Shown: piece after piece, positions 1 through 64,000 of the stretch
How the letters are laid out: every line of letters starts with the position of its first letter
Position numbering within the stretch: position 1 is the first letter of the stretch
Assembly (NCBI GenBank): GCA_964390045.1
Contig: CAYMGP010000001.1
Coordinates: forward strand, 28,748-92,747
DNA: 64,000 bases
Direction of reading: 5' to 3'
Origin: an uncultured Spirochaetaceae bacterium
Lineage (GTDB): Bacteria > Spirochaetota > Spirochaetia > SZUA-6 > DRHE01
Position numbers and translations under genes: made by a program
Notes under the pieces: generated by a model
What the model saw: only the letters and a program-made list of their open reading frames with translations
Told to the model about the DNA's origin: nothing
The model's database searches: none

Positions 1-200
1 TTGCGGACGTACAGCTCCAGCTCCGAAAAAACCTCCACGGCATGATCGCCCCGGTTGGTGAACTCGAAGATGCGAAGGCCTCCGTCGAAGCAGGCCTGCA
101 ATACCTTTTTCGATACCTCCAGATCGGGATTGTAGAACACCGGGACAAGCCCGCTATCCACCATCGAGCCGAGGACCTTCATTCGCGTAAAGCGTGACAT
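1..200 (-). CDS. eda: KDPG/KHG aldolase (Eda-type), N-terminal part; the gene runs off the window start
   Basis: Absent from the ORF track because it is truncated. The reverse complement of 1-200 starts at an ATG (complement of 198-200) and reads MSRFTRMKVLGSMVDSGLVPVFYNPDLEVSKKVLQACFDGGLRIFEFTNRGDHAVEVF... This matches the conserved N-terminus of Bacteroides-type 2-dehydro-3-deoxyphosphogluconate aldolases (VPVFY, KKV..AC.DGG.R.FEFTNRGD). Confidence 0.6.
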   Translation of the reverse strand, partial: MSRFTRMKVLGSMVDSGLVPVFYNPDLEVSKKVLQACFDGGLRIFEFTNRGDHAVEVFSELELYVR

Positions 201-381
201 TTTACTATCCTCCGTTGACAATATCTTTTCTGCATTAAATTCGCACCTTGAGTAAAGCCTCTGCAGCCTTCCCTGTCAAGAAGCGGGCCGGGATGCACAC
301 TGGGACGCTTCGGCAAGGTACCTAAAAAAAACAGGCTGTACTACAATAAAAAGGACTCCGCTTGCGTCTCTTAGCAATGAA

Positions 382-927
382 ATGGAGGCAGTACTAATGG
401 GGCGCCTCGAAGGGGCGTACAGAAAAGAACGCAAAGCTCTGCTGGGTTTCATACGCTCACGCACCCGCACAGCTGAAGAGGCGGAGGATCTGCTTCAGGA
501 CGTGTTCTTCCAGGCTCTGCGCAACGTAAATGCCACAGAGCCCATCGAAAACATCCTGAGCTGGCTGTATACGATTGCCAGAAACAGGATCATCGATCTG
601 TATCGCCGCCGGCGGGACACCGTCTCCCTGCAGACAGAGGTGGAAGAGACAACCCTGGAAGCGCTGCTTGAGGACAGCGGAATCGATATCGAAAGGCAGT
701 TCGTCCGCAGCGCCGTGATGGACGCCCTGATCGAAGCCCTGGACGAGCTTCCCCAAGAACAGAGGGATGCGTTTGTTCAGCAGGCCATTGAGGGTAACAC
801 TTTTCGGGAAATCTCGGAGAGAACAGGCGTGCCCCTCAATACGCTGATCGCCCGCAAGCGCTACGCTGTCCAGTTTTTACGAAAACGCCTTCATGAGCTC
901 AAGGAGATAATCAACGAGTTGGCCTGA
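382..927 (+). CDS. RNA polymerase sigma-70 factor, ECF subfamily
   Basis: 181 aa. A sigma-70 region 2-like segment (DLLQDVFFQAL, ARNRIIDLYRRRR) and a region 4-like HTH (QRDAFVQQAIEGNTFREISERTGVPLNTLIARKRYA). The alternative start at ATG 397 has a GGAGG 8 nt upstream and may be the true start. Confidence 0.85.
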   Translation: MEAVLMGRLEGAYRKERKALLGFIRSRTRTAEEAEDLLQDVFFQALRNVNATEPIENILSWLYTIARNRIIDLYRRRRDTVSLQTEVEETTLEALLEDSGIDIERQFVRSAVMDALIEALDELPQEQRDAFVQQAIEGNTFREISERTGVPLNTLIARKRYAVQFLRKRLHELKEIINELA

Positions 928-1010
928 TTACAGGGGCCGAAGAACCACCGCCCGTTTTCGAGGGCGAACATTTCAAGCAAGCCGGGGTCAGACCCCGGAG
1001 GAGGTAAGGA

Positions 1011-1388
1011 ATGACAACATTCATGAGACAGCCTCTGAAGAGGATCGGTGTAATTATAGGAGGAATTGTACTGGCAGCCGCCCTGGCTTTCATTTTCGGC
1101 CTGCTGGTGATGCTGCTTTGGAACTGGATCATGCCCGAAGTCTTCGGATTGAAGCCTTTGACCTACTGGCAGAGCTGGGCAATTGTTCTCCTGGCACACC
1201 TGCTGTTCAAGGCGGGAGGCCATAGGGACGTCGGACACCCCAGATCCCGTGATGAAGCGTGGAAGGACAGGTTTCGGGAGCGCTTCAAAAGACGCTTCTG
1301 GGACGAGGGTCCGGAAAAAGGCGCTGCGCCGGAAGCTCCACCGGAAGAAGCACCGCAGACACCACCGAATACCCCGGATCAGCAGTAA
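1011..1388 (+). CDS. small membrane protein cotranscribed with the ECF sigma (putative anti-sigma/partner protein)
   Basis: 125 aa. GGAGG RBS 6 nt upstream. Two hydrophobic helices (IGVIIGGIVLAAALAFIFGLLVMLLW; WQSWAIVLLAHLLF), followed by a charged RF-repeat segment (RFRERFKRRFWDE) and a Pro/Glu-rich tail. It sits 83 bp downstream of the sigma gene. The anti-sigma role is inferred from position only. Confidence 0.45.
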   Translation: MTTFMRQPLKRIGVIIGGIVLAAALAFIFGLLVMLLWNWIMPEVFGLKPLTYWQSWAIVLLAHLLFKAGGHRDVGHPRSRDEAWKDRFRERFKRRFWDEGPEKGAAPEAPPEEAPQTPPNTPDQQ

Positions 1389-1459
1389 AGATTGGCATCG
1401 CAATCTCAGGACCGCTTATCGTCCAAGCCACTGCAAATCAGATAAGCCCACAACCGTTC

Positions 1460-1495
1460 GGCCCGCCTTTGGAAAAGGCGGGCCGAGCTCTTTTC
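1460..1495 (+). terminator. rho-independent terminator after the sigma/membrane-protein pair
   Basis: A perfect 8-bp stem GGCCCGCC (1460-1467) / GGCGGGCC (1477-1484) with a 9-nt loop, followed by a CTCTTTTCG T-tract. Confidence 0.5.
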
Positions 1496-1635
1496 GAAAG
1501 TAAGATTGAAACCTCCAGTAAAGATAACAATACAAGCTGCCTTGACAGTATATTCGGATACCTGTTACTATAAATTTGTCTGCTAAGCAGTAAACTTAAA
1601 TTTTCCGGCTCGCACGCGGGACGAAATTATTATCG

Positions 1636-2913
1636 ATGAAAAGGACTATAACTTTTCCCTATAAAAAATACGAATCAGCAAGCATTCCGGAACAAAACCT
1701 CTTCGCCGTACTCCAACCAAAGCAGGGATCGGCGAGCGCTGAAGACGAGCTCGAAACGATCCGTTCGGGACTGAAAAATCCGATAGGAACTCTTCCTCTG
1801 CGCCGGCTGGCTCAGTCTAAGAAAAGCGTTCTAATCCTTGTAGATGATTATACCCGCACCACCCCGACACATCTGATTCTTCCGGAAGTGATCGCAGAGA
1901 TCGAAGCAGCCGGAGTCGCCAAACAGCGAATCAGGCTTCTAATCGCTTCCGGAACACACCGTGCCATGACTCGGAAGGAAAAGATCGATAAGTTCGGCCG
2001 GGGGATCGTCTCGAAGTTCCGCCTGTTGGATCATCACTGGGAGCAAGAGGAGCAGCTCGTGCACCTGCCTGCTACACCAGGCGGTACCGAAGTGTTCGTC
2101 AACAAGCATCTTCTCGAGGCTGATTTCGTGATCGGTATAGGACATATTGTCCCCCACCGGGTGGCTGGTTTCTCAGGAGGTGCCAAGATCGTTCAACCCG
2201 GAGTTTGCGGAGCGACAACAACGGGCAGAACCCATTGGATGAGTGCCCTCTGTGAAGGCAGTACGATCATGGGAACCATCGACAATCCCGTACGACGAGA
2301 AATCAACTCGGTGGGAAAACAGGCGGGCCTGAAATTCATCGTCAACACGGTGCATGACGGCAGGGGAAAGGTGCGGCGCTGTGTCTGCGGCGATCCCATC
2401 GAAGCCTTCAGCGCAGGCTGTGCCACAGCATCGGAGGTCTACGGCGCAGCGCTCCAAGAGCAGGCAGACATCGTGCTGGCCGACGCTTTTCCCGCAGATG
2501 CAGAGCTCTGGCAGGCTGCCAAAGGGATCTTTTCCGCCGATCTTGCCTTGTCTCCCGGCGGCGTATTGATACTGGTTTCTCCCTGCCCGGAAGGGGTTTC
2601 TGTAGAACACCCGGCGATTGTAGATATCGGCTACAAGCCCTTCGCAGAGGTGGAAGCGATGGTTCGGGAAGGAGCGATTCGCGACCTGACGCTCGCCGCT
2701 CATCTGGCACACGTGGGCCGAGTCATTTGCGACAAAGGACAGGGGATCCTCGTAAGCAAGGGGATCGATCGCAGTACCGCCGCACGGTTGGGTTTTCGGT
2801 GGACATCCACCCCTCAGGAGGCCCTCGATCTGGCCTTCGCCATGAAGGGAAAACAGGCCCGGGTAGTGGTTCTCAAAAACGGAGGAGAGACCATGCCCGT
2901 ATTGAGACCATGA
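1636..2913 (+). CDS. LarA-family protein (nickel-pincer-cofactor dependent lactate racemase-like 2-hydroxyacid racemase/epimerase)
   Basis: 425 aa, the same length as LarA. DUF2088-like N-terminal domain (LILVDDYTRTTP, ASGTHRAMT). The HRVAGFSGGAK segment resembles the conserved His/Lys cofactor-tethering region of LarA. Confidence 0.7.
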   Translation: MKRTITFPYKKYESASIPEQNLFAVLQPKQGSASAEDELETIRSGLKNPIGTLPLRRLAQSKKSVLILVDDYTRTTPTHLILPEVIAEIEAAGVAKQRIRLLIASGTHRAMTRKEKIDKFGRGIVSKFRLLDHHWEQEEQLVHLPATPGGTEVFVNKHLLEADFVIGIGHIVPHRVAGFSGGAKIVQPGVCGATTTGRTHWMSALCEGSTIMGTIDNPVRREINSVGKQAGLKFIVNTVHDGRGKVRRCVCGDPIEAFSAGCATASEVYGAALQEQADIVLADAFPADAELWQAAKGIFSADLALSPGGVLILVSPCPEGVSVEHPAIVDIGYKPFAEVEAMVREGAIRDLTLAAHLAHVGRVICDKGQGILVSKGIDRSTAARLGFRWTSTPQEALDLAFAMKGKQARVVVLKNGGETMPVLRP

Positions 2914-4427
2914 GCAACTTTTCAGTCGATCACATCATCGGGATTGATATCGGTACCACCCGGGCAAAGGCCCTCCGCTATGAGCTGGGCAGAGGGATCG
3001 TGGGCTGGGCAACCGAGCAATATCCAACCCACTACCCGCGGCCCGGCTTCATCGAGCAGGATCCGGACACGATACTTCAGGCTGTGATCAGGGTATTAAA
3101 AGCTGTGGTTGACAGCAGCGACAACCCTCCTCAAACGATACGAGCCGTGGTGCTCGGCGGCGTCTGGCAAAGTCTCATTCCGGTAGACAGGAAGGGAGAG
3201 GCGCTCGCTCCCGCTTCGACCTGGGCCGACTCAAGGGCGGGGCGGCAAAACGAGCACTTGAAAGAGAAGTTTTCAGGGCAGCGGATCAAGCGAAGAACGG
3301 GATGCGCCCTGCACCCTATGTATTTTCCGGCCCGACTGCTCTGGTACAGAGAGGAAGCTCCGGAGATTTACAAAAAGACGTACAAATTCATCTCCGTGAA
3401 GGAGTACATCCTTTACCATTTATTCGGCCAGTTCCTCGTCGACAAGTCGATCGCCTCCGGAACCGGCGTCTGGCGCATGTCGGCCATGGACTGGGACAAA
3501 GAGTTACTGGAGGAGCTGGAGATTCCAGTTGACAGGTTCTCCCGTATTGTCGAGCCCACCGAAGTCATCGGCGATCTCAGCAGGGAGGCTTCCCGGCAAA
3601 CGGGCCTCCTTCAGGGCACTCCGGCTGTCGCGGGGGCGGCGGACGGAGCCCTCTCTCACCTCGGAAGCGTCGGCCTATCCGACCAGAAAATGAGCATGAC
3701 CGTGGGAACCGGCGCAGCCCTGAGGAAGCGTCTCAGCCAACCCGCCATCTCCGAAGGCAGCCAGGCCTGGTGCTACTATCTCACCGAAGGCAACTGGCTG
3801 CTCGGCGGGATCGTTCAAGATGCAGGAAACGTGCTTACCTGGTTCTCCGAAAACCTCAGATGTCCCTGCGAGAACGATGAACGTGTATACCAAGAGATGA
3901 ACGAGCTGGCCGCAGAAGTAGGACCCGGCGCCGAAGGCCTGCTCTTTCTCCCTCTCCTGGGGGGCGAACGCTGTCCGCTGGATAATCCCCAAGCCAGAGG
4001 AGCCTTGTACGGTCTTACTTTCAGCCACAAACAAAAGCACATCATTCGGGCCTTGATGGAGGGGCTTTGCTTCAGACTGCTCACGGTATACGAGATGCTT
4101 GCCGGCAGCTCCAATCCCGACCTGGTGGTGACCGGTGGGTTGCTCAGATCTCCAGCGTGGTTGAAGATCGCGGCGGATTTTTTCGGTAGAAAGCTGTGGA
4201 AACCGGACATCGAGGAAACCTCGGCCTGGGGCGGGCTGCTGGTGGGCCTCAGATCCCTCGGTGTCATCGACTCGGTTGACAGGATCAACGATTGGGTCAA
4301 ACTGAAGGGGTATCAGGACCCGGACCCCCAAGCTCATGCGTTGTACCGGGAAGTACGCAAAGCGTACGGGGAGCTGTACCGGAGATTGTTCTGCGATGCT
4401 GCGAAAAACAGCAAACCTGATAACTGA
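2910..4427 (+). CDS. FGGY-family carbohydrate kinase (gluconokinase/xylulokinase-like)
   Basis: The ORF track extends this to 2727, but that part overlaps larA. The real start is the ATG at 2910 (MSNFSVDHIIGIDIGTTRAKA), which overlaps the larA stop in an ATGA arrangement. The FGGY N-terminal signature DIGTT and the C-terminal FGGY domain (GGLLRSPAWLKIAADFFG) are both present. Confidence 0.85.
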   Translation: MSNFSVDHIIGIDIGTTRAKALRYELGRGIVGWATEQYPTHYPRPGFIEQDPDTILQAVIRVLKAVVDSSDNPPQTIRAVVLGGVWQSLIPVDRKGEALAPASTWADSRAGRQNEHLKEKFSGQRIKRRTGCALHPMYFPARLLWYREEAPEIYKKTYKFISVKEYILYHLFGQFLVDKSIASGTGVWRMSAMDWDKELLEELEIPVDRFSRIVEPTEVIGDLSREASRQTGLLQGTPAVAGAADGALSHLGSVGLSDQKMSMTVGTGAALRKRLSQPAISEGSQAWCYYLTEGNWLLGGIVQDAGNVLTWFSENLRCPCENDERVYQEMNELAAEVGPGAEGLLFLPLLGGERCPLDNPQARGALYGLTFSHKQKHIIRALMEGLCFRLLTVYEMLAGSSNPDLVVTGGLLRSPAWLKIAADFFGRKLWKPDIEETSAWGGLLVGLRSLGVIDSVDRINDWVKLKGYQDPDPQAHALYREVRKAYGELYRRLFCDAAKNSKPDN

Positions 4428-4442
4428 ATCGGGGGAAAAGAT

Positions 4443-5156
4443 ATGGAATCGCTCTCTAAGATAAAACTCTCAGATATGGTGGCCAAAGCGTTAGTCAACT
4501 TCATAATGGAGAACAATCTCCGCGCGGGTGACAAGCTGCCCACAGAAAAGAAGATTTCCGAACGCCTCGGAATCGGCAGAACGAGTGTGCGCGAAGGCAT
4601 CAGGCGGCTGGATGCGGTCGGGCTGCTCGAAAGTCATCAGGGAGACGGCATCTACCTGCGCGACGTGACGATCGATTCCCTTTTTCAGCTGCAGACGAAG
4701 GCTCCTTTGAATCATTTCCTCGTCCTGAGCGAACAGGAAATCATCGATCTCTTGTCGGTGCGCCTTATTATTGAATCGGCAGCCTGCCGACTGGCAATTC
4801 AAAGAATTACAGACGAGGAAATCGCCAACCTGAGACGTCTCTGCAAGAACATGGAAGATACCCTCCGGCAACCTGAGATGTACATGGAACATGACTTGGA
4901 GTTTCACAGGCAGCTTATCAATGCCAGCGGGAATATAATCCTGCCCAAGATCTTTACGCTCATCCGCGACCTCTATTCGAAACAGTTTTCAATATCCGCC
5001 CATCCAAAAGCTCTCGAGGACGCTTTGAGATTTCACCGCGAGATCCTGTCGGGAATCGAACAACGAGACGAGAAAAAAACGCTGCTGCATCTCGAAGCGC
5101 ACCTCAAGGAGGTCAAACGTCTGGTGCACAGCAAGCTCCGCGAAGAGCCGCAGTGA
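4443..5156 (+). CDS. GntR-family transcriptional regulator (FadR/FCD subfamily)
   Basis: 237 aa. N-terminal winged HTH (GDKLPTEKKISERLGIGRTSVREGIRRL) and a C-terminal all-helical FCD-like domain. Confidence 0.85.
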   Translation: MESLSKIKLSDMVAKALVNFIMENNLRAGDKLPTEKKISERLGIGRTSVREGIRRLDAVGLLESHQGDGIYLRDVTIDSLFQLQTKAPLNHFLVLSEQEIIDLLSVRLIIESAACRLAIQRITDEEIANLRRLCKNMEDTLRQPEMYMEHDLEFHRQLINASGNIILPKIFTLIRDLYSKQFSISAHPKALEDALRFHREILSGIEQRDEKKTLLHLEAHLKEVKRLVHSKLREEPQ

Positions 5157-5166
5157 GGAGACGAAT

Positions 5167-6801
5167 ATGGGTGAGAAATTAGAAAGCCTGCCGCGTTTCA
5201 CACGGGCGCTGATGAAGAGCCATTTGCTGGCCTGCGGTTTTACCTACGAAGACACGAGCAGGCCGATCATCGCCATCGCCAACTCCTGGAACGAGTTCAA
5301 CCACGGGCACCTGCTGCAGCGTGATCTGGCTGAAAAGGTAAAGCAGGGGATCCGTTCGCGGGGGGGAATGCCTCTCGAGTTCAATACCATCGCGCCCTGT
5401 GATGCTCTGGCTCAAGGCTATATAGGGATGAATTATATCCTGCCGAGCCGGGAGATCATTGCCGACTCTGTAGAAGCAATGATTCGCTCGCAAAACATCG
5501 TCGACGGCATGGTGCTGATCTCCTCCTGCGACAAAATAACCCCGGGAATGCTCATGGCGGCGCTGCGCCTCGATATTCCCTGCATCCATATCTGCAGCGG
5601 CACCTGCGTACCGGCGATATCCTTTGCCGAGTCGAAGCGGATTCGTAAGGATTTCCTGGCCGGCGATATCGACGAACAGGAGATGGCTGAACGCAATGCA
5701 CTTCTGTATCCCCAACCCGGGATCTGCCCTTACATGGGCACGGCCAATACGATGGATATCTTCGCCGAAGCACTGGGGCTCGCTCTGCCCGGATCCGCCC
5801 TGATTCCCGCCGGAACAGGGGAGAGATACCGCTCGGCAGAACAAACAGGTGAAGCGGTAATGAAGCTGGTAGCCGCCGGGACCCGGCCGTCGAAAATCAT
5901 AAGCCGTGGTTCTGTGGATAATGCTTTGAAGGTGTTGGCGGCACTGTCTGGATCTCTGAATCACCTGCTTCATGTTCCAGCCATAGCCCGCGAGCTGGGT
6001 ATGAAGATCGACTTCGACTATATAGGCAGGATCAACGAGCAAACCCCGCTGCTCTGCGCCGTCAATCCCAACGGCGTGCACTCCACGGCCGATCTGCACA
6101 GGGCCGGCGGCATTCCCGCAGTCATGAAGGAACTGCATACCCTGCTCGACTTGAACACAGTCAATGTAGAGGGTAGGACTCTGAAGCGGATAATCAGCGA
6201 GGCCGGGGTCCTGAACCGGGAAGTCATTCATCCCTTCAGCGAACCTCTCGCTCCCGAGGGGGGCATCGTCATACTGAAGGGCAACATCGCCCGCGAGGGA
6301 GCGGCGGTACGTCTATCCACGATTCCCGAATCCATGATGCGATTCGCCGGTCCGGCTCAGGTTTTCGACGGCGAGGATCAAGCCACGGAAGCCATCGAGC
6401 AAGGCCGGGTCGAGGAAGGAAGCGTCGTCATCATTCGCTATGAGGGACCGAAGGGCGGCCCGGGAATGCGGGAAATGCATCGGGTTGCCGGGGCCCTGCG
6501 TACGATAGGCGAACGCTTTGCCGTGATCACCGACGGGCGCTTTTCAGGTGCCACCGGCGGTCTTTCCATCGGGTACTTGAGCCCCGAAGCAGCCAGTGAC
6601 GGGGAGCTCGCTATTGTGGCTGGCGGTGATCGGATCGAAATCGATGTTAAAAAACGAACACTCAACGTCTGTTTGAGCGATGAAGAGATAAAAAGCAGAA
6701 TGGAAAAGCATCGCTCGCCGAAAGGGCCTGGTGAAACAAGACTGCTCAGGAACTATGCCGGCAGAGTGAGCTCTACCTTCTCGGGAGCAATAAGCACATA
6801 A
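5167..6801 (+). CDS. IlvD/EDD-family dehydratase (sugar-acid dehydratase, e.g. aldonate dehydratase)
   Basis: 544 aa. Conserved ILVD/EDD motifs (ANSWNEFNHGH, SSCDKITPGMLMAA, GSALIPAGTGER). Its position between a GntR regulator and a DHDPS-type aldolase suggests a sugar-acid dehydratase rather than IlvD of branched-chain amino acid synthesis. Confidence 0.85.
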   Translation: MGEKLESLPRFTRALMKSHLLACGFTYEDTSRPIIAIANSWNEFNHGHLLQRDLAEKVKQGIRSRGGMPLEFNTIAPCDALAQGYIGMNYILPSREIIADSVEAMIRSQNIVDGMVLISSCDKITPGMLMAALRLDIPCIHICSGTCVPAISFAESKRIRKDFLAGDIDEQEMAERNALLYPQPGICPYMGTANTMDIFAEALGLALPGSALIPAGTGERYRSAEQTGEAVMKLVAAGTRPSKIISRGSVDNALKVLAALSGSLNHLLHVPAIARELGMKIDFDYIGRINEQTPLLCAVNPNGVHSTADLHRAGGIPAVMKELHTLLDLNTVNVEGRTLKRIISEAGVLNREVIHPFSEPLAPEGGIVILKGNIAREGAAVRLSTIPESMMRFAGPAQVFDGEDQATEAIEQGRVEEGSVVIIRYEGPKGGPGMREMHRVAGALRTIGERFAVITDGRFSGATGGLSIGYLSPEAASDGELAIVAGGDRIEIDVKKRTLNVCLSDEEIKSRMEKHRSPKGPGETRLLRNYAGRVSSTFSGAIST

Positions 6802-6849
6802 GCTTTTCTTGAAAAAGCATAAACAACAACCCAAGCGGAGGATACTAAA

Positions 6850-7749
6850 ATGAAAGCAAGAGAGTATAAAGGAATTATTCCTCCCATCCTGTCGTCATTC
6901 ACCAGGGATGGGGAGATCTATGAAAAGGGCATGAGGGAGATCATCAAGTTCACGCTGCCGCACGTCAACGGATACTATCCGATCGGCACATACGGCTGCG
7001 GACCGTTGATGTCTCAAGACGAACGAAAGAAGGCACTCGAGATCATCCTCGATGAGGTGGCGGGGAAAGTACCTGTGGTTGCCCACGTGGGTGCAGCGGG
7101 CACGAGACCGATGGTCGATCTGGCCAAGCATGCCAAGGCGGCCGGCGCACAGGGAGTCGGGGCGATTTCTCCCTTCTATGCCCCCCACCTGCCGGAAGAG
7201 AATCTCTACAGACACTTCGCCAGTTTGCTCGACGCGGTCAACGAAGAGGAGTTTCCTGTCTATGTGTACAACAACAGTCATTATTCACAGAACGTGATCA
7301 CCCCCAAGCTGTTGAAACGATTGGCCGATCACGGCCTGCGGGGCTGCAAGGACAGCTCTTTCGATTTGGTGAACTTCTTCTTTTTCCAGGACGCCGTGGC
7401 TGAGTATCCCGACTTCAATGTCATCGTGGGCACCGAAGCGATATTCATGGGTGCTTTTGAGGCCGGCGCGATCGGAATGGTGTGCGGCATGGGCAACATC
7501 TTTCCCGAATTGATGCAAAAAATGTATCAGGCCTTTATTTCCGGCGACAAGGATTCTGCCATGAAAATCCAGCGCCTGACGTTGAAATTGCGCGCCATCA
7601 CAAAAGCCGGGCCCACCGTACCGATCATGCATGAGATCCTGAGAATGAGAGGCGTGGATGCGGGCTACCCGCGCAGTCCGTTCATCGAAATTGACCAGGC
7701 TACGAAAAACAAAGTGAAGCAGGGCTTGCAGGATCTCGATCTGCTGTAG
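6850..7749 (+). CDS. DHDPS/NAL-family aldolase (2-keto-3-deoxy-sugar-acid aldolase-like)
   Basis: 299 aa. DapA-family fold motifs (GIIPPILSSF, GYYPIGTYGCGPLMSQDERKK, VVAHVGAAGTRPMVDLAKHA). It lies downstream of the dehydratase. Confidence 0.8.
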   Translation: MKAREYKGIIPPILSSFTRDGEIYEKGMREIIKFTLPHVNGYYPIGTYGCGPLMSQDERKKALEIILDEVAGKVPVVAHVGAAGTRPMVDLAKHAKAAGAQGVGAISPFYAPHLPEENLYRHFASLLDAVNEEEFPVYVYNNSHYSQNVITPKLLKRLADHGLRGCKDSSFDLVNFFFFQDAVAEYPDFNVIVGTEAIFMGAFEAGAIGMVCGMGNIFPELMQKMYQAFISGDKDSAMKIQRLTLKLRAITKAGPTVPIMHEILRMRGVDAGYPRSPFIEIDQATKNKVKQGLQDLDLL

Positions 7750-7754
7750 GACAG

Positions 7755-8600
7755 TCAGGCGTTCTTGGGAAACTCTTTCTGCCAAACATCGAGCTTTTCG
7801 GGTGGGATACCGCAGAAATCGCTGTCTCCCACCCAGCCGCCGTCGCAGGAGACGGTTGTACCTGTAACATAACTCGACAGATCCGAAGCGAGGAACAGAG
7901 CCACGGCGGCGATCTCTTCAGGCTCGGCCATGCGACCGAGAGGAGTTCGATAGCAAAGAGCCGCTTCGAGGGAGGGTTTGTCTTTTATCACCCGAAAGGT
8001 AGGCTTGGTGAGCGTGACCCCGGGGGCGATCGCATTGACCCGAATCCCGTGGGCCGCCCATTCGGAGGCAAGGCACTCTGTCATCATCTTTACACTCGCT
8101 TTGGCCGCGCAGTAACAGGAGTTGTCCGCGCATCCCACGATGCCCATTTTCGAACTCACGTTTATGATGCTGCCTCCTGTGGCCGCTTTCATTCGCGAGG
8201 CAGCCTCTCGACAGCCCAAGAAACAGCTTGTCACATTGATCCTGAAGAGCCGCTCCCACTCCTCTGCGCTCAGCTGAAAAGCCGGGGTGACCAGGTGCAG
8301 GCCGACATTGTTTACCCAGATATCAATTCCGCCCAGCTCGCTCTGCGCCGCCTCGGCAAGGGTTCCCGCTTGCGCCTCAACGGTCATGTCCGCGGCCATA
8401 ACCTTGGGCTCGACTCCCGCCGCATCGGTGATCTGCTTGACGGTTTCCTCGAGCTCCCGACGGGCTTCCTCATCTTGCCTGCGGCCGCTGTGGTTTACCA
8501 CTACTCTCGCGCCGGCCCGGGCGAATGTCACGGCGATGGCCCGCCCGATTCCGCGGGTTGAACCCGTCACCACTGCATTTTTTCCCGCAAGTAGTTTCAT
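7755..8600 (-). CDS. SDR-family oxidoreductase
   Basis: 281 aa. TGSTRGIGRAIA Rossmann motif and an SDR active-site region. Convergent with the aldolase gene, separated by only 5 bp. Confidence 0.8.
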   Translation of the reverse strand: MKLLAGKNAVVTGSTRGIGRAIAVTFARAGARVVVNHSGRRQDEEARRELEETVKQITDAAGVEPKVMAADMTVEAQAGTLAEAAQSELGGIDIWVNNVGLHLVTPAFQLSAEEWERLFRINVTSCFLGCREAASRMKAATGGSIINVSSKMGIVGCADNSCYCAAKASVKMMTECLASEWAAHGIRVNAIAPGVTLTKPTFRVIKDKPSLEAALCYRTPLGRMAEPEEIAAVALFLASDLSSYVTGTTVSCDGGWVGDSDFCGIPPEKLDVWQKEFPKNA

Positions 8601-8665
8601 CTCTTTCTTCCTGTCCTGCGCTCCACCGAAGCGGAGGGCTAATGTCTGGCCTGCGCCTGTATCAG

Positions 8666-9643
8666 CTACACGGAATAGAGGGGCCGGCCTTTGCTCAGCA
8701 TTTCATAAACATTGCGGGCCGTTTTACTTTTCAGGTCGGCAATCGATTCCTCGGAGTACCATCCCGTATGCCGCGTCACGAAGACCCGCTCTGGATACTT
8801 CATCACTACGGAGTTTTCATACTCCCCATCGGGACAATCCAGCACGTCGAGGCCCGCCATGGCTACCTTTCCGCTTTCCAGGGCCCGGCTCAGGGCCCGT
8901 TCATCGACCAGACCTCCCCTCGACGTGTTGATCAGGATCACACCGTCTTTCATCTGTCTGAATTTCTCCTCATTGAGCAGGTGATGCGTCTGCTCGGTGT
9001 GCGGGGCATGAACGGAAACCACATCGGAGCGTTTCAGGAGCTCCTCGAGCTGTAAAAACTCGATCCACGGATAACGGGACCGGTCGCTGAAAAACGGATC
9101 GTAGGCCAGCAGCTGCACCCCGAAGGAGCGCAGCTTCTCCGCCACCCGCTTGGCAATATTGCCGAAGGCGATAAGCCCGACGCTCAGGCCGGCAAAGCGA
9201 TAGAGCGGGCGAATACCTTCGTAGGACCACCGGCCTTGGTGCAGCAGGTTGTTCGCCAGCGTTACTTTGCGCAGACAGTTGAACATATGGGCTATGGCAG
9301 TATCGGACACCTCCTCTATGCAGTAGTCGGGAACATTGGCCACCGCGATGCCTTTTTCCTTGGCGGCCTTGACATCGATGGTATCCACACCGATTGCGTA
9401 GCGGCTGATGATGCGGCAGCGCTGCAGACCTGCGATGACCTTTCTTGAGATTTTTGCGAACTGCACGATCATGGCGTCGGCGTCAACGCCGTGCTCCAGG
9501 ACCGCCTCTTCGCTCTTCACCCCTCCTTCTACTATCTGTGTGCAGTCTACGATCTCTACATCGCCCAGCGCGTTCAGGATTTCCCGTTCCCTATCGATGT
9601 TCGGATAGTAGTAATCTGTAAACACGATTTTGTATTCGGCCAA
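8666..9643 (-). CDS. D-isomer-specific 2-hydroxyacid dehydrogenase family protein (CtBP/PGDH-like)
   Basis: 325 aa. The NAD-binding GLIAFGNIAKRVAEKL segment and the catalytic region (LINTSRGGLVDERAL, HTGW) are typical of the D-2-hydroxyacid dehydrogenase family. Confidence 0.85.
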   Translation of the reverse strand: MAEYKIVFTDYYYPNIDREREILNALGDVEIVDCTQIVEGGVKSEEAVLEHGVDADAMIVQFAKISRKVIAGLQRCRIISRYAIGVDTIDVKAAKEKGIAVANVPDYCIEEVSDTAIAHMFNCLRKVTLANNLLHQGRWSYEGIRPLYRFAGLSVGLIAFGNIAKRVAEKLRSFGVQLLAYDPFFSDRSRYPWIEFLQLEELLKRSDVVSVHAPHTEQTHHLLNEEKFRQMKDGVILINTSRGGLVDERALSRALESGKVAMAGLDVLDCPDGEYENSVVMKYPERVFVTRHTGWYSEESIADLKSKTARNVYEMLSKGRPLYSV

Positions 9644-9657
9644 ACCGATACTCCTCT

Positions 9658-10689
9658 CTAGGCCAGCAGGCCAGCCCGCCTGGCCAGCTCGAGGGCTCCG
9701 CTGATGCTGAGATTGTCGACCTGCTCGTCGTCGCTGATCTTGAGAATCTCACCGCTGAAGCCGCGTTTCTCCCTGAACAGCCGTTCATAAATCGAGCATC
9801 TACGGTCATTTCCTATCAATACAAAATCTGTCTTCAACGGAAAGCCGAGCGTCTCGAACTGATCGAGAGATCTCAGGTCTTCGGAGGCGATGGCGCCTTC
9901 TACAAAGAGCTTTCTTTCGTACCAGTGGGTATCGAGCAGGGTGTCGAGGAAGCGCGGCATCAGCATGGAGCGTAAGAAACCGGATCCCATTACCCAGTCA
10001 TACGATGCATCGAGCACCTCCGGATCTAGATAGCCGCTGTCGTCGAAATCATCGCCGGGCTGGATCGACTTTCCAATAGAAGTCTGCTTGACGAGCGCTT
10101 CGTAAACCTGGCCCGACAGGGTGGTGACGCTCCCCAGAACCTTGCCCGCCCTATCCAGAGCTACAAACTTCGTGTGGGAAGAGAGCACCACCACGGTCAG
10201 GGGCAGTTTTGGCGAATGGCTGGCCAGCAAACCGGCCACCTGGACTTCCTCACCCCGCATGAAGTCCAACCTGCCGACATCCGGTATCCGGGCGCTCTCG
10301 GGATCGTAGCGGTTTTTGATCCCCCTGATGAAATAGATCGGGATGTCAACGGGGAAAACAGCCGGGTCCCTCACCTCGACCAGATTGGCGGCCAACTCCT
10401 CCAACCCGGCCGGCGCCCAAAGATGGGGTATCTCCATAAGGCCGATCTCCGATGTGATCATGCCTGAGGAAATGACGAAGCGAACATCGATTAGCTGCAA
10501 AGCGGCCTTCTGCAAAGCGGAGTAAAACGTCTCTTTCAACCCCTGTTTCAAGGTTTCATTGCTGCCGCTGATGGCCGTGTCACGCACCCCCACCTTTCTG
10601 GCAGCTTTGGCGACAGTTTCTCCCTTCTCGTTTACGATGTAGACCCGGGAGTTGGTTGTTCCGCAGTCGATGGTAGCCAGGTACATCAC
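9658..10689 (-). CDS. 2-dehydro-3-deoxygalactonokinase (DgoK)-family sugar-acid kinase
   Basis: 343 aa. The N-terminal IDCGTTNSRVY aligns with the DgoK IDWG(S/T)TNLRAW motif. The second motif (VISSGMITSEIGLMEIPHLWAPA) matches the DgoK MAGMVGSxxGWxxxPYxxxPA region. Overlaps the upstream aldolase gene by 4 bp. Confidence 0.6.
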   Translation of the reverse strand: MMYLATIDCGTTNSRVYIVNEKGETVAKAARKVGVRDTAISGSNETLKQGLKETFYSALQKAALQLIDVRFVISSGMITSEIGLMEIPHLWAPAGLEELAANLVEVRDPAVFPVDIPIYFIRGIKNRYDPESARIPDVGRLDFMRGEEVQVAGLLASHSPKLPLTVVVLSSHTKFVALDRAGKVLGSVTTLSGQVYEALVKQTSIGKSIQPGDDFDDSGYLDPEVLDASYDWVMGSGFLRSMLMPRFLDTLLDTHWYERKLFVEGAIASEDLRSLDQFETLGFPLKTDFVLIGNDRRCSIYERLFREKRGFSGEILKISDDEQVDNLSISGALELARRAGLLA

Positions 10690-11573
10690 AGCACGTGCAA
10701 TTCTTCCAGCGCCCGTTTGATCTGGTCTTTTTCCTGCTTGCCAGCGGGAACGAAAGGAGATCGCGGGAAGGCCGAGATCACGCCGCGAATCTCGAGCATG
10801 GCGTAGACGGCCAGTTGGGTCGAACGGGCCAGATACATGACATCCCGCATCCTGTTGACCTTGAACTGTGTTTTTCTACAGGCTTCGAGATCCCCATCCA
10901 TCCCCTCTTTCCACATCTGTCCGCAGATCTCGGGGAAAGCGTTTCCCAGTCCGGGGATGTACGCTTCACCGCCCAGGGCCCGGGCTGACAGCCACATCGA
11001 TTCGGTGCCAAGGACGATATCCATGCCCTCGGCTGCCAGCTCCCGCATGTAGGTGGCGAAGGTCAGAATATCGAAGGTGGCGTCTTTGACGCCGTGGAGT
11101 CCCTTTTCACGCAGCTTCCTGATTGTCTGCAGCGCTATCGGATACCCGGAGAACTTCGGATTGTGATAGAGATATACAGGGTAGCCCTTGGGCACCGCCT
11201 CGAGCATGGCTCCGTAGAAAGCGAGCAGGGAATCCGCGTTGTGATGAAAGTAATACGGTCCCACAGCGGCTACGCCTTCACAGCCGATCGACTCGGCATG
11301 CCGGCACAACTCCACCGTATCCCGGGTATTTGTCGTACCCGCATGGGCGATGATCGGGATCTTTCCGTTTACAACCTTTACCGCCACTTCCGCCACCTGC
11401 TTGCGCTCCTGTACGTTCATCAAAGGACCGCTGCCGTAGGAACCGCAGATGTACAGGCCGTTTACCCGACCTTTCAAAAAATCGAGGAGTTTTTCCAAGT
11501 TGTGGATGTCTACATTACCCTCTTCATCGAAGGGGGTAATCATCGGTGGTACAACTCCTTTGAGCTTAAACAT
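10686..11573 (-). CDS. DHDPS/NAL-family aldolase (paralog A)
   Basis: 295 aa (MFKLKGVVPPMITPFDEEGNVD, GLYICGSYGSGP). Roughly 75% identical by eye to the ORF at 53930-54817. Confidence 0.85.
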   Translation of the reverse strand: MFKLKGVVPPMITPFDEEGNVDIHNLEKLLDFLKGRVNGLYICGSYGSGPLMNVQERKQVAEVAVKVVNGKIPIIAHAGTTNTRDTVELCRHAESIGCEGVAAVGPYYFHHNADSLLAFYGAMLEAVPKGYPVYLYHNPKFSGYPIALQTIRKLREKGLHGVKDATFDILTFATYMRELAAEGMDIVLGTESMWLSARALGGEAYIPGLGNAFPEICGQMWKEGMDGDLEACRKTQFKVNRMRDVMYLARSTQLAVYAMLEIRGVISAFPRSPFVPAGKQEKDQIKRALEELHVL

Positions 11574-11588
11574 GTAGTTTTCCTATCT

Positions 11589-12572
11589 TCAAGTTTTTCT
11601 TCCTTTCTTGCTGAAATAGATGCTGATCATGATAAGAATGATGACCCCGTTAGCGATGCGCCGGCCCGCCTCGGGCATCTTCATTACCGTGAGTATGCTC
11701 TCGAGCAGGACCAGGATCACTGCACCGGCGATCGTGCCGAGGTAGCCTCCCTTGCCTCCTGTCAGGGCGGTGCCCCCGATCACCACGGCTGTGATCGACC
11801 AGAGGGTGTACTCATTGCCGATGCCAAGGAACGCTGTGTGGGTGTATCCGGCCATCAGAGCGCCCGTCAACGCAGCGGTAGCTCCACTGATTGTATAAGC
11901 GAGGGTTTTTACACCCTTGACCCTTATACCTGACATGAAGGCCGCCCTCTCATTGGCTCCGACGTAGTACAGCTTCCTGCCGAAAACGCTGGACCTGAGA
12001 AAGATAATTACAAATATCCCCAGTACGAGCCAGATGAGCACCACGATAGGGATACCGAAAAGAACGGTTCCCACGGAGATGTAGCGCAGGATTGGGGAGG
12101 CGAGTCCCTTCGGAGCTCCCTGGCTGAATATGAGGGTCAAGCCCGTGACGAGCGATCCCACGGCAAGGGTCATGACGAGGGGCGAAATCTTCAGATGGGT
12201 CACGCCCAAACCGCTGAGGGTCCCGAAGAGCGCGCCTAAGGCCACGATAACCACCAGGACCCAAAACGTGTTCTCATTGAGACCGTTCATGAACATACAG
12301 GTGAATACATTTCCTGCAGTAATCAGCGGTCCGACGGACAAGTCGATTCCCGCCGCTAAAATGACGACGGTCTGGCCGATGGAAACGATGCCCAGAAACG
12401 AGGCTGTCCGCAGTACCGCGCCGACATGGTCGAAAGCCAAGAACCCGCTGGAAACGATCTCGCCGAATACAAACAAAGCGATGATCAAACCAAAGAGCAA
12501 CGCAATGATCTTATCTCCCAGAATTATGCCTACGCGATCCCAAATGCCCGTGCTGTTTCTCGTTTTCATCAT
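11589..12572 (-). CDS. ribose/monosaccharide-type ABC transporter permease
   Basis: 327 aa. Multi-pass hydrophobic protein with the RbsC/BPD family 2 signature (GIDLSVGP, GGTALTGGKGGYLG). Confidence 0.85.
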   Translation of the reverse strand: MMKTRNSTGIWDRVGIILGDKIIALLFGLIIALFVFGEIVSSGFLAFDHVGAVLRTASFLGIVSIGQTVVILAAGIDLSVGPLITAGNVFTCMFMNGLNENTFWVLVVIVALGALFGTLSGLGVTHLKISPLVMTLAVGSLVTGLTLIFSQGAPKGLASPILRYISVGTVLFGIPIVVLIWLVLGIFVIIFLRSSVFGRKLYYVGANERAAFMSGIRVKGVKTLAYTISGATAALTGALMAGYTHTAFLGIGNEYTLWSITAVVIGGTALTGGKGGYLGTIAGAVILVLLESILTVMKMPEAGRRIANGVIILIMISIYFSKKGRKT

Positions 12573-13576
12573 GCCTTTCCCCGTCCTGCACGAAGCTTGT
12601 TTGGCAACAGATAACGCCGCAGTACCTCCCTGACATCCAACCCTCCGCTGCTAGAGGTAATCGCCAGAGCGATGATCAGCACCAGTCCTTTGGCCACGTA
12701 CTGATAGAAGGTGGATATGGCGAGCAGATTCAAGATATTGTTGAGAAGGTGAAAGATATAGGCGCCGCCGATGATGCCTACAACACCACCGCGGCCGCCG
12801 ATCAGGCTGGTACCTGCTATTACAGATACCGCGATCGAGTTCAGAATGTACGGATCGCCAACAAGGGGATCTCCCGAATACATCCAGGCGGAAAGGAACA
12901 TCCCGGCAAAGGCACCCAACAGGCCACTGCAGCTGTAGACCCATATCTTCACCTTCTGTCCGGGAATGCCCGATTCGTAGGCGATCTCCTCGTTTCCCCC
13001 TATAGCGTAGATCGAACGTCCGAAGGCGCTGCGCTTCAATAGAAGATGAAAAACGACCACGAATCCCAAAAAGATAATGAGAGGCGCCGGCACAACTTTG
13101 AAGAGGTTTCCCGTCACCCCGAGAGCCACACCGAGCGAGACGCTTCCCCCCGGCACGGGAAGGATAAACAGGCTGAGTCCCTTCCAGATGGCGCCCGTGG
13201 CCAGAGTCACGATAAGAGGGGGGAAACCTCCCTTGGCGATTATGAATCCATTGGCCAGACCCAGAGCCAGACCGGCCGCCGGCGGTATCAGCAGCCAGAG
13301 GAAGATGTTCGGGACCTTATCCACCCACGGCAGGCTGACGGCGATCACATTGGTTAAGCCGATGATGCCCCCGATGGACAGGTCTATGCCGCCTGTAAGG
13401 ATGACCAGGGTCTGGGCGATTCCCGCAATGATGAGCGGAGTAATGCGGGTGAAAAGATTTACATTATTGTTCCAGGTGAAAAAGCTCGGTTCGATGAAGC
13501 AGGCAATCACATAGATCAGCACAAATATTGCGTAAACCGGCAGGTACATTCCCCAGCTGCGTTGTCTCTCGGTCAT
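12569..13576 (-). CDS. ribose/monosaccharide-type ABC transporter permease
   Basis: 335 aa (GGIDLSIGG, GGRGGVVGIIGGA). Its stop overlaps the next gene by 4 bp. Confidence 0.85.
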   Translation of the reverse strand: MTERQRSWGMYLPVYAIFVLIYVIACFIEPSFFTWNNNVNLFTRITPLIIAGIAQTLVILTGGIDLSIGGIIGLTNVIAVSLPWVDKVPNIFLWLLIPPAAGLALGLANGFIIAKGGFPPLIVTLATGAIWKGLSLFILPVPGGSVSLGVALGVTGNLFKVVPAPLIIFLGFVVVFHLLLKRSAFGRSIYAIGGNEEIAYESGIPGQKVKIWVYSCSGLLGAFAGMFLSAWMYSGDPLVGDPYILNSIAVSVIAGTSLIGGRGGVVGIIGGAYIFHLLNNILNLLAISTFYQYVAKGLVLIIALAITSSSGGLDVREVLRRYLLPNKLRAGRGKA

Positions 13577-15108
13577 GCTTGGCCCTCCTTCGTGAGCAGG
13601 TCGACGTTGCTCACAGAGGCTTTCATGATGTTCTCCTCGGTGATTTGCCCTACCTTCAGCTCGGCTGTCAGGTAACCGTGATTCATGATCAGCACCCGAT
13701 TGCAGAGCCCGATCAGCTCCAGCATGTCACTGGTGTTAAGGATTACAGCGACTCCCGCATCGGCCAGCCTGCGGATCAGTACGTAGATCTGCTGTTTCGT
13801 AGCTACATCGACCCCTTTCGTCGGTTCGAGCATCACAATTACTTTAGGATCGAATACCAGCCATTTACCGATTACCAGTTTTTGCATGTTGCCGCCGCTC
13901 AGTGACTGAGCCGTCTGCCTGGTAGAGGTGACGCGGATCGAAAGGTTATCGACGATATTGTCAATTTCCTCCCTCTCTTCTTTTTTCTTCACCCAACCGA
14001 ATTTCTTCCGTCTGTCGATCGTCGGCGCGGAAAGATTCTCGAGAGCCGAGAGGATAAGAAAAACTCCCTCCTCGCCACGGTTTTCGGGAATCAAGCCGAT
14101 ACCGGCTTTCATTGCTTGAATCGGATTCCTGGCATAGACCGGCCTGCCCAGCACCTCCATTTCCAGACGATCACAGCCTCCCAGACCGAAGATCGATTCC
14201 AGAAGCTCGAACTGGCCCTGACCCTGCAACCCTCCGATTCCCAGCACTTCACCCTTATAAAGGTTAAAGGCCACCTCGTGCTGCGAGCGTTTCAAGACTC
14301 CCGAGTATTCGAAAATCCTTTCTTTTTCACTTGGTGAGGGCTTCTCTGGAAATATTTCTGAAAAATCTCTTCCCACCATCGAAGAAATCAGTTTATCCTC
14401 TGTGAAATCGCTCGCCTTTTCCGTTGTAACCCGGCCGCCGTCTTTCATGACCGTGATTCTGTCTGAAACCTTGAGAACCTCGTCGAGACGATGGGAGATA
14501 AAAACTACAGCTTTACCCTGCTTCTTCAAGTCTTCAAGGATTCTGAATAGGAGCGCTACCTCGTCTTTCGAGAGCGGTGCGGTCGGTTCGTCGAATATGA
14601 TCAGATCGGGATCTTCGGAAAGAACTTTGGCGATTTCCACCATCTGCCTCTGGGCCATTGGAAGCGAGCTCACCAGGATGTCCGATCCGATCTCGACTCC
14701 AATCTCGGTGAGGATCTCCCGACACTTACGTCTCGTCTCATCCCAATCAATCAAACCGAGCGATTTTTTGGGCCAGACCCCCATCGAGATGTTCTCCGCA
14801 ACTGTCAACTCGGGCAGAAGTGACAGCTCCTGGTAGACCACCCCGATCCCTGCGTTGCGTGCGTCCGCGTAGTTGCGAAATTTCTTTTCCTCACTGCGAA
14901 TGAGTATCTTCCCGCTGTCCGGGGTGTGGACACCGGCAATCACTTTTATCAATGTGCTCTTGCCGGCGCCATTTTCACCTACCAGACCATGCACCTCGCC
15001 ACCCCGGCACTGAAAATCCACCCGATCTACGGCCAGGGTACCTGGAAAAGACTTGACGATTTCCCGTGCCTCTAAAAGGGGTGCGGAGGCATTTGCCGTT
15101 TCAAGCAT
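13573..15108 (-). CDS. sugar ABC transporter ATP-binding protein (two fused ABC domains, RbsA/MglA-like)
   Basis: 511 aa. Two Walker A/signature sets (GENGAGKSTL ... LSGGNMQK) are present. Confidence 0.9.
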   Translation of the reverse strand: MLETANASAPLLEAREIVKSFPGTLAVDRVDFQCRGGEVHGLVGENGAGKSTLIKVIAGVHTPDSGKILIRSEEKKFRNYADARNAGIGVVYQELSLLPELTVAENISMGVWPKKSLGLIDWDETRRKCREILTEIGVEIGSDILVSSLPMAQRQMVEIAKVLSEDPDLIIFDEPTAPLSKDEVALLFRILEDLKKQGKAVVFISHRLDEVLKVSDRITVMKDGGRVTTEKASDFTEDKLISSMVGRDFSEIFPEKPSPSEKERIFEYSGVLKRSQHEVAFNLYKGEVLGIGGLQGQGQFELLESIFGLGGCDRLEMEVLGRPVYARNPIQAMKAGIGLIPENRGEEGVFLILSALENLSAPTIDRRKKFGWVKKKEEREEIDNIVDNLSIRVTSTRQTAQSLSGGNMQKLVIGKWLVFDPKVIVMLEPTKGVDVATKQQIYVLIRRLADAGVAVILNTSDMLELIGLCNRVLIMNHGYLTAELKVGQITEENIMKASVSNVDLLTKEGQA

Positions 15109-15171
15109 GCATCCTCCTAACCTATCGATGGGGGAGGAGATTTTCTCCTCCCCCCTAAATATCCGGTGCTC

Positions 15172-16197
15172 TCAGCGCTCGAACATCTTTTTGACCCGGT
15201 CCTCGGGAAGCTTGGAGTTGCACCAGAAGCTGTCGGGAAGATCCGGCTTCACGTACTGAGCGAGAGTATCAGATGTGATGGTCGGAATGGGAATGAACAC
15301 CTCTTTGTCCACCGACTTTCCCTCAAGTGCATCAAGGGCCACTTCCATGGCCTTGGCGCTGCACCACGTAGGCATACTGGTCGAGATGGAGTCCCAACCC
15401 GGACACGTATCCTGGGTTTCCTGCCAGATCTTCAAGAAACCATTGCCGTCCTCACCCGTGACGGGCGGAGGGCACTCGCCTCTTTCCAGATAAGCCTCCA
15501 CAACGGCCTCGGACATGGCACCGCCCTGCGACCAGACTCCGGCGATCGTCGGGTAAGCTGCCAGAAGGTTCTCCATCGCTCTCTTGGCTTTGGCGTAGTC
15601 CCAATCGGCGTACACCGTCTGAATGATGTTCACATCGGGATACCTGTCGAAAACGTTCTTGGCGCCTTCGAAACGCTCGGCACTGATGGCCGTTCCTTTC
15701 ATGCCGTTGAAAGCGATGATATCGCCTTTTCCACCCAGCACCTTCACCAACCATTCACCCTGAACGCGGCCGAACTCTTTCTGGTCCACGATTACGTGGG
15801 CGGTGACATTGTCCGTGTAGACAAGATTGTCGAAGTCGACGACCACGATTCCAGCGCTCATCGCTTTGCCCACTACGGGTACAAGAGCCTTGGGATTGGC
15901 TGCGGTTATCAGGATGGCGTCGACCTTCTTGGCGATAAGGTCTTCGATATCCGCGATCTGTTTTTCCACGGAGCCCTCCGCTTCGGTAACGATCAGCTCC
16001 CGGACAAGATCCGAATGCTGCTCTGCGCCGTACTTCGCCTCTTCGACCATTTGTACGCGCCAGGAGTTGCCCAGGCTGAAATTGCTCAGGCCTATGACAT
16101 ACCCTCCTGCTTCTGCTCCCTCCTGCTCGCCGACGGCCATTCCAAAACCGGCGGCTACGAGGAGCAGGGCAAGTCCGATTAAGATTCTCTTAATCAT
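15172..16197 (-). CDS. periplasmic sugar-binding protein (RbsB-like substrate-binding protein)
   Basis: 341 aa. N-terminal signal peptide (MIKRILIGLALLLVAAGFGMA) and a type I periplasmic binding fold. Confidence 0.85.
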   Translation of the reverse strand: MIKRILIGLALLLVAAGFGMAVGEQEGAEAGGYVIGLSNFSLGNSWRVQMVEEAKYGAEQHSDLVRELIVTEAEGSVEKQIADIEDLIAKKVDAILITAANPKALVPVVGKAMSAGIVVVDFDNLVYTDNVTAHVIVDQKEFGRVQGEWLVKVLGGKGDIIAFNGMKGTAISAERFEGAKNVFDRYPDVNIIQTVYADWDYAKAKRAMENLLAAYPTIAGVWSQGGAMSEAVVEAYLERGECPPPVTGEDGNGFLKIWQETQDTCPGWDSISTSMPTWCSAKAMEVALDALEGKSVDKEVFIPIPTITSDTLAQYVKPDLPDSFWCNSKLPEDRVKKMFER

Positions 16198-16263
16198 AGC
16201 GACCTCCTCTAAAATTTTTTCTGTTCCCGACGGAAACAGGGTTTTCCATTTGCCTTTTTGCCT

Positions 16264-16929
16264 TCACAGGTTTTCTATATCGGGAAAGGCTACCGCCCGA
16301 CAGGGTGCGCCCTCTCTTCCTCCAAGTTTTATGGGAAACGCACTGATCAAAAAATAGCGATCCTCGGGAAGCAGCGACAGATTGCACAGGTTCTCCACCA
16401 GCGGCACATCGGCGCCTAACAGGAGGTGGTGTTTTTCACTGTTCTTTGTCGCTACCGGATCGATCGCCGGCGCATCCGTCATATAGCAGCGGATCTTCCG
16501 GTCGATGAGCCACTGCAGCAGTTCTTCGCTGGGGACCGGAAAACGCTTGTTGTACTCAGCCGTTTCGGCGTAGCGTTCGATTCCCGTAGCCAGCACAAAG
16601 ATTGTGTCTTCCTCCAGATCGAATCCGCTTTCAAGCACTTCATCAAGCTGTATTTCCTGGCCATGGAGATCCCGCCCAAAGCGAAAAACTCTGGCCCGGC
16701 CGAAGAACCTCTCGATCGCCACTTCATCGATCGTGGACATTTCATCCTTGAAGTGCTTCGGAGCATCCACATGGGTTCCCGTATGCACCATCATCGTGAA
16801 CTTGGTCAGGTTTGCTCCTTCGGAGTTCGCCCTGTACACCCACTGGAACACGGGTCTCTCCATACCCGGATACACGACCATGTCCCCGCTGATTCTATAC
16901 GACAGATCCACCATCCTATGCTGCTTCAT
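16264..16929 (-). CDS. cyclase-family protein (kynurenine formamidase-like metal hydrolase, PF04199-type)
   Basis: 221 aa. Carries the diagnostic HTGTHVDAPKH motif. Confidence 0.75.
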   Translation of the reverse strand: MKQHRMVDLSYRISGDMVVYPGMERPVFQWVYRANSEGANLTKFTMMVHTGTHVDAPKHFKDEMSTIDEVAIERFFGRARVFRFGRDLHGQEIQLDEVLESGFDLEEDTIFVLATGIERYAETAEYNKRFPVPSEELLQWLIDRKIRCYMTDAPAIDPVATKNSEKHHLLLGADVPLVENLCNLSLLPEDRYFLISAFPIKLGGREGAPCRAVAFPDIENL

Positions 16930-18143
16930 TTCCAGCCTTCGCTTTCGGTAATCTTACAGGTTTTGAGCACGACGTCCGGTATCGCCGGTCCCGGACAGCA
17001 TCCGGGGATATGCACGGTTCGCCGATCCTGCTGAAAGGTTTTCGGCGTACAGTCGCCGATTACAAAATAAGGTCCCTGCTCGAGATGCTTTTCGAAATTG
17101 AGGTCCACTGCATTGAAGCCCAACATGAACGTTGGCCTGCCTACATTGTCGTTGATCCTCTCCCATATGCCGTCTCTCTGCCAAAACAGGGCCGGTCCCA
17201 TGAACCAGGCAAAACAACCCTCGCACATACCGCCCAGTACGATGTTGCAGGGAAAGCGGTTGTAGAGAACCTCGAGCGGTTTCTCCACCTCGATGGCCAG
17301 TCTCTCTATGGAAGGTCCGAGCACCTGGATCTTGTTTCTATTGATTTCCCCGACACCTTCCAGATGAGCCGTCCATGGAAAAACCAGATCTCCCTTGTGT
17401 ATATGCAGAAGATCCGCTGCAATAGAATCGAGCGCAACGGGATCGTTGGAAGAAAGCAGAACTCCGAGATAGCGCGGACGGGAAAGGTCCGGACCGTCAC
17501 CCTCGCCGACGATCACCGCGTCACCGAAGCACAGCTGCTCGGGCATAGCCCGATGCAGCTCCGCTACCAATTTTGGCAATCGGGTTTGGTGGTGCTGCAG
17601 CCTCAGGTCCTGCGAAAGAAACCCCACCCAGTTCTTCACGCAGCAGGTCATCGAGCCGATTCTGTGGGTTTTCAAGCGCGCGAAGTTGATAAGAAAATCC
17701 GCTTCCATCGCCTTGCGCGGAACGGTCAGACTGCGCACTATATCGCTTTCCGGGAGCTCGAGGACCATCCGCTGCCCCTCGGCATCGATATCGACGAGGA
17801 TACCCCCGGCTTCGGACACCGCTTTGTCCATACCCGCTGCCTGAAACGTTTCCCGCGATCTCATATACCCGGCAGAGGAATCACCTACGTAAACCTTGTC
17901 GACACCGCGCTCGAGCAGAATCTCGATCAGGGCGGCGACAAATCTCGGCTCGGTGGTGATGCTTTCTCTCGCCGTAGCCCCGATTACCACGTTCGGCTTC
18001 AAGAAAACAACGCCCCCGGATGGAATCGAGACGCCCGTTTTCTCCAGCTTCTCCAGAGAGCTTCTCACCATAACGGCGAAATCAACCTCACCGTATTCAG
18101 CTGTTTGCGCTTTGCTGATGCAGACGATGGGTTCTGCTTTCAT
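16926..18143 (-). CDS. DUF362 domain-containing protein
   Basis: DUF362 signature segments FLKPNVVIGATARESITTEPRFV and INFARLKTHRIGSMTCCVKNWVG. The start is taken at the ATG at 18141-18143 (MKAEPIV...), which forms an ATGA overlap with the stop of the upstream cyclase. The ORF-track start at 18188 would overlap the cyclase by 49 bp. Confidence 0.6.
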   Translation of the reverse strand: MKAEPIVCISKAQTAEYGEVDFAVMVRSSLEKLEKTGVSIPSGGVVFLKPNVVIGATARESITTEPRFVAALIEILLERGVDKVYVGDSSAGYMRSRETFQAAGMDKAVSEAGGILVDIDAEGQRMVLELPESDIVRSLTVPRKAMEADFLINFARLKTHRIGSMTCCVKNWVGFLSQDLRLQHHQTRLPKLVAELHRAMPEQLCFGDAVIVGEGDGPDLSRPRYLGVLLSSNDPVALDSIAADLLHIHKGDLVFPWTAHLEGVGEINRNKIQVLGPSIERLAIEVEKPLEVLYNRFPCNIVLGGMCEGCFAWFMGPALFWQRDGIWERINDNVGRPTFMLGFNAVDLNFEKHLEQGPYFVIGDCTPKTFQQDRRTVHIPGCCPGPAIPDVVLKTCKITESEGWK

Positions 18144-18820
18144 GTCTCTGCCACCAAGTTTACAGGAGAAGCATCCAGACCTTTCCACCGCAGCGGAAAA
18201 GCGTAGATCCGCTTGATCCGCTTGCCAACGATCTTTCCCAGGTTGACATCCTCGTAGATCAACAGGGGCCTCGTGTCGTACAGCTCTCCGCTGAGAAGCG
18301 TTTTGTGTACCACGAAATCCTTCTGCGGTCCTTGCAGGGGATTCTCGATGCTAAGAGTGTCAATGGCCAGCGCTTTCAAGTCGGGAAAGTTGGTTCTGAG
18401 AAAGCGTGCCGCCTCTTCGCTCAGTGCCGGAAAATTGTCGCAATAGCGTTCCTTGTCTTCCCGCTTTTTCCAGTAACCGCTTTCCAGAAGCACGATGTCG
18501 CAGCTCTCCAGCTCGGTCGAGTGGCTCTGTATATCAGGCAACGTGAACAGCTCGCCCTTGCCTAGTTGCTTTTCAATCAACAGCGGCCGTTCGTATACGA
18601 AATTTTCTATAGGAAGCTGATCTATCGTCAACCCCCCGTTCCAGAAGTGAAACGGTGCGTCTACGTGTGTTCCGCTGTGTAGATAATGGTGGATAATCGT
18701 TGTGTTTGCCTCTCCCCCCCGGCTCATACGAGAATGGGGAACTACCCTATCCTCGGGGCTCCCAGGAAAGACGGGCATCTTTTCGTGTAGCTCGTATCCC
18801 AGTTCAATAAACATCGTCAT
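18140..18820 (-). CDS. cyclase-family protein (second paralog)
   Basis: 226 aa, with the HSGTHVDAPFH motif. Confidence 0.75.
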   Translation of the reverse strand: MTMFIELGYELHEKMPVFPGSPEDRVVPHSRMSRGGEANTTIIHHYLHSGTHVDAPFHFWNGGLTIDQLPIENFVYERPLLIEKQLGKGELFTLPDIQSHSTELESCDIVLLESGYWKKREDKERYCDNFPALSEEAARFLRTNFPDLKALAIDTLSIENPLQGPQKDFVVHKTLLSGELYDTRPLLIYEDVNLGKIVGKRIKRIYAFPLRWKGLDASPVNLVAET

Positions 18821-18841
18821 TCCTCAATCTGTTGGATCGAA

Positions 18842-19708
18842 TCAATACTTCAAATACGAAAGGGACTGCCGTGTCTTCTTGAGCTTATCCCAAGACGGCG
18901 ATCCCTGTCGTAAGCTAATCGAAACGAACAGGGTTTCAATAATCGCCAGCTGCACAATCCGAGTGACCAGCGCGTCTGTTAAATAATTCATCTCTTCGGT
19001 GACCGTAGTAATACACACGTCAGCGATGCTTCCCAAGGGGCTGTTGGCGAAACCTGTCAGTGCAATCACTTTTGCAGGAGGACGGGCGTTTTCCACGGGA
19101 ATTACCACATCTTTGCTTTCTCCCGAATAGGAGATACAGAAAATAACATCACCTTCTCGCGGATCAGAAAGAGTGACTGCATTTATATGGGAATCCATGC
19201 AGAAGTAGCAGGGCAATCCGATCCTTGTGAACTTGAAAAAGGCATCATATGCGATGGCCCCGGAGGATGCGTATCCGAGGAAGATAATTCGCTTGGCTCC
19301 TTCGATCAGTTCGACCGCTCTCTGCAGGGTTTCATCTTTTACAGCCACCAGATTCTCATGGAGCGTCTGCACTGCTCCATGAAAAATCTTTTTCTTGATA
19401 TCTTTGATCTCGTCCTGCACGGTGATGTCTTCGTAGGTATGATAAAAGGAGGTTCCGGCCAACTCCGTGGCCAAAGTTACCTTGAAGTCGTGATATCCCG
19501 AAAAACCGAGAGTTTTATAAAACTTCACGATAGAGGATTCGCTGCGAACTCCCGTTTGTCCGGCCAGTTGGGTAATCGACATCTTGATCACATCGTATGG
19601 GCTGCCGATCACGTATTTGGCAATCCGTCGTTGAAGAGGCGTCATATTGACTGACTTCCGCCGAATGACGTTCAATACAGGCACCGCTTCCAAGGAGTTG
19701 ACTACCAT
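18842..19708 (-). CDS. MurR/RpiR-family transcriptional regulator (HTH + SIS domain)
   Basis: 288 aa. N-terminal RpiR-type HTH (TPLQRRIAKYVIGSPYDVIKMSITQLAGQTGVRSESSIVKF) and a C-terminal SIS phosphosugar-binding domain (IIFLGYASSGAIA, FCISYSGESKD). Confidence 0.85.
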   Translation of the reverse strand: MVVNSLEAVPVLNVIRRKSVNMTPLQRRIAKYVIGSPYDVIKMSITQLAGQTGVRSESSIVKFYKTLGFSGYHDFKVTLATELAGTSFYHTYEDITVQDEIKDIKKKIFHGAVQTLHENLVAVKDETLQRAVELIEGAKRIIFLGYASSGAIAYDAFFKFTRIGLPCYFCMDSHINAVTLSDPREGDVIFCISYSGESKDVVIPVENARPPAKVIALTGFANSPLGSIADVCITTVTEEMNYLTDALVTRIVQLAIIETLFVSISLRQGSPSWDKLKKTRQSLSYLKY

Positions 19709-19977
19709 AATCGATTCACCCAGAAATAGTAAAAAATTAAAAAAATAATTTTGTTAATTTTAGCGGAATAAACCCTCTTTGTCAAGAAAAATTTTTGTAT
19801 TTGTCAGCTTAACAGTATTCTATGCTTCTTGTCGCGACTTCTCCCACCGGGAATAAGGGGTGACAAACTACGGTCTTTCGGGTGTTGCATCAATGGGTGA
19901 CAGATATCTAACAATGAACGTGATTTTCAAAGGTATGCTATAATTATGGTTTAAGCAATTTTTGAAGGAGGAAGCGA

Positions 19978-20253
19978 ATGACGGTAAAAGAAGAAAAATT
20001 GGAAAAAGCAAGGAAAATCGCACTGAAAAAGATGGATTTCATCCGCCACTTCTTGATCTACATCGTGGTCATGGCCGTCCTGGCGGTCATCAACAACACC
20101 ACCTGGTCGGGATATCAGTGGTGGTTGTGGCCGGCTCTCGGTTGGGGAATCGGGGTGGTGGCTCATTTCCTCAGCGCATTCATCTATCAGGGCGGCAGTC
20201 TCGAAAAACGGCTGGTCGAGCGGGAACTGGAGAAGATGAAAGATGAGGAGTAA
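19978..20253 (+). CDS. 2TM domain-containing membrane protein
   Basis: 91 aa. GGAGG RBS. Matches the 2TM-family consensus (FIRHFLIYIVVMAVLAVIN ... WWLWPALGWGIGVVAHF). Confidence 0.65.
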   Translation: MTVKEEKLEKARKIALKKMDFIRHFLIYIVVMAVLAVINNTTWSGYQWWLWPALGWGIGVVAHFLSAFIYQGGSLEKRLVERELEKMKDEE

Positions 20254-21139
20254 GAGGACCTGGATCGATATCCTTGCTCCCGTATTCGGGGTGCTGACCG
20301 TTGTCCTGGTCGTGTATTCCCTTGTGCATCTTCTCTGGCTCGAACCGTTCTACCGCGGGGAGAGCTATGGTCTGTCCCGGGGCGAGCGGCGGGGCTTTGA
20401 TGTTGGACCTGGTTGGCAAAGTCAGGAGGCGAGGGAGCGTTTCGAGGGCGCATTCAGCGATCTGGAGATTAAAAACATTTCAGGCCCCGTCAACATAGAG
20501 GGTTGGAACCAGGATTCCGTCGAAGTTCACTACATCAAAAAGGCGCGTAGCGCCAAGTACCTGGAAGAGTTCGAGATTGAGATCGAAGAGCGGGGCAATA
20601 CTCTCTTCGTCCGTCCCCGGTACCGCAAGATTCCCGGATCTCCCTTCGGGTCTGTGTCCTTCGACGTGAAAGTGCCGGCTTCCATAAAAGAGATCACCGC
20701 TAGCAACGTTTCCGGAACAATTAATCTCGAAAACCTGGCAGCCTCCGTCGATCAGGTGCTGGAAACGGTTTCCGGACGGATCTCGACTGAGCTCTCGGGT
20801 AACTTGCGGGCAAAATCGGTCAGCGGCTCGATAAGCTTCGCTTCCACGGGCCGCCTCCTCGATATCCGTTCCACCTCGGGCAGGATTCGCGGAGAAATAC
20901 TCGCTCTGGACCCGAGCGGCTCCGTTGAAATCGAGACCATATCCGGGGGTGTCGATCTGCAAGCCTTCCCCGGACTGGATGCATCGCTGCGCCTTCAGTC
21001 TGTGAGCGGCTCGATCTCCTGCGACTTTCCCGTTCAGATCAGGGAGCAGAAACGAAACCGCCTCGACGGGGATATCGGAAAGGGTTCGGTCCCCTTCCGG
21101 GTGCAAACGGTCAGCGGCCGCATCCATCTGCACGAGTGA
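20243..21139 (+). CDS. DUF4097-family protein (LiaG-like putative beta-helical envelope protein)
   Basis: 298 aa. N-terminal TM segment, then degenerate SG(S/R)I repeats (VSGSISFAS, TSGRIRGE, ISGGVDLQ, VSGSISCD, VSGRIHLH) typical of DUF4097. Overlaps the 2TM gene by 11 bp. Confidence 0.55.
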   Translation: MRSKRTWIDILAPVFGVLTVVLVVYSLVHLLWLEPFYRGESYGLSRGERRGFDVGPGWQSQEARERFEGAFSDLEIKNISGPVNIEGWNQDSVEVHYIKKARSAKYLEEFEIEIEERGNTLFVRPRYRKIPGSPFGSVSFDVKVPASIKEITASNVSGTINLENLAASVDQVLETVSGRISTELSGNLRAKSVSGSISFASTGRLLDIRSTSGRIRGEILALDPSGSVEIETISGGVDLQAFPGLDASLRLQSVSGSISCDFPVQIREQKRNRLDGDIGKGSVPFRVQTVSGRIHLHE

Positions 21140-21346
21140 CTCCGCACCGGTGTAGGTTCGCCAGAAGTAAGGATTCGTCCATTTTTTCCCGTAGGTGAGC
21201 GTTTTTTCTGAGTTTTCCGTCGCTGAGCGCTTATTCCGCTAATATATATTCTTTTCATTCGCAGGGCACATCGCGGGTAGATCGGCAGAATCTTAGCACA
21301 TCAACGTGGATCTGGGGAATCTGTTGCTTCGGACGAGAAATTTTGC

Positions 21347-21649
21347 TTATTGTCCTGTCATTACGATCGTATAATCTATAGAGTAACCTTCATAACTTTC
21401 AACGACAAAATATCCCTTGTCTCCCGCAGTTGTATCCATCGTATACGTAAGGGATGATGAACCACCGCCTATCCAGAAATAGTTGCCGCCATATTTATCA
21501 TAGAACCCGAGATCGAGATCTCCTGAAGGAATCCAATCCATATCAAATTCTATGCTGCTGGCGGTGCCGGCATATCCGATATAATAGTCCTCATCTCCAG
21601 CTCCGACGGTACCTTCAATCGTGATTACACAGCCCGGAGCGGATCGCAT
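21347..21649 (-). CDS. orphan 100-aa ORF resembling a bacterial pre-peptidase C-terminal (PPC) domain; possibly a gene remnant
   Basis: No signal peptide. The sequence (DLDLGFYDKYGG..., YTMDTTAGDKGYFVVESYEGYSIDYTIV) follows the PPC-domain pattern (D.DL.LYD ... GtYyi.V.gy.g.g.Y.l). It is isolated between convergent operons. Confidence 0.3.
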   Translation of the reverse strand: MRSAPGCVITIEGTVGAGDEDYYIGYAGTASSIEFDMDWIPSGDLDLGFYDKYGGNYFWIGGGSSSLTYTMDTTAGDKGYFVVESYEGYSIDYTIVMTGQ

Positions 21650-21741
21650 ATAGGTGTAATGGGGATTACCTCTTACGGGGGCTCACGGAGGACTCGGTAC
21701 GAGCAATCTACAACTATACTACAGCCTGTAACGTTATCCTG

Positions 21742-22761
21742 CTACAACCGCCGACACGATCCCCGATCAATGAGCTGTTGTTTTACCTTCAGTACCCGCA
21801 GGTCCTGGATGTCATCATGAAGTAGATTGATAATGAGGTCTCCTGCCAGGTTGCCCAATAGGGCGGTGTTGATGCTCAAGGTTGTAATTTGGGGGGTAAA
21901 CGTTTCGCTGTACGAGAGTGTATCCCCTGGAGCTATTATTGAAACATCTTCAGGCACGGAAAGGCCCATTTTTGAAAGCACGTAGATAATCCTGGCTGCT
22001 ATATAATCATCATGCGCGAAAATCGCGGTTGGTCGCTCTTCCGATTTGAAGGGGACGGTAAGTCTATCTTCCAATTGGATGAGATCGAGTACGTCGCTGA
22101 TCGTTATCCTGGAGCTGGGTGAAAACGGGATGTCGTGCTCGTCTACTGCTTTCTTGAATCCGATATACCGATCGGCAACAACGGTGGGGACGTCGGTGCG
22201 CTGATATTCCACATAAATAATTTTCTTGTGTCCGAGTTCGATAAGGTGCATCGCCCCTTCATAGGCTCCCTGGAAATCATCGACACAGACAGTGTGAAAC
22301 CGGTTTTGTACATTGCTGTTGTTGATGATCACCACCGGGACTCCGATCTCCTCGAGCATTTCAAAGAGGTGTTCGTTGATGTAATGAATCGTGCACACGC
22401 CTGCTGCTCCGGATGCGAGTATTTTCCGAAAAAGCTCCTCCGTATCTACCTGGAGATTGATGTCCATCAAAAGGGGAAAATAGGACGCCTTGAAGAACAC
22501 CGATTCCAGTTCGGTGATAAACGGCTTGATAAACAACCACTCGTAGTCCCAGGAAAGGTAGTTGAGAACAGCAATGTATTTAAAACTTTTTTTGCCGGAA
22601 GAAGAAGTGTACTGCTTTTTGCGGTAACCGGTTTTCCAGGCAGCTTCGAGGACTCTGCTCGTTACTTCTGCGGAAATTTTTCCTTTCCCCGAAAGCACCA
22701 TTGATGCAGTAGTTATGGATACTCCCGCTTCTTTTGCTACGGCTTTTAATGTCGGTTTCAT
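21742..22761 (-). CDS. LacI-family transcriptional regulator
   Basis: 339 aa. N-terminal LacI HTH (PTLKAVAKEAGVSITTASMVLSG) and a periplasmic-binding-protein-like sugar-binding domain. Confidence 0.85.
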   Translation of the reverse strand: MKPTLKAVAKEAGVSITTASMVLSGKGKISAEVTSRVLEAAWKTGYRKKQYTSSSGKKSFKYIAVLNYLSWDYEWLFIKPFITELESVFFKASYFPLLMDINLQVDTEELFRKILASGAAGVCTIHYINEHLFEMLEEIGVPVVIINNSNVQNRFHTVCVDDFQGAYEGAMHLIELGHKKIIYVEYQRTDVPTVVADRYIGFKKAVDEHDIPFSPSSRITISDVLDLIQLEDRLTVPFKSEERPTAIFAHDDYIAARIIYVLSKMGLSVPEDVSIIAPGDTLSYSETFTPQITTLSINTALLGNLAGDLIINLLHDDIQDLRVLKVKQQLIDRGSCRRL

Positions 22762-22886
22762 GGTGCTGTATTCAGATAGTATCGAAATATTACGATTAGT
22801 GGATTTAAATAGAAATTAAACTCATGTCGATCAGTTGTGTCAATCAGAAAAACCTCCACCGACGACATTATTTTATTGAAAAATCT

Positions 22887-22898
22887 TTGTAATTACAA
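22887..22898. promoter_or_regulatory. perfect 12-bp palindrome TTGTAATTACAA, candidate LacI-family operator
   Basis: A self-complementary sequence in the divergent lacI / ABC-operon intergenic region. It resembles LacI/CcpA-type TGTAA..TTACA operators. Confidence 0.45.
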
Positions 22899-22929
22899 TT
22901 AAAAAAACTATTAATTTCATTAAAATTCG

Positions 22930-22957
22930 TTGACAATTGACTGATTCATGCTAAAAT
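22930..22957 (+). promoter_or_regulatory. sigma-70-type promoter for the CUT1 ABC transporter operon
   Basis: TTGACA (22930-22935), 16-nt spacer, TAAAAT (22952-22957). About 35 nt upstream of the GGAGG RBS and the ATG at 22993. Confidence 0.55.
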
Positions 22958-22992
22958 ATTTAGCAAATTTATAACCAAAATAGGGAGGAGTT

Positions 22993-24306
22993 ATGAAAAA
23001 AAATGTTCTCCGTAAATTAGTACTGGTTGTTGCCCTTCTGCTGGTAGGGGGGCTGCTGTTCGCAGGCGGAACTCAGGAAGGAGCAGCAAAAGAATCAGGC
23101 GCTGCCGCACAGAAAATGGAAGGTGAGATCAAAATCGCTCACGACAACCCTGAATGGCAATCCATCTGGGAAACGTTCGGCGAAGCTTCGAAAGAAGATA
23201 TCGGTATCGAAGCAATACCTGTCGAGTTCGAGACCCAGGTGTATAAATCCAGAGTCAAAGTTGATCTCGGCTCAAACCGTGCACCGGCAGTATTCAAATG
23301 GTGGTTTGGATACCGAGCCCAGGAACTCCTAGAAGCTGATCTGATTTTAGATTTAAGCGATGTGTGGGCGGAAGTAGAAGACAATTTTGCCCCCGGATTG
23401 AAAGATGCGCTTACATTTAACGGAGTTCCATATGGTTTCCCGTTTAACACCGGATACTGGGTGTGGTACTATTCAAAGGCAGCATACGATAAGATGGGTT
23501 TTGAACCTCCTGAAACCTGGGAAGATTTCGAAGAACAACTTGCCGCATTTAAAGATGCGGGGATCAGCGGAATCGGTAATACTATTGGGAATTCAAGATG
23601 GACTTCTTTTATCGTTATTCAAGAGATCCTCTACCGACTCGACGCTCAGTTCTATAGCGATCTGGTCAACGGCAAAGCCCATTACACCGACGACACCATG
23701 GTTCAGGCGATGGAAATCTGGAAATCCTGGTTGGATAAAGGATATTTTGCGCCAATGGATGCCACTTACGTAGAAGACCTGCCCCGGATGCTCAAAGATG
23801 GAAGTCTGGCCATGGCTCCTTTCGGAGATTGGTACGGCGGAATCCTCCAGCAGCAGGGACTGAAACCAGTAGAAGACTATGGGGTTATGATTCCTCCCGC
23901 AGCTACGGAAAAAGGCAAAGGAGCTATTATTCTCGAAGTAGCTCCGCTGTGTGTTGGGAAAAATACACCTAATCCTGAACTGGCAAAAGAATGGTTGAAG
24001 TGGTATGCCAGCTCTGACAGCGCCGCGGACATTCTTTGGGGGAAGCTGCGGTTTGCATCTACGCTCAATGTGACCATGGACATGATCAAACAGGACGATC
24101 CAATTCTAGCAAAAGAATATCAGATGCTCGAGGATTATCCCACTAAATTGGTTCGCTACTGGGAAGCGACTCCGGTTGAAATCGTTGAACATGCAGTTGA
24201 TGAGTTCAATACCATGTTGGTAGAACCGGATAAGTACATGGAGATAATTGAAAGTATCGAGGCCAAGGCCAAAGAAACCTGGCCGAACTACGGTGTAGAT
24301 TACTAA
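22993..24306 (+). CDS. extracellular solute-binding protein, ABC transporter family 1 (carbohydrate)
   Basis: 437 aa. Signal peptide/lipobox-like N-terminus (MKKNVLRKLVLVVALLLVGGLLFAGG) and an SBP_bac_1 fold. Confidence 0.85.
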   Translation: MKKNVLRKLVLVVALLLVGGLLFAGGTQEGAAKESGAAAQKMEGEIKIAHDNPEWQSIWETFGEASKEDIGIEAIPVEFETQVYKSRVKVDLGSNRAPAVFKWWFGYRAQELLEADLILDLSDVWAEVEDNFAPGLKDALTFNGVPYGFPFNTGYWVWYYSKAAYDKMGFEPPETWEDFEEQLAAFKDAGISGIGNTIGNSRWTSFIVIQEILYRLDAQFYSDLVNGKAHYTDDTMVQAMEIWKSWLDKGYFAPMDATYVEDLPRMLKDGSLAMAPFGDWYGGILQQQGLKPVEDYGVMIPPAATEKGKGAIILEVAPLCVGKNTPNPELAKEWLKWYASSDSAADILWGKLRFASTLNVTMDMIKQDDPILAKEYQMLEDYPTKLVRYWEATPVEIVEHAVDEFNTMLVEPDKYMEIIESIEAKAKETWPNYGVDY

Positions 24307-24322
24307 GACACTAATAATAAAT

Positions 24323-24360
24323 GCCGGGGTAATCGTTGTTTTACCCCGGCTGTTTTTTTT
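24323..24360 (+). terminator. rho-independent terminator/attenuator after the binding-protein gene
   Basis: 10-bp stem GCCGGGGTAA / TTACCCCGGC with an 8-nt loop, followed by TGTTTTTTTT. Confidence 0.7.
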
Positions 24361-24376
24361 GTAAACCAATTGTGGT

Positions 24377-25252
24377 ATGACGAAACGAACAATCAGAAGA
24401 GATAATCCATACCTGTTCCTCATTCCGGCGCTTATCCTGGTAGCACTGGCCGAGCTGGTACCAGTGGTCTACACCACCTATCTCGGATTTATGAAGTGGG
24501 ATTTGATAAATCCGCCGGAGTGGACGGGGCTTAAGAACTATATTGAAGTATTTTCAACTCCCGAACTCTTGAATGCATTGAAGAACACTGTGTTCTGGGT
24601 GGTGGGAACCCTGATATTTCCGGTTGGCCTAGCCCTGTTTATTGCGGTGATGATTAGTCGGATACGTATGCAGACCGTTTACAAGGTGGTTTTCTTTATC
24701 CCCTCTACCCTTTCCCCAACCATAGCGGGAATTTTCTGGCAGCGGGTACTGGCCAGTCAGAAAGGGGCGATCAATGCAATTTTGGTAGCTCTCGGGATGG
24801 AATCTCAAGCTTTGATTACCAACCCGGAGATCAACACCATTTTGATGATCGGGGTGTGGACCTGGCAATTTTTGGGGCTTAATCTGATCCTGTTTTTGGT
24901 CGGGCTTGAGACCATCCCCAAAGAGCCGATTGAAGCGGCCAGGATCGATGGCGCTTCACCCTGGCAGGTATTCACTAATGTGACATTTCCCCTGCTTACA
25001 CCGATCACCCTGTTGGTAGTGGCGAACTCAATTATCAATACGGTGCGTATGTTCGATATCCCCTGGATCATAATCCAGGGGGGACCGGGGAGAGCATCAG
25101 AGACACTGGCCATATCGCTATACAGGGAATCATTTCTACTCTTTAATATGGGGTTGGGTTCTGCCATTGCAGTCATCATTTCCATTATTACCCTTGCCCT
25201 CACCTACCGATACTTGGTGTCCACCGGACAATCTCAGAAGAGGAAGAAATAG
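24377..25252 (+). CDS. carbohydrate ABC transporter permease (MalF/UgpA-like)
   Basis: 291 aa. Six TM helices and an EAA-type loop (IEAARIDGASPWQVFTNVTFP). Confidence 0.85.
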   Translation: MTKRTIRRDNPYLFLIPALILVALAELVPVVYTTYLGFMKWDLINPPEWTGLKNYIEVFSTPELLNALKNTVFWVVGTLIFPVGLALFIAVMISRIRMQTVYKVVFFIPSTLSPTIAGIFWQRVLASQKGAINAILVALGMESQALITNPEINTILMIGVWTWQFLGLNLILFLVGLETIPKEPIEAARIDGASPWQVFTNVTFPLLTPITLLVVANSIINTVRMFDIPWIIIQGGPGRASETLAISLYRESFLLFNMGLGSAIAVIISIITLALTYRYLVSTGQSQKRKK

Positions 25253-25254
25253 TC

Positions 25255-26091
25255 ATGAGCCGGACGGCATCAAAATCGATTATCTATATCGTCTTGACTA
25301 TTTTTGCTTTGGTGTGGGTGTTCCCTTTAGTTACAACCTTCTTAACGATAATAAAAAGTCCGGACAGTTTTTCAGAACTGACCTTCTGGCAGCTGCCGAA
25401 ACTGAACAGCATTCCTCAAAACTTAAGATTCAACTTTGGGTATGCTCTGGAGAAGGCAAAAATCGCCATTGACCTGTTTAACAGTCTATTTTACGCGGTT
25501 ATTGCGGGGATTGGGTCTGCCTTTATTGCGGCTCTGGCTTCTTACGCTCTTGTGTTTTTAAACCTGAAGCGGCCCCAATCCTGGTTTATCGGGATTTTTA
25601 TCGGAAATCTTTTTCCCTTTCAGATGTTCCTTATCCCCCTCTATCTCTTTCTCAATTCGTTGGGGCTCTTTGATACAAGACTGGGGCTTACCATGGTCTA
25701 TGTAGGTATCTGTGTTCCATTTGCTTTGTTTGTATATCGCAATTACGCCTACACCATTCCGCAGGAAATTTTCGATGCTTCCAAAGTTGACGGAGCCTCC
25801 ACCTGGGGCGCATTTTTCAGGATATTTCTTCCCATGTCCGTACCCGCGTTCACCGTTGTGTTTATTTTTCAATTTATCTGGACCTGGAACGATCTCCTCT
25901 TCGGCCTGGTCCTCTCCGAACGATTCCGGCCGGTCATGACCGCACTGTCCAAGCTGATCGGAAGCAGGGGAGGAGTGCCGGCGACAGTTTATATCGCCGG
26001 TGCAGTATTTGCTGCAATTCCTACGGTGATAATCCTGCTGACCCTGCAGAAGCAGTTTGTTAGAGGATTTACCATTACCGCGGAGAAATAG
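25255..26091 (+). CDS. carbohydrate ABC transporter permease (MalG/UgpE-like)
   Basis: 278 aa, with an EAA loop (FDASKVDGASTWGAFFRIFLP). Confidence 0.85.
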   Translation: MSRTASKSIIYIVLTIFALVWVFPLVTTFLTIIKSPDSFSELTFWQLPKLNSIPQNLRFNFGYALEKAKIAIDLFNSLFYAVIAGIGSAFIAALASYALVFLNLKRPQSWFIGIFIGNLFPFQMFLIPLYLFLNSLGLFDTRLGLTMVYVGICVPFALFVYRNYAYTIPQEIFDASKVDGASTWGAFFRIFLPMSVPAFTVVFIFQFIWTWNDLLFGLVLSERFRPVMTALSKLIGSRGGVPATVYIAGAVFAAIPTVIILLTLQKQFVRGFTITAEK

Positions 26092-26133
26092 AACTCGATT
26101 TAGATGAAGCATGACAGAATGGAGGAGTAAACA

Positions 26134-27366
26134 TTGACAAGCCAGCAACGTGTAACAGCGGCAGTTGATCATCGTGAACCGGACCAGGTGTCGATAGATT
26201 TCGGCGGACACCGTAGCAGCGGTATTATGGCTTTAGCCTACAAAAAATTGCGTGAGTATCTCGATTTTCCAAGAAAACAGATAAAAATATATGACATGAT
26301 CCAGCAGCTGGCAATCGTCGATGCGGATGTGCTCGAGCGGTTCGGAGTTGACACCATCGAGATGGGCCGTGGTTTTGCCTTGGATGATAAGGATTGGAAG
26401 GAGTGGACGATGCCGGACGGCACCGAGGTACTTATCCCCTCCTGGGTGGACGTCCTAAAAGAGAACAACAGTTGGATTGTCAAAGCGCCCTCCGGTGTGA
26501 ATAGTGGTATTCAACGCGAAGGGATGATTTATTTCGACCAAATTTACTGGCCCTATAAAGAGGCAGTTCCGGATGACCTCTCCGAACTTCCCGATGCATT
26601 GGCCGATGTCATGTGGTCGGTGCCTACACCCCCCCATTTGGGGCAGACGAGTATCGAAGAACTGACTGAGGGGGCCAAGAAACTGAGAGAGTCTACGGAT
26701 CGATATATCATTTTTCTATTCGGAGGCAACCTCCTTGAAATATCGAGCTATCTCTGCAGCATACCTGAGTTTATGATGCTCATGGCCGGTGAGCCTGAAA
26801 GAACCCACCGATTGTTGGATGCATTGGTAGAGTTCCACAAAAAAAATATAGACACATTTATTCCCGCAGTAGCACCCTATATTGATAACGTCCTCTTCGG
26901 GGATGATCTGGGAATGCAATCCGGACCGCTGATATCCCCCGACATGTACCGGGAATACTTCAAACCGAGACACGAAGAACTGTGGAAATATGCGAAAAAG
27001 GTAAGCGGGAAAACCGTGCAGCTTCACTCCTGCGGCAGTTTACGGCTGCTTCTGGATCAATTGATTGATGCGGGGCTTGATGCAGTTAATCCGGTTCAGA
27101 TAAGCTCTGCCGGGATGGATGCAGCGGAGTTGAAACAGGAGTTTGGAGATAGGCTGTGTCTGTGGGGCGGTGGCTGTGATACGCAGCATGTTCTTCCCAA
27201 CGGAACTGCTGAACAGGTCAGAACCCACGTGTTGGAACAGTGCGAGATTCTTCAACCAGGTGGCGGATTTGTATTTCAGCAGGTGCATAACATCATGGCC
27301 AATGTTCCGCCTGAGAATATCGTGGCTATGTTTGATGCGGTCGCTGAGTTCAACGGGAAGAAATAA
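26134..27366 (+). CDS. uroporphyrinogen decarboxylase (URO-D)-family protein (MtaA/CmuA-like methyltransferase fold)
   Basis: 410 aa. URO-D-like C-terminal region (GDDLGMQSGPLISPDMYREYFKP, LHSCGS, LQPGGGFVFQQVHNIMANVPPENIVAMFDA). It is the last gene of the sugar ABC operon. Confidence 0.65.
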   Translation: MTSQQRVTAAVDHREPDQVSIDFGGHRSSGIMALAYKKLREYLDFPRKQIKIYDMIQQLAIVDADVLERFGVDTIEMGRGFALDDKDWKEWTMPDGTEVLIPSWVDVLKENNSWIVKAPSGVNSGIQREGMIYFDQIYWPYKEAVPDDLSELPDALADVMWSVPTPPHLGQTSIEELTEGAKKLRESTDRYIIFLFGGNLLEISSYLCSIPEFMMLMAGEPERTHRLLDALVEFHKKNIDTFIPAVAPYIDNVLFGDDLGMQSGPLISPDMYREYFKPRHEELWKYAKKVSGKTVQLHSCGSLRLLLDQLIDAGLDAVNPVQISSAGMDAAELKQEFGDRLCLWGGGCDTQHVLPNGTAEQVRTHVLEQCEILQPGGGFVFQQVHNIMANVPPENIVAMFDAVAEFNGKK

Positions 27367-27525
27367 TTCGATTCTATCTCCACGATTCGCAGTACAAAAG
27401 AACTAACGTTCGGGTACTTCAGTAATTCGGTCAATTGAAAAGGTGTTCTCATACACACCGTTAATCGGATCTACTTTTGATTCCTGTTTTTTGTTATCCC
27501 GGGCCGAGAATATCTATAAGGAACC

Positions 27526-28350
27526 ATGGCCAGCGAAGAACAGGCAGTCGCTCTGAGCTCGAAGGGACCCGTTACTCTCCAATCTCTGACCGCCGACCTG
27601 CGCTCGCTCGGGGTACGCCCGGGGATGGTACTGATCGTCCATTCTTCGCTCAGCGCCATGGGCTGGGTCTGCGGCGGGGCGGTGGCCGCGATCCTGGCCC
27701 TGCAGGCCGTTCTGCGCCCCTACGGGACCCTGATCATGCCCACCCATTCGGGGGACCTCTCCGATCCTTCGCTCTGGCAGAACCCCCCGGTGCCCGAATC
27801 CTGGTGGGAAACGATACGCAAGACCATGCCTGCCTACGATCGGGATCTGACTCCTACACGCGAGATGGGCAAGGTGCCCGAGTGTTTCCGCAAACAGCCT
27901 GCGGTCCTGCGCAGCTCCCATCCCCAGGTCTCCTTTGCCGCCTGGGGGGAAAACAGCCTGAAGGTTGTCCAGGAGCACAGCCTCGAGTTCAGCCTGGGCG
28001 AGCAATCCCCATTGGCCAGGATCTACGAGCTCGACGGCTGGGTGCTGCTGATCGGCGTGGATCACGGCAGCAATACATCTCTGCACCTCGCCGAGTACAG
28101 GGCTCATTTCCACGGCAAGCGCATAGAAACAAGCGGCGCTCCGGTAATGATCGCCGGCCACCGGCGCTGGAAACGCTTCAAGGATATCAACTACTACAGC
28201 GACGATTTCGATCGCCTGGGCAGGGACTTCGAACGGGAGCACAGAGACGAGATACGAAAAGGCATGATCGGCTACGCCCGCTCACAACTGTTCTCGCAGC
28301 GGCTCTGCGTCGATTACGGGGAAAAATGGATAGAGCGAAGCCGCCGTTAG
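27526..28350 (+). CDS. aminoglycoside N3-acetyltransferase AAC(3)-family protein
   Basis: 274 aa. Antibiotic_NAT signature (GVRPGMVLIVHSSLSAMGWVCGGAVAAILAL ... GTLIMPTHS). Confidence 0.7.
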   Translation: MASEEQAVALSSKGPVTLQSLTADLRSLGVRPGMVLIVHSSLSAMGWVCGGAVAAILALQAVLRPYGTLIMPTHSGDLSDPSLWQNPPVPESWWETIRKTMPAYDRDLTPTREMGKVPECFRKQPAVLRSSHPQVSFAAWGENSLKVVQEHSLEFSLGEQSPLARIYELDGWVLLIGVDHGSNTSLHLAEYRAHFHGKRIETSGAPVMIAGHRRWKRFKDINYYSDDFDRLGRDFEREHRDEIRKGMIGYARSQLFSQRLCVDYGEKWIERSRR

Positions 28351-28381
28351 AACATACGGGGAGCGGCTGTCGCCTTTAGGC

Positions 28382-28714
28382 CTAGTGATCGCAGGCGTTG
28401 TCTCCCGTTTGCAGGTCTCCCTTCAGGTAGCTGTCGACAGCCGCCTCGGGCTCCACGCTGGGCGCTCCGTAGATCACTTCGATGCCTGCCTGTTGGAACA
28501 ACTGCAGGGCCCTGTTACCCATTCCACCGGCGATGACCATGGTCACTCCCTGCTCTTTCAACCAGCGCGGCAGCAATCCCGGTTCGTGGGGGGGTGAGCT
28601 CAGATCCTCACGGCTGCTTAGGGCCCGATCCTCAACCTCAAATATCAAAAACTGCTCGCAGTGGCCGAAATGCTGGGAGAGCCTTCCTCCTGTCACGGGC
28701 ATGGCAATTTTCAT
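28382..28714 (-). CDS. NifB/NifX-family (dinitrogenase FeMo-cofactor-binding fold) protein
   Basis: 110 aa, with the family pattern MKIAMPV...HFGHCEQFLIFEV ... VTMVIAGGMGNRA. Confidence 0.7.
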   Translation of the reverse strand: MKIAMPVTGGRLSQHFGHCEQFLIFEVEDRALSSREDLSSPPHEPGLLPRWLKEQGVTMVIAGGMGNRALQLFQQAGIEVIYGAPSVEPEAAVDSYLKGDLQTGDNACDH

Positions 28715-29538
28715 GAAACTGTACCTCCTTGATCCAGTTTATCTATTATGGTACTGAAATCCTCTTTCGCTTCTTCGTATTCAAGCGCATAGGGCTTTCC
28801 TCTGTCCGTGGAGGCCACGATCTCCGGACGGATCGGGATGCGGCCGAGAAAGGGAACACCCATCTCCTTGGCGGTACGCTCGCCGCCTCCACTGGAGAAT
28901 AGATCGATACTCTTGCCGCAGTGCGGGCAGATCAATCCGCTCATGTTCTCCAAGATTCCGAAAACGGGCATGTTAACCTGCCTGCAGAAGGTGATGGACT
29001 TGCGGATATCCAGCAGGGAAATTTCCTGCGGCGTCGTTACCACGATCCCTTGCGCCTTGGGAATCACCTGGGCGACCGTCAGAGGTTCGTCTCCGGTACC
29101 GGGGGGTGAATCGATAAGAAGGTAATCCAGCTCTCCCCATTGAACATCGGCGATGAATTGCTTGATCGCTCCGATCTTTAATGGCCCCCGCCAGATCACT
29201 GCCGTATCTTTGCTGTCCAGGAGCGCAGCCATGGATATCAACTTCATGTTTTTTCCGTATGGAATCGGCAGCAGACGGTTTCCGTCCATGCGCACCGGCT
29301 CGCCCTCCAAGCCCAGCATCTTCACCGTGCTGGGGCCGTGCAGATCCACATCCATCAGGCCCACGGAAGCTCCTCGCTCGGCAAGGACGGCTGCCAGATT
29401 GATGGCCACGGTGCTCTTGCCAACCCCTCCCTTCCCGCTCATGATCATGTATATATATTTGACCCGCGAAAGTTGATCCGCGATTCGTTTATCCTGTTCC
29501 TGTCTTTCCTGTTCTCTATTCCCGGCATCGTGAGTCAT
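28711..29538 (-). CDS. Mrp/NBP35-family P-loop ATPase (Fe-S cluster carrier ApbC-like)
   Basis: 275 aa. Walker A (SGKGGVGKSTVAINLA) and a C-terminal CPHCG motif. Overlaps the NifX-like gene by 4 bp. Confidence 0.85.
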   Translation of the reverse strand: MTHDAGNREQERQEQDKRIADQLSRVKYIYMIMSGKGGVGKSTVAINLAAVLAERGASVGLMDVDLHGPSTVKMLGLEGEPVRMDGNRLLPIPYGKNMKLISMAALLDSKDTAVIWRGPLKIGAIKQFIADVQWGELDYLLIDSPPGTGDEPLTVAQVIPKAQGIVVTTPQEISLLDIRKSITFCRQVNMPVFGILENMSGLICPHCGKSIDLFSSGGGERTAKEMGVPFLGRIPIRPEIVASTDRGKPYALEYEEAKEDFSTIIDKLDQGGTVS

Positions 29539-29628
29539 AATTCTTCCTTTCTTTCACTCTTGCCTGTATTATTATGATGATACCCAAAAATCTTGTTTTT
29601 TTGGCAAGATTTTCGGGTGTCAGAAGAC

Positions 29629-29668
29629 ATCGCAATCTTCCTTTTCAGTTGCGATCGAAGATTGCGAT
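29629..29668. promoter_or_regulatory. 12-bp inverted repeat ATCGCAATCTTC / GAAGATTGCGAT (TTGCGAT motif occurs three times)
   Basis: Arms at 29629-29640 and 29657-29668 in the divergent Mrp / DUF134 intergenic region. A third TTGCGAT copy lies between them. Confidence 0.4.
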
Positions 29669-29695
29669 ATACCTTTCTGTAATATAACAAATCTC

Positions 29696-29743
29696 TTGAC
29701 AAATGAGAATATGTTCATTATACTTTTTAATGAGAATATTCTC
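29696..29743 (+). promoter_or_regulatory. sigma-70-type promoter plus downstream perfect palindrome GAGAATATTCTC (candidate operator) for the DUF134 gene
   Basis: TTGACA (29696-29701), 17-nt spacer, TATACT (29719-29724). The 12-bp perfect palindrome at 29732-29743 lies between the -10 element and the RBS. A direct repeat AATGAGAATAT occurs at 29702-29712 and 29730-29740. Confidence 0.5.
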
Positions 29744-29757
29744 AAAAAGGTTGGATA

Positions 29758-30285
29758 ATGTCCAAACCAAAAAAACACAGGAGAGTCCAGTATCCTCCTT
29801 CCGTCGTTTATTTCAAACCCCAGGGAATTCCTATGTTTCAGCTCGAGCAGATAACGCTGGCCGTTGACGAGTACGAAGCGGTCCGTCTGGTGGACAGGGA
29901 AGGCCTCGATCAGGAGCAGGCGGCCGAGCGAATGGGGGTTTCCCGGGCAACCTGCGCCCGCATCCTGGACAGTGCTCATAAGAAAATAGCAGAAGCGCTC
30001 ACCCAAGGCAAGGCAATTCGCATCGAAGGCGGAAATTTCACCTTGAGGTTGAACCGCTACCGCTGTCTAGACTGCGGCACTGTCTGGGAGCAAGACCTGG
30101 ACGGGGCAGAACAAACCGGACAGAACGCAACCCCGACCTGTCCGAATTGCAAGAGCACACGAGTACTCGATTTCGCTCGTCAGGCAGGTTGGCGTCCGGC
30201 TACACCTTGGACAGCAGAAAAGAGACATGGCGGGGAAAGCGGTGGTTTTGAAAAAGGAAGAGGAGGAGGGCTCTGGAGCTCCTGA
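29758..30285 (+). CDS. DUF134 (UPF0251)-family protein with C-terminal zinc ribbon
   Basis: 175 aa. N-terminus MSKPKKHRRVQ..., an HTH-like segment (LDQEQAAERMGVSRATCARILDSAHKKIAEAL) and a CxxC...CxxC ribbon (CLDCG...CPNCKS). Confidence 0.65.
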   Translation: MSKPKKHRRVQYPPSVVYFKPQGIPMFQLEQITLAVDEYEAVRLVDREGLDQEQAAERMGVSRATCARILDSAHKKIAEALTQGKAIRIEGGNFTLRLNRYRCLDCGTVWEQDLDGAEQTGQNATPTCPNCKSTRVLDFARQAGWRPATPWTAEKRHGGESGGFEKGRGGGLWSS

Positions 30286-30309
30286 CAGTCTTTTCATCTA
30301 TAGGAGGAA

Positions 30310-30696
30310 TTGTCTATGAAAATTGCTATCAGCGCCAGCGGAACCGATCAGAACGCCCAGCTTGATCCTCGTTTCGGCCGTTGTCAGTACTTCGTAATCG
30401 TGGACACGGAGAGCGGGGAAACGACCTCCGTTCAAAACCCCGCCCAGTTCGCCGGCGGCGGCGCCGGCCCCCAGGCGGCCCAAACCGTCGCGGATCAGGG
30501 CGCCGAGGTCGTGCTCACCGGCAATGTCGGGCCGAACGCTCATCGCGCGCTCCAGGCTGCCGAGGTTACCGTTGTCACAGGAGCAAGCGGAACAGTGTCC
30601 GAGGCGCTGCAGAACTACAAAGAAGGAAAGTACTCGGCCGCCGAAAATCCCACGGTTCGGCCCCACTTCGGCCTATCCGGAGGAAAGCAAGGCTGA
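30310..30696 (+). CDS. NifB/NifX-family (FeMo-cofactor-binding fold) protein, second copy
   Basis: 128 aa (MKIAISASG...RFGRCQYFVIVD ... VVLTGNVGPNA). GGAGG RBS. Confidence 0.7.
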   Translation: MSMKIAISASGTDQNAQLDPRFGRCQYFVIVDTESGETTSVQNPAQFAGGGAGPQAAQTVADQGAEVVLTGNVGPNAHRALQAAEVTVVTGASGTVSEALQNYKEGKYSAAENPTVRPHFGLSGGKQG

Positions 30697-30794
30697 TCGA
30701 TGTTCGGCGGAGGAGAGAAAACCGCGAGATAGCCGGTTGTATATAAATCGTGTTATATTGGGAAGGAGGAGGTGCTGTGAGCTCCCTCGATATA

Positions 30795-31139
30795 ATGCGT
30801 TGTTCTGCCTGTGGGAGTGGAGAGCCTCCACTGACCCGAGAACAGATAGAAGACTACCTTCCTCAAGTACCCGATTGGAATTTGGTGCAAAGCAACGGGT
30901 TCTACCGCCTGCAGCGCATCTTCCGCTTTCCTGATTTCACTCAGGCTTTGAAGTTTACGAACACGATCGCCGCCCTCTCTGAAAAACAGGGGCATCATCC
31001 CTCGCTTCTCACTGAATGGGGACGGGTCACCATCACCTGGTGGACCCATAAGATCCGAGGCCTGCACAGAAACGATTTCATCATGGCAGCCAAGAGTGAA
31101 AAAGCGTATCTCAAGCTGAAGCCGGTGGAGCAGAACTGA
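30795..31139 (+). CDS. pterin-4a-carbinolamine dehydratase (PCD/DCoH)
   Basis: Full canonical PCD motif E-x3-HHP-x5-W-x9-H-x8-D (EKQGHHPSLLTEWGRVTITWWTHKIRGLHRND). The start is taken at ATG 30795 (MRCSACGSGEP...); the ORF track begins at 30750. An unusual CxxC lies near the N-terminus. Confidence 0.7.
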   Translation: MRCSACGSGEPPLTREQIEDYLPQVPDWNLVQSNGFYRLQRIFRFPDFTQALKFTNTIAALSEKQGHHPSLLTEWGRVTITWWTHKIRGLHRNDFIMAAKSEKAYLKLKPVEQN

Positions 31140-31597
31140 TGTGGAAAAACACCTCCGTGATTCCGGTTATCGCCTGCCTCCTGCTGCTCCTGAGCACTTT
31201 ATCTATCTACGGCAGCGGCGGGCAAAACGGATCCGAGGGCTCTTTCAATCCTGATTTGGATTATGCCCAAGTCGGGCGCGTGCAGGCACGACAAGCTCAG
31301 AGCGGGTCGTGGCGCTTCGAAGTCACGGTCCGGCACAACGACGAGGGCTGGGATCACTACGCCGACGCCTGGCAGGTTGTCGATCCGCAAAGCGGGAAGG
31401 TATTGGGAGAGCGGATTCTGGCTCATCCTCACGAAAACGAGCAGCCTTTCACTCGCAGCCAGAGCGGGATCATTATACCGAACAGTCTCAACCAGGTGCT
31501 GGTTCGCGCCAAGTGCAACGTCCATGGTTTCGGCGGACGTGAGATCCTCGTCGATCTGTCCGAACCGGAAGTGGATGTTTCTACGGTTCAAAAGTGA
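31139..31597 (+). CDS. secreted hypothetical protein
   Basis: 152 aa. N-terminal signal peptide (VIPVIACLLLLLSTLSIYG). Its start overlaps the PCD stop (TGATG). His-rich conserved-looking segment WDHYADAW...HPHENEQPF. No family recognised. Confidence 0.45.
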   Translation: MWKNTSVIPVIACLLLLLSTLSIYGSGGQNGSEGSFNPDLDYAQVGRVQARQAQSGSWRFEVTVRHNDEGWDHYADAWQVVDPQSGKVLGERILAHPHENEQPFTRSQSGIIIPNSLNQVLVRAKCNVHGFGGREILVDLSEPEVDVSTVQK

Positions 31598-31889
31598 TCT
31601 TTCTACGGAAGTAATTACGGGACCAGTCAATACTTACAGGTATGGGAGCTTCAGCTCGCTGATACCACCTGGAAATCCTTGTTGATTACCAGGTTCGCTC
31701 TCGGCTTGTGAGCCGAAATGATCTCATGCTCGATCACCAGCACCTTTCTCAGAAACTCATCCTGGGCTTCCCGACTCCCCGGCTACACCGATGGTGTAAA
31801 TCCTCGTAGCAGATCGGATCTGCGGCAGGATTCTGTCTACGTATGGTGACAACAACGGGCAGGCCGGATCCATCAAAGGGTAGGAGCCG

Positions 31890-33128
31890 TTAAAAGAGGT
31901 ACATTGGATAGGAGTCGGGGTTTTTGCCGAAGAGCGTGATCTCGTCTACCTGTTTTATCTTGTCGCCCAAACAGAGGGCGAAAAGACAGCGCTCGATACC
32001 GAGACCTCCGCCGAAGGTCTCCGGAAACAGGGGTCGGCCCTCCTCGTCTTTCTGGTAAGCGGCCAGCAGAAAGGGTCCGTAACCGCCGAGCTCGTCTATA
32101 TTTTCGATCCTGTCCATGTCGATCTGCGGTCTGGCCGCGAGTATCTTGTTGTCGATCAGCCTCTCCACGATGGCTTCGTACAGCCACTCCCTCAAGCCGC
32201 CGGAGAGAACCTCGTAAGCCGGGCCGAATGAGTTGTCCCTACGCTGAAGGCTCTGCGCGCAGAGGTCGTAATTGTACACCATATCCGAGCTGAACTCGGA
32301 AAGAGGGATCTTGCCGCCGTCTGCCTTCAGATACGGATAGATCAGATCATAGTTCTCACGCAGCAGGCCTGTGATCCAGAAGAAGTGGCCTTTAACCGTC
32401 TTTCCCAGGGGCTGCTCGATCGCCTTGGAACCAACCTTGTTCAAGGCCTCATCCCGACGGAAACGGGGGAAGGGTGTCTTGGGGACCTTGAGAGCAACTC
32501 CGAGGGCTTCGAGATTCTCTGCATTGCGGTCGGCGACCGCCTCCATAGCTACGACGATGAGGCGTTCGAAAAAACTCAGGGCCTGCTCGTGATCCTCTTG
32601 CAGGATTTTCTTCACCTTTTCCGTACTGTGCAGATAGGTTTCCAGATCCACGCCCCGGTTGCGCCGCGCCTCGATATCCATTTGGGAAAAATCGATCAGG
32701 TACTTGTTTCTCTGGACCCGAAAGGGGCTTTCCATCTCCAGACGTATGTTCGGGGAGTCTACGAAGATCCCTTTTATCTTGGGATTAAACAGAGAGAGCA
32801 TCTTGCAGTAGATCATCGAGTGGGTCGTCATGTAGATCTGGCCCTTGTAGCGGATCGAGGGGGTATGCTCAACGTCGTGGGCTAAAGGATCGGTGACAGG
32901 GCTCAGGGAAATCCGCTCGATGTTGAACAATCCTTCCGAGGCCAGGTGAAGCTGCAGGGCATTGACCAAGGTGGTGCGGATGGCCAGGGCGTGGTAGAGA
33001 TTGTCGCCCAGCCACTTCTCAATGTAGTCTTTGCGGATAAACTCCCCGAGAGAGCTGCCGCTCTCAGTGAGGGCCGCCTGGTAGTTGAACAAGCTCTGAC
33101 CGACCTGCTCGCCGATGGATTCATGCAT
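31890..33128 (-). CDS. class II aminoacyl-tRNA synthetase-like catalytic-core protein (AsnA/AspRS-paralog type) lacking an anticodon-binding domain
   Basis: 412 aa. Motif-3-like FGGGLGIERCLFALCLGDKIKQVDEITLFGKNP (compare GGGIGIDRLVMLL of AspRS/AsnRS/LysRS-type enzymes). Motif-2-like FRVQRNKYLIDFSQMDIE. No N-terminal OB fold. Confidence 0.55.
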   Translation of the reverse strand: MHESIGEQVGQSLFNYQAALTESGSSLGEFIRKDYIEKWLGDNLYHALAIRTTLVNALQLHLASEGLFNIERISLSPVTDPLAHDVEHTPSIRYKGQIYMTTHSMIYCKMLSLFNPKIKGIFVDSPNIRLEMESPFRVQRNKYLIDFSQMDIEARRNRGVDLETYLHSTEKVKKILQEDHEQALSFFERLIVVAMEAVADRNAENLEALGVALKVPKTPFPRFRRDEALNKVGSKAIEQPLGKTVKGHFFWITGLLRENYDLIYPYLKADGGKIPLSEFSSDMVYNYDLCAQSLQRRDNSFGPAYEVLSGGLREWLYEAIVERLIDNKILAARPQIDMDRIENIDELGGYGPFLLAAYQKDEEGRPLFPETFGGGLGIERCLFALCLGDKIKQVDEITLFGKNPDSYPMYLF

Positions 33129-33144
33129 GATAGGGACTCCTCTA

Positions 33145-34110
33145 TTATGTGTATATTTCCTCGCTCAACTCGGCTACTCTCAGACCCGTCTCGCCGGGAA
33201 CCGGCGGTTCCCTGTTTTGCAGGAACGCCTGAGTAACCGCTTCGATGTAGGGCAAATGAAGGTTGGGGTGCGGCGGGTGTTCCTCTGAGCGCCGGCCCTC
33301 TGCGTTGATGACCGTCATCGCTCCGTCGTTCAACACGGGAACATGGATCGAGCCTGTGCTCCCGTAGATATCAAAGCTGTCCTGGGGCTCTTCAATGGCC
33401 CGACTGACCGCCAGCAATCCCCGGGCTTCGTTCTCGAACTCGAATACGGCCACCGTGGTATCCTCAACATCCCAGTCTGTAAGAATTCGTTCGCTGCTGC
33501 CCCAAGCCTTGGTAACGTTCCCGAGAACATTCAGAAAAACTTCTATGCGATGACATCCGAAATCCATCAGAGGTCCACCGCCTCCAAGTTCCTTGCGCGT
33601 TATCCAGTATTTGGGATCTTCCGGCTCCGGGCGAAAGCTTTCGAAGGCGCGGATCTCGGCCAGTACGGGTTTGCCGATTTCACCAGCGGCGATCGTCTCT
33701 TTGATTCTCTCGATCAGCGGATAGAAACGTCGATAGTAGGCGATGCTCAACCGCACGCCGTTACCCCTGCAGGCATCGATCATCCGCCTGCACTCCCGGG
33801 CATCCAGGGCCATGGGCTTCTCGCAGAGCACGTGCTTGCCGCAGGCAGCCGCGGAAATGGCCTGCCGGGCGTGAAGATGTGGGGGAGTGGCCACGTAGAC
33901 CGCGTCTATCTCTTTATCCTCGAGCAGGTCCTGCCAATCTCCGTACCAACGCCGGGCTCCGAACTCTTTTGCAAAGGCTTCGGCCAAATCACGGCGGGCA
34001 CGGCTGACGGCGACCAGCTCGCAGCTCTCCAGATCCCTGAGAGCGGGTGCTATCCGCTTTCGCGCGATATCCCCGCAACCAATGAGCCCCCAGCGTAATT
34101 CTTTCCTCAT
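33145..34110 (-). CDS. Gfo/Idh/MocA-family NAD(P)-dependent oxidoreductase
   Basis: 321 aa. Rossmann N-terminus LRWGLIGCGDIARKRIAPAL and a EKP motif (HVLCEKPMA). Confidence 0.85.
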   Translation of the reverse strand: MRKELRWGLIGCGDIARKRIAPALRDLESCELVAVSRARRDLAEAFAKEFGARRWYGDWQDLLEDKEIDAVYVATPPHLHARQAISAAACGKHVLCEKPMALDARECRRMIDACRGNGVRLSIAYYRRFYPLIERIKETIAAGEIGKPVLAEIRAFESFRPEPEDPKYWITRKELGGGGPLMDFGCHRIEVFLNVLGNVTKAWGSSERILTDWDVEDTTVAVFEFENEARGLLAVSRAIEEPQDSFDIYGSTGSIHVPVLNDGAMTVINAEGRRSEEHPPHPNLHLPYIEAVTQAFLQNREPPVPGETGLRVAELSEEIYT

Positions 34111-34168
34111 GCACTTGCTCCTGTGCTCCAGGCAGGCACAACCAGACTATTAGCCAGCTGAAAAAATG

Positions 34169-34393
34169 TCAATCAAAGTCAGAGAGCAGGGCGGGCTGCC
34201 TTACAGGGCTCGCAGCGACCCCGGGCAGCTTGTCTGTTACCGGACAGTGCTCAGGTATCATTTCCAGCACAATGTCCAGCTCCTCTCGGCATATCATTCC
34301 GCAGCGTAGAAGAAGCTGTAGAATCTTCAGGGTGGAATCGGGATAACCTCCGCCGGCTGAAAGCTTTCGAACAGATGCACCCGGTTTTTGCAT
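34169..34393 (-). CDS. small hypothetical protein (74 aa), uncertain
   Basis: An ORF with no recognisable domain. It sits in a 340-bp gap between the URO-D-like and Gfo/Idh/MocA genes. Its coding status is unproven. Confidence 0.2.
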   Translation of the reverse strand: MQKPGASVRKLSAGGGYPDSTLKILQLLLRCGMICREELDIVLEMIPEHCPVTDKLPGVAASPVRQPALLSDFD

Positions 34394-34452
34394 ACAGAAT
34401 CCCCTTTTAGACTGATAATACTATAAATTTGTATAGTATTTTTGGGGATTCG

Positions 34453-35448
34453 TCAACCCTTTTTCAGAGGATAGCGGCCGCAGGAGCGGGCGGTTTCGAT
34501 CATTACACGAAAGTTCTCCGGCCGTACCGCGGAGGTGATGGAGTTGCCGGAGGAAAGGATGTGACCTCCGCCGGGAGAGACGGCTGCAATCAGCTCTCGA
34601 GTCGCGTGCCTGACTTCCTGCTCGCTGCCGCGGCAGAGCAAGTCGACATCCACATTGCCCACCACACAGACCCGGTCCCCGGCGCGGCTCTTTACCTCTT
34701 TGAGATCCATGCCGGCTCCCGGCTCCAGAGGTCCGATGCCGTCGATGCCCGTGCTTACGATATCTTCGAGAATCGCCAGAATATTCCCGTCTGTGTGTTT
34801 GACGCAGTAGGCCCCCGCCGCCTTGACGTTCCGAACCGCTTCCGCAAGCTCGGGCAGCACGAACTCCCTGAAAAGAGCGGGCGACATCAGGGTGCCCTCC
34901 TTGTGGGCGTAGTCATCACTGAGGATGACCACATCGACGCCCTCCTCGATCGCCAGGCGATGAAGCTCCCGGCTGTATCCGCCGACGATTCCAGCCAGTG
35001 CCCTGGCGAACTCCGGTTCGAGCAGGTAGCTTTCCAGGAGCCTCTCCATTCCGCAGAGGTACCAGCAGGCGGCAAAATCGTTCCGGGCTACGAGGACCAC
35101 GGCGCGCTTTCCCTTGAAACGGCGAACCACCTTGCGCACAGCCTTGAGTACCGGGTCCCGCCGGGGATCCGGCACGGGGAAGTCGGCCAGCTTCTCAACC
35201 CCGAGTTCCCGGCCGATCGGATGCCCGTAGGGCAGCGGCAGTATCTCCTCGGTGATGCGCCTGCGCACTCCCCAGATATCTTTGTAGCTCTTTATCACCT
35301 TGAGCAGCAGGGGTTTCAATCCGAGCAGGTACATGACTTGATTAACAGAAACCCCCTCCAGATCGAAGCGCTCGATCATGTCGAAATACCCGGAGCAGCC
35401 CAGACCGCCGATAACCTTCCAGTCGATGGCCATCTCCATCAACGGCAC
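34453..35448 (-). CDS. URO-D-family protein (methylcobamide:CoM methyltransferase MtaA-like fold), second copy
   Basis: 331 aa. C-terminal URO-D-like signature (VVGNVDVDLL, GGGHILSSGNSITSAVRPENFRVMIETAR). Confidence 0.65.
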   Translation of the reverse strand: MPLMEMAIDWKVIGGLGCSGYFDMIERFDLEGVSVNQVMYLLGLKPLLLKVIKSYKDIWGVRRRITEEILPLPYGHPIGRELGVEKLADFPVPDPRRDPVLKAVRKVVRRFKGKRAVVLVARNDFAACWYLCGMERLLESYLLEPEFARALAGIVGGYSRELHRLAIEEGVDVVILSDDYAHKEGTLMSPALFREFVLPELAEAVRNVKAAGAYCVKHTDGNILAILEDIVSTGIDGIGPLEPGAGMDLKEVKSRAGDRVCVVGNVDVDLLCRGSEQEVRHATRELIAAVSPGGGHILSSGNSITSAVRPENFRVMIETARSCGRYPLKKG

Positions 35449-35519
35449 CCTGTCCGGAGTACCTCGTTCGAGGGCTGTTAAGATTCTCTCTCGCGGTGTA
35501 ATGGCTTTCTCCTTAAAAA

Positions 35520-36797
35520 CTAAGCTTGCTCTCTGTAAAAGGCCGCGGCCATAAAGCTGACCAGAGAGTCGTTCGCATCATCCACTGCCTGCTCGTAGCC
35601 GAGCAGGCAAGAGCTCTCGATATCGAGGACACGCAGCAGACAATAAACAGCAGGCACCCCGCATACATTACGACGGTTTCCCTGCTCCACGATACCGCGA
35701 AGAAAATCCTCTGCCTTTCCCTCGAGTATCGAGTCGATCATGGCCCTGTCCTCCGTTTCGACCTGTTTGCACAGTGCGGGGCTCACGGTTACATTCTGCC
35801 CGAAGCGCTGCCCCATGTGGCTGAGGTCCACCCCCGCGATGCAGCAGACCTCGGATCCGTTCTCGGCCAGAGCAGCCTTCAGAGCGCCGATGAACTCCTC
35901 GACTTCGGGATTCTGCTGCAGCGAATCTTCAGAATGGGCGCTCTGCTGCTCGACTCCCGACGGCAGGGAGCAGAGAATGGGAACGATGCGCAGTCTCTCC
36001 TCATCACGGTACAGGTAGCGGAGAAACAGCGTCTGGAACTCGATGGAGTGCTCGCTGCGGTGGACGAACTCATCCTCGTAGAAATCGCTTTGACAGCGGC
36101 TCGAGATAGCCTCGAGGAAATTCCTGTCTGCAGGAACAACGCCGAGAGGAGTTTCAAAATCCTTGTCCGTCAGCACGAAGCTGCGGCGCGTTGGCGCGTG
36201 GGAAATACCGAGGATCACGAATGTTCGAGCGCTGCACTCCCGGGCCAGCTCAGCGTAGCTCAGGGCAAAACAAGCTCCGCCTCTGTTCAGATCTATATGA
36301 GGAGCAATCAAGCCGCACAGACTGCCCTTGGTTTTTTTTGTTTTTTGCGCCCGGGGTCGGAGGTCTGACTGCGACTCCGGCTCCGGGACAGCGGCAAACA
36401 GGGCATCCAATTGCTGCCTGCACTCCTCCGCTCCAGCCTGGTAGGACAACCCTGCGTGAGAGGCCGGGCGAACCGATGCAGCCCGGAACTCTTCGATCGC
36501 TTTCCTTCTCTGCTCTCGAAAGCGGTCCGAGTCGAGAAACAGGGCTCCGTCCAGCTGCTCTACGATCTGTTTGACCTTGTCGCTGAACACCAGATCGCCG
36601 AAGCGGCGGGTATACTCGGCTTGAATGTCGAGAATCGAATGCCTGCCGTCGAACAGGGAGACGACGAAGAACACGGGTCGGGGAAGCAGAAGCAACTTGT
36701 CGGTGAAGCCCTGAGGATCCCTGAGACAGATCATGTTGTCCCGGGTGGGAATCGCTTCTACCTGGCGGAGTTTCGGATATTCCATTCCAGGCATCAC
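35520..36797 (-). CDS. MEMO1-family (AmmeMemoRadiSam system protein B-like) protein with about 110-aa N-terminal extension
   Basis: 425 aa. MEMO motifs RPASHAGLSYQAG, GLIAPHIDLNRGG, ILGISH, GVDLSHMG. The N-terminal extension (LLLLPRPVFFVVSLFDGRHSILDIQAEYTRRFGDLVFSDKVKQIVEQLDGALFL) resembles a PqqD/RRE-like peptide-binding domain. That resemblance is tentative. Confidence 0.65.
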   Translation of the reverse strand: MMPGMEYPKLRQVEAIPTRDNMICLRDPQGFTDKLLLLPRPVFFVVSLFDGRHSILDIQAEYTRRFGDLVFSDKVKQIVEQLDGALFLDSDRFREQRRKAIEEFRAASVRPASHAGLSYQAGAEECRQQLDALFAAVPEPESQSDLRPRAQKTKKTKGSLCGLIAPHIDLNRGGACFALSYAELARECSARTFVILGISHAPTRRSFVLTDKDFETPLGVVPADRNFLEAISSRCQSDFYEDEFVHRSEHSIEFQTLFLRYLYRDEERLRIVPILCSLPSGVEQQSAHSEDSLQQNPEVEEFIGALKAALAENGSEVCCIAGVDLSHMGQRFGQNVTVSPALCKQVETEDRAMIDSILEGKAEDFLRGIVEQGNRRNVCGVPAVYCLLRVLDIESSCLLGYEQAVDDANDSLVSFMAAAFYREQA

Positions 36798-36951
36798 AAT
36801 ATTCCGAAGCTCAAGCCTTTGACAAGATTAAAAACTGTTCGCTCGGTAATATTTGCTGCCGCAACACGATCCGGGCGGCGACCTGCGCTCGCGCCCTTGT
36901 AGCGCTTAAAGCTTTCATGCTACTAGTTGAGCTCACGGATACGCTAATAAA

Positions 36952-39810
36952 ATGAAACCTGAAGAGAACTTCGCCTGGCACACGCTGCAGGTCTCGACGG
37001 TCCTCGCTCGCTTCGGCTGCAACCCGAGCGGGGGGTTGAGCTCGCAACAGGCCGCGGCCAGGCTGCAGGAGGAAGGACCGAACGAGCTGGTAGAGAAAGG
37101 GGCCAAGTCCCCTCTACATATACTGGCCGAACAGTTTGCTTCCCTCATGGTGCTGCTGCTTATTGGGGCGGCTGTGGTGTCAGGTATCGTGCTCGGAGAA
37201 TGGGAGGACGCTGCGGTTATCCTGGTGATCGTAGCGCTCAATGCTCTCCTGGGATTCTTGCAGGAGCTTCGAGCTGAACGGGCTCTGGCCGCTCTCAAGA
37301 GCCTGGCCACGCCCAAGGTCCGGGTCTTAAGGGATTCCCGGATTCAGGAAGTTGATTCCCGACAGCTGGTCAGAGGAGACATCGTTTTGGTGGAGGCGGG
37401 CAATCTTGTTCCGGCAGATTGCCGCATCCTGGAAAGCGCCAATCTCAGAGTCCAGGAATCTGCCTTGACCGGCGAGGCTGTGGCCGTGGAGAAGAATCCG
37501 GAGGTCCTCGAGGAAAACGAGCTTCCCCTCGGGGATCGACGCAACATGCTGTACATGGGCACCATTGTCACCTACGGCCGGGCGAGCGCCGTGGTTACCG
37601 CTACCGGTATGGCCAGCGAGCTGGGTACCATCGCTACCCTTCTTCAGGAAGCAAAACCCGAGCGAACCGTGCTGCAGAAAAAGCTCGCCTCCTTGAGCAT
37701 GGTTCTCGTGTTCTCCGCTCTGGCCTTGATTGCAGTCGTAGCTCTGGAGGGCTGGCTGCTCCAGGGCCAAAATCTCAAAGAGCTGTTCCTGACAGCGGTG
37801 AGTATGGCCGTGGCCGCTATTCCCGAAGGACTGCCCGCAGTGGTAACCATTGCCCTGGCCCTCGGAGCGCAGAGAATGCTGCGCCGCAGGGCTTTGATAC
37901 GCAAGCTTCCCGCCGTGGAGTCCCTGGGCTCCGTGACCGTGATCTGTTCGGACAAAACGGGTACGCTCACTCAGAACAGGATGACCGTTACCGTCCTCGA
38001 TCTGCACGACCGGCGCATCGATCTCGGCCGAGCGAGCAAAGCTGCAGCCCTGAGCGAACAGGCGGCGGACGACAGCTCGATCTGGCTGCTCCTGACAGCC
38101 GCCGCCCTGTGCAATGATGCGGTGCTCAAATCCGAAAGCCCCGGACCTGTCGTTGGAACACAGGGCAACGAAGAGTTCGAAACCCTTGGGGATCCCACCG
38201 AAGGCGCCCTGGTGGAAGCGGCAGCCAGAGCCGGTTTGATCAAACCCGCTCTCGAGAAACTGCTTCCCCGCAGCGGCGAGCTTCCCTTCGACTCGGAACG
38301 CAAGCGCATGAGCACAGCCCACCGTCTTGTCAGGCCGGATTCTGCGCCTGCGACTGCAGACCGGCAGGCTACAGCCGAATCCGTGCAGCTGCCGCGGGAC
38401 TTCGAGCATTGGCTCGAGGAAAAGGGAGCGGATACCTTGTATTTTTCCAAGGGAGCTGCCGACAGCCTGCTCGAAGTCTGCACCTCTGTATGGCGACCCT
38501 CAGGGCCGGAGCCTTTGGATGAAAGCGGGCGGGCAGTTATTGCACGCTCCAACGAAGAGCTTGCCGCGGAGGGAATCCGCGTTCTGGGGGTAGCGTTCGA
38601 GGCGGCCGGGCTCGAAGATGGCCCGCAGAGTGCATCAGGCCAACAAAGCGAGCAAAGCGAGCAGTGGGAGAAGGATCTCGTTTTTGTCGGGCTTATCGGA
38701 ATGCTCGATCCCCTGCGTACAGAGGTCAAAGAAGCTGTGGATACCTGCCGCCGGGCCGGGATACGCCCGGTGATGATCACGGGCGATCATCCCCTGATCG
38801 CCCGAACCATCGGCAGGGAGCTGGGTTTGGACAACAGCGAGCGCTTCCTCACGGGTAGAGACCTGGCCGGAATGGAAACAGAGGAGCTCGCTGGTGAAGT
38901 CGAGAATACGAGCATCTACGCCAGGGTCGCTCCGGAGCACAAGCTCAAGATCGTCGATGCCCTGCAGGAACGGGGCCACATCGTGGCCATGACGGGAGAC
39001 GGCGTCAACGACGCCCCGGCCCTCAAATCGGCAGATATCGGTGTTGCCATGGGTATTACAGGCACCGATGTATCCAAAGAGGCGGCCGCCGTGGTACTCC
39101 AGGACGACAACTTTGCCACTATCGTGTCCGCGGTGGAGGAAGGGCGCATCATATTCGACAACATCCTGCGCTTCGTCCGTTATATCCTGGCCAGCAATTG
39201 GGCGGAGATCGTGGTCATGCTGACCGCTCCGCTGATAGGCCTGCCGATTCCCCTGTTTCCTGTTCAGATCCTCTGGATGAACCTGGTTACCGACGGGCTG
39301 CCCGCCCTGGCTCTCGGTGTAGAGCCCGGAGAGATCGATGTCATGAACCGCCCGCCCCGAGAGCCGCGCCGGCCCATTCTCACGATCGACAGCGGCGTAC
39401 ATATTCTCTGGGTCGGCCTGCTGGCCGCCGCCCTGGCTCTCGGAATCGGAGCCAGGCAATTCAGCCCGGCTCTGTCTTCCGACCCCGCGGCCTGGAGAAC
39501 CATGCTGTTTACCACTCTCGTGCTGTCCCAGCTTACCCTGGCAATGGCGGAACGTTCACGGCGAAGCTCGCTGTGGCAGATCGGTTTGTTTTCCAACAAA
39601 TACATGATTGCGGCCCTGGCGATCACCTTCGTTCTCCAGATGGGCGTGATTTACCTCCCCTTTCTCCAGGGATTCTTCGAAACCACGCCCCTTACCTTCG
39701 CTCAGCTCTGTCTCTGCCTGGCCCTCAGCGGGGTTGTTTTGGTGGCCGTAGAGACTGAAAAACTCATCCAGCGGGCCGCGCGAACGAAAGCGAAATCCCG
39801 CAGAAGGTAG
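36952..39810 (+). CDS. cation-transporting P-type ATPase (Ca2+/Mg2+-type, P2 subfamily)
   Basis: 952 aa. DKTGTLT phosphorylation site, TGDHPLIA and [10 protein letters not shown] motifs, and ten predicted TM helices. Confidence 0.9.
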
Positions 39811-39818
39811 ATCCCATC

Positions 39819-40133
39819 ATGGCACAGGTAACAGTCGATGCAGGAATCTGCGGGTGTACAACCACGATCGAGGCCGTATCTTCGGACATGCGCAAGGTGC
39901 GGATCTCCTTTGATTCCGACTGTCCCCACGTGATCAAGGCAAAGGAAGAGTTCGTTTCGCTCGACGCCCGCGCCGAGTTATTTAAAAAGCCTCACGAAAC
40001 CGTGATCTATACCGTGCTGTCGAAATACCTTCCCCATACAGCCTGCCCCCTGTACTCGGGATTTCTCAAGGCAGTGGAAGTCGCGGCGGGATTGGCCTCA
40101 CCCAAAAACGCCTCGATCGAAATCTCGCGCTAG
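39819..40133 (+). CDS. small Cys-containing hypothetical protein immediately downstream of the P-type ATPase
   Basis: 104 aa, 8 bp after the ATPase stop. Cys at GICGC, DCPH and TACP. No family recognised. Confidence 0.4.
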   Translation: MAQVTVDAGICGCTTTIEAVSSDMRKVRISFDSDCPHVIKAKEEFVSLDARAELFKKPHETVIYTVLSKYLPHTACPLYSGFLKAVEVAAGLASPKNASIEISR

Positions 40134-40167
40134 CTCGTACAAACACCCTTGCCCGCCGTGGGTATCC

Positions 40168-41190
40168 GTGCCATCATGGTTCGAGATGTGCCGGGCAAAA
40201 CGACTGTTCATCATCTTTGCTTTCATCTCTCTAGCCTATCTTCCGGCAGCAGCGCTGACCCTCAAAATCGCCACGCTCGCACCGACGGGTTCTCCCTGGG
40301 TCGAATCTCTGCGCCGGCTCGCGGTGAAGTGGGACAGGATCTCCGCAGGCAGGGTGCGTGTAAAGATCTATGCGGGGGGCGTGGCAGGCGAGGAGGTGGA
40401 CATGATTCGCAAGATGCGGATCGGCCAGCTCCAAGGAGCGGCTCTGACACAAATGGGCCTGAGCCTGCTCGACCCGGCCGTGCTCGCTCTCAGCGTACCC
40501 TTCCTGATTCGCGATGAGGCGGAGCTGGATCACGTCATGGACAGGACCAGGCCCTACTTCCAGTCCAGGCTCAAGGACAGGGGCTACTACCTTATCACCT
40601 TCTCCAAGGTCGGCTGGGTGCATTTCTTCGGCCGCACAGCCCTCATCTATCCAGAGGATCTCATGCGTTTGAAGCTGGGCGTGCCGGCCGGAGACGCGGA
40701 GTTTGTAAACACCTGGCGCCTGGTAGGCTTCAATGCCTTCAGCCTGCCCTTCGGCGATCTGCTGGCAGGCCTTCAATCGGGTATGATCGACGCCTTCTAC
40801 GCACCGCCGCTGGTGGCCGCCTCCTTTCAATGGTTCGGGCCGGCGCGCCATATGTCCGCGCTGCCCATCGCCCCGGTGATCGGCGCTGTTTTAGTGACCA
40901 AACGCTTCGTCGGGCAGATTCCCGCAGAGCTGCGGGATCCATTGTTGAAAACTTTCACTGAGTTGGAGGTCGAGCTGAACCGTGGGATGCAGTCTCTCGA
41001 GGGTGAAGCCCTCGCCGCAATGAAAGCCCAAGGCCTGGAGGTCCACCCGGTACCTCCCGATGCAGCGGCTCAATGGCAGGCCCTCGGCAACCGCGGGGTC
41101 GAGGCGGTGCTCGACAAGAGCTTTCCCGAGCAGTCCTACAGTTTGATCGTCGATTCTCTCGCCGAGCTGCACGATCACAGTCCACCTTGA
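40168..41190 (+). CDS. TRAP transporter substrate-binding protein (DctP family), orphan
   Basis: 340 aa. Signal peptide and DctP-like fold (LKIATLAPTGSPWVESL). No DctQ/DctM genes are adjacent. Confidence 0.7.
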   Translation: MPSWFEMCRAKRLFIIFAFISLAYLPAAALTLKIATLAPTGSPWVESLRRLAVKWDRISAGRVRVKIYAGGVAGEEVDMIRKMRIGQLQGAALTQMGLSLLDPAVLALSVPFLIRDEAELDHVMDRTRPYFQSRLKDRGYYLITFSKVGWVHFFGRTALIYPEDLMRLKLGVPAGDAEFVNTWRLVGFNAFSLPFGDLLAGLQSGMIDAFYAPPLVAASFQWFGPARHMSALPIAPVIGAVLVTKRFVGQIPAELRDPLLKTFTELEVELNRGMQSLEGEALAAMKAQGLEVHPVPPDAAAQWQALGNRGVEAVLDKSFPEQSYSLIVDSLAELHDHSPP

Positions 41191-41254
41191 CTTCTCCGAG
41201 GCTGGATTCCATACTGAATCCGCTATCAAAGAGAGAAAGGATCTACATACAGGC

Positions 41255-42088
41255 GTGGAAGAGATACAGTGGTATTATCCGGAGAGTCTCGATCAGCTCC
41301 CCGAGCTCCTTGCCGGGGAAGGCGTTGTGCCCCACGGCGGAGGAACGGGGATCCTGCGAACAGGTTTGAAGCAGATCAAGGGCTTTGTGGATACAAGCCG
41401 TCTCGGTTTGAAGTTCCTCGAAAAAAGGAAGGATGCGATCGTGCTCGGCGCGGGTTTGAGCTACAGCGAAGCGGCCGAGGCGCTGGCCAAAGAGAACGGA
41501 CAGCACATTCTCTGCCGATCGCTGGACCGTGCAGCTACACAACCCCTGCGAAACCGCATCACCCTGGGAGGAAGCATAGCCATGTTTCCCTATTGGTCGG
41601 ATCTTGTCGGCCCCTTGCTGGCCCTCGAGGCCGAGCTTCACCTGGCGGGAAGCAAGGAGGGCAGCTGGCCCGTCAGCGACTATGCAGCCGACCGGGAGCT
41701 TCGCCGCGGCACCTTGATTTCCTCTATCCGTTTTCAGGATATCCCCTGGCGCAGCGCCTATATCCGGTATACCCGCACGCCCACAGACAGGCCGGCATTC
41801 AGCCTCAGCATGCTGAGCCGGGGCACCGAAAAACGCCTTGAAGAGATCCGCCTGGTTGTGGTGGGTTGCTCCGGCCGCTACAGGCGCCTTACCGAGATCG
41901 AGCAACGTCTGGCAGGTAAAAGCACTACAGCAGATCCCGAGGAGCTCGCCGCTACAGCGGCGCAGGCCGTAGCCGGTCTGGACCTGGAGATACCCGCCCG
42001 CATGGGATTCAGCGGCGAGTATCTCAGCCACTGCGCCAGGGTTGAGCTCGGCCGCCTGGTAGAATCCATCCTGAGGAGACCCTCATGA
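41255..42088 (+). CDS. molybdenum hydroxylase FAD-binding subunit (CoxM/XdhB-like)
   Basis: 277 aa. FAD_binding_5 pattern (YYPESLDQLPELLAGEGVVPHGGGTGIL). Confidence 0.8.
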   Translation: MEEIQWYYPESLDQLPELLAGEGVVPHGGGTGILRTGLKQIKGFVDTSRLGLKFLEKRKDAIVLGAGLSYSEAAEALAKENGQHILCRSLDRAATQPLRNRITLGGSIAMFPYWSDLVGPLLALEAELHLAGSKEGSWPVSDYAADRELRRGTLISSIRFQDIPWRSAYIRYTRTPTDRPAFSLSMLSRGTEKRLEEIRLVVVGCSGRYRRLTEIEQRLAGKSTTADPEELAATAAQAVAGLDLEIPARMGFSGEYLSHCARVELGRLVESILRRPS

Positions 42089-42552
42089 GAGGAAAAATCT
42101 ATATAAACGGTTTGCCGGCGGAAGTCGATCTGCAGGGCGGCGAGCTGCTTCTCGACGTGCTGCGCGCCCTTGGATACACCGAGGTCAAGGAAGGCTGCCG
42201 GGAAGGCGCCTGCGGTTCCTGCCTGGTACTGCTGGACGGGGTGCTGGTCAACTCCTGTCAGGTCCTGGCCGCCTCCGCTGTGGACAGGCAGATCACCACC
42301 GTTAAAGGATTGGGAACGATTCACGAGCCTCATCCGATTCAGCAGGCCTTTGTCGATACGGGAGCGGTGCAGTGCGGCTTCTGCACTCCGGGAATGATTT
42401 TGGCAGCCTTCTCCCTTTTGAAAAAAAATCCCCATCCCGAACAACAGGAGATCCGCAGAGCCCTGGACGGCAATCTCTGCCGCTGCACGGGGTATGTAAA
42501 GATCATCGAGGCGGTGAAACTGGCCGCAGAGAGGATGGCCTCCGATGGCTGA
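42085..42552 (+). CDS. molybdenum hydroxylase (2Fe-2S)-binding small subunit (CoxS/XdhC-like)
   Basis: 155 aa. Two [2Fe-2S] motifs (CREGACGSCLVLLDG; CGFCTPG...CRCTGY). Overlaps neighbours by 4 and 8 bp. Confidence 0.9.
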   Translation: MRGKIYINGLPAEVDLQGGELLLDVLRALGYTEVKEGCREGACGSCLVLLDGVLVNSCQVLAASAVDRQITTVKGLGTIHEPHPIQQAFVDTGAVQCGFCTPGMILAAFSLLKKNPHPEQQEIRRALDGNLCRCTGYVKIIEAVKLAAERMASDG

Positions 42553-44923
42553 CAGCAAGAACAACCTCACCCACGTGGGCCGCTCCCTGACAAAAATCGA
42601 CGCCTTGGCCCTGGCCACGGGGCAGGAACGGTTCGTCGCCGATTTTCCATTGAAGGATCCGCTGCACTGCGCTCTGCTGTATTCCCCGCACGCCCATGCC
42701 GAGATTACCTCGATTGTCACGGAGGAAGCCCTCGCGCTTCCCGGGGTGGTAGACATCTTGAGCTATCAAAACGTGCCCCGGGTCCTGCACACCTCTGCAG
42801 GCCAGGGATATCCCGAGCCCTCTCCCTACGACGAGGTGCTCTTCGACAACAGGGTGCGCTTCGTGGGAGACCGGGTCGCCCTGGTCGCGGCCGAATCGAT
42901 GGAGGCCGCGCAGGATGCTCTGCAGAAGATTCGGGTAGAGTACCGTGTTCTGGAGCCTATATTTGACATCCGCCAATCCACGGCAGAAGACTCGCCACGC
43001 CTTCACGGCGGGAAAGACCACGCCAAGATTCCCGTAACTTACGAGCCGGAGCGCAATCTTACCGCCGAGGTGCAGATCGGCTTCGGAGACATGGACAAGG
43101 GATTTTCAGAAGCCGCCCTCGTCGAGGAGCAGGACTACAGTCTGCCCGCCGCATCGCACTGTGCTATGGAGCCCCACGCCGCCTTGGCCTATATCGACGA
43201 ACGGGGGCGGTTGGTCATCGTCTCCACCACCCAGGTGCCTTTCCACGCCCGCCGTATCGTGGGCCAGCAGCTCGATCTTCCCGTACACAGAATCCGGGTG
43301 ATCAAACCTAGAATCGGAGGAGGGTTCGGCGGTAAACAGGAGGTGATCCTTGAGCCCCTCGTGGCCTGGGTTGCCTGGCGAAATCAGCGAGCCGCCCGCC
43401 TGGTGCTCTCTCGAAAAGAGGTGTTCATGGCCACCCGCACCCGGCACGCAGCTCATCTGCACATGAAAACCGCTGCCGCGGCGGACGGCGGAATCACAGC
43501 CATACAGATGGACTGCCTTTTGAACGCCGGAGCCTACGGAACCCACTCCCTCACAGTGCTTTCCAACGTGGGATCCAAGGTCCTGCCTCTTTTCAACAAA
43601 GTCGAAAACATTCGCTTCCACGGCCGTTCGGTGTACACAAACCTTCCCGTTTCCGGGGCCTATCGCGGCTACGGCGCCACCCAGGGCTACTTCGCCTTCA
43701 ACCAGCAGATCGACGCCCTGACCCGGCGCTGCGGACAGGACATGGTGGAGTTCTGCAAGCGCTGGCACATCCGGGCCGGAGAAACCTCGGGCGTGTTCGA
43801 GGTTCTCGGCGAAGGCAAAGAGGGAGTCAGCCAGATCGTGGGCTCCTGCCGGCTCAGCGAGTGTCTCGACCGCGGCGCCGAGGCGATCGGGTGGAAAGAG
43901 AAACGGGACAAACGAATCCGGGTAGGAAGCAAGGTCAGGGGTGTAGGAGCGGCAGTGGCCATGCAGGGATCCGGAATCCCGCTCGTCGACATGGGCGCCG
44001 CCTCCATGAAGATGAACGAAGATGGTTCCTTCAACCTACTTGTGGGAGCCACAGACCTCGGCACCGGTTCGGACACGATTCTGGCGCAGATCGCCGCCGA
44101 GGTGCTCAAGGTCCCCTTGCAGATGATCGTTGTCCTGTCCTCGGACACAGACACCACGCCCTTCGACGTTGGAGCCTACGCCTCCTCCACTACCTATGTC
44201 TCCGGCCAAGCCGTCGAGTCCTGCGCCCGCCGCATTGCGAAAAAGATACTAAACGATGCCGCCGAGCTGCTGGATACACGGGTAGAGGATCTTGTGCTCG
44301 AGGCTGAGACGGTGCGGGATAAGAAAAGAAAGAAAAGCATCTCCCTGGCCGAGATCGCCACCACTGCCCTGTACAACCGGGACCAGCACCAGATACAGGC
44401 TCAGGCTTCGTTTGTCTGCCAGCAGTCCCCTCCGCCCTTTATCGCCCAGTTCGCCGAAGTAGAGGTGGACACCGAAACGGGGCGGATCGAGGTGCTGCGC
44501 TTTGTCAGTGCAGCCGACTGCGGCCGGGCGATCAATCCCCAACTCGCCGAAGGGCAGATCGAAGGAGCGGCTATCAACGGCATCAGCTACGCCCTGTGGG
44601 AGGAGTACATCTACGATTCCAGCGGCAGGATGACCAATCCGCGCTTCTGGGATTACAAAATCTTCACGGCCCGGGACATCCCTGAGATCGAAACGATCCT
44701 GATCGAGTCTGAGGAGCCTTCCGGTCCCTTCGGGGCCAAGTCCGTCGGAGAGGTGGCGATTAACGGTCCGGCCCCGGCCATCGCCAATGCCGTGTACGAC
44801 GCCGTTGGTGTGCGCATCCGGGATCTGCCCATCACTCCTGAAAAGGTCTGGCGGGCGCTGCAGCCTGGCGGCGAATCGGCGACAGCCGGCCCGGCGTCTG
44901 AGTCCGGCGGGGCTGCTTCGTGA
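42545..44923 (+). CDS. molybdopterin-dependent hydroxylase large subunit (xanthine dehydrogenase/aldehyde oxidase family)
   Basis: 792 aa. Ald_Xan_dh_C and C2 domains, with the XDH-type GAYRGYGATQG motif. This is not the AYRCSFR loop of CO dehydrogenase. Confidence 0.85.
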   Translation: MADSKNNLTHVGRSLTKIDALALATGQERFVADFPLKDPLHCALLYSPHAHAEITSIVTEEALALPGVVDILSYQNVPRVLHTSAGQGYPEPSPYDEVLFDNRVRFVGDRVALVAAESMEAAQDALQKIRVEYRVLEPIFDIRQSTAEDSPRLHGGKDHAKIPVTYEPERNLTAEVQIGFGDMDKGFSEAALVEEQDYSLPAASHCAMEPHAALAYIDERGRLVIVSTTQVPFHARRIVGQQLDLPVHRIRVIKPRIGGGFGGKQEVILEPLVAWVAWRNQRAARLVLSRKEVFMATRTRHAAHLHMKTAAAADGGITAIQMDCLLNAGAYGTHSLTVLSNVGSKVLPLFNKVENIRFHGRSVYTNLPVSGAYRGYGATQGYFAFNQQIDALTRRCGQDMVEFCKRWHIRAGETSGVFEVLGEGKEGVSQIVGSCRLSECLDRGAEAIGWKEKRDKRIRVGSKVRGVGAAVAMQGSGIPLVDMGAASMKMNEDGSFNLLVGATDLGTGSDTILAQIAAEVLKVPLQMIVVLSSDTDTTPFDVGAYASSTTYVSGQAVESCARRIAKKILNDAAELLDTRVEDLVLEAETVRDKKRKKSISLAEIATTALYNRDQHQIQAQASFVCQQSPPPFIAQFAEVEVDTETGRIEVLRFVSAADCGRAINPQLAEGQIEGAAINGISYALWEEYIYDSSGRMTNPRFWDYKIFTARDIPEIETILIESEEPSGPFGAKSVGEVAINGPAPAIANAVYDAVGVRIRDLPITPEKVWRALQPGGESATAGPASESGGAAS

Positions 44924-46299
44924 TCCTGCTCAAAGACTGCTACGCCCTCTACCCCGACCCGGGCGATCCGGCCGCTCAGGCCCTGAAAGGGGTGGATGTC
45001 CTGATCGAGGGCAACCGAATCGGCAGAGTTGCAGCGAACATCGTGCCTAAGGCTGCCCGGGGAAGCGACCCTGTCCGCACCATCGACGCCTCGCGCTGCG
45101 TGGTGATCCCCGGTTTCGTCAACACGCATCACCACTTCTATCAGATCCTGACCCGCAACCTGCCCGCTGTGCAGAACGCCAAGCTTTTTCAGTGGCTCAA
45201 GGTCCTCTACGAAGTCTGGAAGCACATCGATGAGGAAGCGGTGATGGTTTCCTCCCAGGCCGCCATGGGAGAGCTGGCCAAGACGGGCTGCACCTGCACA
45301 ACGGATCATCACTACCTCTATCCCAGCGGCTTCTCGACAGACCTGACGGGCATCCAGTTCGAGGCCGCTGAAGCGGTGGGTATGCGCTTCTCACCCATGA
45401 GGGGCTCGATGTCCTTGAGCAAGAAAGACGGCGGGCTGCCTCCCGATTCCGTGGTGCAGAGCGAGAAGCAGATCCTGGAGGACAGCTGCAGGGTGATCGA
45501 GAAATATCACGACCCGGAGCCGCTGGCCATGAAAAAGGTGGGTTTGGCCCCCTGCAGTCCTTTCTCGGTGACAGAAGAGCTGATGAGGGACACGGCCCGG
45601 CTGGCACGTTCCCACGGAGTACGCCTGCACACTCACCTTGCCGAGACCCGTGACGAGGACGATTACTGCCTGCGCAAGCACGGCAAGCGACCCCTCGCAC
45701 TGATGGAGGAGTGGGAGTTCGTGGGCGAGGACGTCTCTTTCGCTCACGGGGTCTTTTTTACAGACGAGGAGCTCGCGGTATTGCGACAGTCGGGAACCTC
45801 AATTTGTCACTGCCCCTCCTCGAATATGCGACTGGGAAGCGGCATTGCCCGGATCAAGGAGCTGCTGGAAAGGGGCATCACCGTATCCCTGGCCGTAGAC
45901 GGTTCGGCCTCCAACGATACCTCGGACTTTCTCGGCGAGATGCGCCAGGCCCTGCTCCTGCAGAGGGTTCGCTACGGGGCCGATGCCCTGACAGCCGCCC
46001 AGGTCTTCTCGCTGGCGATCCACGGTGGAGCCAGGGTACTGAACTTTGAAAAGACAGGCAAAATCGAGCAGGGCTGGGCGGCCGACCTGGCGCTGTTCGA
46101 CATCCACGGACTGGAGTATGCCGGCTCTCTGTCCGATCCCCTCGCTGCACTGCTGTTCGCCGGAATCAGCCACCGGGCCGCCTATACGATCACAAACGGT
46201 AGAATCGTCGTGGAACAGGGACGCCTTACGGGCGTGGACGAGGACAAGCTGGCAGAAACAGCCAACCGCATCGCAGCCCGGATTCGGTCCAAGATCTAA
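44920..46299 (+). CDS. amidohydrolase-family deaminase/chlorohydrolase (guanine/8-oxoguanine deaminase, SsnA/Atz-like)
   Basis: 459 aa. Metal-binding PGFVNTHHHFYQ and HTHLAET motifs. Start overlaps the XDH large-subunit stop by 4 bp. Confidence 0.8.
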   Translation: MILLKDCYALYPDPGDPAAQALKGVDVLIEGNRIGRVAANIVPKAARGSDPVRTIDASRCVVIPGFVNTHHHFYQILTRNLPAVQNAKLFQWLKVLYEVWKHIDEEAVMVSSQAAMGELAKTGCTCTTDHHYLYPSGFSTDLTGIQFEAAEAVGMRFSPMRGSMSLSKKDGGLPPDSVVQSEKQILEDSCRVIEKYHDPEPLAMKKVGLAPCSPFSVTEELMRDTARLARSHGVRLHTHLAETRDEDDYCLRKHGKRPLALMEEWEFVGEDVSFAHGVFFTDEELAVLRQSGTSICHCPSSNMRLGSGIARIKELLERGITVSLAVDGSASNDTSDFLGEMRQALLLQRVRYGADALTAAQVFSLAIHGGARVLNFEKTGKIEQGWAADLALFDIHGLEYAGSLSDPLAALLFAGISHRAAYTITNGRIVVEQGRLTGVDEDKLAETANRIAARIRSKI

Positions 46300-46312
46300 C
46301 TGTAGACAATCC

Positions 46313-47224
46313 ATGCCCAATCCGTCGATATCGAAACGACCACAGCCGGTAACAATCTCGGGCGAACTGCCCATGCTCCTCTCGGTGCTCGGCCTGACTG
46401 TGATGCAGGTTCTGGTTCGCTACCTCGGTCCCGCAGTCAGCTCCTGGACGAAAACCTTCTACCGCAGCATCTTCACCCTCGTGTTCGTTTTTGCCTGGAT
46501 GCTTCTGAAAAAGAAAAAGTTCCGCTTCAACAACTGGCCTCTCCTGCTGCTGCGCGGGATCGCCGGAGCCGCGACCATCACCTTCTTTTTCTGGACAATC
46601 GACCTGATCGGCCTGCTTCACGGCACCCTGTACACCTACGTCCACCCCGTCTTCGCCATACTGTTCGCCGTTGTTCTATTCAGGGAACGCTTCTCCTGGT
46701 GGATCCTGCTGCCGCTCGCTGCAGCCATGACAGGATTGTACCTGATCGTGAATCCCACCTTCGAGGGCCTGCGCTTCGGGGACGGAGTCGGTCTGGCTGC
46801 CGCTGTGCTCGGCGGTCTGGCCAGAGCGGCTCTGCGGGAGCTGAGAAAAAGTGACAGTCCCGGAAACATCGTGCTCGTGTTCATGGGCTGCGGCGCTTTG
46901 TTGTCTGGAATCGGTGTCGCCCTGCTCCCGGGACAGAGTTGGAGATTCGTCGTTTCGCCGCCGTTGACTCTGCCCTCGATCTGGCTGCTTCTTGCCGCTA
47001 TAGGGCTTTTCTCCGCCCTCTCCCATGTCCTGGTCACGATAGCCTTCCGCAGCCTTTCCACCGCAGTGGCCTCGATTATGGCCATGATGATCCTGCCGCT
47101 CACCGCCTTGGTCGCCGTTTTTTACTTTCGCGAATCTGTCACCGCCGGGAAGATCATGGGAGGGCTGCTGATCATGGCCGCCGGGAGCGGTATCGCTTTG
47201 CTCGAGCGCCGGCCTCAGCAGTAG
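46313..47224 (+). CDS. DMT-superfamily (EamA-like) transporter
   Basis: The ORF track extends to 46046 and overlaps the amidohydrolase gene. The plausible starts are ATG 46313 or ATG 46373 (MLLSVLGLTVMQVLVRYLG). Ten hydrophobic helices arranged as two EamA repeats. Confidence 0.65.
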   Translation: MPNPSISKRPQPVTISGELPMLLSVLGLTVMQVLVRYLGPAVSSWTKTFYRSIFTLVFVFAWMLLKKKKFRFNNWPLLLLRGIAGAATITFFFWTIDLIGLLHGTLYTYVHPVFAILFAVVLFRERFSWWILLPLAAAMTGLYLIVNPTFEGLRFGDGVGLAAAVLGGLARAALRELRKSDSPGNIVLVFMGCGALLSGIGVALLPGQSWRFVVSPPLTLPSIWLLLAAIGLFSALSHVLVTIAFRSLSTAVASIMAMMILPLTALVAVFYFRESVTAGKIMGGLLIMAAGSGIALLERRPQQ

Positions 47225-47796
47225 CTTTCCAGAACCAAATCCTCCAGCCTCAGCTTGGGAACGTGGTGTACTTTGTCCTCTGTTCTGTAGTAGGTAAGCG
47301 AAGTACCGACAGCTACATCTTCCAGCTCCACCTGCTCGGCAGGCTTTCCCAGGGCGATCACGAGCAAGATCTCCAATTCATCGTTCAGATCCAGGATGCG
47401 GGCGAGTTGTTCCTTGCGGATATTTCCCAGCATGCAGCCGCCTAGTCCCAGAGCACTGGCAGCCAAGAGAATCGTCTGTGCCGCGATGCCTAGATCGACC
47501 CGCAGCCAATCCCAGCTGGTTTTTTCCCCCGTGATTACTATGTATCCTGTGGGTCGTTCTCCCGCTTCCGGTCCGGGCCAGTCGGGCAGAGAGGCAGCCC
47601 AGGCCACCGTCTCGAAAATTTTATCGTTGTACTCCGGGGAGCCGCTGACCACATAGCGCAGCAGCTGACGGTTTCCAGCCGAAGGGGTGTTCCGGGCCAG
47701 GTCCACCAGGTCGAGCAGGGTCTGTTTCGATAGATTGTGACGGCCGTCGAATCGCCGGTAGGATCGGTTGTTAAGCACGATTTCCCTGTAGTCCAT
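47215..47796 (-). CDS. nitroreductase-family protein
   Basis: 193 aa. Motif RSYRRFDGRHNLSKQTLLDLVDLARNTPSAGNRQ. Confidence 0.8.
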   Translation of the reverse strand: MDYREIVLNNRSYRRFDGRHNLSKQTLLDLVDLARNTPSAGNRQLLRYVVSGSPEYNDKIFETVAWAASLPDWPGPEAGERPTGYIVITGEKTSWDWLRVDLGIAAQTILLAASALGLGGCMLGNIRKEQLARILDLNDELEILLVIALGKPAEQVELEDVAVGTSLTYYRTEDKVHHVPKLRLEDLVLESYC

Positions 47797-47938
47797 TTCA
47801 TCCTCCGCTGTCTTAGAAGTTCTGCTGTATCATTTCACCTATTACCGCGGTATGCAACACTTTCCCGCGTTCGTTCTCGCGAGCCGATCGTGCAACGATC
47901 GTGTTGAGTCTCTAGGAAATCCAGGCTATGGTGGGATA

Positions 47939-48421
47939 ATGCGCCACCGTCTAACCTTGACTTCCAATCCGCGACTGATCCTTCTGATTCTGATCCTCGT
48001 TGTACTTCCCGCAGCAGGAGTGCTGCTCTTGATTTTTGCGGGGATTGTCATAGGAATCATCGCCCTTGCCGCTGCCGGATATCTGGACTATTTGATGCTG
48101 CGCTTTTTTCGCAATCACTTGAAAAGCTGGGTTGAAACGTCGGACAGCGAGCTCACATGCAAGATGCCCGATGGAGATCTGCTCACTTTCCCGTGGGAGA
48201 AGATAACTGTGGCCGGCTGTTGCACCCCCGCCAAGGGCCGGCCGTTCCTCTTCGTATACAGAGACGAGGGGGACAAACTGGTCACGATTCCCAACGAGTA
48301 CACAGACTTCGACATGCTACAAGATCAAATCAGCAGGCGTAGACCGTTTCGTGAAATCTCCCTCGTCCAAGGGGAGTCGATTCAGAAACGGCTCAAGCAA
48401 ATACTAAATATCGAAGAGTAG
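47939..48421 (+). CDS. hypothetical membrane protein
   Basis: Start taken at ATG 47939 (MRHRLTLTSNPRLILLILILVVLPAAGVLLLIFAGIVIGIIALAAAGYL). Two TM helices, then a soluble domain. No family recognised. Confidence 0.4.
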   Translation: MRHRLTLTSNPRLILLILILVVLPAAGVLLLIFAGIVIGIIALAAAGYLDYLMLRFFRNHLKSWVETSDSELTCKMPDGDLLTFPWEKITVAGCCTPAKGRPFLFVYRDEGDKLVTIPNEYTDFDMLQDQISRRRPFREISLVQGESIQKRLKQILNIEE

Positions 48422-48424
48422 GTA

Positions 48425-49804
48425 ATGGAAAAGTTCGAATATGTAGTCATCGGATCGGGCCAGGGCGGTACTCCCCTGGCTACGGCCCTGGCCCAGGCGG
48501 GAAGAAAAACAGCCCTGGTGGAGCGCACCCACGTGGGCGGAACCTGTGTCAACGAAGGCTGTACCCCGACCAAGACCATGGTGGCCGGCGCCCGGGTAGC
48601 GTACCTCAGCCGCAGGGGCAAGGACTACGGCGTGCTCAACGAGGGCTTGAAGATCGACATGGAAACGGTTCGACGCAGAAAGCGGGCGATCGTGGACAGC
48701 TTCCGTTCGGGCTCGGAAAAGCGCCTCGAGAACCAGGAAAACCTCACCTTGATTATGGGAAGCGCCCGCTTCACAGGCACGAAAACCCTGGAAATCACGG
48801 CTGCCGGCGGATCGATTCGGGAGATCGAGGGTCAAACCATAGTCATCGATACGGGGACCAGACCCGCGTTGCCGCAGATCGAAGGAATCGAAGACCTTCC
48901 CTACCTGGACTCCACCTCGATCATGGAGCTCGCCGAAGTACCGAAGCATCTGCTCGTCATCGGCGGAGGCTACATCGGTTTGGAGTTCGGCCAGATGTTA
49001 CGCCGTTACGGCTCCCGGGTCACCGTTGTGCACCGGGGCGCTCAACTTCTCAGCAGAGAGGATGAGGACATCGCCGCAGAGGTGCTCAAGATCCTGGAGG
49101 AAGACGGGATCGCGGTGCATCTTGAAAGCCGGCCTATCAAGGTTGAGAAACACGGCTCCGACATCACATTGCACATTCGGAAAGGGGACGGGATCGAAAA
49201 GCTGACGGGAAGCCACCTTCTCGTGGCGGCCGGGCGCACGCCCAACACGGACGCACTCAATCTGAAAGCAGCCGGAATCGAAACAGACTCGCGTGGCTTT
49301 ATTCGGGTGAATGAGAAGCTGGAAACCAGCGCGGAAGGGATCTATGCGATCGGAGACGTGAAAGGTGGGCCTGCATTTACTCACATCTCCTACGATGATT
49401 TTCGTCTCCTGAAAAACAACCTTCTCGAGAAAGGCGGCGCTACGACCGAATCACGGCTCGTTCCCTATACGGTCTTCATCGACCCGCAGCTCGGCCGGGT
49501 TGGCTTGAGCGAGAAGGAAGCCAAGCGAAAAGGAATAAACTACAAAGTCGCTTCCATGCCTATGAGTTGGGTGGCTCGGGCCCTCGAGGTCGATGAATCC
49601 CGCGGCATGATGAAGGTCCTGGTGAACCCGAAATCCCGCCAAATTCTCGGCTGCGCAGTGCTGGGAATAGAGGGTGGAGAGATCATGGCCATGATCCAGA
49701 TTGCCATGATGGGGAACCTTCCCTACACCGACCTGCAGGAGGGGGTATTCGCCCATCCTACCCTGGCCGAATCGCTCAACAACCTCTTCGCGCGGGTGGA
49801 TTGA
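48425..49804 (+). CDS. FAD-dependent pyridine nucleotide-disulfide oxidoreductase, class I (Lpd/MerA/RclA-like, no NmerA domain)
   Basis: 459 aa. GSGQGG FAD motif, redox-active disulfide [13 protein letters not shown], a second Rossmann motif ([12 protein letters not shown]) and a C-terminal dimerisation domain with HPTLAE. Confidence 0.8.
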
Positions 49805-49828
49805 CAGGACAGGCAGCGCTCAGAGACT

Positions 49829-50803
49829 CTACTTTAGAACTTCAGGATTCAGCACGTTGGGGTGCCTCTTCCCGGCAAAAGTCTCAACAATGATTCTCGC
49901 GCAGATGCTGCCCATTCGCTCGAGAGACTCGTACGTGTAGGCCGCGATATGCGGCGTCGCCAGAACGTTGTCCAGGGTAAGCAGCGGATTGTCCTGAGGC
50001 GGCTCGGTAGAAAAGACATCCAGCGCCGCAGCGGCTATTCCTCTTTTCTTCAAGGTTTCATAAAGAGCCTCCTCGTCAACCAGCTCCCCCCTGGCTGCGT
50101 TGACCAGGAAGGACTCCGGCTTCATCAGAGACAGCTCCCGGGCTCCTATCATCTTTCGGGTCTGTTCGATCAGCGGGACGTGCAGCGTCACCAGATCGGA
50201 TCGTGAGAGCAGCTCGTCGAGAGGCACGTAGTGAACCCCGTACTCGGAGACCAACTCCTTCTGCTGCACCACATCGTATGCCAGGATCTGCGAGCCGAAC
50301 CCTGAAAGACGTTGTACAACGCTGGCACCTATACGTCCGGTACCTACAACACCCACGGTAAGGGCGCCCAACTCGTGTCCCACAAAGCGACTCCAGCCGC
50401 CTCTCTTGGTCGAGGCGCTGGCCGGGCAGACCCCGCGTAGAAGGTTGAGCATCAAGGTAACAGTCAGATCCGCCACCCCTTCTGTATTTGTTCCCGGGGC
50501 ATTGGCCACGGCAATCCCCAGGGACGTCGCCGCAGGAATGTCTATGTTATCGACGCCCACCCCGTGCTTCATGACCAGCCGCAGGTTTGCTGAGGCCTGC
50601 AGCACTCTCTTTCCAATCGGTTCCGCGCCGGAGAGGATCGCTCCGGGAGCTCGATCGCTTACCAGCCGGGCCATCTTCTCCTCAGTGAGTGGCCTGTCTT
50701 CCCGCGAAATAGTGAGAACCTCAAAGCCCTCGCTTTCTAGGATTTCCATTCCTGTCCGTGTAATAGTCCCAAAAGATCTAGAGCTTACCAGCACGCGTTT
50801 CAT
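49829..50803 (-). CDS. D-isomer-specific 2-hydroxyacid dehydrogenase family protein
   Basis: 324 aa (GVVGTGRIGASVVQRL, NAARGELVDEEAL). It is the last gene of the long minus-strand operon. Confidence 0.85.
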   Translation of the reverse strand: MKRVLVSSRSFGTITRTGMEILESEGFEVLTISREDRPLTEEKMARLVSDRAPGAILSGAEPIGKRVLQASANLRLVMKHGVGVDNIDIPAATSLGIAVANAPGTNTEGVADLTVTLMLNLLRGVCPASASTKRGGWSRFVGHELGALTVGVVGTGRIGASVVQRLSGFGSQILAYDVVQQKELVSEYGVHYVPLDELLSRSDLVTLHVPLIEQTRKMIGARELSLMKPESFLVNAARGELVDEEALYETLKKRGIAAAALDVFSTEPPQDNPLLTLDNVLATPHIAAYTYESLERMGSICARIIVETFAGKRHPNVLNPEVLK

Positions 50804-50818
50804 CGTTCGCTCCTATCC

Positions 50819-51613
50819 TCATCGGGCCTTCCATGGCCGCTCAACAATCATCGTGCCACCATCGATGGGCACAACCGCCCCTGTAATGAAAGATGACCTC
50901 GAGCTGCAGAGGAAAACAGCCAGTTCGGCGATCTCAGCGGGCTTTCCGAAACGCCCCAAAGAGATATGCCGTAGCTTTCGCTCGCCCCGGCTCTCTATCA
51001 GGTCCCGGGTCATCGGAGTATCAGTGACTCCTGGAGCATAGCAATTGACACGAATTCCGTAGGGAGCCACCTCGGCAGCCAGCACCCGGGTGAATATTTC
51101 CACACCACCCTTGGAAACACAATAGGCTGATAGACCGACATCGGGCATCCTGGCGCTCACAGAGCTGGTATTGAGTATTATCCCCCCGCCGGCCGCTCTC
51201 ATGTGCGGAATCACTGCCCGGCAGCAGAGAAAGGTTCCCGTAAGATTCACGGTGAGGATTTTGGACCAGGACTCCGGGTCGATCTCTTCTACCTTACCCC
51301 GGCCTACAACCCCGGCGCTGTTGATCAGGATATCGATGCGGCCGAACTCCCGCACGCACTCCTCCATTGCCCGTTCCACACTCTCCGGATCGACTACATC
51401 AAGAGAGCAGGCAACGGCACGCGGGCCCCCACTGACGTTCAGTTTCTGCGCGGTCTTACCGACGGCCTTCAGGTTCAGGTCGGCCAGCAGAACCATCGCC
51501 CCTTCTTCGTGCAGTTTGACCGCTATTCCCTGTCCGATACCCTGAGCCGCTCCGGTTACCACCGCCACTTTTCCCTCGAGCACCCCTCCCTTTATTGGGT
51601 CTCCGGTTACCAT
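50819..51613 (-). CDS. SDR-family oxidoreductase
   Basis: 264 aa (VTGAAQGIGQGIA, YCVSKGG). Confidence 0.85.
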   Translation of the reverse strand: MVTGDPIKGGVLEGKVAVVTGAAQGIGQGIAVKLHEEGAMVLLADLNLKAVGKTAQKLNVSGGPRAVACSLDVVDPESVERAMEECVREFGRIDILINSAGVVGRGKVEEIDPESWSKILTVNLTGTFLCCRAVIPHMRAAGGGIILNTSSVSARMPDVGLSAYCVSKGGVEIFTRVLAAEVAPYGIRVNCYAPGVTDTPMTRDLIESRGERKLRHISLGRFGKPAEIAELAVFLCSSRSSFITGAVVPIDGGTMIVERPWKAR

Positions 51614-52398
51614 ACCGAATATCCGCCGTCGATGATGATGTCCTGTCCCGTGAGGAAACGCGAGCTCTCAGAACTCAGGTACACGAGCAGCCCGTCCAGG
51701 TCCTCCGGAGATCCCAGACGGCCCAGTGGAACGGAATCGATGATCTGCCTGTAGGTCTGTTCTTCCGAAATTGCTTTCTCAGTAAGAGGGGTGCGCATGA
51801 TCCCCGGGCTAACGCAGTTGACGGTGATGTTATAGGGAGCCAACTCCACGGCCAGTCGCTTGGACATGCCCAATACACCTGCTTTGGAAGCCGAATAGTT
51901 GTAGCCTCCGTCGAAGCGTCGCGGCCGCGGTGCGTGCAGTGCGGCGATCGAGGCGATATTTATGATTCGGCCCCAACGGTTTGCCAGCATTTGCCGGGCC
52001 GCCGCCTGACAGCAGAGAAAAGTTCCTGTAAGATTGACATTCAACACCTGGTTCCAGTACTTGAGCTCCATCTCCTCGATCCAGCGGGCTGCCGAAATCC
52101 CCGCACTGCAGACCAGGATGTCCACCTTGGCGCTCTGCTCCGCCATTTCCTCAAAGGCACGTCGTACGGAGATGGGGTCGGTGACATCCACATATACAGA
52201 CCGTGCCCTGTCTCCGCGAGCCGTGACCTCCTCGGCCGCCTGCCGGGCTCGCTCCTCATCGAGATCCGCGAAGTAGACCTCGGCCCCGAAACAGGCCAGA
52301 ACCTGTCCGATCCTTCGACCCAGACCGGAGGCTCCACCTGTCACTACCGCGGTTCTGTCTTGCAGCCCAAAGGTCTTCATGATGATTTCGGTGCTCAT
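51607..52398 (-). CDS. SDR-family oxidoreductase (gluconate 5-dehydrogenase-like)
   Basis: 263 aa (VTGGASGLGRRIG, YSASKAG). Overlaps both neighbours by 4-7 bp. Confidence 0.85.
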   Translation of the reverse strand: MSTEIIMKTFGLQDRTAVVTGGASGLGRRIGQVLACFGAEVYFADLDEERARQAAEEVTARGDRARSVYVDVTDPISVRRAFEEMAEQSAKVDILVCSAGISAARWIEEMELKYWNQVLNVNLTGTFLCCQAAARQMLANRWGRIINIASIAALHAPRPRRFDGGYNYSASKAGVLGMSKRLAVELAPYNITVNCVSPGIMRTPLTEKAISEEQTYRQIIDSVPLGRLGSPEDLDGLLVYLSSESSRFLTGQDIIIDGGYSVW

Positions 52399-53933
52399 GA
52401 CTCGGACAACTCCCCCAACGATTCATTTGTTTTCTGAAGCGATGCGAAAGCATCTACAAAAACAGGCAATATGCTGTCATACAGCCTGCTGTTTTTCGGA
52501 TTCGGAGAATGCTCTTCGACCACGCTGGTGAATCTGTCTATCTCGTCGAAATCCTTCAACAGCCCGATACCGATCCCGCCGACCAGAGCTGCTCCCACCG
52601 TATTGGCTTCCTGCTGGGCGGAGAGGGTCAGCACGGGCTTGCCCAGGACGTCGGCGAATATCTGCTTCCACAACGCGCTGGCCGCACCTCCGCCGATGAT
52701 CCTCATGGACTCCAGCCTTCCCTTCTTCTCCAGGTAGCCGACCATCAGGCGGACGTTGAATGCTACCCCTTCGAGGGCGGCACGTATCAACTCAGCCTTG
52801 CCTACAGCCAGGCTGAGCCCCAAGAAAGCCCCTTTGGCATGGATGTCGTAGTAGGGAGCGCCGCCGGGACGAAAATAAGGCATGAATACCACACCCCGAG
52901 AACCGGCCGGGCTTTTAGCTGCCAGAGCGTCCATGCGAGCGAAGGCACGGGGATCGATCTCAGCTGTTTTTCCCTCAGTACCGGTTGCCGAAAAAATCTC
53001 GTCACGGATCCACTTGTAAGCCACCCCGGCCGAGAACATTATAATCTGCGAGCAGTAGAGGTCGGGCACCACATGACAGAGGGCCATGGGCCGTCCGTCT
53101 GAATCGATCACCGGCTCCGAGCCCACCACCGAGACCCAGCCCGCAGAGCCGATGCACATGTAGGGCACGTTCCCCATGCCGGCCCCCGAACCCGCCGTAC
53201 CGCAGGAGACATCCCCCCCTCCGAGAACGACGGGCGTTCCTTCGACAAGGCCCATCTCGGTCGCCACCTCCCGGCGCAGATGGCCGATTACCGTGGTGCT
53301 GGGCAGGAGCTCGGGCATCTTCCCGGGATCGATTCCCAGCGTTTGCAGCAGCTCTTCGTGCCAACATCTTTCGCCGAGATGCAGGAGCCCGATATCGGAC
53401 GCCTCTGAGTAATCGGTGGCGATGCGTCCGGTCAGCCAGGCGCATATCGCATCTTTGGTGCCTATGAACTTGGCTGCGCGGCGGTATAGATCCGGTTGGT
53501 TTTCCTTGATCCATGGTATCTTGGCGGCTGGGTATAATACAACATCCAGCCCGCTGCCCGTCTCGCGGTAGAAGCGCTCCCAGCCGATCTTCTCCACCAG
53601 GCGTTCGGCCTGTTCGACGCTGCGCGTGTCCGCCCAAAGCATGGTTCGCGACGATAGAGTCTCACCCCTTTCATCCACTGGCACGCAGCCCATCATGTGT
53701 CCGCTGAAAGACAGGCAGGCCACGTCGCCGGGACGCACGCCTGTCTGCTCGATGAGCTGTGCGGTGGTCCGGATTAACTCCCGCTTCCAGTCTGCAGGAT
53801 CCTGCTCGGCCCAACCTTCCTTTGGGTAATAGGTTGGATACTCTCGGTAAGCGGAGCCCAATAAAGGCCCCTGCTCGTCATAAAAGGATGTCTTGCACCC
53901 TGTGGTACCGAGATCGTAGGCGGCCAGGATCAT
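52395..53933 (-). CDS. FGGY-family carbohydrate kinase
   Basis: The ORF track gives one 614-aa frame (52395-54239) that runs through the upstream aldolase. The real start is the ATG at 53931-53933 (MILAAYDLGTTGCK...), which forms an ATGA overlap with the aldolase stop. FGGY N- and C-terminal domains are present. Confidence 0.85.
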   Translation of the reverse strand: MILAAYDLGTTGCKTSFYDEQGPLLGSAYREYPTYYPKEGWAEQDPADWKRELIRTTAQLIEQTGVRPGDVACLSFSGHMMGCVPVDERGETLSSRTMLWADTRSVEQAERLVEKIGWERFYRETGSGLDVVLYPAAKIPWIKENQPDLYRRAAKFIGTKDAICAWLTGRIATDYSEASDIGLLHLGERCWHEELLQTLGIDPGKMPELLPSTTVIGHLRREVATEMGLVEGTPVVLGGGDVSCGTAGSGAGMGNVPYMCIGSAGWVSVVGSEPVIDSDGRPMALCHVVPDLYCSQIIMFSAGVAYKWIRDEIFSATGTEGKTAEIDPRAFARMDALAAKSPAGSRGVVFMPYFRPGGAPYYDIHAKGAFLGLSLAVGKAELIRAALEGVAFNVRLMVGYLEKKGRLESMRIIGGGAASALWKQIFADVLGKPVLTLSAQQEANTVGAALVGGIGIGLLKDFDEIDRFTSVVEEHSPNPKNSRLYDSILPVFVDAFASLQKTNESLGELSES

Positions 53934-54817
53934 AGCATGCCCATGGAATCCAGAGCTTTTTTTATATTTTGCTTTTCCTCGGTTGTGGCCGCTATGAAGG
54001 GCGAACGCGGAAAAGCTTTGATAACCCCGCGGATCTCCAGCATGGCGTACACGGCCAGTTGCGTGGAGCGGGCCAGGTACATGACATCGCGCAGCTTGTT
54101 CACCTCGAACTGTGTCTTGCGACAGGCATCGAACTCTCCAGCCATCCCCTCTTTCCACATTTTGCCGCAGATCTCGGGAAAAACGTTGCCCAGACCTGGG
54201 ATGTAGGCTTCGGCACCTAGAGCCCGGGCGGACAGCCACATGGCTTCGGTACCCAGCACCACGTCGAAGCTCCCATCACCCAGCTCGCGCTGATAGATAG
54301 CATGCGTCAGGATATCGAAGGTTGCGTCTTTGATCCCGTGCAAGCCCCTGTCCTTCAGCGTCTTGATCGTTGAAAAAGGAATCTCGTAGCCGGAGAACTT
54401 TATATTGTGGTAGAGGTAGATGGGAAAACCCTTGGCTACGGCCTCGAGCATCGAGCCGTAAAACTCGATCAGCGCATCCTCTTTGTGATGGAAGTAGTAG
54501 GGCCCCACCGCAGCCGCACCGTCGCAGCCGATCTTTTCCGCGTGCCTGGTCAGCTCTACCGTATCCCGGGTATTTGTGGTCCCGGTGTGAGCAATTATTG
54601 GTATCTTACCATCGATGACGCGCACGCATACTTCGGCAACCTGTTTTCGCTCCTCGACGTTCATCATGGGCCCTGAGCCGTAGGAACCGCAGATGTACAG
54701 TCCGTTTACCCGCTCCTTTAAAAATTCCAGAAGCTTTTCCAGATTCTGTATGTCGAGCTCTCCGTTTTCTTTGAACGGGGTGACCATAGGCGGGACCACT
54801 CCCTGCAACTTAAACAT
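53930..54817 (-). CDS. DHDPS/NAL-family aldolase (paralog B)
   Basis: 295 aa (MFKLQGVVPPMVTPFKENGELD...). Roughly 75% identical by eye to the aldolase at 10686-11573. AGGAGG RBS. Confidence 0.85.
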   Translation of the reverse strand: MFKLQGVVPPMVTPFKENGELDIQNLEKLLEFLKERVNGLYICGSYGSGPMMNVEERKQVAEVCVRVIDGKIPIIAHTGTTNTRDTVELTRHAEKIGCDGAAAVGPYYFHHKEDALIEFYGSMLEAVAKGFPIYLYHNIKFSGYEIPFSTIKTLKDRGLHGIKDATFDILTHAIYQRELGDGSFDVVLGTEAMWLSARALGAEAYIPGLGNVFPEICGKMWKEGMAGEFDACRKTQFEVNKLRDVMYLARSTQLAVYAMLEIRGVIKAFPRSPFIAATTEEKQNIKKALDSMGML

Positions 54818-54855
54818 AGTTTCCTCCTAAACGGTATTTTCTTTGTTTTAAAAAA

Positions 54856-54885
54856 CCCACGTTTCTTGTTCGTGGATTAACTTCT
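54856..54885 (-). terminator. weak rho-independent terminator/attenuator downstream of the AOR gene
   Basis: Read on the minus strand: CCACG-aacaagaaa-CGTGG hairpin followed by GTTTTTTAAAAC. The stem is short (5 bp), so it may only attenuate read-through into the aldolase gene. Confidence 0.35.
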
Positions 54886-54931
54886 CAGCATAATGAGGAC
54901 CAATTCTCAAATCTTATCTGAAGTGTCGGTT

Positions 54932-56875
54932 CTACAGGACTCCGGAGTACTCCTTCAAGCCCAACTGTTCCAACCTCTCCGCGGTGGGAATGCCCCGCGC
55001 AACCTGCCAGCCTCGCTCCTCGTAGTAGTCGTCCAGCATCTTCGCGGCATCCTCCTTGGAGATCACCTTGGTTTGATAGTAGTCCTTCATCTCGATCCGC
55101 CCTTCGGGCGAGTCCATGGGCCGGAACCAGACCTCCGGCGGCCTGTCCTCCTCCCGGCTGAAGCCTTCCCGAACGTTGATGAGCTTTGCCACATTGCTGA
55201 TGCGCTCTCCGCGCTCGACAAGCTCGCCGGCGGTCAGGTTTTCCCCGCTGGCGGCATTGTACAGCCTGACCATGTCCTTGCCGTACATCAGGCCCTGGTA
55301 GGAGTAGATCGAGCAGAGCCCCAGCGAGTTCTTCACCCGCATCATGTCCTCCATGTAGCGGGTATAGCGACCTACGTTGAAGCTGCCCGCGTAGTCGGAT
55401 TCCGTGAAGATTCTCTCGACGTCTTCCTCCGGAAGACCCCAGCCCTCCACCTGCTCTCGCACCTGTTCGATTGTCTTGTTGCGGCTGTTGGTCCGCGTGT
55501 GCGAGCCCCCGTGATGCGGGCGTGGCCTGGTAAAGAACGACATCATCAGGGGATGAAAGTTCGAAGGCCGGGCGTCGTATATGAAATCCACGCCCTTACA
55601 GATCCCCGCATACCAGTACTCCTGCGGGTCCAGCCCGAAATCTTTTTTCAGCCGGAACCAGCCATCCGCCAGCACGTCTCCGAATCCCTCGCGGTTGACC
55701 GTCATTTCGTACAGCTGCAAATAGGTCTCGTAGTCGCGCTTCAGCTCCAACCCGCCTGTATCTTCTCTTGTCAGTCTGCCGATCTCGTACATCTTGGTCA
55801 CGAAATCGATAATGCGCATGCTGGTATAGAAATCTATGCCGGTACGTGAATTGGCGTCTGCCACGATGTGGATCATTTTACGGAAATCCCGCACGCCCAG
55901 CAGCATCCCCGAGGTCGCGCTCTTGCTGAAAGGAGATCCATATCCGATCTCTCCGTCGTACTCGCCGCCCTTGATCTTCCACTTCAAACGGCAGCTCAAG
56001 ACGCACGAGTTGTCCGAGATTACCTCCTCGACCGTCTCCAGCCGGGTTTTTTCCCCGTACAGCTCGTCCCACTCGTCCTTGGGCCAGATTCCCGGATACT
56101 GGGTGTGCTTGAAGGTATCCCAGCCGGCGGCCAGGCCCAGCTTGATCCAGTGCTCTCGCCGCGGCCACTTGAGGACTCTCTCACGAAGCTCCTGGGTGAC
56201 CTGCATGAACTCCTGCGGGCGGGCCACATCCACGTCACCGCTGCCATTGACCACGATGGCTTTGAGGTTCTTCGACCCCATCACCGCGCCGAGGCCTCCA
56301 CGGCCCAGGGAGTTGGCCTTGTCCACGATCGTCATGGCGTGACGGACCAGTTTTTCACCGGATGTTCCTATAACAATCACCCCGGTTTCCGGTCCTTCCC
56401 GCCCCACCAGCTCGTTGGTCACTTCTTCGATTCCCCGTCCCCACAGATCCGCGGCATCCACCAATTCGATCTGCTGATCACGAATTCGCAGGTATACAGG
56501 CTTGGGCGACTTCCCGCTTACCAATAGGTGATGACAGGCTGCGCGGTTCAGAGCGATGCCCAGATACCTTCCCCCCGTTGTACAGGCACCGATGTAGTGC
56601 TTGCCATCCTCGGAGGCAATTGTGGGAAACTTGGTGATGACTGTGGTCTTCGGTGTTCCGGCTGTCAGGGTTCCTGCCAGGATCCCGGGATTAATACAAA
56701 TTACGTTTTCCGGGGAAAACGGATCGATCCCAGGGGGGAGATTGTCCGCCATCAGCTTCCAACCGACGCCGCATCCACCGAGAAAATCGCGATCAACGGA
56801 TTCGTCGACCTGCTCCGAGCGCACTGTACCTGTTGTCAAATCCACGTAGCGTGTCCATCTTTTTGGTCGGCTCAT
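54932..56875 (-). CDS. aldehyde:ferredoxin oxidoreductase (tungsten-type AOR family)
   Basis: 647 aa. AOR N-terminal domain (VDLTTGTV..., GLGAVMGSKNLKAIVVNG) and a long C-terminal alpha-helical domain typical of AOR/FOR/GAPOR enzymes. Confidence 0.8.
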   Translation of the reverse strand: MSRPKRWTRYVDLTTGTVRSEQVDESVDRDFLGGCGVGWKLMADNLPPGIDPFSPENVICINPGILAGTLTAGTPKTTVITKFPTIASEDGKHYIGACTTGGRYLGIALNRAACHHLLVSGKSPKPVYLRIRDQQIELVDAADLWGRGIEEVTNELVGREGPETGVIVIGTSGEKLVRHAMTIVDKANSLGRGGLGAVMGSKNLKAIVVNGSGDVDVARPQEFMQVTQELRERVLKWPRREHWIKLGLAAGWDTFKHTQYPGIWPKDEWDELYGEKTRLETVEEVISDNSCVLSCRLKWKIKGGEYDGEIGYGSPFSKSATSGMLLGVRDFRKMIHIVADANSRTGIDFYTSMRIIDFVTKMYEIGRLTREDTGGLELKRDYETYLQLYEMTVNREGFGDVLADGWFRLKKDFGLDPQEYWYAGICKGVDFIYDARPSNFHPLMMSFFTRPRPHHGGSHTRTNSRNKTIEQVREQVEGWGLPEEDVERIFTESDYAGSFNVGRYTRYMEDMMRVKNSLGLCSIYSYQGLMYGKDMVRLYNAASGENLTAGELVERGERISNVAKLINVREGFSREEDRPPEVWFRPMDSPEGRIEMKDYYQTKVISKEDAAKMLDDYYEERGWQVARGIPTAERLEQLGLKEYSGVL

Positions 56876-56884
56876 CGTTCCTCC

Positions 56885-57157
56885 TCACATGCAGACGACG
56901 ATCGTGTTTTTATGCTTCAACTCCTGCAGGCTGATCGCATTGTAGGGGCACACCTTCAGGCAGGCCGGATCGCCACCACAGAAATCACAGTCCAACGGCA
57001 TAATCATAGGCACCGTGTGTCCTGTCTGGGCGTCGCGATTCATGCGGATCACGGACTTCTCCGGATTGAACACCCCGGCCCTGGCAAAGGAGCAGGCCAG
57101 CTGGCAGCTGCGGCATCCCCGGCATTTGCTGGCATTGATGTACAGAATACTGGTCAT
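56885..57157 (-). CDS. 4Fe-4S ferredoxin-type small protein (putative AOR electron acceptor)
   Basis: 90 aa. Two Cys clusters (CRGCRSCQLAC; CDFCGGDPACLKVCP). Confidence 0.7.
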   Translation of the reverse strand: MTSILYINASKCRGCRSCQLACSFARAGVFNPEKSVIRMNRDAQTGHTVPMIMPLDCDFCGGDPACLKVCPYNAISLQELKHKNTIVVCM

Positions 57158-57159
57158 GC

Positions 57160-57540
57160 TTATTCCTCCGGAGGCCGATAGACCATCTCGAGCCTGTTTC
57201 CTTCAGGGTCCTCGAAGTATCCGATCGTCCAGCCGTTGCTTGTGTTCCGTACATCATGCAGGGCTACACCCTTGGCCTTAAGATCGTCTTCCACTGCCTG
57301 GAAATCCTCGACCACCAGCCCCACGTGGCTGTAGCCGCAGTCGTTCAGCGCCCGCGTTTGCGCTTCCGCGTTGGTGGGCAGGATCTCGATCTCAAAGCCG
57401 CCTTCCCCCTTCATGAAATAGATAGGCGGCCGGTCGGCCTTCTCCAGGGTACGCACCACGGTCAAACCCAGAGTGTCCGCATACCAGCGAGAGAGCTTCT
57501 GCGTATCCCTGGCATAGATTCCAAGATGTTCGACTTTCAT
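57160..57540 (-). CDS. VOC-family (glyoxalase I/lactoylglutathione-lyase-like) protein
   Basis: Start taken at ATG 57540 (MKVEHLGIYARD...). The ORF-track start at 57561 would overlap the cyclase gene. VOC beta-alpha-beta-beta-beta pattern with a HVGLVVED segment. Confidence 0.65.
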   Translation of the reverse strand: MKVEHLGIYARDTQKLSRWYADTLGLTVVRTLEKADRPPIYFMKGEGGFEIEILPTNAEAQTRALNDCGYSHVGLVVEDFQAVEDDLKAKGVALHDVRNTSNGWTIGYFEDPEGNRLEMVYRPPEE

Positions 57541-57541
57541 G

Positions 57542-58264
57542 CTAATCCTCCACTTCTGCAAAGACTGTAACGGGCATGGCCTCCGCCCCGAACAACCTCA
57601 GCGGTATCACAAAGAACCGGCGCAGCTTCTTACCGAGCAGGATCGCTAGGTTTAGGTCCTCCAGCACAAAGGTTTTCTGCTTCTTCTTCGTTAGAAATAC
57701 TTTGTGTACGGGAAACTGCACAGGCGAGGCCACCTTTCCATCGGGTATGTTCTCGATGCCGATGGTGTCGATGCCGTAGGCCCGGATGTTGAAATTGTCC
57801 ACCAGATAGTTGGCCGCTTCCAGAGTGAAGCTCGGCTGGTTCTTTACGAATCCCTCCTGATCTTTCTTGCGCGTCTGCGAAAATCCTGTGTAGATCAACA
57901 GGATATCCGCCTTAGCCAGCTCTTCCTTGTGCGGCTCCAGTTCCTGTACCGATATCTTCTCCTTGTTCTGCTTAGGGATTTCGAGCAACACAGGGTGGCT
58001 GAAAATGAAATCATTGATCCCGAACTCGTGCAGCCTGAAGCCTTCCGGGTCCACATGGAAGGGCACATCGATGTGCGTCCCGGTGTGGGCAAAAAACTCC
58101 ATGATGCTCGTGTTGTTGTAGGATTTCCAGCGAACCTTGGAGTCCTCAGGCTCTCCGGAAGGAGCTTCCGTCATTCTGGATCTCGGTATTACCCGAGGCG
58201 GGTCTATGGCTCCCGGCATAACGATGTCATCGGGCTCTAGTGAGTAGGACGCTTCGATAAACAT
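57542..58264 (-). CDS. cyclase-family protein (third paralog)
   Basis: 240 aa, with the HTGTHIDVPFH motif. Confidence 0.75.
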   Translation of the reverse strand: MFIEASYSLEPDDIVMPGAIDPPRVIPRSRMTEAPSGEPEDSKVRWKSYNNTSIMEFFAHTGTHIDVPFHVDPEGFRLHEFGINDFIFSHPVLLEIPKQNKEKISVQELEPHKEELAKADILLIYTGFSQTRKKDQEGFVKNQPSFTLEAANYLVDNFNIRAYGIDTIGIENIPDGKVASPVQFPVHKVFLTKKKQKTFVLEDLNLAILLGKKLRRFFVIPLRLFGAEAMPVTVFAEVED

Positions 58265-58367
58265 TGAATTACCTCCATCAGGTTTTATTGGTTTCTAAAA
58301 TATCGTATTATCAATTTGTAATCTCGTCAATATGTATTTACATATTTTCAGCATTACGGCTAACCCG

Positions 58368-59330
58368 CTACTGCTGTGTCTGCAGGCGGCTATAGACGCC
58401 CACGATGACCAGAATGATAAAGCCGTTGAGCATGATCTGCCACTCCATTCCCAGGCCCAGCATGCTCAGGATACTGAACAGCACGGCCACCACCAGCACG
58501 CCCAAAAAGGTTCTCTCAACTCCGCCTCGTCCGCCTGTGAAGAGGGTTCCGCCGATGATCACCGCAGCGATGGAGTCGAGGCTCAGGGCGGCACCTACCC
58601 CGGCGCCGCTCTGGAAGGTCGGATAGGGCGTCCGTGCCCAGCCCAGGTAGAATAGGCCGGCGATAGCGGCCAGCAGCCCGCTTAATACGTACACCAAGAT
58701 CTGGACTCTGCGGTAGCGTATTCCGGACAGATGACAGGTCACGATGCTGCAACCAAGGGCCCGGATCTTCCAGCCGAAAGATGTGAATCTAAGCACGAGA
58801 AAGAGCAGAACTGTCAGGACGATCCAGACGATGGTAATGATCGGGATACCCGCTACCCTTCCAGTGCTCAAAGCGATGAGGCTTTCTGCGGCTCTACCCC
58901 GCCCGCCCCCTCCGGTAGTTACATAGAGCACACCGGTTAGAATGATCATCATAGCCAGGGTCATCACCACATGGGGAATCCTGAAAAAGGAGATGCCGAT
59001 CCCGTTCACCAGCCCGATGACACACCCCAGGACGATGCACAGCAGGGCCGGCAGGACAAAGCTGCCGTCAGCCATGAGCATGGCCCCTGTCATGATAGTG
59101 ATCCAGTAGATAGAGCCCACCGACATGTCGATACCACCGGAGAGAATCACCAATGTTTGAGAAAGCGCCAAGATCCCCAGCATGGTGTTGCAGTACATGA
59201 CGTTTGAAAGGTGCTTCAAGGTCAGGAATCCCGGGGTTATGGCCCCGGCCACGCCCATGATCACGATCAAGGCCACGATCATGATCAGAGGTTGGATGAG
59301 GTTCGACGGTATTGTCAGGGTGCGGTTCAT
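58368..59330 (-). CDS. ribose-type ABC transporter permease
   Basis: 320 aa (GGIDMSVGS, GGRGGVERTFLG). Confidence 0.85.
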   Translation of the reverse strand: MNRTLTIPSNLIQPLIMIVALIVIMGVAGAITPGFLTLKHLSNVMYCNTMLGILALSQTLVILSGGIDMSVGSIYWITIMTGAMLMADGSFVLPALLCIVLGCVIGLVNGIGISFFRIPHVVMTLAMMIILTGVLYVTTGGGGRGRAAESLIALSTGRVAGIPIITIVWIVLTVLLFLVLRFTSFGWKIRALGCSIVTCHLSGIRYRRVQILVYVLSGLLAAIAGLFYLGWARTPYPTFQSGAGVGAALSLDSIAAVIIGGTLFTGGRGGVERTFLGVLVVAVLFSILSMLGLGMEWQIMLNGFIILVIVGVYSRLQTQQ

Positions 59331-60277
59331 TTTCCTTCCTTTCCCCTCTGCACGATGTACAGTTGAATGCCGGCAACGCTGGCCAGGAGAACACCTTTAA
59401 CGATAAAATGATACCAAATGGTGATTCCCAGAAACTGCAGTATCCGACCGACGGACGAGATGATCAGGGAGGCGGCAATGGTTCCGCTGTAGCCGCCGAC
59501 TCCTCCGGTGACCAGGGTTCCTCCCATGAAGACCGTGGTGAAGGAGTCGAAAAGATAAGGGGCTCCCGCTTGGGCGTTCCCGCTGCCTATCCTGGCGGCT
59601 ATGAACAGGCCCGCCAGGGCTGAAGCGAGGGCGCTGACCACGTATACCTTGATGCGGGTTAGATCGACATCCACCCCGGACATGCGGGCGCTGGCCGAGT
59701 CACCACCCACCGCGTACACCTGTCGGCCGAACTTACGCCGCTGCAGGATCACGATTCCCACAAAGGCGGTGAGCAGCAGAATGATGAAGGGAACGAGAGG
59801 AAATTCGCCGAGCTGATACAACAGGAAGTGTTTGTAGGACTCCGGGATGTACCCGCCGGGGCTGGGACGGATCAGTAGATTTACACCGGTCAGCAGAAAC
59901 ATCATGCTCAGGGTCATGATAAAAGGATTGATGTTCAGCTTGGTGATGCCCAGACCGTTGATCAGGCCGACGCAGAATGCGGCGATGAACACGAGTAGAA
60001 TCGAAGGCAGGATTCCCTGATCCATCGTGACCGAGGCAATCGCCGTGGCCATACTGGCCACCGCCCCGACGGACAAATCGAAGCCCTGGCTGAGCACGAC
60101 AAATGTCTGAGCCAGACCGATCAGAGCGATCGGCACGGTGCTGGCGATGATATTGGAAAACGTCGAGGTTGTGCGAAAATAGGGTGAGATAGCGGAAGCA
60201 ACCAGCCAGAGAATGACGAGCACCAGATATATGTACCACTTGCCGAAAGATTTCTTCAACCAAACAGCGAATGTCAT
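59327..60277 (-). CDS. ribose-type ABC transporter permease
   Basis: 316 aa (GFDLSVGA, GGVGGYSGTIAAS). Confidence 0.85.
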   Translation of the reverse strand: MTFAVWLKKSFGKWYIYLVLVILWLVASAISPYFRTTSTFSNIIASTVPIALIGLAQTFVVLSQGFDLSVGAVASMATAIASVTMDQGILPSILLVFIAAFCVGLINGLGITKLNINPFIMTLSMMFLLTGVNLLIRPSPGGYIPESYKHFLLYQLGEFPLVPFIILLLTAFVGIVILQRRKFGRQVYAVGGDSASARMSGVDVDLTRIKVYVVSALASALAGLFIAARIGSGNAQAGAPYLFDSFTTVFMGGTLVTGGVGGYSGTIAASLIISSVGRILQFLGITIWYHFIVKGVLLASVAGIQLYIVQRGKEGK

Positions 60278-60289
60278 GCCTCTGTCCCT

Positions 60290-61795
60290 TTAACCATAGT
60301 AAGAATCGAGTAGCTCTTCTTCGTTGATTTTTTCACCGCTGAATTGTCGAACAATTCGTCCCTCGTGCATCACAAACACACGGTCCGGAAGGTTGACCAC
60401 CTCCTCCAGATCCGTGAGCACGGTTAGCGTAGGAATTCCCTCGTCGGCCAGTTGTCTCAGCAGATAGTAGATCTCCACCTTGGCCCCGACGTCCAAACCC
60501 ATGGTGGGCTGGTCGAGGAGCAGGACTTTGGGGCTGGCCAGTAGGTATTTCCCCAATACGACCTTCTGCCTGTTTCCTCCGCTGAGCTGGCGGACAATCT
60601 TGGCGATGCTGGGCGTTACGATTCTCAGCTTCTGAACCATATCCTCGACAATTTTCCTGTCTTTATTCCTGGGGATGATCCCCCAGCTCGTGCGGCTGTC
60701 CACACTGGCAACCGACATGTTCAACCAGACGTCGTGGGCAAGCCACAGCTCCTCCTGATCGCGCCGGTCTGAGACGAAGAAAACACCGTTCTTCATTGCG
60801 GTTCTCGGACTTTCTATCCGTACCGGCGTGCCGAACATCTCGATAGTTCCCTGGATTCTCAGCTCCAGTCCGGTTATCGCGCGCAGCAGGCTGCTTTGGC
60901 CCTGACCGCGCAGTCCGGCCAGGGCGACGATTTCACCCCTGTGGATCTCCAGGCTGACATCTTTGAGGTGTTTTGTGGCGGCGTTTTTAACAGAGAGAAC
61001 GGTCTCGCCAAGCTGTTGCCGCCCCAGCTTGGACGGAAAATCCAACCCCTTCTCCTTGCCTGTCATCATGCCAATGATCCGCTTGCGAAGAGCCGAGCGG
61101 TCGTTGTCCTTCGGATTGTGAATGATCCCTTCGAAGTTCCCGTCCTTGAGGACGATGATCTGCTCGCAGATCTCCAGGACCTCCTCCAGCCTGTGGGAAA
61201 TGAAGATGAGAGTTTTACCCCTACGCTTCAGGTCCTCGATAATGGCGAACAGCCTGCGCACCACATCGCTTGTGAGCGGGGCTGTCATTTCGTCGAAAAT
61301 CAGGATATTCGGGTCGCGTTCCAGCGCCTTAGCCAGCTCGACCAGACTCTTCTCGCCCTCCCGCAGCAGATCCGCAGATTCGCTAACATCGATATCCAGC
61401 CCTACCGGACGCAGCACTTCTTGCGCCCGGGATTGCAGCAGTTTCCTGTTCAAAAACCCGCCTGAGTAAAACTGATCCAACCTGTCCAAAAATATATTTT
61501 CAGCTACACTGAGGTGGGGGATCAGAGCATGTTCCTGGAACACCGCATCCAGCTTGTACTCCCCCCGAGCCTGGGTGGGATTCCTGATCTGGGCTTCCTC
61601 GCCCTTGATTCTTATCGTACCTCCGTCCGGAGCGTGCAGTCCCATAAGAATTTTGACAAGTGTCGATTTTCCGGCTCCGTTCTCGCCCACCAGGCCATAG
61701 ATATTCCCCGCTTCGAGGGAAAAGGTGATTTTTTTGAGCACCTCTACACCAGGAAAGCGTTTCTCGAGGGATTCCACGTTCAGGATTGGTTCCAT
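60290..61795 (-). CDS. sugar ABC transporter ATP-binding protein (duplicated ABC domains)
   Basis: 501 aa. GENGAGKSTL Walker A and LSGGNRQK signature; a second, degenerate ABC domain. Confidence 0.9.
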   Translation of the reverse strand: MEPILNVESLEKRFPGVEVLKKITFSLEAGNIYGLVGENGAGKSTLVKILMGLHAPDGGTIRIKGEEAQIRNPTQARGEYKLDAVFQEHALIPHLSVAENIFLDRLDQFYSGGFLNRKLLQSRAQEVLRPVGLDIDVSESADLLREGEKSLVELAKALERDPNILIFDEMTAPLTSDVVRRLFAIIEDLKRRGKTLIFISHRLEEVLEICEQIIVLKDGNFEGIIHNPKDNDRSALRKRIIGMMTGKEKGLDFPSKLGRQQLGETVLSVKNAATKHLKDVSLEIHRGEIVALAGLRGQGQSSLLRAITGLELRIQGTIEMFGTPVRIESPRTAMKNGVFFVSDRRDQEELWLAHDVWLNMSVASVDSRTSWGIIPRNKDRKIVEDMVQKLRIVTPSIAKIVRQLSGGNRQKVVLGKYLLASPKVLLLDQPTMGLDVGAKVEIYYLLRQLADEGIPTLTVLTDLEEVVNLPDRVFVMHEGRIVRQFSGEKINEEELLDSYYG

Positions 61796-61850
61796 GATTT
61801 TTATTATGATGGCGGTATCGCCAAAGCTGGCGATACCGCCTTTTCCCCTG

Positions 61851-63071
61851 TTATTTCACTACCTGGTTCAACACGTCGTCAGGCAGAGGGGTGAACACGA
61901 AGATTCCGTCCGGAGCATTCGGGCGAGCAAAGGCCTTGAACTGCTCCTTGGGAATTCCCGGGGTGGGGTAGAAGTACATCCGCGGCACGGGATAACCCTG
62001 CAGCAGCATTTCCATCAGAACCACCGAGATGGCACTGGGGATCGATGGGTGACAGGATGCATAGGCCGGGACGTTGTACTCGAGACATTTCTGCAGGAAT
62101 CCATTCTGATCCTCAGAGGCGTGCGGATAGTCGCCCGGATTCATGCCGAGCTCGACCATCGCGTCTATGATTGCCAGGGACATCTGTCCGCCAACCGAGT
62201 AGATGCCGTCGAACTCCGGATGAGCGGCCACCATGTCCGTGAAGATCTTCTTGGCTTTGTCGTAGGACCATTCGGCGTACTCGATGGCTGCAATCTCGAT
62301 ATCGGGATAATTCTCCAGCACGGACAGTCCGCCGCCGCTTCTTCCCGTGTCGATCGGGTAACCCTTCAGTCCACGGAAGAACAGGATTTTGCCTTTGTAG
62401 TTCAGCTCCTTGGCCAGCCACTCGGCGCTCAGAGTCCCAAAAGTCCATGGGTCGTTGCCGATGTAACAGTTGTACTTGGTCGTGTCGGCCGAATCATTGA
62501 ATAGGATGATGGGACAGCCCGCGTCGTAGATCTCCTCGATCGTATCGCTCAGAGCCACCGGATCGAGAGGATCGACGATGATACCGTCCAGGTCTCCAGC
62601 CTTCCACATGGTGAACATGTCCTTGAGATTATTGATCTCCGTATCCACTGATCCGGCGCTGTCCATATGCACGTATTCGTCTATCAGCGGCGAACGCTCC
62701 ACCTCTCTCTGGAACTCGGCGATGTTCACCTCCTGCCAGGGATTTCCGCGCCAGCTGGTGATGTATCCGACCTTGTAGGGGGGATCCTTCTTGTACTCCC
62801 AGATCGTGGGGGCATTGTTCCACCACTCGAGCCAGGCGTGTTTCTCCATAGCGATCTTGAAGGCGCTGTCCTTGTCCAGGTCATAGCGCTGACCGGCAGC
62901 TGCCTCCCCTTTCTCCGCCATCGCTTCATAGTCGCTTTTCAGCTGGTCGTACTCCGCTTGCGCCACCCCTTTGGGAACGACGAAGAACACGACCACCGCA
63001 ACCACCACGGCCACAACCACGGCCACGATGATGAGCGTGGCGACAGAGACATTCCCTTTTTTCTCAGCCAT
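61851..63071 (-). CDS. sugar ABC transporter substrate-binding protein with N-terminal membrane anchor
   Basis: Start taken at the ATG at 63069-63071 (MAEKKGNVSVATLIIVAVVVAVVVAVVVFFVV...), which has a GGAGG RBS. The ORF-track start at 63122 adds 17 aa with no RBS. Type I periplasmic binding fold. Confidence 0.8.
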   Translation of the reverse strand: MAEKKGNVSVATLIIVAVVVAVVVAVVVFFVVPKGVAQAEYDQLKSDYEAMAEKGEAAAGQRYDLDKDSAFKIAMEKHAWLEWWNNAPTIWEYKKDPPYKVGYITSWRGNPWQEVNIAEFQREVERSPLIDEYVHMDSAGSVDTEINNLKDMFTMWKAGDLDGIIVDPLDPVALSDTIEEIYDAGCPIILFNDSADTTKYNCYIGNDPWTFGTLSAEWLAKELNYKGKILFFRGLKGYPIDTGRSGGGLSVLENYPDIEIAAIEYAEWSYDKAKKIFTDMVAAHPEFDGIYSVGGQMSLAIIDAMVELGMNPGDYPHASEDQNGFLQKCLEYNVPAYASCHPSIPSAISVVLMEMLLQGYPVPRMYFYPTPGIPKEQFKAFARPNAPDGIFVFTPLPDDVLNQVVK

Positions 63072-63186
63072 AAATTCCTCCTTGCTGGTTTTTTGTTGCG
63101 AGCCTATGGCAGGCTCTATCAAAAAGGGTCTCGCGGCTAAGACTTCCTGCTAGCCGTGCACCCCTTTTTGCCAAGTATTTCCGGCA

Positions 63187-64000
63187 TCAGGAACTGCCGG
63201 CGGACTGCCCGCTCTTGAAATCCACCAGGTCACTGTTCACTCCTACCAGGGCGTCATAGGTCTTGTTAAAAAGCGGAAAAAGCTGCTTGTAGACAGCGAC
63301 ATTCTCCGGCTTAGGCTTTGTGGTCTGCTGTACCTTGATGAAGCGGCTGACAGCATCCCCAAAGTCAGTAAAAATACCCAGGGCTACCCCGGCGATAATA
63401 GCCGCCCCTAGCGAATTGGCCTCCTGCTGGGCTGCAAAGGTGCTGACAGGCATGTTCAAGATACTGGCCTCGATTTCCCGCCAGAGGGGGCTCTTCGAAC
63501 CTCCTCCGATCAGGCGCATCTCTTTGAAAGGCACGTCCACCTCCTTCGCCATGGCATCGGCCATGAGACGAATGTTGAAGGTGATTCCTTCAAGAACTGC
63601 CCGCAAGATGTCGCCCCGTCCATGAGCCAGGGTCAACCCGATCAGTGCCCCGTGGGTCCTGAGATTGTTGTGCGGGGCACCGCCCGGACGCATGTCGGGA
63701 AGAAAAATCAGCCCGTTCGCCCCGGGGGGAGATTTTGCGGCCAGCTCGTTCATAAGCTCAAAGGTATCGAGATCCCGTAAGCCGGCGTAGGCACCCTCCA
63801 GCAAGCAGATTTGCTCCGCGAACCAATTGTAGGCGACCCCTGCGCAGAACATGGCCAGCTGCACCACGTTCATCTCCGGCACCACGTGACAGAGGCTGAA
63901 GGGCCTCATCTGCTCATCGAGAATAGGTTTCGAGGAGGCAACGGCCAGCCACGAGGCGGAACCTATATAGTTGTAAACGCTTCCCTCACGGATCACACCC
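63187..64000 (-). CDS. FGGY-family carbohydrate kinase, C-terminal part (gene continues beyond the window end)
   Basis: FGGY C-terminal domain (LIGGGSKSPLWREIEASILNMPV, ANSLGAAIIAGVALG). The frame remains open up to base 64000. Confidence 0.75.
   Translation of the reverse strand, partial: GVIREGSVYNYIGSASWLAVASSKPILDEQMRPFSLCHVVPEMNVVQLAMFCAGVAYNWFAEQICLLEGAYAGLRDLDTFELMNELAAKSPPGANGLIFLPDMRPGGAPHNNLRTHGALIGLTLAHGRGDILRAVLEGITFNIRLMADAMAKEVDVPFKEMRLIGGGSKSPLWREIEASILNMPVSTFAAQQEANSLGAAIIAGVALGIFTDFGDAVSRFIKVQQTTKPKPENVAVYKQLFPLFNKTYDALVGVNSDLVDFKSGQSAGSS

What the first reader, a model, noticed from the sequence alone, without database searches (positions are those of the whole stretch)
1636..7749. 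LarA-family racemase/epimerase homolog heading a dehydratase-aldolase sugar-acid operon without larBCE
A LarA homolog (nickel-pincer nucleotide-dependent 2-hydroxyacid racemase family) is translationally coupled (ATGA overlap) to an FGGY kinase. It is followed by a GntR regulator, an IlvD/EDD sugar-acid dehydratase and a DHDPS-type aldolase, which together form a Weimberg/Dahms-like non-phosphorylative route. In this context the LarA homolog is more likely a C2 epimerase/racemase of an aldonic or other 2-hydroxy acid than a lactate racemase. The cofactor biosynthesis genes larB, larC and larE are not in this window. A KDPG aldolase gene lies immediately upstream on the opposite strand.
Basis: partly seen in the sequence, partly recalled or inferred. 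Interest (0 to 1): 0.55.

Follow-up and report, generated by a model that had tools for sequence, protein, structure and literature searches.

The report
Uncharacterised LarA-type sugar-acid epimerase operon
This is a real gene for a nickel-cofactor 2-hydroxyacid racemase/epimerase from a catalogued but untested branch of the lactate-racemase superfamily; it sits in a sugar-acid breakdown operon and most likely flips the C2 hydroxyl of a sugar acid, which makes it a useful but not surprising target.

Summary
The five genes, the ATGA overlap and the lack of larB/C/E in the window are confirmed. The KDPG aldolase is not immediately upstream: it lies about 1.45 kb away, is cut by the window edge, and two ORFs intervene.

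The LarA homolog keeps every catalytic and cofactor-binding residue. Its model has pLDDT 95.9 and TM 0.9 to solved LarA structures. It fails the NCBIfam cut-offs and the specificity signatures of lactate racemase, malate racemase and gluconate 2-epimerase (GntE).

Its signature is H174-R175-V176, W292-Q-A-x-K296 and A-H356-[L/I]. This is near-invariant in 121 homologs and matches Amico_1664 and Anamo_1826 in Desguin's heterogeneous "group 23, unknown function". The one group-23 enzyme assayed is only 26.5% identical and has another signature.

In 73 related genome loci, 56 carry a 2-hydroxyacid dehydrogenase, a sugar-acid kinase or a KD(P)G-type aldolase within five genes. Dehydratases are rare partners (6/73). 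A Neomoorella locus reads TRAP, mannonate oxidoreductase, LarAH, gluconokinase-like kinase, which mirrors Thermotoga GntE.

Best reading: a nickel-pincer-dependent C2-epimerase of a hexonate-type sugar acid. It is a new member of a known kind, of moderate interest.

A LarA-fold DUF362 gene flanked by two cyclase-family hydrolase genes co-occurs with it and deserves follow-up.

The parts
3..182 (-). 5' end (first 60 codons) of a KDPG/KHG aldolase gene (PF01081), cut by the window start
   Evidence: Full gene seen in L001 at 7888-8547; translation of the window part.
1456..1488 (+). Terminator-like hairpin (13-15 bp G+C-rich stem, T tail) that ends the upstream 125-aa ORF and isolates the operon
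1542..1571 (+). Sigma-70-type promoter-like site (TTGACA, 18 nt, TG-n-TACTAT; 10 of 12 matches), 65 nt before the larAH start
   Evidence: Consensus match only; function is inferred.
1636..2913 (+). LarA homolog (425 aa) of the HRV / WQAxK / AAH[L/I] subclade of Desguin group 23; predicted NPN-dependent 2-hydroxyacid (sugar-acid) C2-epimerase
   Evidence: Pfam, NCBIfam below all cut-offs, PDB alignments, residue conservation, group assignment, structure model and fold search.
2910..4427 (+). FGGY-family kinase (505 aa), gluconokinase-like, translationally coupled to larAH by the ATGA overlap
   Evidence: overlap. (FGGY_N and FGGY_C). (gntK_FGGY 371 bits, cut-off 648; XylB 290). (best PDB hit is gluconate kinase 3gbt, 253 bits, against xylulokinase 170).
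4443..5156 (+). GntR-family regulator with an FCD ligand domain, probably the operon's own regulator
5167..6801 (+). IlvD/EDD-family dehydratase (544 aa), DHAD-like paralog below the IlvD equivalog cut-off; predicted sugar-acid dehydratase
   Evidence: (IlvD 558 bits against cut-off 618; Edd 274). (DHAD 362 bits, L-arabinonate dehydratase 256, 6PG dehydratase 219). Family-typical motifs APCD, SCDK, GICPYMGTANT and GRFSGATGG are visible in the translation; their roles as Fe-S cysteines and catalytic Ser come from family knowledge and were not aligned to a solved structure.
6850..7749 (+). DHDPS/NAL-family class I aldolase (299 aa), predicted 2-keto-3-deoxy-(phospho)sugar-acid aldolase
   Evidence: (NanA 133 bits, archaeal KD(P)G aldolase 132 bits, both below cut-off). 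(YagE 2-keto-3-deoxy-galactonate aldolase, 102 bits).
7755..8600 (-). SDR dehydrogenase, aldose/glucose 1-dehydrogenase-like; last gene of the convergent operon
   Evidence: (PRK07231 glucose 1-dehydrogenase 220 bits, cut-off 215).
8666..9643 (-). D-isomer-specific 2-hydroxyacid dehydrogenase; this family is the commonest neighbour of the LarAH subclade
9658..10689 (-). DgoK-like 2-keto-3-deoxy-sugar-acid kinase
   Evidence: PF05035, E=3.2e-31. Fused to the DHDPS gene in contig L002.
10686..11573 (-). Second DHDPS-family aldolase
11589..16197 (-). Monosaccharide-type ABC transporter: two permeases, a double ATPase and a Peripla_BP_4 binding protein
16264..18820 (-). Cyclase (PF04199 metal hydrolase), DUF362 (LarA-fold, Cys-rich C-terminus), Cyclase trio
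18842..19708 (-). RpiR/SIS regulator heading the convergent operon
   Evidence: The same position is seen in L010, L012 and L091.

Best explanation
The gene at 1636-2913 encodes a functional LarA-superfamily enzyme. [quoted passage not shown] His108 and His174 would act as the acid/base pair, and NPN would be tethered to Lys184.

The substrate is most likely a hexonate-type aldonate. Candidate pairs are D-mannonate/D-gluconate or L-gulonate/L-idonate. The epimer produced is then taken in one or both of two ways:
(a) By the translationally coupled gluconokinase-like FGGY kinase.
(b) By the IlvD-type dehydratase, giving a 2-keto-3-deoxy acid. This is cleaved by the DHDPS-type aldolases, directly or after phosphorylation by the neighbouring DgoK-like kinase, to pyruvate plus a triose.

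The GntR/FCD protein would regulate the operon. The convergent operon (ABC sugar transporter, aldose-dehydrogenase-like SDR, 2-hydroxyacid dehydrogenase, DgoK, DHDPS, cyclase/DUF362) would supply and consume the same metabolite pool.

Shown: gene content, conserved residues, fold, subclade membership, conserved neighbourhood. Inferred: cofactor use, substrate class, order of steps.
For: 1. Family and fold.
- Lar_N + LarA_C domains.
- Full-length match to Mar2, E=7e-62, and to LarA 5HUQ, E=2.5e-45.
- Model pLDDT 95.9, TM 0.89-0.91 to LarA structures.

2. Residues.
- The equivalents of D72, R75, H108, K184 and H200 are invariant in the 45-sequence alignment. The equivalents of H174 and K298 are present in at least 90% of it and in 117 and 120 of 121 homologs.

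3. Not a known specificity class.
- Below the NCBIfam cut-offs for LAR, two MAR families, LarAH10, the hexonate epimerase family and LarAH14-16.
- The signature R175, V176, H356, L357 differs from LAR (F, F, W, E/Q), GntE (E, V, A, H), HGR (Y, F, H/Q, T) and MAR (x, x, H/Q, K), as defined in PMC11770544.

4. Context.
- In 73 GTDB loci the counts within +-5 genes are: 2-hydroxyacid dehydrogenase 43, aldolase 40, sugar-acid kinase 44, other sugar dehydrogenases 40. At 8 or more genes away the counts are at most 5 of 41.
- The window's full gene set recurs in a Spirochaetia MAG (L010), an Anaerolineaceae MAG (L012) and a JGI contig (L091).

5. GntE-like logic.
- Neomoorella L043 reads TRAP, SDR, D-mannonate oxidoreductase (385 bits, cut-off 281), LarAH, FGGY (gntK model 537 bits), 2-Hacid_dh.
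- Thermotoga GntE2 (group 20) has SDR + COG1070 kinase + GntR neighbours.
- The window kinase's best solved relative is a gluconate kinase.
Against: - No member of this subclade has been assayed, so the substrate is inferred from neighbours only. Desguin et al. note that context does not always predict activity.
- The specificity residues differ from those of proven gluconate epimerases.
- A conserved Arg after the catalytic His could indicate a second anionic group (carboxylate or phosphate) rather than a plain aldonate.
- IlvD/MR_MLE dehydratases are near the gene in only 6 of 73 loci, so the dehydratase link seen in the window is not general.
- larB/C/E were not found in 72 kb around the gene, and the rest of the genome could not be searched.
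- The window's own cluster lacks a UxuB-type mannonate oxidoreductase.
Confidence: 0.6

Rival explanations
1. It is a racemase or epimerase for a dicarboxylic or phosphorylated 2-hydroxy acid, such as malate, tartrate, an aldarate or a 6-phospho-aldonate. The invariant Arg175 would bind the distal anionic group, in place of the Lys that malate racemases carry at the T359 position.
For: - The closest solved and modelled relatives by sequence are malate racemases: Mar2 213 bits and the NCBIfam MAR LarAH6 model 306 bits.
- His356 matches the MAR H/Q position.
- Arg175 is nearly invariant.
- TRAP or Tct organic-acid transporters are near the gene in many loci.
- The gene is translationally coupled to a kinase, so a phospho-aldonate substrate is conceivable.
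Against: - The score is far below the MAR cut-off of 500.
- The diagnostic Lys at the T359 position is Leu or Ile in 119 of 121 homologs.
- No malic enzyme, fumarase or tartrate dehydratase was among the families labelled near the gene. Neighbours are KDG-type kinases and aldolases and hexonate-type dehydrogenases.
Confidence: 0.13
2. It racemises a small 2-hydroxy acid made downstream of aldolase cleavage. Examples are L-/D-glycerate from glyceraldehyde, or L-/D-lactate from lactaldehyde of 6-deoxy sugars. The product would then be oxidised by the neighbouring D-specific 2-hydroxyacid dehydrogenase.
For: - A D-isomer-specific 2-hydroxyacid dehydrogenase or an Ldh_2 enzyme is the commonest neighbour (43/73). 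This follows the racemase-plus-stereospecific-dehydrogenase logic.
- Glycerate racemisation by LarA enzymes is documented.
- An aldehyde:ferredoxin oxidoreductase gene is in the window at 54932-56875.
- FAH-family hydrolase genes and B12 diol dehydratase genes occur near some homologs.
Against: - The pocket residues are not those of the lactate/glycerate racemases (F, F, W, E/Q).
- None of the window ORFs scanned has a Pfam glycerate-kinase match.
- The gene is coupled to a gluconokinase-like kinase rather than to an enzyme that handles C3 acids.
Confidence: 0.12
3. It acts on 3-deoxy-aldonates (2-hydroxy, 3-deoxy sugar acids). It would epimerise C2 so that the adjacent 2-hydroxyacid dehydrogenase can oxidise them to 2-keto-3-deoxy acids (KDG type). 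These go straight to the KDG-type kinase and aldolase without any dehydratase.
For: - This would explain why kinase + aldolase + 2-hydroxyacid dehydrogenase are common neighbours while dehydratases are rare (6/73).
- The PfkB neighbour in L038 is KDG/KDGal-kinase-like, 325-399 bits.
Against: - This is pure inference. I know of no such pathway or enzyme.
- The window itself does carry a dehydratase.
- The FGGY kinase resembles gluconokinase, not a KDG kinase.
Confidence: 0.08
4. It is a lactate racemase, as automatic annotation names it, or an inactive or differently acting protein because the organism makes no NPN.
For: - Sources name close homologs 'nickel-dependent lactate racemase'.
- No larBCE genes were found in 72 kb.
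Against: - The NCBIfam LarA score is 277 against a cut-off of 460.
- The F175/F176/W358 pocket is replaced by R/V/H.
- No lactate permease or lactate-oxidising genes are nearby.
- All catalytic and cofactor residues are under strong conservation across 121 homologs, which argues for an active NPN enzyme.
- larBCE are typically unlinked in group 23.
Confidence: 0.05

Closest known systems
D-gluconate 2-epimerases GntE1/GntE2 (LarAH19 from C. glutamicum, LarAH20 from T. maritima; PMC7583248) and LarAH15 (PMC11770544)
   Same: - Same superfamily and fold, with the same catalytic and NPN-binding residues.
- Same genomic logic: the epimerase sits next to an FGGY sugar(-acid) kinase and a GntR regulator, and in the homolog locus L043 next to a D-mannonate oxidoreductase.
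- Val at the F176 position is shared.
   Different: - Distant clade: 68 bits to GntE2 4NAR against 213 bits to Mar2, and 95 bits to the NCBIfam hexonate-epimerase model (cut-off 500).
- Specificity residues are R, V, H, L instead of E, V, A, H.
- The window operon adds an IlvD-type dehydratase and a DHDPS aldolase.
- Activity is untested.
Malate racemase Mar2 (LarAH6, PDB 6D6Z/7S91)
   Same: - Closest solved relative by sequence (E=7e-62, about 31% identity).
- Same length and domain layout.
- His at the W358-equivalent position.
   Different: - The Lys that binds malate's second carboxylate (K351 in Mar2) is Leu or Ile here.
- The loop is R-V instead of Y-K.
- The score is below the MAR family cut-off.
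- Neighbours are sugar-acid enzymes, not malic enzyme.
Desguin et al. 2020 'Group 23' LarAHs (Amico_1664, Anamo_1826; function unknown)
   Same: - 56% identity to Amico_1664 and 44% to Anamo_1826.
- Same signature at the shared catalytic, cofactor and loop positions: D R H H R V K H V W Q A K.
   Different: - Group 23 is heterogeneous.
- The only assayed member, Isop_0004, is 26.5% identical with an L, Q / L, Q, F, K signature. It was inactive on the seven substrates tried, so nothing is known for this subclade.
- The 2020 context table found no associated COG for the group. The wider sampling here does find a sugar-acid context.
E. coli YjhG/YjhH and YagF/YagE (IlvD/EDD-family xylonate dehydratase + DHDPS-family 2-keto-3-deoxy-acid aldolase; 'Dahms-like' route)
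   Same: The same two enzyme families appear in the same order, dehydratase then aldolase. YagE is among the best solved matches of the window aldolase (102 bits).
   Different: - The window dehydratase is DHAD-like (230 bits to the YjhG/YagF model, cut-off 808).
- The window operon adds a LarA epimerase and a gluconokinase-like kinase, and a DgoK-like kinase lies next door. The route is therefore probably partly phosphorylative.
Lactate racemase LarA (L. plantarum, PDB 5HUQ)
   Same: [quoted passage not shown]
   Different: - 26% identity.
- The hydrophobic F175/F176/W358 pocket is replaced by R/V/H.
- larB, larC, larE, a lactate permease or lar-operon-like neighbours are absent.

Membership tests
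LarA superfamily (NPN-dependent 2-hydroxyacid racemases/epimerases) | Lar_N (DUF2088) plus LarA_C domains and the two-domain LarA fold | tested here: met
   - Pfam E=3.5e-55 and E=3e-10.
- Model pLDDT 95.9.
- TM 0.89-0.91 to 9EIA, 2YJG and 5HUQ.
LarA superfamily (NPN-dependent 2-hydroxyacid racemases/epimerases) | NPN-binding residues R75, K184 and H200, and catalytic residues D72, H108, H174 and K298 (LarA numbering) | tested here: met
   - The window residues are D71, R74, H108, H174, K184, H200 and K296, from alignments to 5HUQ and Mar2.
- They are invariant or present in at least 90% of the 45-sequence alignment, and H174 and K296 are present in 117 and 120 of 121 homologs.
LarA superfamily (NPN-dependent 2-hydroxyacid racemases/epimerases) | NPN cofactor available (larB, larC and larE in the genome) and bound to the protein | not testable with these tools
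   - None found in the 64 kb window or the 8.3 kb upstream.
- The rest of the MAG cannot be reached: contig walking failed, and the genome is not among the GTDB representatives searched.
Lactate racemase (NCBIfam NF033504; LAR group) | Score at or above the curated cut-off, and the F175/F176/W358/(E or Q)359 pocket | tested here: not met
   277 bits against a cut-off of 460. The pocket is R, V, H, L.
Malate racemase (NCBIfam NF052593 and NF052595; MAR groups 5/6) | Score at or above the cut-off, and H/Q + K at the W358/T359-equivalent positions | tested here: not met
   306 and 246 bits against cut-offs of 500 and 462. His356 is present, but the Lys is Leu or Ile in 119 of 121 homologs.
D-gluconate 2-epimerase GntE (groups 18-20; NCBIfam NF052594) | E, V / A, H specificity signature and family-level sequence score | tested here: not met
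   95 bits against a cut-off of 500. The signature is R, V / H, L, with only the Val shared.
D-gluconate 2-epimerase GntE (functional analogy only) | Neighbourhood of mannonate oxidoreductase (SDR) + FGGY gluconokinase + GntR regulator | tested here: inconclusive
   - The window has the FGGY kinase (gluconokinase-like) and GntR, but no UxuB-type SDR.
- Homolog locus L043 has the full set.
- The group 20 context is given.
Desguin group 23, Amico_1664-type subclade | Signature D R H H R V K H V W Q A K and close sequence identity | tested here: met
   (56% identity to Amico_1664). 532 GTDB species genomes encode a relative of the query, found with two peptide patterns, one of which contains PHRV.
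Weimberg pathway | 2-keto-3-deoxy-pentonate dehydratase plus alpha-ketoglutarate semialdehyde dehydrogenase | tested here: not met
   - No aldehyde dehydrogenase (PF00171) or FAH-type dehydratase among the window ORFs scanned.
- The DHDPS proteins score much better to aldolases (132-133 bits) than to KdgD-type dehydratases (62-71 bits).
Dahms-like / non-phosphorylative ED-like route | IlvD/EDD-family sugar-acid dehydratase followed by a DHDPS-family 2-keto-3-deoxy-acid aldolase, with no kinase step | tested here: inconclusive
   The dehydratase and aldolase are present. However, an FGGY kinase is in the operon, and a DgoK-like kinase, fused to DHDPS in L002, is adjacent.

The most novel reading that the evidence does not exclude
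The HRV/WQAxK/AAH[L/I] LarA subclade may catalyse a C2 inversion not yet assigned to any enzyme of the superfamily. Candidates are L-gulonate/L-idonate, another hexonate pair, or 3-deoxy-aldonates. Together with the co-localised LarA-fold DUF362 protein and its two cyclase-family hydrolases, it would then define an undescribed oxidative sugar or sugar-acid pathway that is widespread in anaerobes (Spirochaetota, Synergistota, Chloroflexota, Desulfobacterota, Bacillota). In that pathway the DUF362 protein would be a second cofactor-dependent enzyme of LarA ancestry.
Probability: 0.3. Interest if true: 0.6.

Novelty: new member of a known kind. Interest (0 to 1): 0.38.

Why it matters
About half of the LarA superfamily still has no assigned substrate, and group 23 is one of the blanks. 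This window, with 73 related loci, gives the R-V subclade a concrete and testable assignment: a sugar-acid (hexonate-type) C2-epimerase working with a gluconokinase-like kinase and KD(P)G-type aldolases.

If confirmed, three things would follow:
- It would add a further independent lineage of NPN-dependent aldonate epimerases.
- It would correct the blanket 'lactate racemase' annotation for the more than 500 species genomes in which relatives were found.
- It would add a step to sugar-acid catabolism in anaerobes.

The linked DUF362/cyclase module is a lead into a large domain family of unknown function.

Tried and rejected
- **Genome-wide larBCE search.** This was not possible. The window's genome is not among the GTDB representatives (best hit 60% identity). 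Walking along the contig from the window's far end failed because the two end proteins are not on record with those start codons. A PP-loop motif scan found only NadE-type proteins in related loci and nothing in the window.
- **Second LarA homolog at 35520-36797.** This ORF has the same length (425 aa), but it is a Memo-like protein.
- **Malate racemase and lactate racemase.** Both were rejected on curated cut-offs and signature residues.
- **Negative assays of 'LarAH23'.** I asked whether Desguin's negative results apply here. They do not: that protein is only 26.5% identical and belongs to another subclade.
- **Hidden dehydratase near homologs.** Clustering of the unlabelled neighbours gave M24-like, KduI/IolB, URO-D-like, NadE, FtsH, diol dehydratase and FAH proteins, but no frequent extra dehydratase.
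- **DUF362.** A sequence search of solved structures found nothing. The relationship to LarA appeared only by fold comparison.
- **Nat Chem 2026 NPN-dependent aldo-keto reductases.** These are not relevant to any gene here.

Full report
**Observation.**
- ORF 1636-2913 (+, 425 aa) matches Pfam Lar_N (E=3.5e-55) and LarA_C (E=3e-10).
- ORF 2910-4427 (+) is an FGGY kinase.
- ORF 4443-5156 is a GntR/FCD regulator.
- ORF 5167-6801 is an IlvD/EDD dehydratase (E=1.4e-106).
- ORF 6850-7749 is a DHDPS-family protein (E=2.3e-48).

The kinase ATG overlaps the larAH stop as ATGA at 2910-2913. The other gaps are 15, 10 and 48 nt. A 15-pair terminator-like hairpin (1456-1488) closes the upstream gene. A 10-of-12 sigma-70-like promoter with an extended -10 element lies at 1542-1571. 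The five genes therefore look like one transcription unit.

One detail is wrong. The KDPG aldolase is not immediately upstream. Only its first 60 codons are in the window (3-182, minus strand), and an ECF sigma gene and a 125-aa ORF lie in between.

I scanned the ORFs across the window against Pfam, leaving out only a few short ones, and found no LarB, LarC or LarE domain. There is no PP-loop motif in any frame. The 8.3 kb upstream of the window, seen in contig L001, has none either.

**The LarA homolog itself.**
Alignment to L. plantarum LarA (5HUQ) and to malate racemase Mar2 places D71, R74, H108, H174, K184, H200 and K296 on LarA's D72, R75, H108, H174, K184, H200 and K298. In 121 homologs of at least 52% identity these positions are invariant or nearly so. 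An AlphaFold model has pLDDT 95.9 and superposes on LarA-family crystal structures with TM 0.89-0.91. The 'would refute' condition of substituted catalytic residues is therefore not met.

The protein nevertheless falls below the curated NCBIfam cut-off of all six LarA-type models:

| Model | Score (bits) | Cut-off (bits) |
|---|---|---|
| MAR LarAH6 | 306 | 500 |
| LarA | 277 | 460 |
| LarAH10 | 267 | 540 |
| MAR LarAH5 | 246 | 462 |
| Hexonate epimerase | 95 | 500 |
| LarAH14-16 | 72 | 740 |

Urdiain-Arraiza et al. use four positions to predict specificity: F175, F176, W358 and T359. Here they are R, V, H and L. None of the published classes matches: LAR is F, F, W, E/Q; GntE is E, V, A, H; HGR is Y, F, H/Q, T; MAR is x, x, H/Q, K. 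The pattern H-R-V, W-Q-A-x-K, A-A-H-[L/I] is almost invariant in the subclade.

**Where it sits in the literature.**
Desguin et al. 2020 list sequences and signatures for 354 LarA homologs. The strings PHRV, LWQA and AAHL pick out Amico_1664 (Aminobacterium colombiense) and Anamo_1826 (Anaerobaculum mobile), both filed under 'Group 23, unknown function'. The window protein is 56% and 44% identical to them.

Group 23 is heterogeneous, with loop residues I-I, L-L, L-M, H-I, S-D, P-V and others. The one member that was purified and found inactive on lactate, hydroxyisovalerate, hydroxyisocaproate, malate, hydroxyglutarate, phenyllactate and gluconate is Isop_0004. It has an L, Q / L, Q, F, K signature and only 26.5% identity to the window protein. 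Its negative results therefore do not transfer.

I found no later paper in the library that characterises this subclade. Table S1 of the 2020 paper lists no associated COG for group 23, not even LarB, LarC or LarE. An unlinked cofactor pathway is thus the norm here and not an anomaly.

**Neighbourhood evidence.**
A pattern scan of one genome per GTDB species found 532 genomes with a relative, and I kept 80 loci. I labelled their ORFs by BLASTP against proteins whose Pfam families were known.

In the 73 loci with enough genes, the counts within five genes of the LarA homolog were:

| Neighbour class | Within +-5 genes (of 73) | 8 or more genes away (of 41) |
|---|---|---|
| D-2-hydroxyacid or Ldh_2 dehydrogenase | 43 | 3 |
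| KDPG- or DHDPS-type aldolase | 40 | 4 |
| PfkB, FGGY or DgoK kinase | 44 | 4 |
| Zn-ADH, SDR or GFO dehydrogenase | 40 | 5 |
| TRAP, Tct or sugar-ABC transporter | 39 | 14 |

In all, 56 of the 73 loci have at least one of the dehydrogenase, aldolase or kinase classes nearby. IlvD or MR_MLE dehydratases are near in only 6 of 73. Clustering of the unlabelled neighbours revealed no hidden common dehydratase.

The window's complete gene set recurs, partly rearranged, in a Spirochaetia MAG (L010, proteins 54-74% identical), an Anaerolineaceae MAG (L012) and a JGI contig (L091). The set comprises:
- RpiR, cyclase, DUF362 and cyclase;
- a sugar ABC transporter;
- 2-Hacid_dh, LarAH and FGGY;
- DHDPS, IlvD, a second DHDPS and DgoK.

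The two convergent operons of the window (1636-7749 and 7755-19708) are therefore one functional module. In contig L002 the DHDPS and DgoK genes are fused, which ties that kinase to that aldolase.

**Which substrate.**
The kinase coupled to larAH is gluconokinase-like. It scores 371 bits to gntK_FGGY against 290 to XylB, and its best solved relative is gluconate kinase 3GBT (253 bits, against 170 for xylulokinase).

In Neomoorella sulfitireducens (L043) the order is TRAP transporter, SDR, an SDR that passes the D-mannonate oxidoreductase model (385 bits, cut-off 281), LarAH, FGGY (537 bits to the gluconokinase model) and 2-Hacid_dh. That is the arrangement for which Thermotoga GntE2 was predicted and then shown to be a D-mannonate/D-gluconate 2-epimerase. 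Its group has SDR, COG1070 kinase and GntR neighbours.

In Halanaerobiales (L008) the neighbours are a gluconate-5-dehydrogenase/KduD-like SDR and a Zn-ADH. In the delta-proteobacterial loci they are a KduI/IolB isomerase, a KDG/KDGal-kinase-like PfkB and a KDPG aldolase. The common theme is interconversion of hexonates and keto-hexonates that ends in KD(P)G cleavage.

I therefore take a hexonate-type C2-epimerase as the best explanation. D-mannonate/D-gluconate and L-gulonate/L-idonate are the leading candidate pairs.

In the window the product could follow either of two routes:
1. To the kinase, giving a 6-phospho-aldonate.
2. To the DHAD-like IlvD paralog and then the aldolases. This paralog scores 558 bits against the IlvD cut-off of 618, and its translation shows the family-typical motifs APCD, SCDK, GICPYMGTANT and GRFSGATGG. 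From family knowledge these hold the Fe-S cysteines and the catalytic Ser; I did not align them to a solved structure.

The IlvD + DHDPS pair resembles E. coli YjhG/YjhH and YagF/YagE, so 'Dahms-like' is fair. 'Weimberg' is not, because there is no semialdehyde dehydrogenase. 'Non-phosphorylative' is doubtful given two kinases.

**Rivals.**
- The invariant Arg175 could bind a second anionic group. A dicarboxylate or phospho-aldonate substrate therefore remains possible, although the MAR-defining Lys is absent.
- The frequent pairing with a D-specific 2-hydroxyacid dehydrogenase also fits a racemase for glycerate or lactate made after aldolase cleavage.
- It fits an epimerase for 3-deoxy-aldonates as well. 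Their oxidation would give KDG directly, which would explain the scarcity of dehydratases.
- Plain lactate racemase, the name carried by most database homologs, is the least likely reading.

**What could not be done.**
The genome-wide search for larB, larC and larE was not possible. The organism is not among the GTDB representatives and contig walking failed.

**Side finding.**
The DUF362 gene at 16926-18188 (minus strand) is flanked by two PF04199 'cyclase' metal-hydrolase genes. Their best solved relatives are kynurenine formamidase and isatin hydrolase. The DUF362 protein belongs to a tight subfamily of at least 58% identity.

- **Co-occurrence with LarAH.** The module can also occur without LarAH within 10 kb (L090).
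- **Conserved residues.** A local BLASTP alignment puts its invariant K-T-H-R...K-N-W motif on LarA's H174/R175...K184. Its C-terminal part carries invariant cysteines.
- **Literature.** No functional study of DUF362 was found.

**Verdict.**
This is a real, well-conserved LarA-superfamily enzyme in a sugar-acid operon. It is a new member of a catalogued but uncharacterised subclade. Interest is moderate.

Noticed in passing
window 16264-18820 (-); also L010, L011, L012, L052, L070, L007, L090, L091: A DUF362 gene (405-420 aa) is flanked by one or two PF04199 'cyclase' metal-hydrolase genes. The trio recurs next to the same ABC transporter / DHDPS / DgoK / 2-Hacid_dh module, and often next to the LarA homolog.
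- It keeps His174- and Lys184-like residues and has an invariant Cys-rich C-terminus.
- No functional study was found.
   Followed up: partly
window 49829-63122 (-): A second sugar(-acid)-type cluster on the minus strand: 2-Hacid_dh, SDR, a 614-aa FGGY kinase, an aldehyde:ferredoxin oxidoreductase (54932-56875), a third cyclase-family gene (57542-58264) and another monosaccharide ABC transporter. The AFOR gene suggests an anaerobe that could oxidise glyceraldehyde or glycolaldehyde from aldolase cleavage.
   Followed up: no
L002 11939-13624: In one metagenomic copy of this same locus, the DHDPS aldolase and the DgoK-like kinase are called as a single 561-aa fusion protein. This supports the view that they act consecutively.
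   Followed up: no
window 26134-27366 (+); L041 11321-12469, and L047, L064, L079: A URO-D-like (uroporphyrinogen decarboxylase family) gene follows a sugar ABC transporter in the window. Related URO-D-like genes lie directly downstream of the LarA homolog in L041, L047 and L079, and seven genes away in L064. Their role is unknown.
   Followed up: partly
L019, L020, L024, L042, L073 (Synergistaceae and Synergistales loci): A glutamine-dependent NAD synthetase gene (NadE; CN_hydrolase + NAD_synthase, about 525-765 aa) lies on these contigs, and in four of them within one to three genes of the LarA homolog or its Ldh_2 neighbour. NadE consumes nicotinic acid adenine dinucleotide, the precursor of the nickel-pincer cofactor. 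This may be a coincidence of lineage synteny.
   Followed up: no
L045 5325-7556, and L048, L060: A fused large + medium subunit B12-dependent diol/glycerol dehydratase gene lies four genes downstream of the LarA homolog in three Thermodesulfobacteriota, Deltaproteobacteria and Syntrophaceae MAG loci.
   Followed up: no
L001 6444-7811 (about 0.6-1.9 kb before the window start): A eukaryote-type hexokinase gene (PF00349/PF03727) lies next to the KDPG aldolase gene, just upstream of the window.
   Followed up: no
window 41255-46299 (+): A three-subunit xanthine-dehydrogenase-family molybdenum enzyme (FAD, 2Fe-2S and MoCo subunits) is followed by an amidohydrolase and preceded by a TRAP DctP gene. 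It appears unrelated to the finding.
   Followed up: no

Follow-up and report, generated by a model that had tools for sequence, protein, structure and literature searches.

The window, that is, the whole 64,000-nt stretch of DNA that was analysed, carries a triplet of overlapping genes in which a DUF362 protein is flanked by two cyclase-family proteins (CYC2-DUF362-CYC1), and a third cyclase gene (CYC3) lies at a separate locus. These genes and the neighbours of the triplet are as follows.

2727-7749, plus strand: divergent accessory genes, four in all, given in the next four lines
2727-4427, plus strand: FGGY kinase, accessory
4443-5156, plus strand: GntR/FCD regulator, accessory
5167-6801, plus strand: ILVD/EDD sugar-acid dehydratase, accessory
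6850-7749, plus strand: second DHDPS aldolase, accessory
7755-8600, minus strand: SDR, accessory gene (passes the NCBIfam 'glucose 1-dehydrogenase' subfamily model)
8666-9643, minus strand: D-isomer-specific 2-hydroxyacid dehydrogenase, core cluster member (family match, synteny)
9658-10689, minus strand: DGOK-family (2-keto-3-deoxy-galactonokinase-like) kinase (Pfam; conserved beside DHDPS_a)
10686-11573, minus strand: DHDPS_a, DHDPS-family (class I pyruvate) aldolase (Pfam)
11589-15108, minus strand: CUT2 ABC transporter, with a double ATPase (13573-15108) and permeases (12569-13576, 11589-12572) (Pfam, synteny)
15172-16197, minus strand: periplasmic sugar-binding protein, Peripla_BP_4, CUT2 type (Pfam, synteny)
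16264-16929, minus strand: CYC1, cyclase-family metallohydrolase, downstream member of the triplet (ORF of 221 aa, PF04199)
16926-18143, minus strand: DUF362 protein gene (405 aa; PF04015, Pfam)
18140-18820, minus strand: CYC2, cyclase-family metallohydrolase, upstream member of the triplet (ORF of 226 aa, PF04199)
18842-19708, minus strand: RpiR-family regulator, HTH_6 plus SIS sugar-phosphate-binding domain (Pfam)
19757-19785, minus strand: promoter-like site TTGACA-17-TAAAAT, upstream of rpiR (consensus, 11/12 positions)
57542-58264, minus strand: CYC3, third cyclase-family metallohydrolase, at the head of a second conserved operon (ORF of 240 aa, PF04199)

The first-pass annotation of this DNA had described two cyclases flanking a DUF362 protein with ATGA overlaps, and both overlaps can be read in the sequence: that of the CYC2 stop with the DUF362 start is gagacATGAaag at 18143-18140, and that of the DUF362 stop with the CYC1 start is ggaaATGAagc at 16929-16926. 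The mechanical ORF of the middle gene begins too early, with a GTG at 18188, and the gene really starts with the ATG at 18143; an identical 405-aa product is recorded in public gene calls, and its PF04015 (DUF362) score is 153.2 bits against a cut-off of 24. The probable start of CYC2 is its second ATG, at 18814 (MFIEL..., 224 aa), in agreement with the JGI call, the GAGGA spacing and the orthologs. The promoter-like site, a consensus match only in a region where such sites are not more frequent than in shuffled sequence, possibly marks the start of the transcription unit. The sugar-related neighbours are as first described, with RpiR, a CUT2 ABC transporter and DHDPS aldolases near the triplet, and a second CUT2 transporter and a further DHDPS aldolase near CYC3. 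The set of FGGY, GntR/FCD, ILVD/EDD and second DHDPS genes recurs in three loci (L006, L007 and L013).

The three cyclases score well above the PF04199 gathering cut-off of 23.1 bits (CYC1 92.4, CYC2 87.8, CYC3 75.6) and matched no other Pfam family. Their translations contain the HxGTHxDxPxH motif as HTGTHVDAPKH (CYC1), HSGTHVDAPFH (CYC2) and HTGTHIDVPFH (CYC3), so that ORFs, motif and family scores all bear out the original identification of three cyclases at these positions. The distal His and Glu metal ligands are also present in the alignment, and the six ligands (H, H, D, H plus H and E) are kept in every ortholog aligned (15/15 for CYC1, 14/14 for CYC2, whose orthologs are 49-67% identical, and 7/7 for CYC3). 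Judged by these residues, a complete six-residue binuclear-metal site is retained by all three paralogs.

The cyclases compared with kynurenine formamidase and other PF04199 hydrolases

Kynurenine formamidase (KynB; PDB 4CO9/4CZ1, 4COB) resembles the cyclases in its PF04199 fold, its length and its HxGTHxDxPxH motif, and also has the distal His/Glu ligands of the binuclear Zn site; JGI labels members of the cluster 'arylformamidase' or 'kynurenine formamidase'. Both the labels and the common fold and metal motif would favour ordinary arylformamidases of tryptophan catabolism. However, the scores against the TIGR03035 arylformamidase model (CYC1 96.7, CYC2 63.8 and CYC3 34.3 bits) are all far under its equivalog cut-off of 223.05 bits, and KynB itself scores only about 75, 36 and 35 bits against CYC1, CYC2 and CYC3. 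The phylogenetic comparison gave three separate ortholog clades, none of them with KynB: in a neighbour-joining tree of 57 sequences (a distance method only), CYC1, CYC2 and CYC3 were each monophyletic (86, 84 and 63 of 100 bootstraps), CYC2 was sister to CYC3, and CYC1 grouped with KynB in 0/100 bootstraps. KynB also belongs to a kynA/kynU context, whereas the cyclases are found in a sugar operon, a setting kept in every genome examined. No tryptophan 2,3-dioxygenase or kynureninase family was matched among the 59 window ORFs scanned against Pfam, as the claim of a missing tryptophan-degradation context had it, nor in nine Pfam-annotated neighbourhoods. Hence, none of the three is an ortholog of kynurenine formamidase, and such a role in tryptophan catabolism is hardly credible. 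Metagenome annotation routinely names these clades arylformamidase or kynurenine formamidase, and so wrongly suggests that Anaerolineae, Spirochaetota, Desulfobacteraceae, Atribacterota and others break down tryptophan.

Isatin hydrolase, the carboxylesterase MGS0169, the trans-dienelactone hydrolase of P. reinekei MT1 and the cyclase-phosphotriesterase C-PTE all carry out metal-dependent hydrolysis on the PF04199 scaffold of the cyclases. The family, which includes trans-dienelactone hydrolase and carboxylesterase (PMC5341072), splits cyclic amide, ester, lactone and phosphotriester bonds and is therefore wider than formamides (PMC5341072, PMC6117287, PMC12135135). A lactonase activity of the window cyclases, as first suggested, has this family precedent but is no more than a reasonable hypothesis. 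MGS0169 and dienelactone hydrolase carry a modified QxxxQxDxxxH, whereas the window cyclases have the classical His motif; the similarity to isatin hydrolases is weak (E 1e-8 to 1e-3), and none of the characterised PF04199 hydrolases is linked to sugar operons or DUF362, unlike the window cyclases. As these are not members of the SMP-30/gluconolactonase, amidohydrolase_2, 6-phosphogluconolactonase or UlaG-type MBL lactonase families, they would, if lactonases, form an additional, analogous lactonase family.

The cyclases could instead be classical amidohydrolases, which would remove an N-formyl or N-acyl group from a sugar-derived compound, or open its lactam or amide, before aldol cleavage. 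Their best-characterised relatives are amidases, KynB being the top solved match for CYC1 (75 bits); isatin hydrolase converts a cyclic amide to an alpha-keto acid (PMC6117287), and N-acetylneuraminate lyase is among the DHDPS-family enzymes. However, genes for deaminases, for amino sugars or for the handling of N-acetyl groups (NagA/NagB, NanE/NanK type) are absent from the annotated clusters, and CUT2 binders typically take neutral monosaccharides, the closest solved relatives of the triplet-locus binding protein (15172-16197) being ribose- and allose-type monosaccharide binders. We consider this amidase role quite unlikely.

Conservation of the DUF362-cyclase module and of the CYC3 operon

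At least one cyclase adjoins the DUF362 ortholog in 16/16 independent loci with enough flank (orthologs of at least 59% identity), and the full triplet is present in 10 of the 16, so the pairing noted at first is strongly conserved elsewhere. These loci come from Anaerolineae and from six other lineages, namely Spirochaetota, Desulfobacteraceae, Vecturithrix, Stahlbacteria, Atribacterota and Chitinispirillaceae. With the exception of L010, CYC1 lies immediately 3' of DUF362 in all 13 independent loci in which the contig continues and is its constant partner, whereas some genomes do without CYC2. The pairing with a cyclase persists for a DUF362 protein of 41% identity (L029), and some more distant DUF362 proteins occur without any cyclase in sugar loci L031, L033 and L034. 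In most loci, the reading frames of the module overlap or closely abut (stop/start overlaps or short gaps); from this gene packing only, we infer a physical complex of DUF362 and the cyclases, and a search for fusion proteins found none.

In nearly all cases, the triplet is linked to genes for a CUT2 sugar ABC transporter, DGOK kinase, 2-hydroxyacid dehydrogenase and DHDPS-type aldolase, and most related loci have an RpiR gene beside it. CYC2-DUF362-CYC1 is a conserved, tightly packed module of strictly anaerobic bacteria, and the operon around it serves the catabolism of a monosaccharide-type compound that a CUT2 ABC transporter takes up. Since anaerobes of at least six lineages keep the DUF362 module in one sugar-breakdown operon, it points to a step of anaerobic sugar catabolism and not of tryptophan breakdown. 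The recurrent, context-specific role first suggested for the cyclases agrees with their restriction to carbohydrate loci in the genomes examined.

CYC3 belongs to a separate conserved operon with an aldehyde:ferredoxin oxidoreductase, which the first-pass annotation had not mentioned.

53930-57561, minus strand: genes downstream of CYC3 (VOC, ferredoxin, AFOR, DHDPS), given in the next four lines
53930-54817, minus strand: DHDPS aldolase of the CYC3 locus
54932-56875, minus strand: tungsten-type aldehyde:ferredoxin oxidoreductase (AFOR)
56885-57157, minus strand: 2x[4Fe-4S] ferredoxin
57160-57561, minus strand: VOC/glyoxalase-fold protein (20-nt overlap with CYC3)
58368-63122, minus strand: second CUT2 ABC transporter, upstream of CYC3, with permeases (58368-59330, 59327-60277), ATPase (60290-61795) and binding protein (61851-63122) (Pfam family matches)

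The order cyclase-VOC-ferredoxin-AFOR-DHDPS is conserved in L026-L028, and the aldolase of the CYC3 locus is 75% identical to DHDPS_a of the triplet locus. Homologs of the second CUT2 transporter adjoin DUF362 in L012 and L017. By positional analogy, the minimal operon of L029 (transporter, FGGY, DUF362, cyclase, DHDPS) parallels that of L027 (transporter, FGGY, cyclase, ferredoxin, AFOR, DHDPS).

Fold and candidate residues of the DUF362 protein

The N-domain of the DUF362 protein (about residues 1-290) has the fold of LarA (lactate racemase), and the C-domain (about 295-405) resembles NuoB and the [NiFe]-hydrogenase small subunit, with four Cys. Neither domain was mentioned in the first-pass annotation. 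DUF362 and the LarA N-domain are in one Pfam clan, CL0471, and DUF362 appears in the literature only as an outgroup (PMC11770544). In Pfam, the protein matched PF04015 only, with no match to PF09861 (Lar_N), and it lacks the LarA C-terminal substrate-binding domain PF21113. Alignment with LarA at the sequence level is weak and remote: a first hhalign comparison gave a probability of 26%, and an HMM-versus-PDB search found nothing. In further hhalign comparisons (E 6e-5 local, 85% probability global), H160, K170 and H185 align with LarA His174, Lys184 and His200. In LarA, Lys184 tethers the nickel-pincer nucleotide (NPN), His200 is the Ni ligand and His108 and His174 are catalytic; His108 aligns with A91, an Ala/Gly position, so that only one of the two catalytic His has a counterpart. 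K170 and H185 are near-invariant in the family: of 150 representatives (about 147 for these two positions), 143 have K170, 137 have H185 and 126 have H160. The predicted model has low confidence at residues 160-163. LarA holds the ribose of its cofactor by an Asp and the phosphate by Arg/Lys (PMC12611868); the ribose-binding Asp72 aligns with the invariant N51 of DUF362, and the phosphate-binding Arg75 with the non-conserved position 59, close to the invariant K49.

In the C-domain, C307, C310, C365 and C382 are invariant in 38 DUF362 orthologs, and the Cys motif is found in most family members that retain the domain. Their equivalence to the ligands of the hydrogenase cluster rests on motif resemblance, and the C-domain had no match in the PDB at the sequence level. 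In comparison with the LarA superfamily (PDB 5HUQ, 7S91, 9EIA, 9Q3J, 4NAR), the substrate C-domain is replaced in DUF362 by a NuoB-like four-Cys domain. In NuoB and the N-domain of the [NiFe]-hydrogenase small subunit, the proximal [4Fe-4S] fold pairs with a NuoD or NiFe subunit, whereas in DUF362 the domain, with its putative cluster, is fused to the LarA-like domain without such pairing. Against a nickel-pincer cofactor, neither the window genes scanned nor the Pfam-annotated loci include larB, larC or larE. In its favour, 10 independent related loci encode canonical LarA homologs in which the four catalytic residues are all kept, and their organisms therefore very likely make NPN.

As the known LarA-fold enzymes are all racemases or epimerases, DUF362 might be a redox-neutral LarA-like isomerase or epimerase, or else a structural or regulatory Fe-S protein, with the cyclases acting independently and the gene packing reflecting co-regulation only. 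The cyclase-free sugar loci of distant DUF362 proteins and the failure to find fusions are consistent with this. On the other hand, a single counterpart of the two catalytic His argues against two-faced racemisation, the putative Fe-S domain is of a kind that serves electron transfer in hydrogenases and complex I and is conserved family-wide, and CYC1 stays paired with DUF362 proteins of as little as 41% identity and in seven lineages. We therefore regard a redox-neutral role as unlikely.

A possible entry module for oxidative sugar catabolism

Our preferred reading, to which we assign a probability of roughly one in three (0.35), is that the triplet converts an imported sugar or lactone to an acid, with the cyclases as lactone or ester hydrolases and DUF362 as an Fe-S-linked, possibly nickel-pincer, oxidoreductase. 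The module would carry out the first, pre-aldolase steps, from imported sugar or lactone to a sugar acid or 2-keto sugar acid, which would then be consumed by the DGOK kinase, the 2-hydroxyacid dehydrogenase and the DHDPS aldolase. At their metal centre, the cyclases would split an ester (lactone) bond. In DUF362, the single LarA-type catalytic His and a cofactor of the nicotinic-acid type held by the lysine (possibly the nickel-pincer nucleotide) would together take a hydride from a C-H/OH carbon, either aldose C1 or aldonate C2; the electrons would leave via the putative [4Fe-4S] cluster to ferredoxin, the hydride not being returned, unlike in LarA racemases. In the CYC3 operon, a presumed parallel system, the Fe-S redox role would fall to ferredoxin and AFOR. 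In favour of the lactone, the SDR at 7755-8600 scores 220.2 bits against the cut-off of 215 of the NCBIfam 'glucose 1-dehydrogenase' model, and no SMP-30, amidohydrolase_2, 6PGL or MBL lactonase was found in four Pfam-annotated loci.

Against the lactone, the complete-looking clusters of L004, L005 and L035 have no recognisable sugar-acid dehydratase, and therefore a lactonase and a dehydrogenase alone would not reach the 2-keto-3-deoxy acid; moreover, AFOR would oxidise an aldehyde straight to the acid, which in a simple scheme leaves no lactone for CYC3. Both points speak for a rival reading, in which the cyclases would be not hydrolases but metal-dependent lyases, dehydrating a sugar acid to the 2-keto-3-deoxy acid, with DUF362 or AFOR plus ferredoxin oxidising the aldose directly to the aldonate. 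The same three loci together with L027 and L029 are compact clusters that have DHDPS and DGOK without ILVD/EDD, enolase-type, UxuA or UxaA dehydratases, and the constancy of CYC1 next to a dispensable CYC2 is also compatible with a dehydratase. However, no PF04199 dehydratase is known, all characterised members being formamidases, isatin hydrolases, esterases, dienelactone hydrolases or phosphotriesterases, and an ILVD/EDD dehydratase lies beside the cluster in the window and in several other loci. Dehydration by the cyclases seems improbable, and a dehydratase-like or amidase role would suit the contexts about as well as a lactonase one.

The preferred oxidative reading has a parallel in the aldose 1-dehydrogenase and lactonase pairs of the De Ley-Doudoroff, Dahms/Weimberg and non-phosphorylative ED pathways (e.g., XylB/XylC, with ILVD/EDD and a YjhH/YagE-type DHDPS aldolase). 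These share with the window the ILVD/EDD dehydratase, the DGOK-type KDGal kinase, the DHDPS-type KD(P)G aldolase and the adjacency of a redox gene and a hydrolase gene at the operon head, and archaeal non-phosphorylative ED pathways oxidise the aldehyde by AFOR, as in the CYC3 locus. The match is by position only, and the redox and hydrolase proteins come from wholly different families: in the window module, redox chemistry would be linked to Fe-S/ferredoxin and not to NAD(P), cyclase-fold proteins take the place of SMP-30 or amidohydrolase_2, and the hosts live strictly anaerobically. Among uncultured anaerobes, the module is the mark of a widespread early step in the breakdown of a sugar or sugar acid, apparently Fe-S/ferredoxin-linked where aerobes employ NAD(P) dehydrogenases.

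In a bolder and doubtful extension, DUF362 would represent a second, Fe-S-containing nickel-pincer branch and, in this clade, would form with two cyclases a complex that serves as a new oxidative sugar entry module of strict anaerobes. As the aligned residues suggest, it would have kept the cofactor-tethering Lys, the Ni-binding His and one catalytic His of LarA, with the substrate domain swapped for a hydrogenase-type [4Fe-4S] domain. This swap would turn the 'hidden' hydride shuttle of LarA into a net ferredoxin-linked dehydrogenation, and entry would consist of oxidation plus lactone opening and/or dehydration. DUF362 (PF04015) comprises more than 8,000 clusters at 50% identity with no assigned function, and the fold and the aligned Lys/His/His triad offer a concrete hypothesis, namely NPN or a related cofactor together with a [4Fe-4S] cluster. 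This bears on which enzymes employ a nickel-pincer cofactor besides LarA and the aldo-keto-reductase-type NphT, recently reported as a further user (PMC13524815).

The cyclase-DUF362 triplet and its conservation

The genes of the cyclases CYC2 and CYC1 and of the DUF362 protein between them (PF04015, 405 aa) belong to a single closely packed gene series on the minus strand, running from 19708 to 7755, with a good promoter-like site 5′ of rpiR (19785-19757) and no convincing terminator inside the series.

Genes of the triplet operon and the genes divergent from it
18842-19708, minus strand, RpiR regulator
18140-18820, minus strand, cyclase CYC2 (probable start 18814)
16926-18143, minus strand, DUF362 protein (starts at ATG 18143 instead of the GTG further upstream)
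16264-16929, minus strand, cyclase CYC1
15172-16197, minus strand, CUT2 binding protein
13573-15108, minus strand, ABC ATPase
12569-13576 and 11589-12572, minus strand, two permeases
10686-11573, minus strand, DHDPS-family aldolase (DHDPS_a)
9658-10689, minus strand, DGOK-family kinase
8666-9643, minus strand, D-2-hydroxyacid dehydrogenase
7755-8600, minus strand, SDR, glucose-1-dehydrogenase-like
2727-7749, divergent from the triplet series, second DHDPS aldolase, ILVD/EDD dehydratase, GntR regulator and FGGY kinase

The first-pass annotation had described two cyclases flanking DUF362 with ATGA stop/start overlaps, and we found both overlaps (18143-18140 and 16929-16926). It also judged a recurrent, context-specific role likely, and the pairing does recur in other genomes: more than 120 proteins from different phyla are closely related to the DUF362 protein (60-73% identity), and a cyclase gene was adjacent in 16/16 independent loci. 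These loci were drawn from 19 one-genome-per-species contigs and further metagenome contigs, compared ORF by ORF with the proteins of the window, and were counted when a DUF362 ortholog sharing 59% identity or more came with sufficient flank; L025, with a fragmented DUF362, was left out, three contigs are duplicates (L004 = L011, L006 = L014, L031 = L023), and L001-L003 are other assemblies of the window's organism. The full CYC2-DUF362-CYC1 order is present in 10 of the 16 (Anaerolineaceae, Spirochaetota, Desulfobacteraceae and further bins), while CYC1 occurs without an adjacent CYC2 in four (Vecturithrix, Stahlbacteria, one Spirochaetota bin and an Atribacterota bin, the last having CYC2 5 kb upstream, before a second transporter). 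Two contigs begin at DUF362 with CYC1 next (L021, L022), two stop directly after DUF362 with CYC2 present (L016, L024), and L010 has CYC2-DUF362 without a downstream CYC1. Within the triplet, neighbouring genes overlap or stand no more than about 30 nt apart in most loci; in two, the gaps are about 150 nt.

The constant partners of the triplet are the CUT2 transporter, DGOK, the 2-hydroxyacid dehydrogenase and DHDPS_a; RpiR, ILVD/EDD, a second DHDPS, FGGY, SDR, VOC and a genuine homolog of the lactate racemase LarA are frequent accessories. At 41% identity, the DUF362 protein of L029 stands in the order transporter-FGGY-DUF362-CYC1-like cyclase-DHDPS, and at 35-38% identity the cyclase neighbour is absent and the genes still lie in sugar/2-hydroxyacid loci. 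No DUF362-cyclase fusion was found in a Pfam scan of the six longest among the best 150 DUF362 relatives and four of normal length; the N-terminal extensions of the long ones lack PF04199, and one carries a GH1 fragment.

In the Atribacterota (L017 4444-11856) and Stahlbacteria (L012 1-7427) bins, a second CUT2 transporter lies directly upstream of DUF362, in the former between CYC2 and DUF362. Both are homologous (39-45% identity) to the transporter at the locus of the third cyclase, CYC3, a hint that both kinds of transporter handle related substrates. In the window, CYC1 is separated from the binding-protein gene by a region with an 8-bp hairpin (CCUGUUUCC/GGGAACAG, 16220-16238, minus strand), followed by an A-rich and then a U-rich stretch; its stability does not exceed that of shuffles (z = 0.78), so a regulatory structure is unlikely here. 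The window has a G+C content of 55.6%, and its closest relatives are Anaerolineae metagenome bins.

The cyclases and the CYC3 operon

The HxGTHxDxPxH motif attributed to the three cyclases was found in all of them, with PF04199 matches well over threshold. The absence of a tryptophan-degradation context, also noted in the first-pass annotation, agrees with their scores against the arylformamidase model TIGR03035 (96.7, 63.8 and 34.3 bits, with 223 needed) and with a neighbour-joining tree of 57 sequences, in which CYC1 never grouped with the bacterial kynurenine formamidase KynB. In this tree, where a few saturated distances make bootstrap values approximate, the CYC1, CYC2 and CYC3 groups were each monophyletic (86/100, 84/100 and 63/100), and CYC2 and CYC3, which share 34% identity, were sisters (61/100). 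CYC1 orthologs have at least 48% identity, one at the far end of the clade (50%) lying inside a full triplet; for other family members the identity falls off steeply, first to 43% and then to ≤36%. No kynurenine-pathway genes were found among the window ORFs scanned or in the annotated neighbourhoods, and the automatic annotation of the cyclases as 'arylformamidase' is wrong at the level of function. Among solved structures, their relatives comprise KynB and 'metal-dependent hydrolases' that are uncharacterised (35-75 bits). Since the six KynB residues that bind its two metals are kept in every ortholog of the three groups, these are very probably active metalloenzymes, not degenerate scaffolds. 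The cyclases represent well-delimited new subfamilies within a known hydrolase fold, and their metabolic setting is likewise new.

CYC3 belongs to an operon other than that of the triplet.

Genes of the CYC3 locus
58368-63122, upstream of CYC3, second CUT2 transporter
57542-58264, cyclase CYC3
directly after CYC3 with a 20-nt overlap (57542-57561), VOC/glyoxalase-fold gene
downstream, after the VOC gene, 2x[4Fe-4S] ferredoxin
downstream, after the ferredoxin gene, aldehyde:ferredoxin oxidoreductase (AFOR)
53930-54817, downstream, after AFOR, DHDPS aldolase
downstream of 53930-54817, FGGY kinase, two SDRs and 2-hydroxyacid dehydrogenase

CYC3 orthologs form a discrete group of about 100 clusters at 50-98% identity. 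Three metagenome contigs, one from an Anaerolineae bin and one from a Deltaproteobacteria bin, repeat the order cyclase-(VOC)-ferredoxin-AFOR-DHDPS, each with GntR-FGGY-binding protein-ATPase-permeases divergent from the CYC3-type operon. In L005 and L035, VOC genes also adjoin the clusters that hold the DUF362 triplet, so that the VOC protein may be a member of both systems. The two FGGY kinase ORFs of the window (2727-4427 and 52395-54239) are 566 and 614 aa long as mechanically called; since their Pfam domains start at residues 70 and 107 and the second overlaps the DHDPS gene at 53930-54817, the true starts probably lie well downstream.

The DUF362 protein and its relationship to LarA

Searches of the PDB gave nothing useful with the single DUF362 sequence, with the ortholog profile (chance matches) or with the C-terminal 116 residues alone, and the relationships of the protein to LarA and NuoB were revealed only by fold comparison and profile-profile alignment. 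The C-terminal ~90 residues match the [4Fe-4S]-binding NuoB/[NiFe]-hydrogenase small-subunit fold (MbhJ 7.4, HycG 6.9, MvhG 6.8, NDUFS7 and others). C307, C310, C365 and C382 are invariant in the orthologs and present in most family members with the C-terminal domain; their pattern, CxxC...GxC...GC(C/P)P, resembles the hydrogenase proximal-cluster motif.

The ortholog profile matched LarA weakly (E 7e-4, probability 26%), already pairing H160/K170 with His174/Lys184. When the profile was widened to 151 DUF362 sequences, the alignment, still a remote one, reached E 6e-5 locally and a probability of 85% globally and gave the pairings listed below. LarA numbering follows the L. plantarum enzyme, to which a neighbouring LarA homolog was aligned.

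Residues of the DUF362 protein aligned with LarA
H160, His174 in LarA, catalytic His
K170, Lys184 in LarA, lysine bearing the nickel-pincer cofactor in LarA
H185, His200 in LarA, Ni ligand in LarA
A91, His108 in LarA, second catalytic His, absent in DUF362
K49-P50-N51, Ser70-Ser71-Asp72 in LarA, includes the ribose-binding Asp72

K170 is kept in 143/150, H185 in 137/150 and H160 in 126/150 DUF362 representatives clustered at ≤50% identity. In Pfam, DUF362 shares a clan with the LarA N-domain, which agrees with the fold relationship to LarA and is why DUF362 has served as an outgroup for LarA trees (PMC11770544). In short, the DUF362 protein appears to keep the cofactor-holding half of LarA and one of its two catalytic histidines, with an electron-transfer-type Fe-S domain in place of the substrate-binding half. 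It is like LarA in fold and, by remote alignment, in a putative cofactor-binding triad, but lacks the pair of catalytic histidines, the C-domain and a match to the Pfam model; we therefore regard it as a LarA relative that may work partly like LarA, and not as a family member.

In 10 independent related loci, a genuine LarA homolog is encoded no more than a few kb from DUF362, often adjoining a 2-hydroxyacid dehydrogenase; His108, His174, Lys184 and His200 are all invariant in the alignment of these homologs.

LarA homologs in related loci
L005 7708-9015
L006 6054-7337
L007 5772-7055
L009 6669-7952
L017 12753-14027
L018 19480-20793
L020 19477-20754
L021 9770-11053
L033 2967-4254
L034 6234-7526

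No LarA homolog was present among the ORFs scanned in the window, and no larB, larC or larE among them or in the annotated neighbourhoods. LarA and DUF362 may lie close together because they have a cofactor or a 2-hydroxyacid substrate in common. Recent work has actively sought users of the nickel-pincer cofactor other than LarA (PMC13524815) and single-histidine LarA homologs linked to carbohydrate metabolism (PMC12611868); the portions of this literature available to us contain no proposal of DUF362 as such a user. PDB searches, fold comparison and the literature turned up no structure or function of any DUF362 protein, and titles and abstracts with DUF362 terms (several concerning baculovirus DUF362x) suggested no characterisation.

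A proposed route and other genes of the window

The original observation is solid. The analysis shows the conservation of the module, which is striking, the intact metal sites, the presence of the LarA and NuoB folds and the fixed operon composition, and from these we infer a function as a directly testable hypothesis. From the type of transporter we expect a neutral substrate resembling a monosaccharide; the solved relatives of the triplet-locus binding protein are generic ribose/allose-type CUT2 binders, none near enough to name a ligand. The downstream genes (a KDGal-kinase family member, KD(P)G-type aldolases and often an ILVD/EDD sugar-acid dehydratase) suggest a semi-phosphorylative Entner-Doudoroff/De Ley-Doudoroff-type route, which places the triplet best before kinase and aldolase. 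At the operon head, it would turn the imported compound into an acid ahead of these two steps. The cyclases would hydrolyse an ester or lactone, which is the most economical assignment since PF04199 is a hydrolytic family (including dienelactone hydrolase and carboxylesterase), no known lactonase family occurs in the annotated clusters, and the window's cluster has a glucose-1-dehydrogenase-like SDR; we found no literature joining 'cyclase family protein' with 'lactonase'. One main rival to ester or lactone hydrolysis has the cyclases act as amidases. The DUF362 protein, with one LarA-type His and an Fe-S exit route, would abstract hydride one way, as a dehydrogenase, and not racemise; a redox-neutral role is the main rival for this protein.

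The aldolases at 10686-11573 and 53930-54817, one per cyclase locus and 43 kb apart, are 75% identical over their full length; the pair has either arisen by recent duplication or shares a specificity that links the two cyclase systems. The minimal operons are alike in outline, with DUF362 in L029 where ferredoxin and AFOR stand in L027. By analogy, the aldolase pair and these matching operons support an oxidation linked to ferredoxin in each of the systems. The third DHDPS gene of the window, at 6850-7749, is more distant.

Against the full mechanistic model count the lack of a recognisable dehydratase in several compact clusters and the product of AFOR, which is acids, not lactones; with no larBCE nearby and a remote LarA alignment, we give it a chance of roughly one in three. 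The other main rival for the cyclases makes them lyases or dehydratases.

Elsewhere in the window, a TRAP DctP-type binding protein, three xanthine-dehydrogenase-type molybdenum hydroxylase subunits (FAD_binding_5, Fer2_2, MoCoBD) and an Amidohydro_1 enzyme (40168-46299) look like an N-heterocycle or purine-type degradation locus. The window also encodes a Memo-like protein with an N-terminal extension of roughly 110 residues (35520-36797), a P-type cation ATPase (36952-39810) and a NUBPL/Mrp-type Fe-S cluster carrier ATPase (28711-29538).

Follow-up and report, generated by a model that had tools for sequence, protein, structure and literature searches.

The closest described relatives of the protein considered here are the archaeal asparagine synthetase A enzymes (AS-AR, also 'AsnRS2') known from Pyrococcus abyssi and P. 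furiosus (PDB 3P8T, 3REU, 3REX, 3RL6 and 1NNH; NCBIfam NF005054 / PRK06462). AS-AR (294 aa) is a class IIb aminoacyl-tRNA synthetase core standing alone, with no anticodon-binding domain, and is itself descended from the catalytic core of an archaeal-type AspRS/AsnRS. EpmA/GenX (the EF-P lysine ligase) and the amino acid:carrier-protein ligases (Bll0957) are likewise truncated class II cores, and act on substrates other than tRNA.

In a 64,000-nucleotide stretch of an uncultured Spirochaetaceae genome (hereafter the window), a 412-aa open reading frame on the minus strand (31890..33128) encodes a stand-alone class IIb catalytic core, a long-form AS-AR-like protein which we refer to as X, and which was characterised from the ORF list, Pfam, NCBIfam, an AF2 model and structural matches. 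X is a real gene, with more than 1000 homologues that are 57-83% identical and spread over several phyla, which carry database labels such as 'hypothetical', 'aspartyl/asparaginyl-tRNA synthetase' and 'amino acid--tRNA ligase-related protein'. A GGAG ribosome-binding site (33137..33140, minus strand) lies 8 nt before its ATG (33128), within the 16-nt spacer after the stop codon (33145-33147) of a 321-aa Gfo/Idh/MocA NAD(P) oxidoreductase gene (33145..34110, minus strand; ORF list, Pfam PF01408 and PF22725). A preliminary description of this DNA had given both reading frames as we find them, and the 16-nt spacing too, but it placed X upstream of the oxidoreductase, whereas X lies downstream of the Gfo stop codon, both genes being on the minus strand.

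The sole Pfam domain match in X is the class II core PF00152 (residues 40-394, 27.7 bits against a cutoff of 25); the search found no anticodon-binding domain (PF01336 gave no match), and the N-terminal OB-fold and hinge are absent, the model showing only a 38-residue helical N-terminal extension that is not an OB-fold. This agrees with the preliminary description, which had noted a stand-alone core with no such domain; X cannot read an anticodon. NF005054 (archaeal asparagine synthetase A) was the best curated NCBIfam family, at 115 bits in two stretches (3.6e-33) against a curated equivalog cutoff of 309, whilst the AspRS models reached 24-30 bits with cutoffs above 350 (aspS_nondisc, 30 vs. 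368) and the AsnRS, EpmA and LysRS models gave no match at E <= 0.1. When a profile of the family was compared with PDB sequences, AS-AR 3P8T and 1NNH came out on top, and the four motif blocks all aligned collinearly. The AF2 model (pLDDT 92.8) has AS-AR 3P8T/3REU/3REX as its top structural matches, and the predicted fold superposes on solved AS-AR along the whole chain. By these comparisons the nearest relatives are the AsnA-type amide synthetases, one of several paralogue classes that the preliminary description had named.

Other class II enzymes fit less well. The preliminary description had considered full-length alignment with ordinary AsnA; for the E. coli type (PDB 11AS/12AS), hhalign of the family profile aligned 28 columns around motif 3 (probability 14%), and tblastn with E. 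coli AsnA gave no match in the window or the other loci compared, whilst the archaeal type is collinear with X, yet X scores below its cutoff and is ~120 residues longer. Judged by these alignments, E. coli-type AsnA is a different lineage of AsnA. X was also rejected as an AspRS or AsnRS (PDB 1B8A/3NEL, 1X54), as the OB-fold is absent and scores fall below the family cutoffs. Over residues 177-326 the sequence of X resembles archaeal AspRS 1B8A more than it does AS-AR. X also lacks the combination of a genX/EpmA model match and an EF-P/EpmB genomic partnership that would mark an EpmA/GenX enzyme, and the combination of a SerRS-like or atypical class II core with an adjacent carrier-protein gene that would mark a Bll0957-like amino acid:carrier-protein ligase.

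The signature blocks and the predicted ATP- and aspartate-binding residues of AS-AR are kept in X (all coordinates that follow are on the minus strand). From the N-terminus, the loop TDPLAHDVEH (residues 79-88, 32865..32894) was located by alignment and conservation at the position of the AspRS flipping loop, and pLDDT drops there in the model; its TDPL is common to AS-AR-like proteins, the long clade shows no variation at H84, D85 and E87, and position 88 holds H in 69 of the 83 orthologues and Y in the other 14. The HSMIYCK block (residues 103-109, 32802..32819) contains the invariant S104 and K109, which correspond to S72 and K77 in E. coli AsnA and to the QSPQxxK block in AspRS. The class II motif 2 region (residues 120-155, SPNIR129LE131 ... 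DFSQ149MD151IE153, 32664..32771) is invariant in the long clade and its ~300-aa relatives and is collinear with FVLSPNIRLE / EFTQLDFE of AS-AR; the E306-V-L-S309-G310-G-L-R313-E314 block (32187..32213) has its counterpart in E248/S251/R255 of E. coli AsnA and in EVSSGGEREW of AS-AR; and motif 3 (residues 371-386, FGGGLGIER380CLFALCL, 31971..32018) was placed by alignment and conservation. The motif 2- and motif 3-like segments reported in the preliminary description (SPNIRLE with R129, GGGLGIER with R380) are real, and they are invariant in the 83 orthologues. Overall, 25 of 26 checked positions, including the whole catalytic set, are invariant in 83/83 orthologues, paralogue pairs too, and the conserved positions map motif by motif onto S72, K77, R100, Q116, D118, E248, S251, R255 and R299 of E. 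coli AsnA.

The additional length of X over AS-AR-like proteins (~100-120 residues), which takes it outside their compact single-domain range of ~290-320 aa, lies in an N-terminal extension and about five insertions. The extension (residues 1 to ~38, 33015..33128), seen in the alignment and modelled as two helices (H5-22, H27-40), is absent from ~300-aa AS-AR-like proteins. Insertion 1 (residues 157-177, 32598..32660) is helical in the model, and alignment places insertion 2 at residues 266-283 (32280..32333) with an extra short one at 296-303, and insertion 3 at residues 329-345 (32094..32144) with another at 360-366. Invariant residues specific to the clade are H84, D85, E87, Y94-K95-G96, R155-R156, N286-Y287-D288 and Y350-G351-P352-F353; together with the extra residues these might alter the shape of the pocket or provide an interface for a partner.

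With its low score and its extra segments, X stands apart from ordinary members of the archaeal asparagine synthetase A family; it belongs to a tight clade of ~410-aa proteins. Two further members (P0121 and P0126) score 131 and 147 bits against NF005054, again below the 309 cutoff, and between the clade and AS-AR-like proteins scores drop from 347 to 76 bits. Outside the clade the nearest relatives have a length of ~300 aa; of the four closest that were tested, three exceed the cutoff (312-351 bits). Bacterial AS-AR-like proteins of this size (for example P0153, P0156, P0163 and P0190, with scores that pass NF005054) have the same catalytic set and in some cases a DPLxHxV loop, but share 27-36% identity with X, mostly in the N-terminal half, and are without the extension and insertions. 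K109, R129, E131, F147, D151, E153, G373, G375, G377 and R380 are common to these relatives, and D80, P81, S104, Q149, R257, Y260, D261, E306, S309, G310, R313 and E314 are nearly always kept. At least 292 species-level genomes carry the family, in Spirochaetota, Fibrobacterota, Planctomycetota, Marinimicrobia, Bacteroidota, Lentisphaeria and Desulfobacterota according to record titles. The clade was seen exclusively in metagenome-assembled genomes (MAGs) and metagenomes, which account for all ~240 homologues listed and all 80 genome loci compared; a second homologue search, from a Desulfobacteraceae member, returned only MAG and metagenome proteins and no cultured host.

Unlike AS-AR, X is bacterial, known from MAGs and situated within glnA-gltBD, purF and asnB clusters. 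At 55 of the 74 loci from outside the Spirochaetaceae, X has one or more nitrogen-assimilation genes (glnA, gltBD, amtB, glnK, glnD, purF, asnB and similar) within five genes, the usual order being glnA > X > gltBD, or purF/asnB > X. In 28 of the 74, glnA is directly upstream on the same strand; sigma-54-like sites precede glnA in 11 of these 28 (~0.4 expected), and none was found in the glnA-X spacer (median 63 nt). AsnB adjoins X or is one gene away in four loci (L047, L049, L063, L073), a glutamine-hydrolysing asparagine synthase directly follows it in L017, and an AspRS-GatC fusion, GlnE, PyrG and CarA are also present in these clusters. A ~420-aa protein cluster (c14) is convergent with X in seven Desulfobacterota loci; it has a signal peptide and no family match, and is probably unrelated.

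We consider it probable that X is a tRNA-independent, ATP-dependent aspartate-ammonia ligase of the AsnA type, a long bacterial offshoot of AS-AR. The roles of single residues are presumably those of AsnA and AspRS, carried over from general knowledge and PDB entry titles. The class II site would bind ATP-Mg through R129 and E131 of motif 2, R140 of the motif 2 loop, E306 and R380 of motif 3, and L-aspartate through S104, K109, Q149, D151 and R313, and the TDPLAHDVEH loop would close over the aspartate; X would then form beta-aspartyl-AMP with release of PPi, and ammonia would attack the adenylate to give L-asparagine and AMP. The substrate and nucleophile we infer, and the gene context would suit an amide-nitrogen enzyme of any kind and does not single out asparagine. 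Against this reading stand the score below the curated AS-A cutoff and the large gap from AS-AR-like proteins, as judged from sequence, the extra residues and clade-specific invariant positions, and the AsnB neighbours, with which X would not be needed as sole asparagine synthetase in those genomes. The nearby AspRS-GatC fusions hint at tRNA-dependent asparagine formation, and a 2008 review states that all known AsnA-encoding genomes use AsnRS rather than GatCAB (PMC2330236).

The window itself has a different neighbourhood. Upstream of the Gfo gene on the same strand are, as the preliminary description had noted, a URO-D/MtaA-like gene (34453-35448, minus strand) and, further upstream, a Memo-like gene (35520-36797, minus strand), both assigned by Pfam/NCBIfam. 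No asnA, asnB, asnS, glnA, gltB, amtB or glnK was found elsewhere in the 64 kb; no sigma-54 promoter was found near X and Gfo, where pattern matches were fewer than expected by chance; sigma-70 promoter and terminator scans of the window gave nothing interpretable; and no known regulatory RNA was matched at the Rfam gathering threshold, either in the window or in eight loci that lack glnA beside X. X and Gfo are probably co-transcribed in this spirochaete. The preliminary description read the neighbours as a sugar-linked small-molecule pathway, for example to an aminoacyl-sugar or sugar amide, formed by X with the Gfo oxidoreductase and perhaps the MEMO-like and URO-D-like proteins. The 16-nt spacing suits this, as do a non-orthologous Gfo paralogue (32% identity) directly upstream of X in L001, a Zn-ADH upstream of X in L009 and L011-L013, and an aldolase/SDR with an FGGY kinase upstream of X in L002. 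However, the Gfo-X linkage occurs in the Spirochaetaceae clade only, the sugar-gene linkage reaching beyond that family-level clade in L002 alone; the URO-D-like and Memo-like genes, syntenic in that family, are unlinked to X in every other lineage compared; and synteny at 60-74% identity extends there over the entire region, a P-type ATPase included, which points to inherited adjacency. In four species a Zn-ADH separates Gfo from X. Saccharolytic spirochaetes are rich in Gfo-family genes, and X is 57-66% identical to orthologues in glnA-gltBD clusters with the checked catalytic residues unchanged. With nitrogen genes at most other loci, we regard the proposed sugar role as very improbable and the oxidoreductase beside X as probably a local coincidence; in the window spirochaete the X gene would have left a nitrogen cluster, with no sign of altered chemistry.

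Three further readings deserve mention. With the same adenylate-forming chemistry, X might activate aspartate or another small acid and then use glutamine-derived nitrogen, an amino acid, an amine or some other nucleophile in place of free ammonia, giving a storage or signalling amide other than asparagine. The position of the clade far under the AS-A cutoff, its roughly five insertions and the clade-specific invariant residues around the substrate loop speak for this, as does the partial redundancy of a second asparagine synthetase where AsnB is adjacent, and AsnA-type enzymes of trypanosomes can also use glutamine (PMC3854871). Yet all residues common to AS-AR-like proteins are kept, and across lineages X has no conserved companion gene, be it for a glutaminase, a carrier or an acceptor. 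E. coli likewise possesses both AsnA and AsnB, and we judge this reading unlikely, although it is the strongest competitor to an ammonia-dependent ligase. Considerably less probable is a HisZ-like regulatory or sensor pseudo-synthetase, whose binding of Asp, Asn or ATP would serve to modulate glutamine synthetase or GOGAT and not to make a metabolite; the position of X directly after glnA in 28 loci, probably in one sigma-54 operon, the very high cross-phylum conservation (57-66%) and conserved insertions that could be interaction surfaces favour it. Least probable of all is that X aminoacylates a macromolecule without reading an anticodon, be it a tRNA acceptor stem, a protein in the manner of EpmA and EF-P, or a carrier protein as in the amino acid:carrier-protein ligases.

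Most likely, then, X is a long and uncharacterised bacterial relative of the archaeal enzyme by which aspartate and ammonia are turned into asparagine. A more speculative view, to which we give a small chance, is that X is more than one further asparagine synthetase and forms a hitherto unrecognised core enzyme of sigma-54-controlled glnA-X-gltBD operons in uncultured anaerobes, in which the HDVEH loop and the insertions would permit another nitrogen donor or acceptor, or physical coupling to glutamine synthetase, and X would add a step of amide formation that is new to primary nitrogen assimilation. For the window, the suggested link to a sugar pathway is removed, and in metabolic reconstruction X should be left out of any tally of AspRS and AsnRS genes. 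If X is an ammonia-dependent asparagine synthetase, it would fill an annotation gap in asparagine biosynthesis in many uncultured anaerobes, the evolution from AspRS to AsnA would gain a third, longer bacterial form, and the glnA-gltBD nitrogen regulons would gain a conserved member.

The gene for the 412-aa class II aminoacyl-tRNA-synthetase-like protein (X, a name also used here for its ~410-aa orthologues) lies at 31890-33128 on the minus strand of the window, and Pfam detects in it a single domain, the class II core PF00152 (residues 40-394, 27.7 bits against a cutoff of 25), with no anticodon-binding domain. There were 1132 homologues at E ≤ 1e-3, those listed being ~410 aa long and 59-100% identical, and X is clearly a genuine gene. 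A spacer of 16 nt, with GGAG 8 nt ahead of the X ATG, separates it from the gene for a 321-aa Gfo/Idh/MocA oxidoreductase carrying both N- and C-terminal Pfam domains (33145-34110, minus strand). ORFs and Pfam thus bear out the preliminary description of a stand-alone class II core, lacking an anticodon-binding domain, next to such an oxidoreductase, and the spacing stands as described, but X, placed upstream in that account, is downstream of Gfo, both being transcribed from the minus strand. A URO-D-like ORF (34453-35448) and a Memo-like (Memo/AmmeMemoRadiSam-B-like) ORF (35520-36797) lie on the same strand. The 64-kb window holds no nitrogen-assimilation gene, asnA, asnB or asnS, and near X there is no sigma-54 site and no Rfam element.

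Elsewhere in the window, the Memo-like and URO-D/MtaA-like pair (34453-36797, minus strand) shows neither an AMMECR1 nor a radical-SAM partner close by, a 74-aa ORF without a family match sits between the URO-D-like and Gfo genes (34169-34393, minus strand), and a second URO-D-like gene of 410 aa (26134-27366, plus strand) follows a sugar ABC transporter. Positions 28382-30696 encode an Mrp/ParA-type ATPase, two NifX/NifB-like PF02579 proteins and a DUF134 regulator with a zinc ribbon, followed by a pterin-4a-carbinolamine dehydratase and a secreted 152-aa protein without a family match. The stretch 18001-26000, encoding a LacI-type regulator and a sugar ABC transporter, may have been acquired; its G+C falls to 0.45-0.53 (0.45-0.48 in three of its four 2-kb bins) versus 0.52-0.61 in the rest of the window.

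Homologues of X are named "hypothetical", "aspartyl/asparaginyl-tRNA synthetase" or "amino acid--tRNA ligase-related" in the databases. X is best interpreted as an AS-AR/AsnA-type aspartate-ammonia ligase that needs no tRNA, AS-AR being the archaeal asparagine synthetase A of Pyrococcus. The top NCBIfam model is NF005054, archaeal-type "asparagine synthetase A" (E 3.6e-33), on which X scores 115 bits over two stretches; this is below the curated cutoff of 309, which rules X out as a threshold-passing member and is a caveat to the ligase reading. Non-discriminating AspRS models scored 24-30 bits, whilst AsnRS, LysRS and EpmA models gave no NCBIfam match at E ≤ 0.1. Among PDB sequences, P. abyssi/P. 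furiosus AS-AR match residues 42-157 and Pyrococcus/Thermococcus AspRS residues 177-326, and a 20-sequence family profile ranks AS-AR first (E 3e-16), with motif blocks collinear throughout: SPxTDPL, THSMIxxK and FVxSPNIRLE, then (D/E)FxQxDxE, FWIxxxxRExYD, ExxSGxxREWxYExI and GxGIGxER. The AlphaFold2 model (46-sequence alignment) is confident, with a mean pLDDT of 92.8 and a pTM of 0.91; Foldseek places the AS-AR entries 3REX, 3REU, 3RL6, 1NNH and 3P8T within its top seven PDB matches (target-normalised TM 0.80-0.83), archaeal AspRS and AsnRS ranking after them. AspRS, AsnRS, EpmA and amino acid:carrier-protein ligase were rejected as identities for X. Ordinary E. coli-type AsnA was also ruled out: the full-length match considered in the preliminary description was not found, and profile comparison detected no similarity outside motif 3.

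When 1.84 billion cluster representatives were searched exhaustively, only about six full-length X representatives (47-57% identity, 347-484 bits) were recovered, the next tier being ~300-aa proteins with scores falling to ≤76 bits; three of the four nearest ~300-aa relatives tested pass the NF005054 cutoff (312-351 bits). Compared with these AS-AR-like proteins, the ~410-aa clade, of which we found no description in the papers searched, has an extra two-helix N-terminal extension (residues 1 to ~38) and insertions at 157-177, 266-283, 296-303, 329-345 and 360-366. Invariant in both groups are K109, R129, E131, F147, D151, E153, G373, G375, G377 and R380, and nearly so D80, P81, S104, Q149, R257, Y260, D261, D288, E306, S309, G310, R313 and E314. 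The conserved residues correspond motif by motif to E. coli AsnA S72, K77, R100, Q116, D118, E248, S251, R255 and R299, which we take, from AsnA/AspRS structures, to be asparagine- and AMP-binding positions. Of 26 positions checked in 83 orthologues, all taken from species-level genomes, 25 were invariant, the whole catalytic set included, with no exception among paralogue pairs inside one MAG. The clade-specific HDVEH loop (within residues 79-88; 32865-32894, minus strand) contains invariant H84, D85 and E87 and the sole variable checked position, H88 (H in 69, Y in 14). In its HxxEH spacing this substrate-loop sequence resembles the metal sites of inverzincins; model confidence is lower there.

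The gene context of X outside the window is nitrogen- and asparagine-themed. With one genome per GTDB species, 292 genomes had a relative, and the best 80 loci, all from MAGs, belonged, judging by record titles, to Spirochaetaceae, Chitinivibrionales/Fibrobacterota, Pirellulales/Phycisphaerae, Neomarinimicrobiota, Bacteroidetes/Ignavibacteriaceae, Lentisphaeria and many Desulfobacterota. Neighbouring ORFs were called and clustered, recurrent clusters were named by Pfam and NCBIfam, and counts were made over 83 loci. Glutamine synthetase adjoins X in 32 and lies within three genes in 41; the GOGAT large (19) and small (12) subunits, a GAF-sigma-54 activator (16), PurF (15), P-II (12), GlnD (12) and Amt (11) recur, and HisH/HisF, NadE, GlnE, PyrG and CarA also occur. 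With the Spirochaetaceae clade left out, at least one nitrogen-assimilation gene lies within five genes of X in 55 of 74 loci, and in 28 the gene directly upstream, in the same orientation, is glnA, the usual orders (e.g. L003-L007) being glnA > X > gltB > gltD and purF (or asnB) > X. In 11 of these 28 loci (L018, L043, L044, L052, L064, L066, L068, L069, L075, L078 and L079), against ~0.4 expected, glnA is preceded at a distance of 45-173 nt by sites matching a sigma-54-type pattern, TGGCA[CT]-N5-TTGC[AT] (background 0.015 per 370 nt), and none occurs in the glnA-X spacer (median 63 nt), which suggests that glnA and X form one nitrogen-regulated operon.

Desulfobacterota X fall into two subclades, of 410 aa (glnA > X > gltB) and 407 aa (purF/asnB > X). 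Three MAGs carry two X copies on different contigs (L043 and L046, L057 and L062, L033 and L058); both copies lie among nitrogen genes in two of the pairs, and both retain the checked catalytic residues. A protein of ~420 aa, predicted to be secreted or membrane-anchored and without a Pfam or NCBIfam match, is adjacent and convergent to X in seven Desulfobacterota loci (L033, L036, L039, L048, L051, L056, e.g. 7421-8683 on the minus strand, and L062).

The preliminary description tentatively tied X to a sugar pathway through its oxidoreductase neighbour, a reading that finds no support here, as the linkage is restricted to one syntenic clade. A Gfo/Idh/MocA or Zn-ADH gene precedes X only in the Spirochaetaceae clade (the window and L008-L015, ≥78% identity), where the order P-type ATPase, Memo, URO-D-like, Gfo, [Zn-ADH], X is kept at 60-74% amino-acid identity over the whole stretch, with Zn-ADH between Gfo and X in four species; this synteny points to the Gfo-X adjacency being inherited gene order. 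We leave a small probability to a functional link between X and an oxidoreductase, which two loci favour. In L001, from the closed Spirochaetaceae MAG CP070696.1, a Gfo gene (9016-9996, plus strand) directly upstream of X shares only 32% identity with that of the window over the Rossmann domain and is a different paralogue, and therefore two non-orthologous Gfo genes occupy the same position; in L002 an aldolase/SDR and an FGGY kinase lie upstream of X.

As an aspartate-ammonia ligase, X would bind ATP and Asp in its class II site and form beta-aspartyl-AMP, which ammonia would attack to yield asparagine; these substrates, like the role of the insertions, are presumed, and the residues invariant specifically in this clade, together with the insertions, could change specificity or mediate interactions. 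Trypanosome AsnA-type enzymes are able to use glutamine too (PMC3854871). X is non-essential for asparagine synthesis in some genomes because AsnB lies beside it: AsnB adjoins X in L049 and is one gene off in L047, L063 and L073, a bona fide AsnB near X being 70% identical to that of E. coli (944 bits on NF006949), and in L017 a glutamine-hydrolysing asparagine synthase directly follows X. In three Desulfobacterota MAGs (L050, L059 and L079) an AspRS-GatC fusion lies close to the glnA-X cluster (723 aa at 5349-7520, minus strand, in L079; NF009460 937 bits, under the cutoff of 1379), which suggests that these X-carrying genomes make Asn-tRNA by a transamidosome-type route, a hint of tRNA-dependent asparagine formation. 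According to a 2008 review, all known AsnA-encoding genomes use AsnRS, not GatCAB (PMC2330236). The mechanism proposed for X is unsurprising, and the family is of use in annotation and in tracing how aminoacyl-tRNA-synthetase-derived amino-acid biosynthesis evolved.
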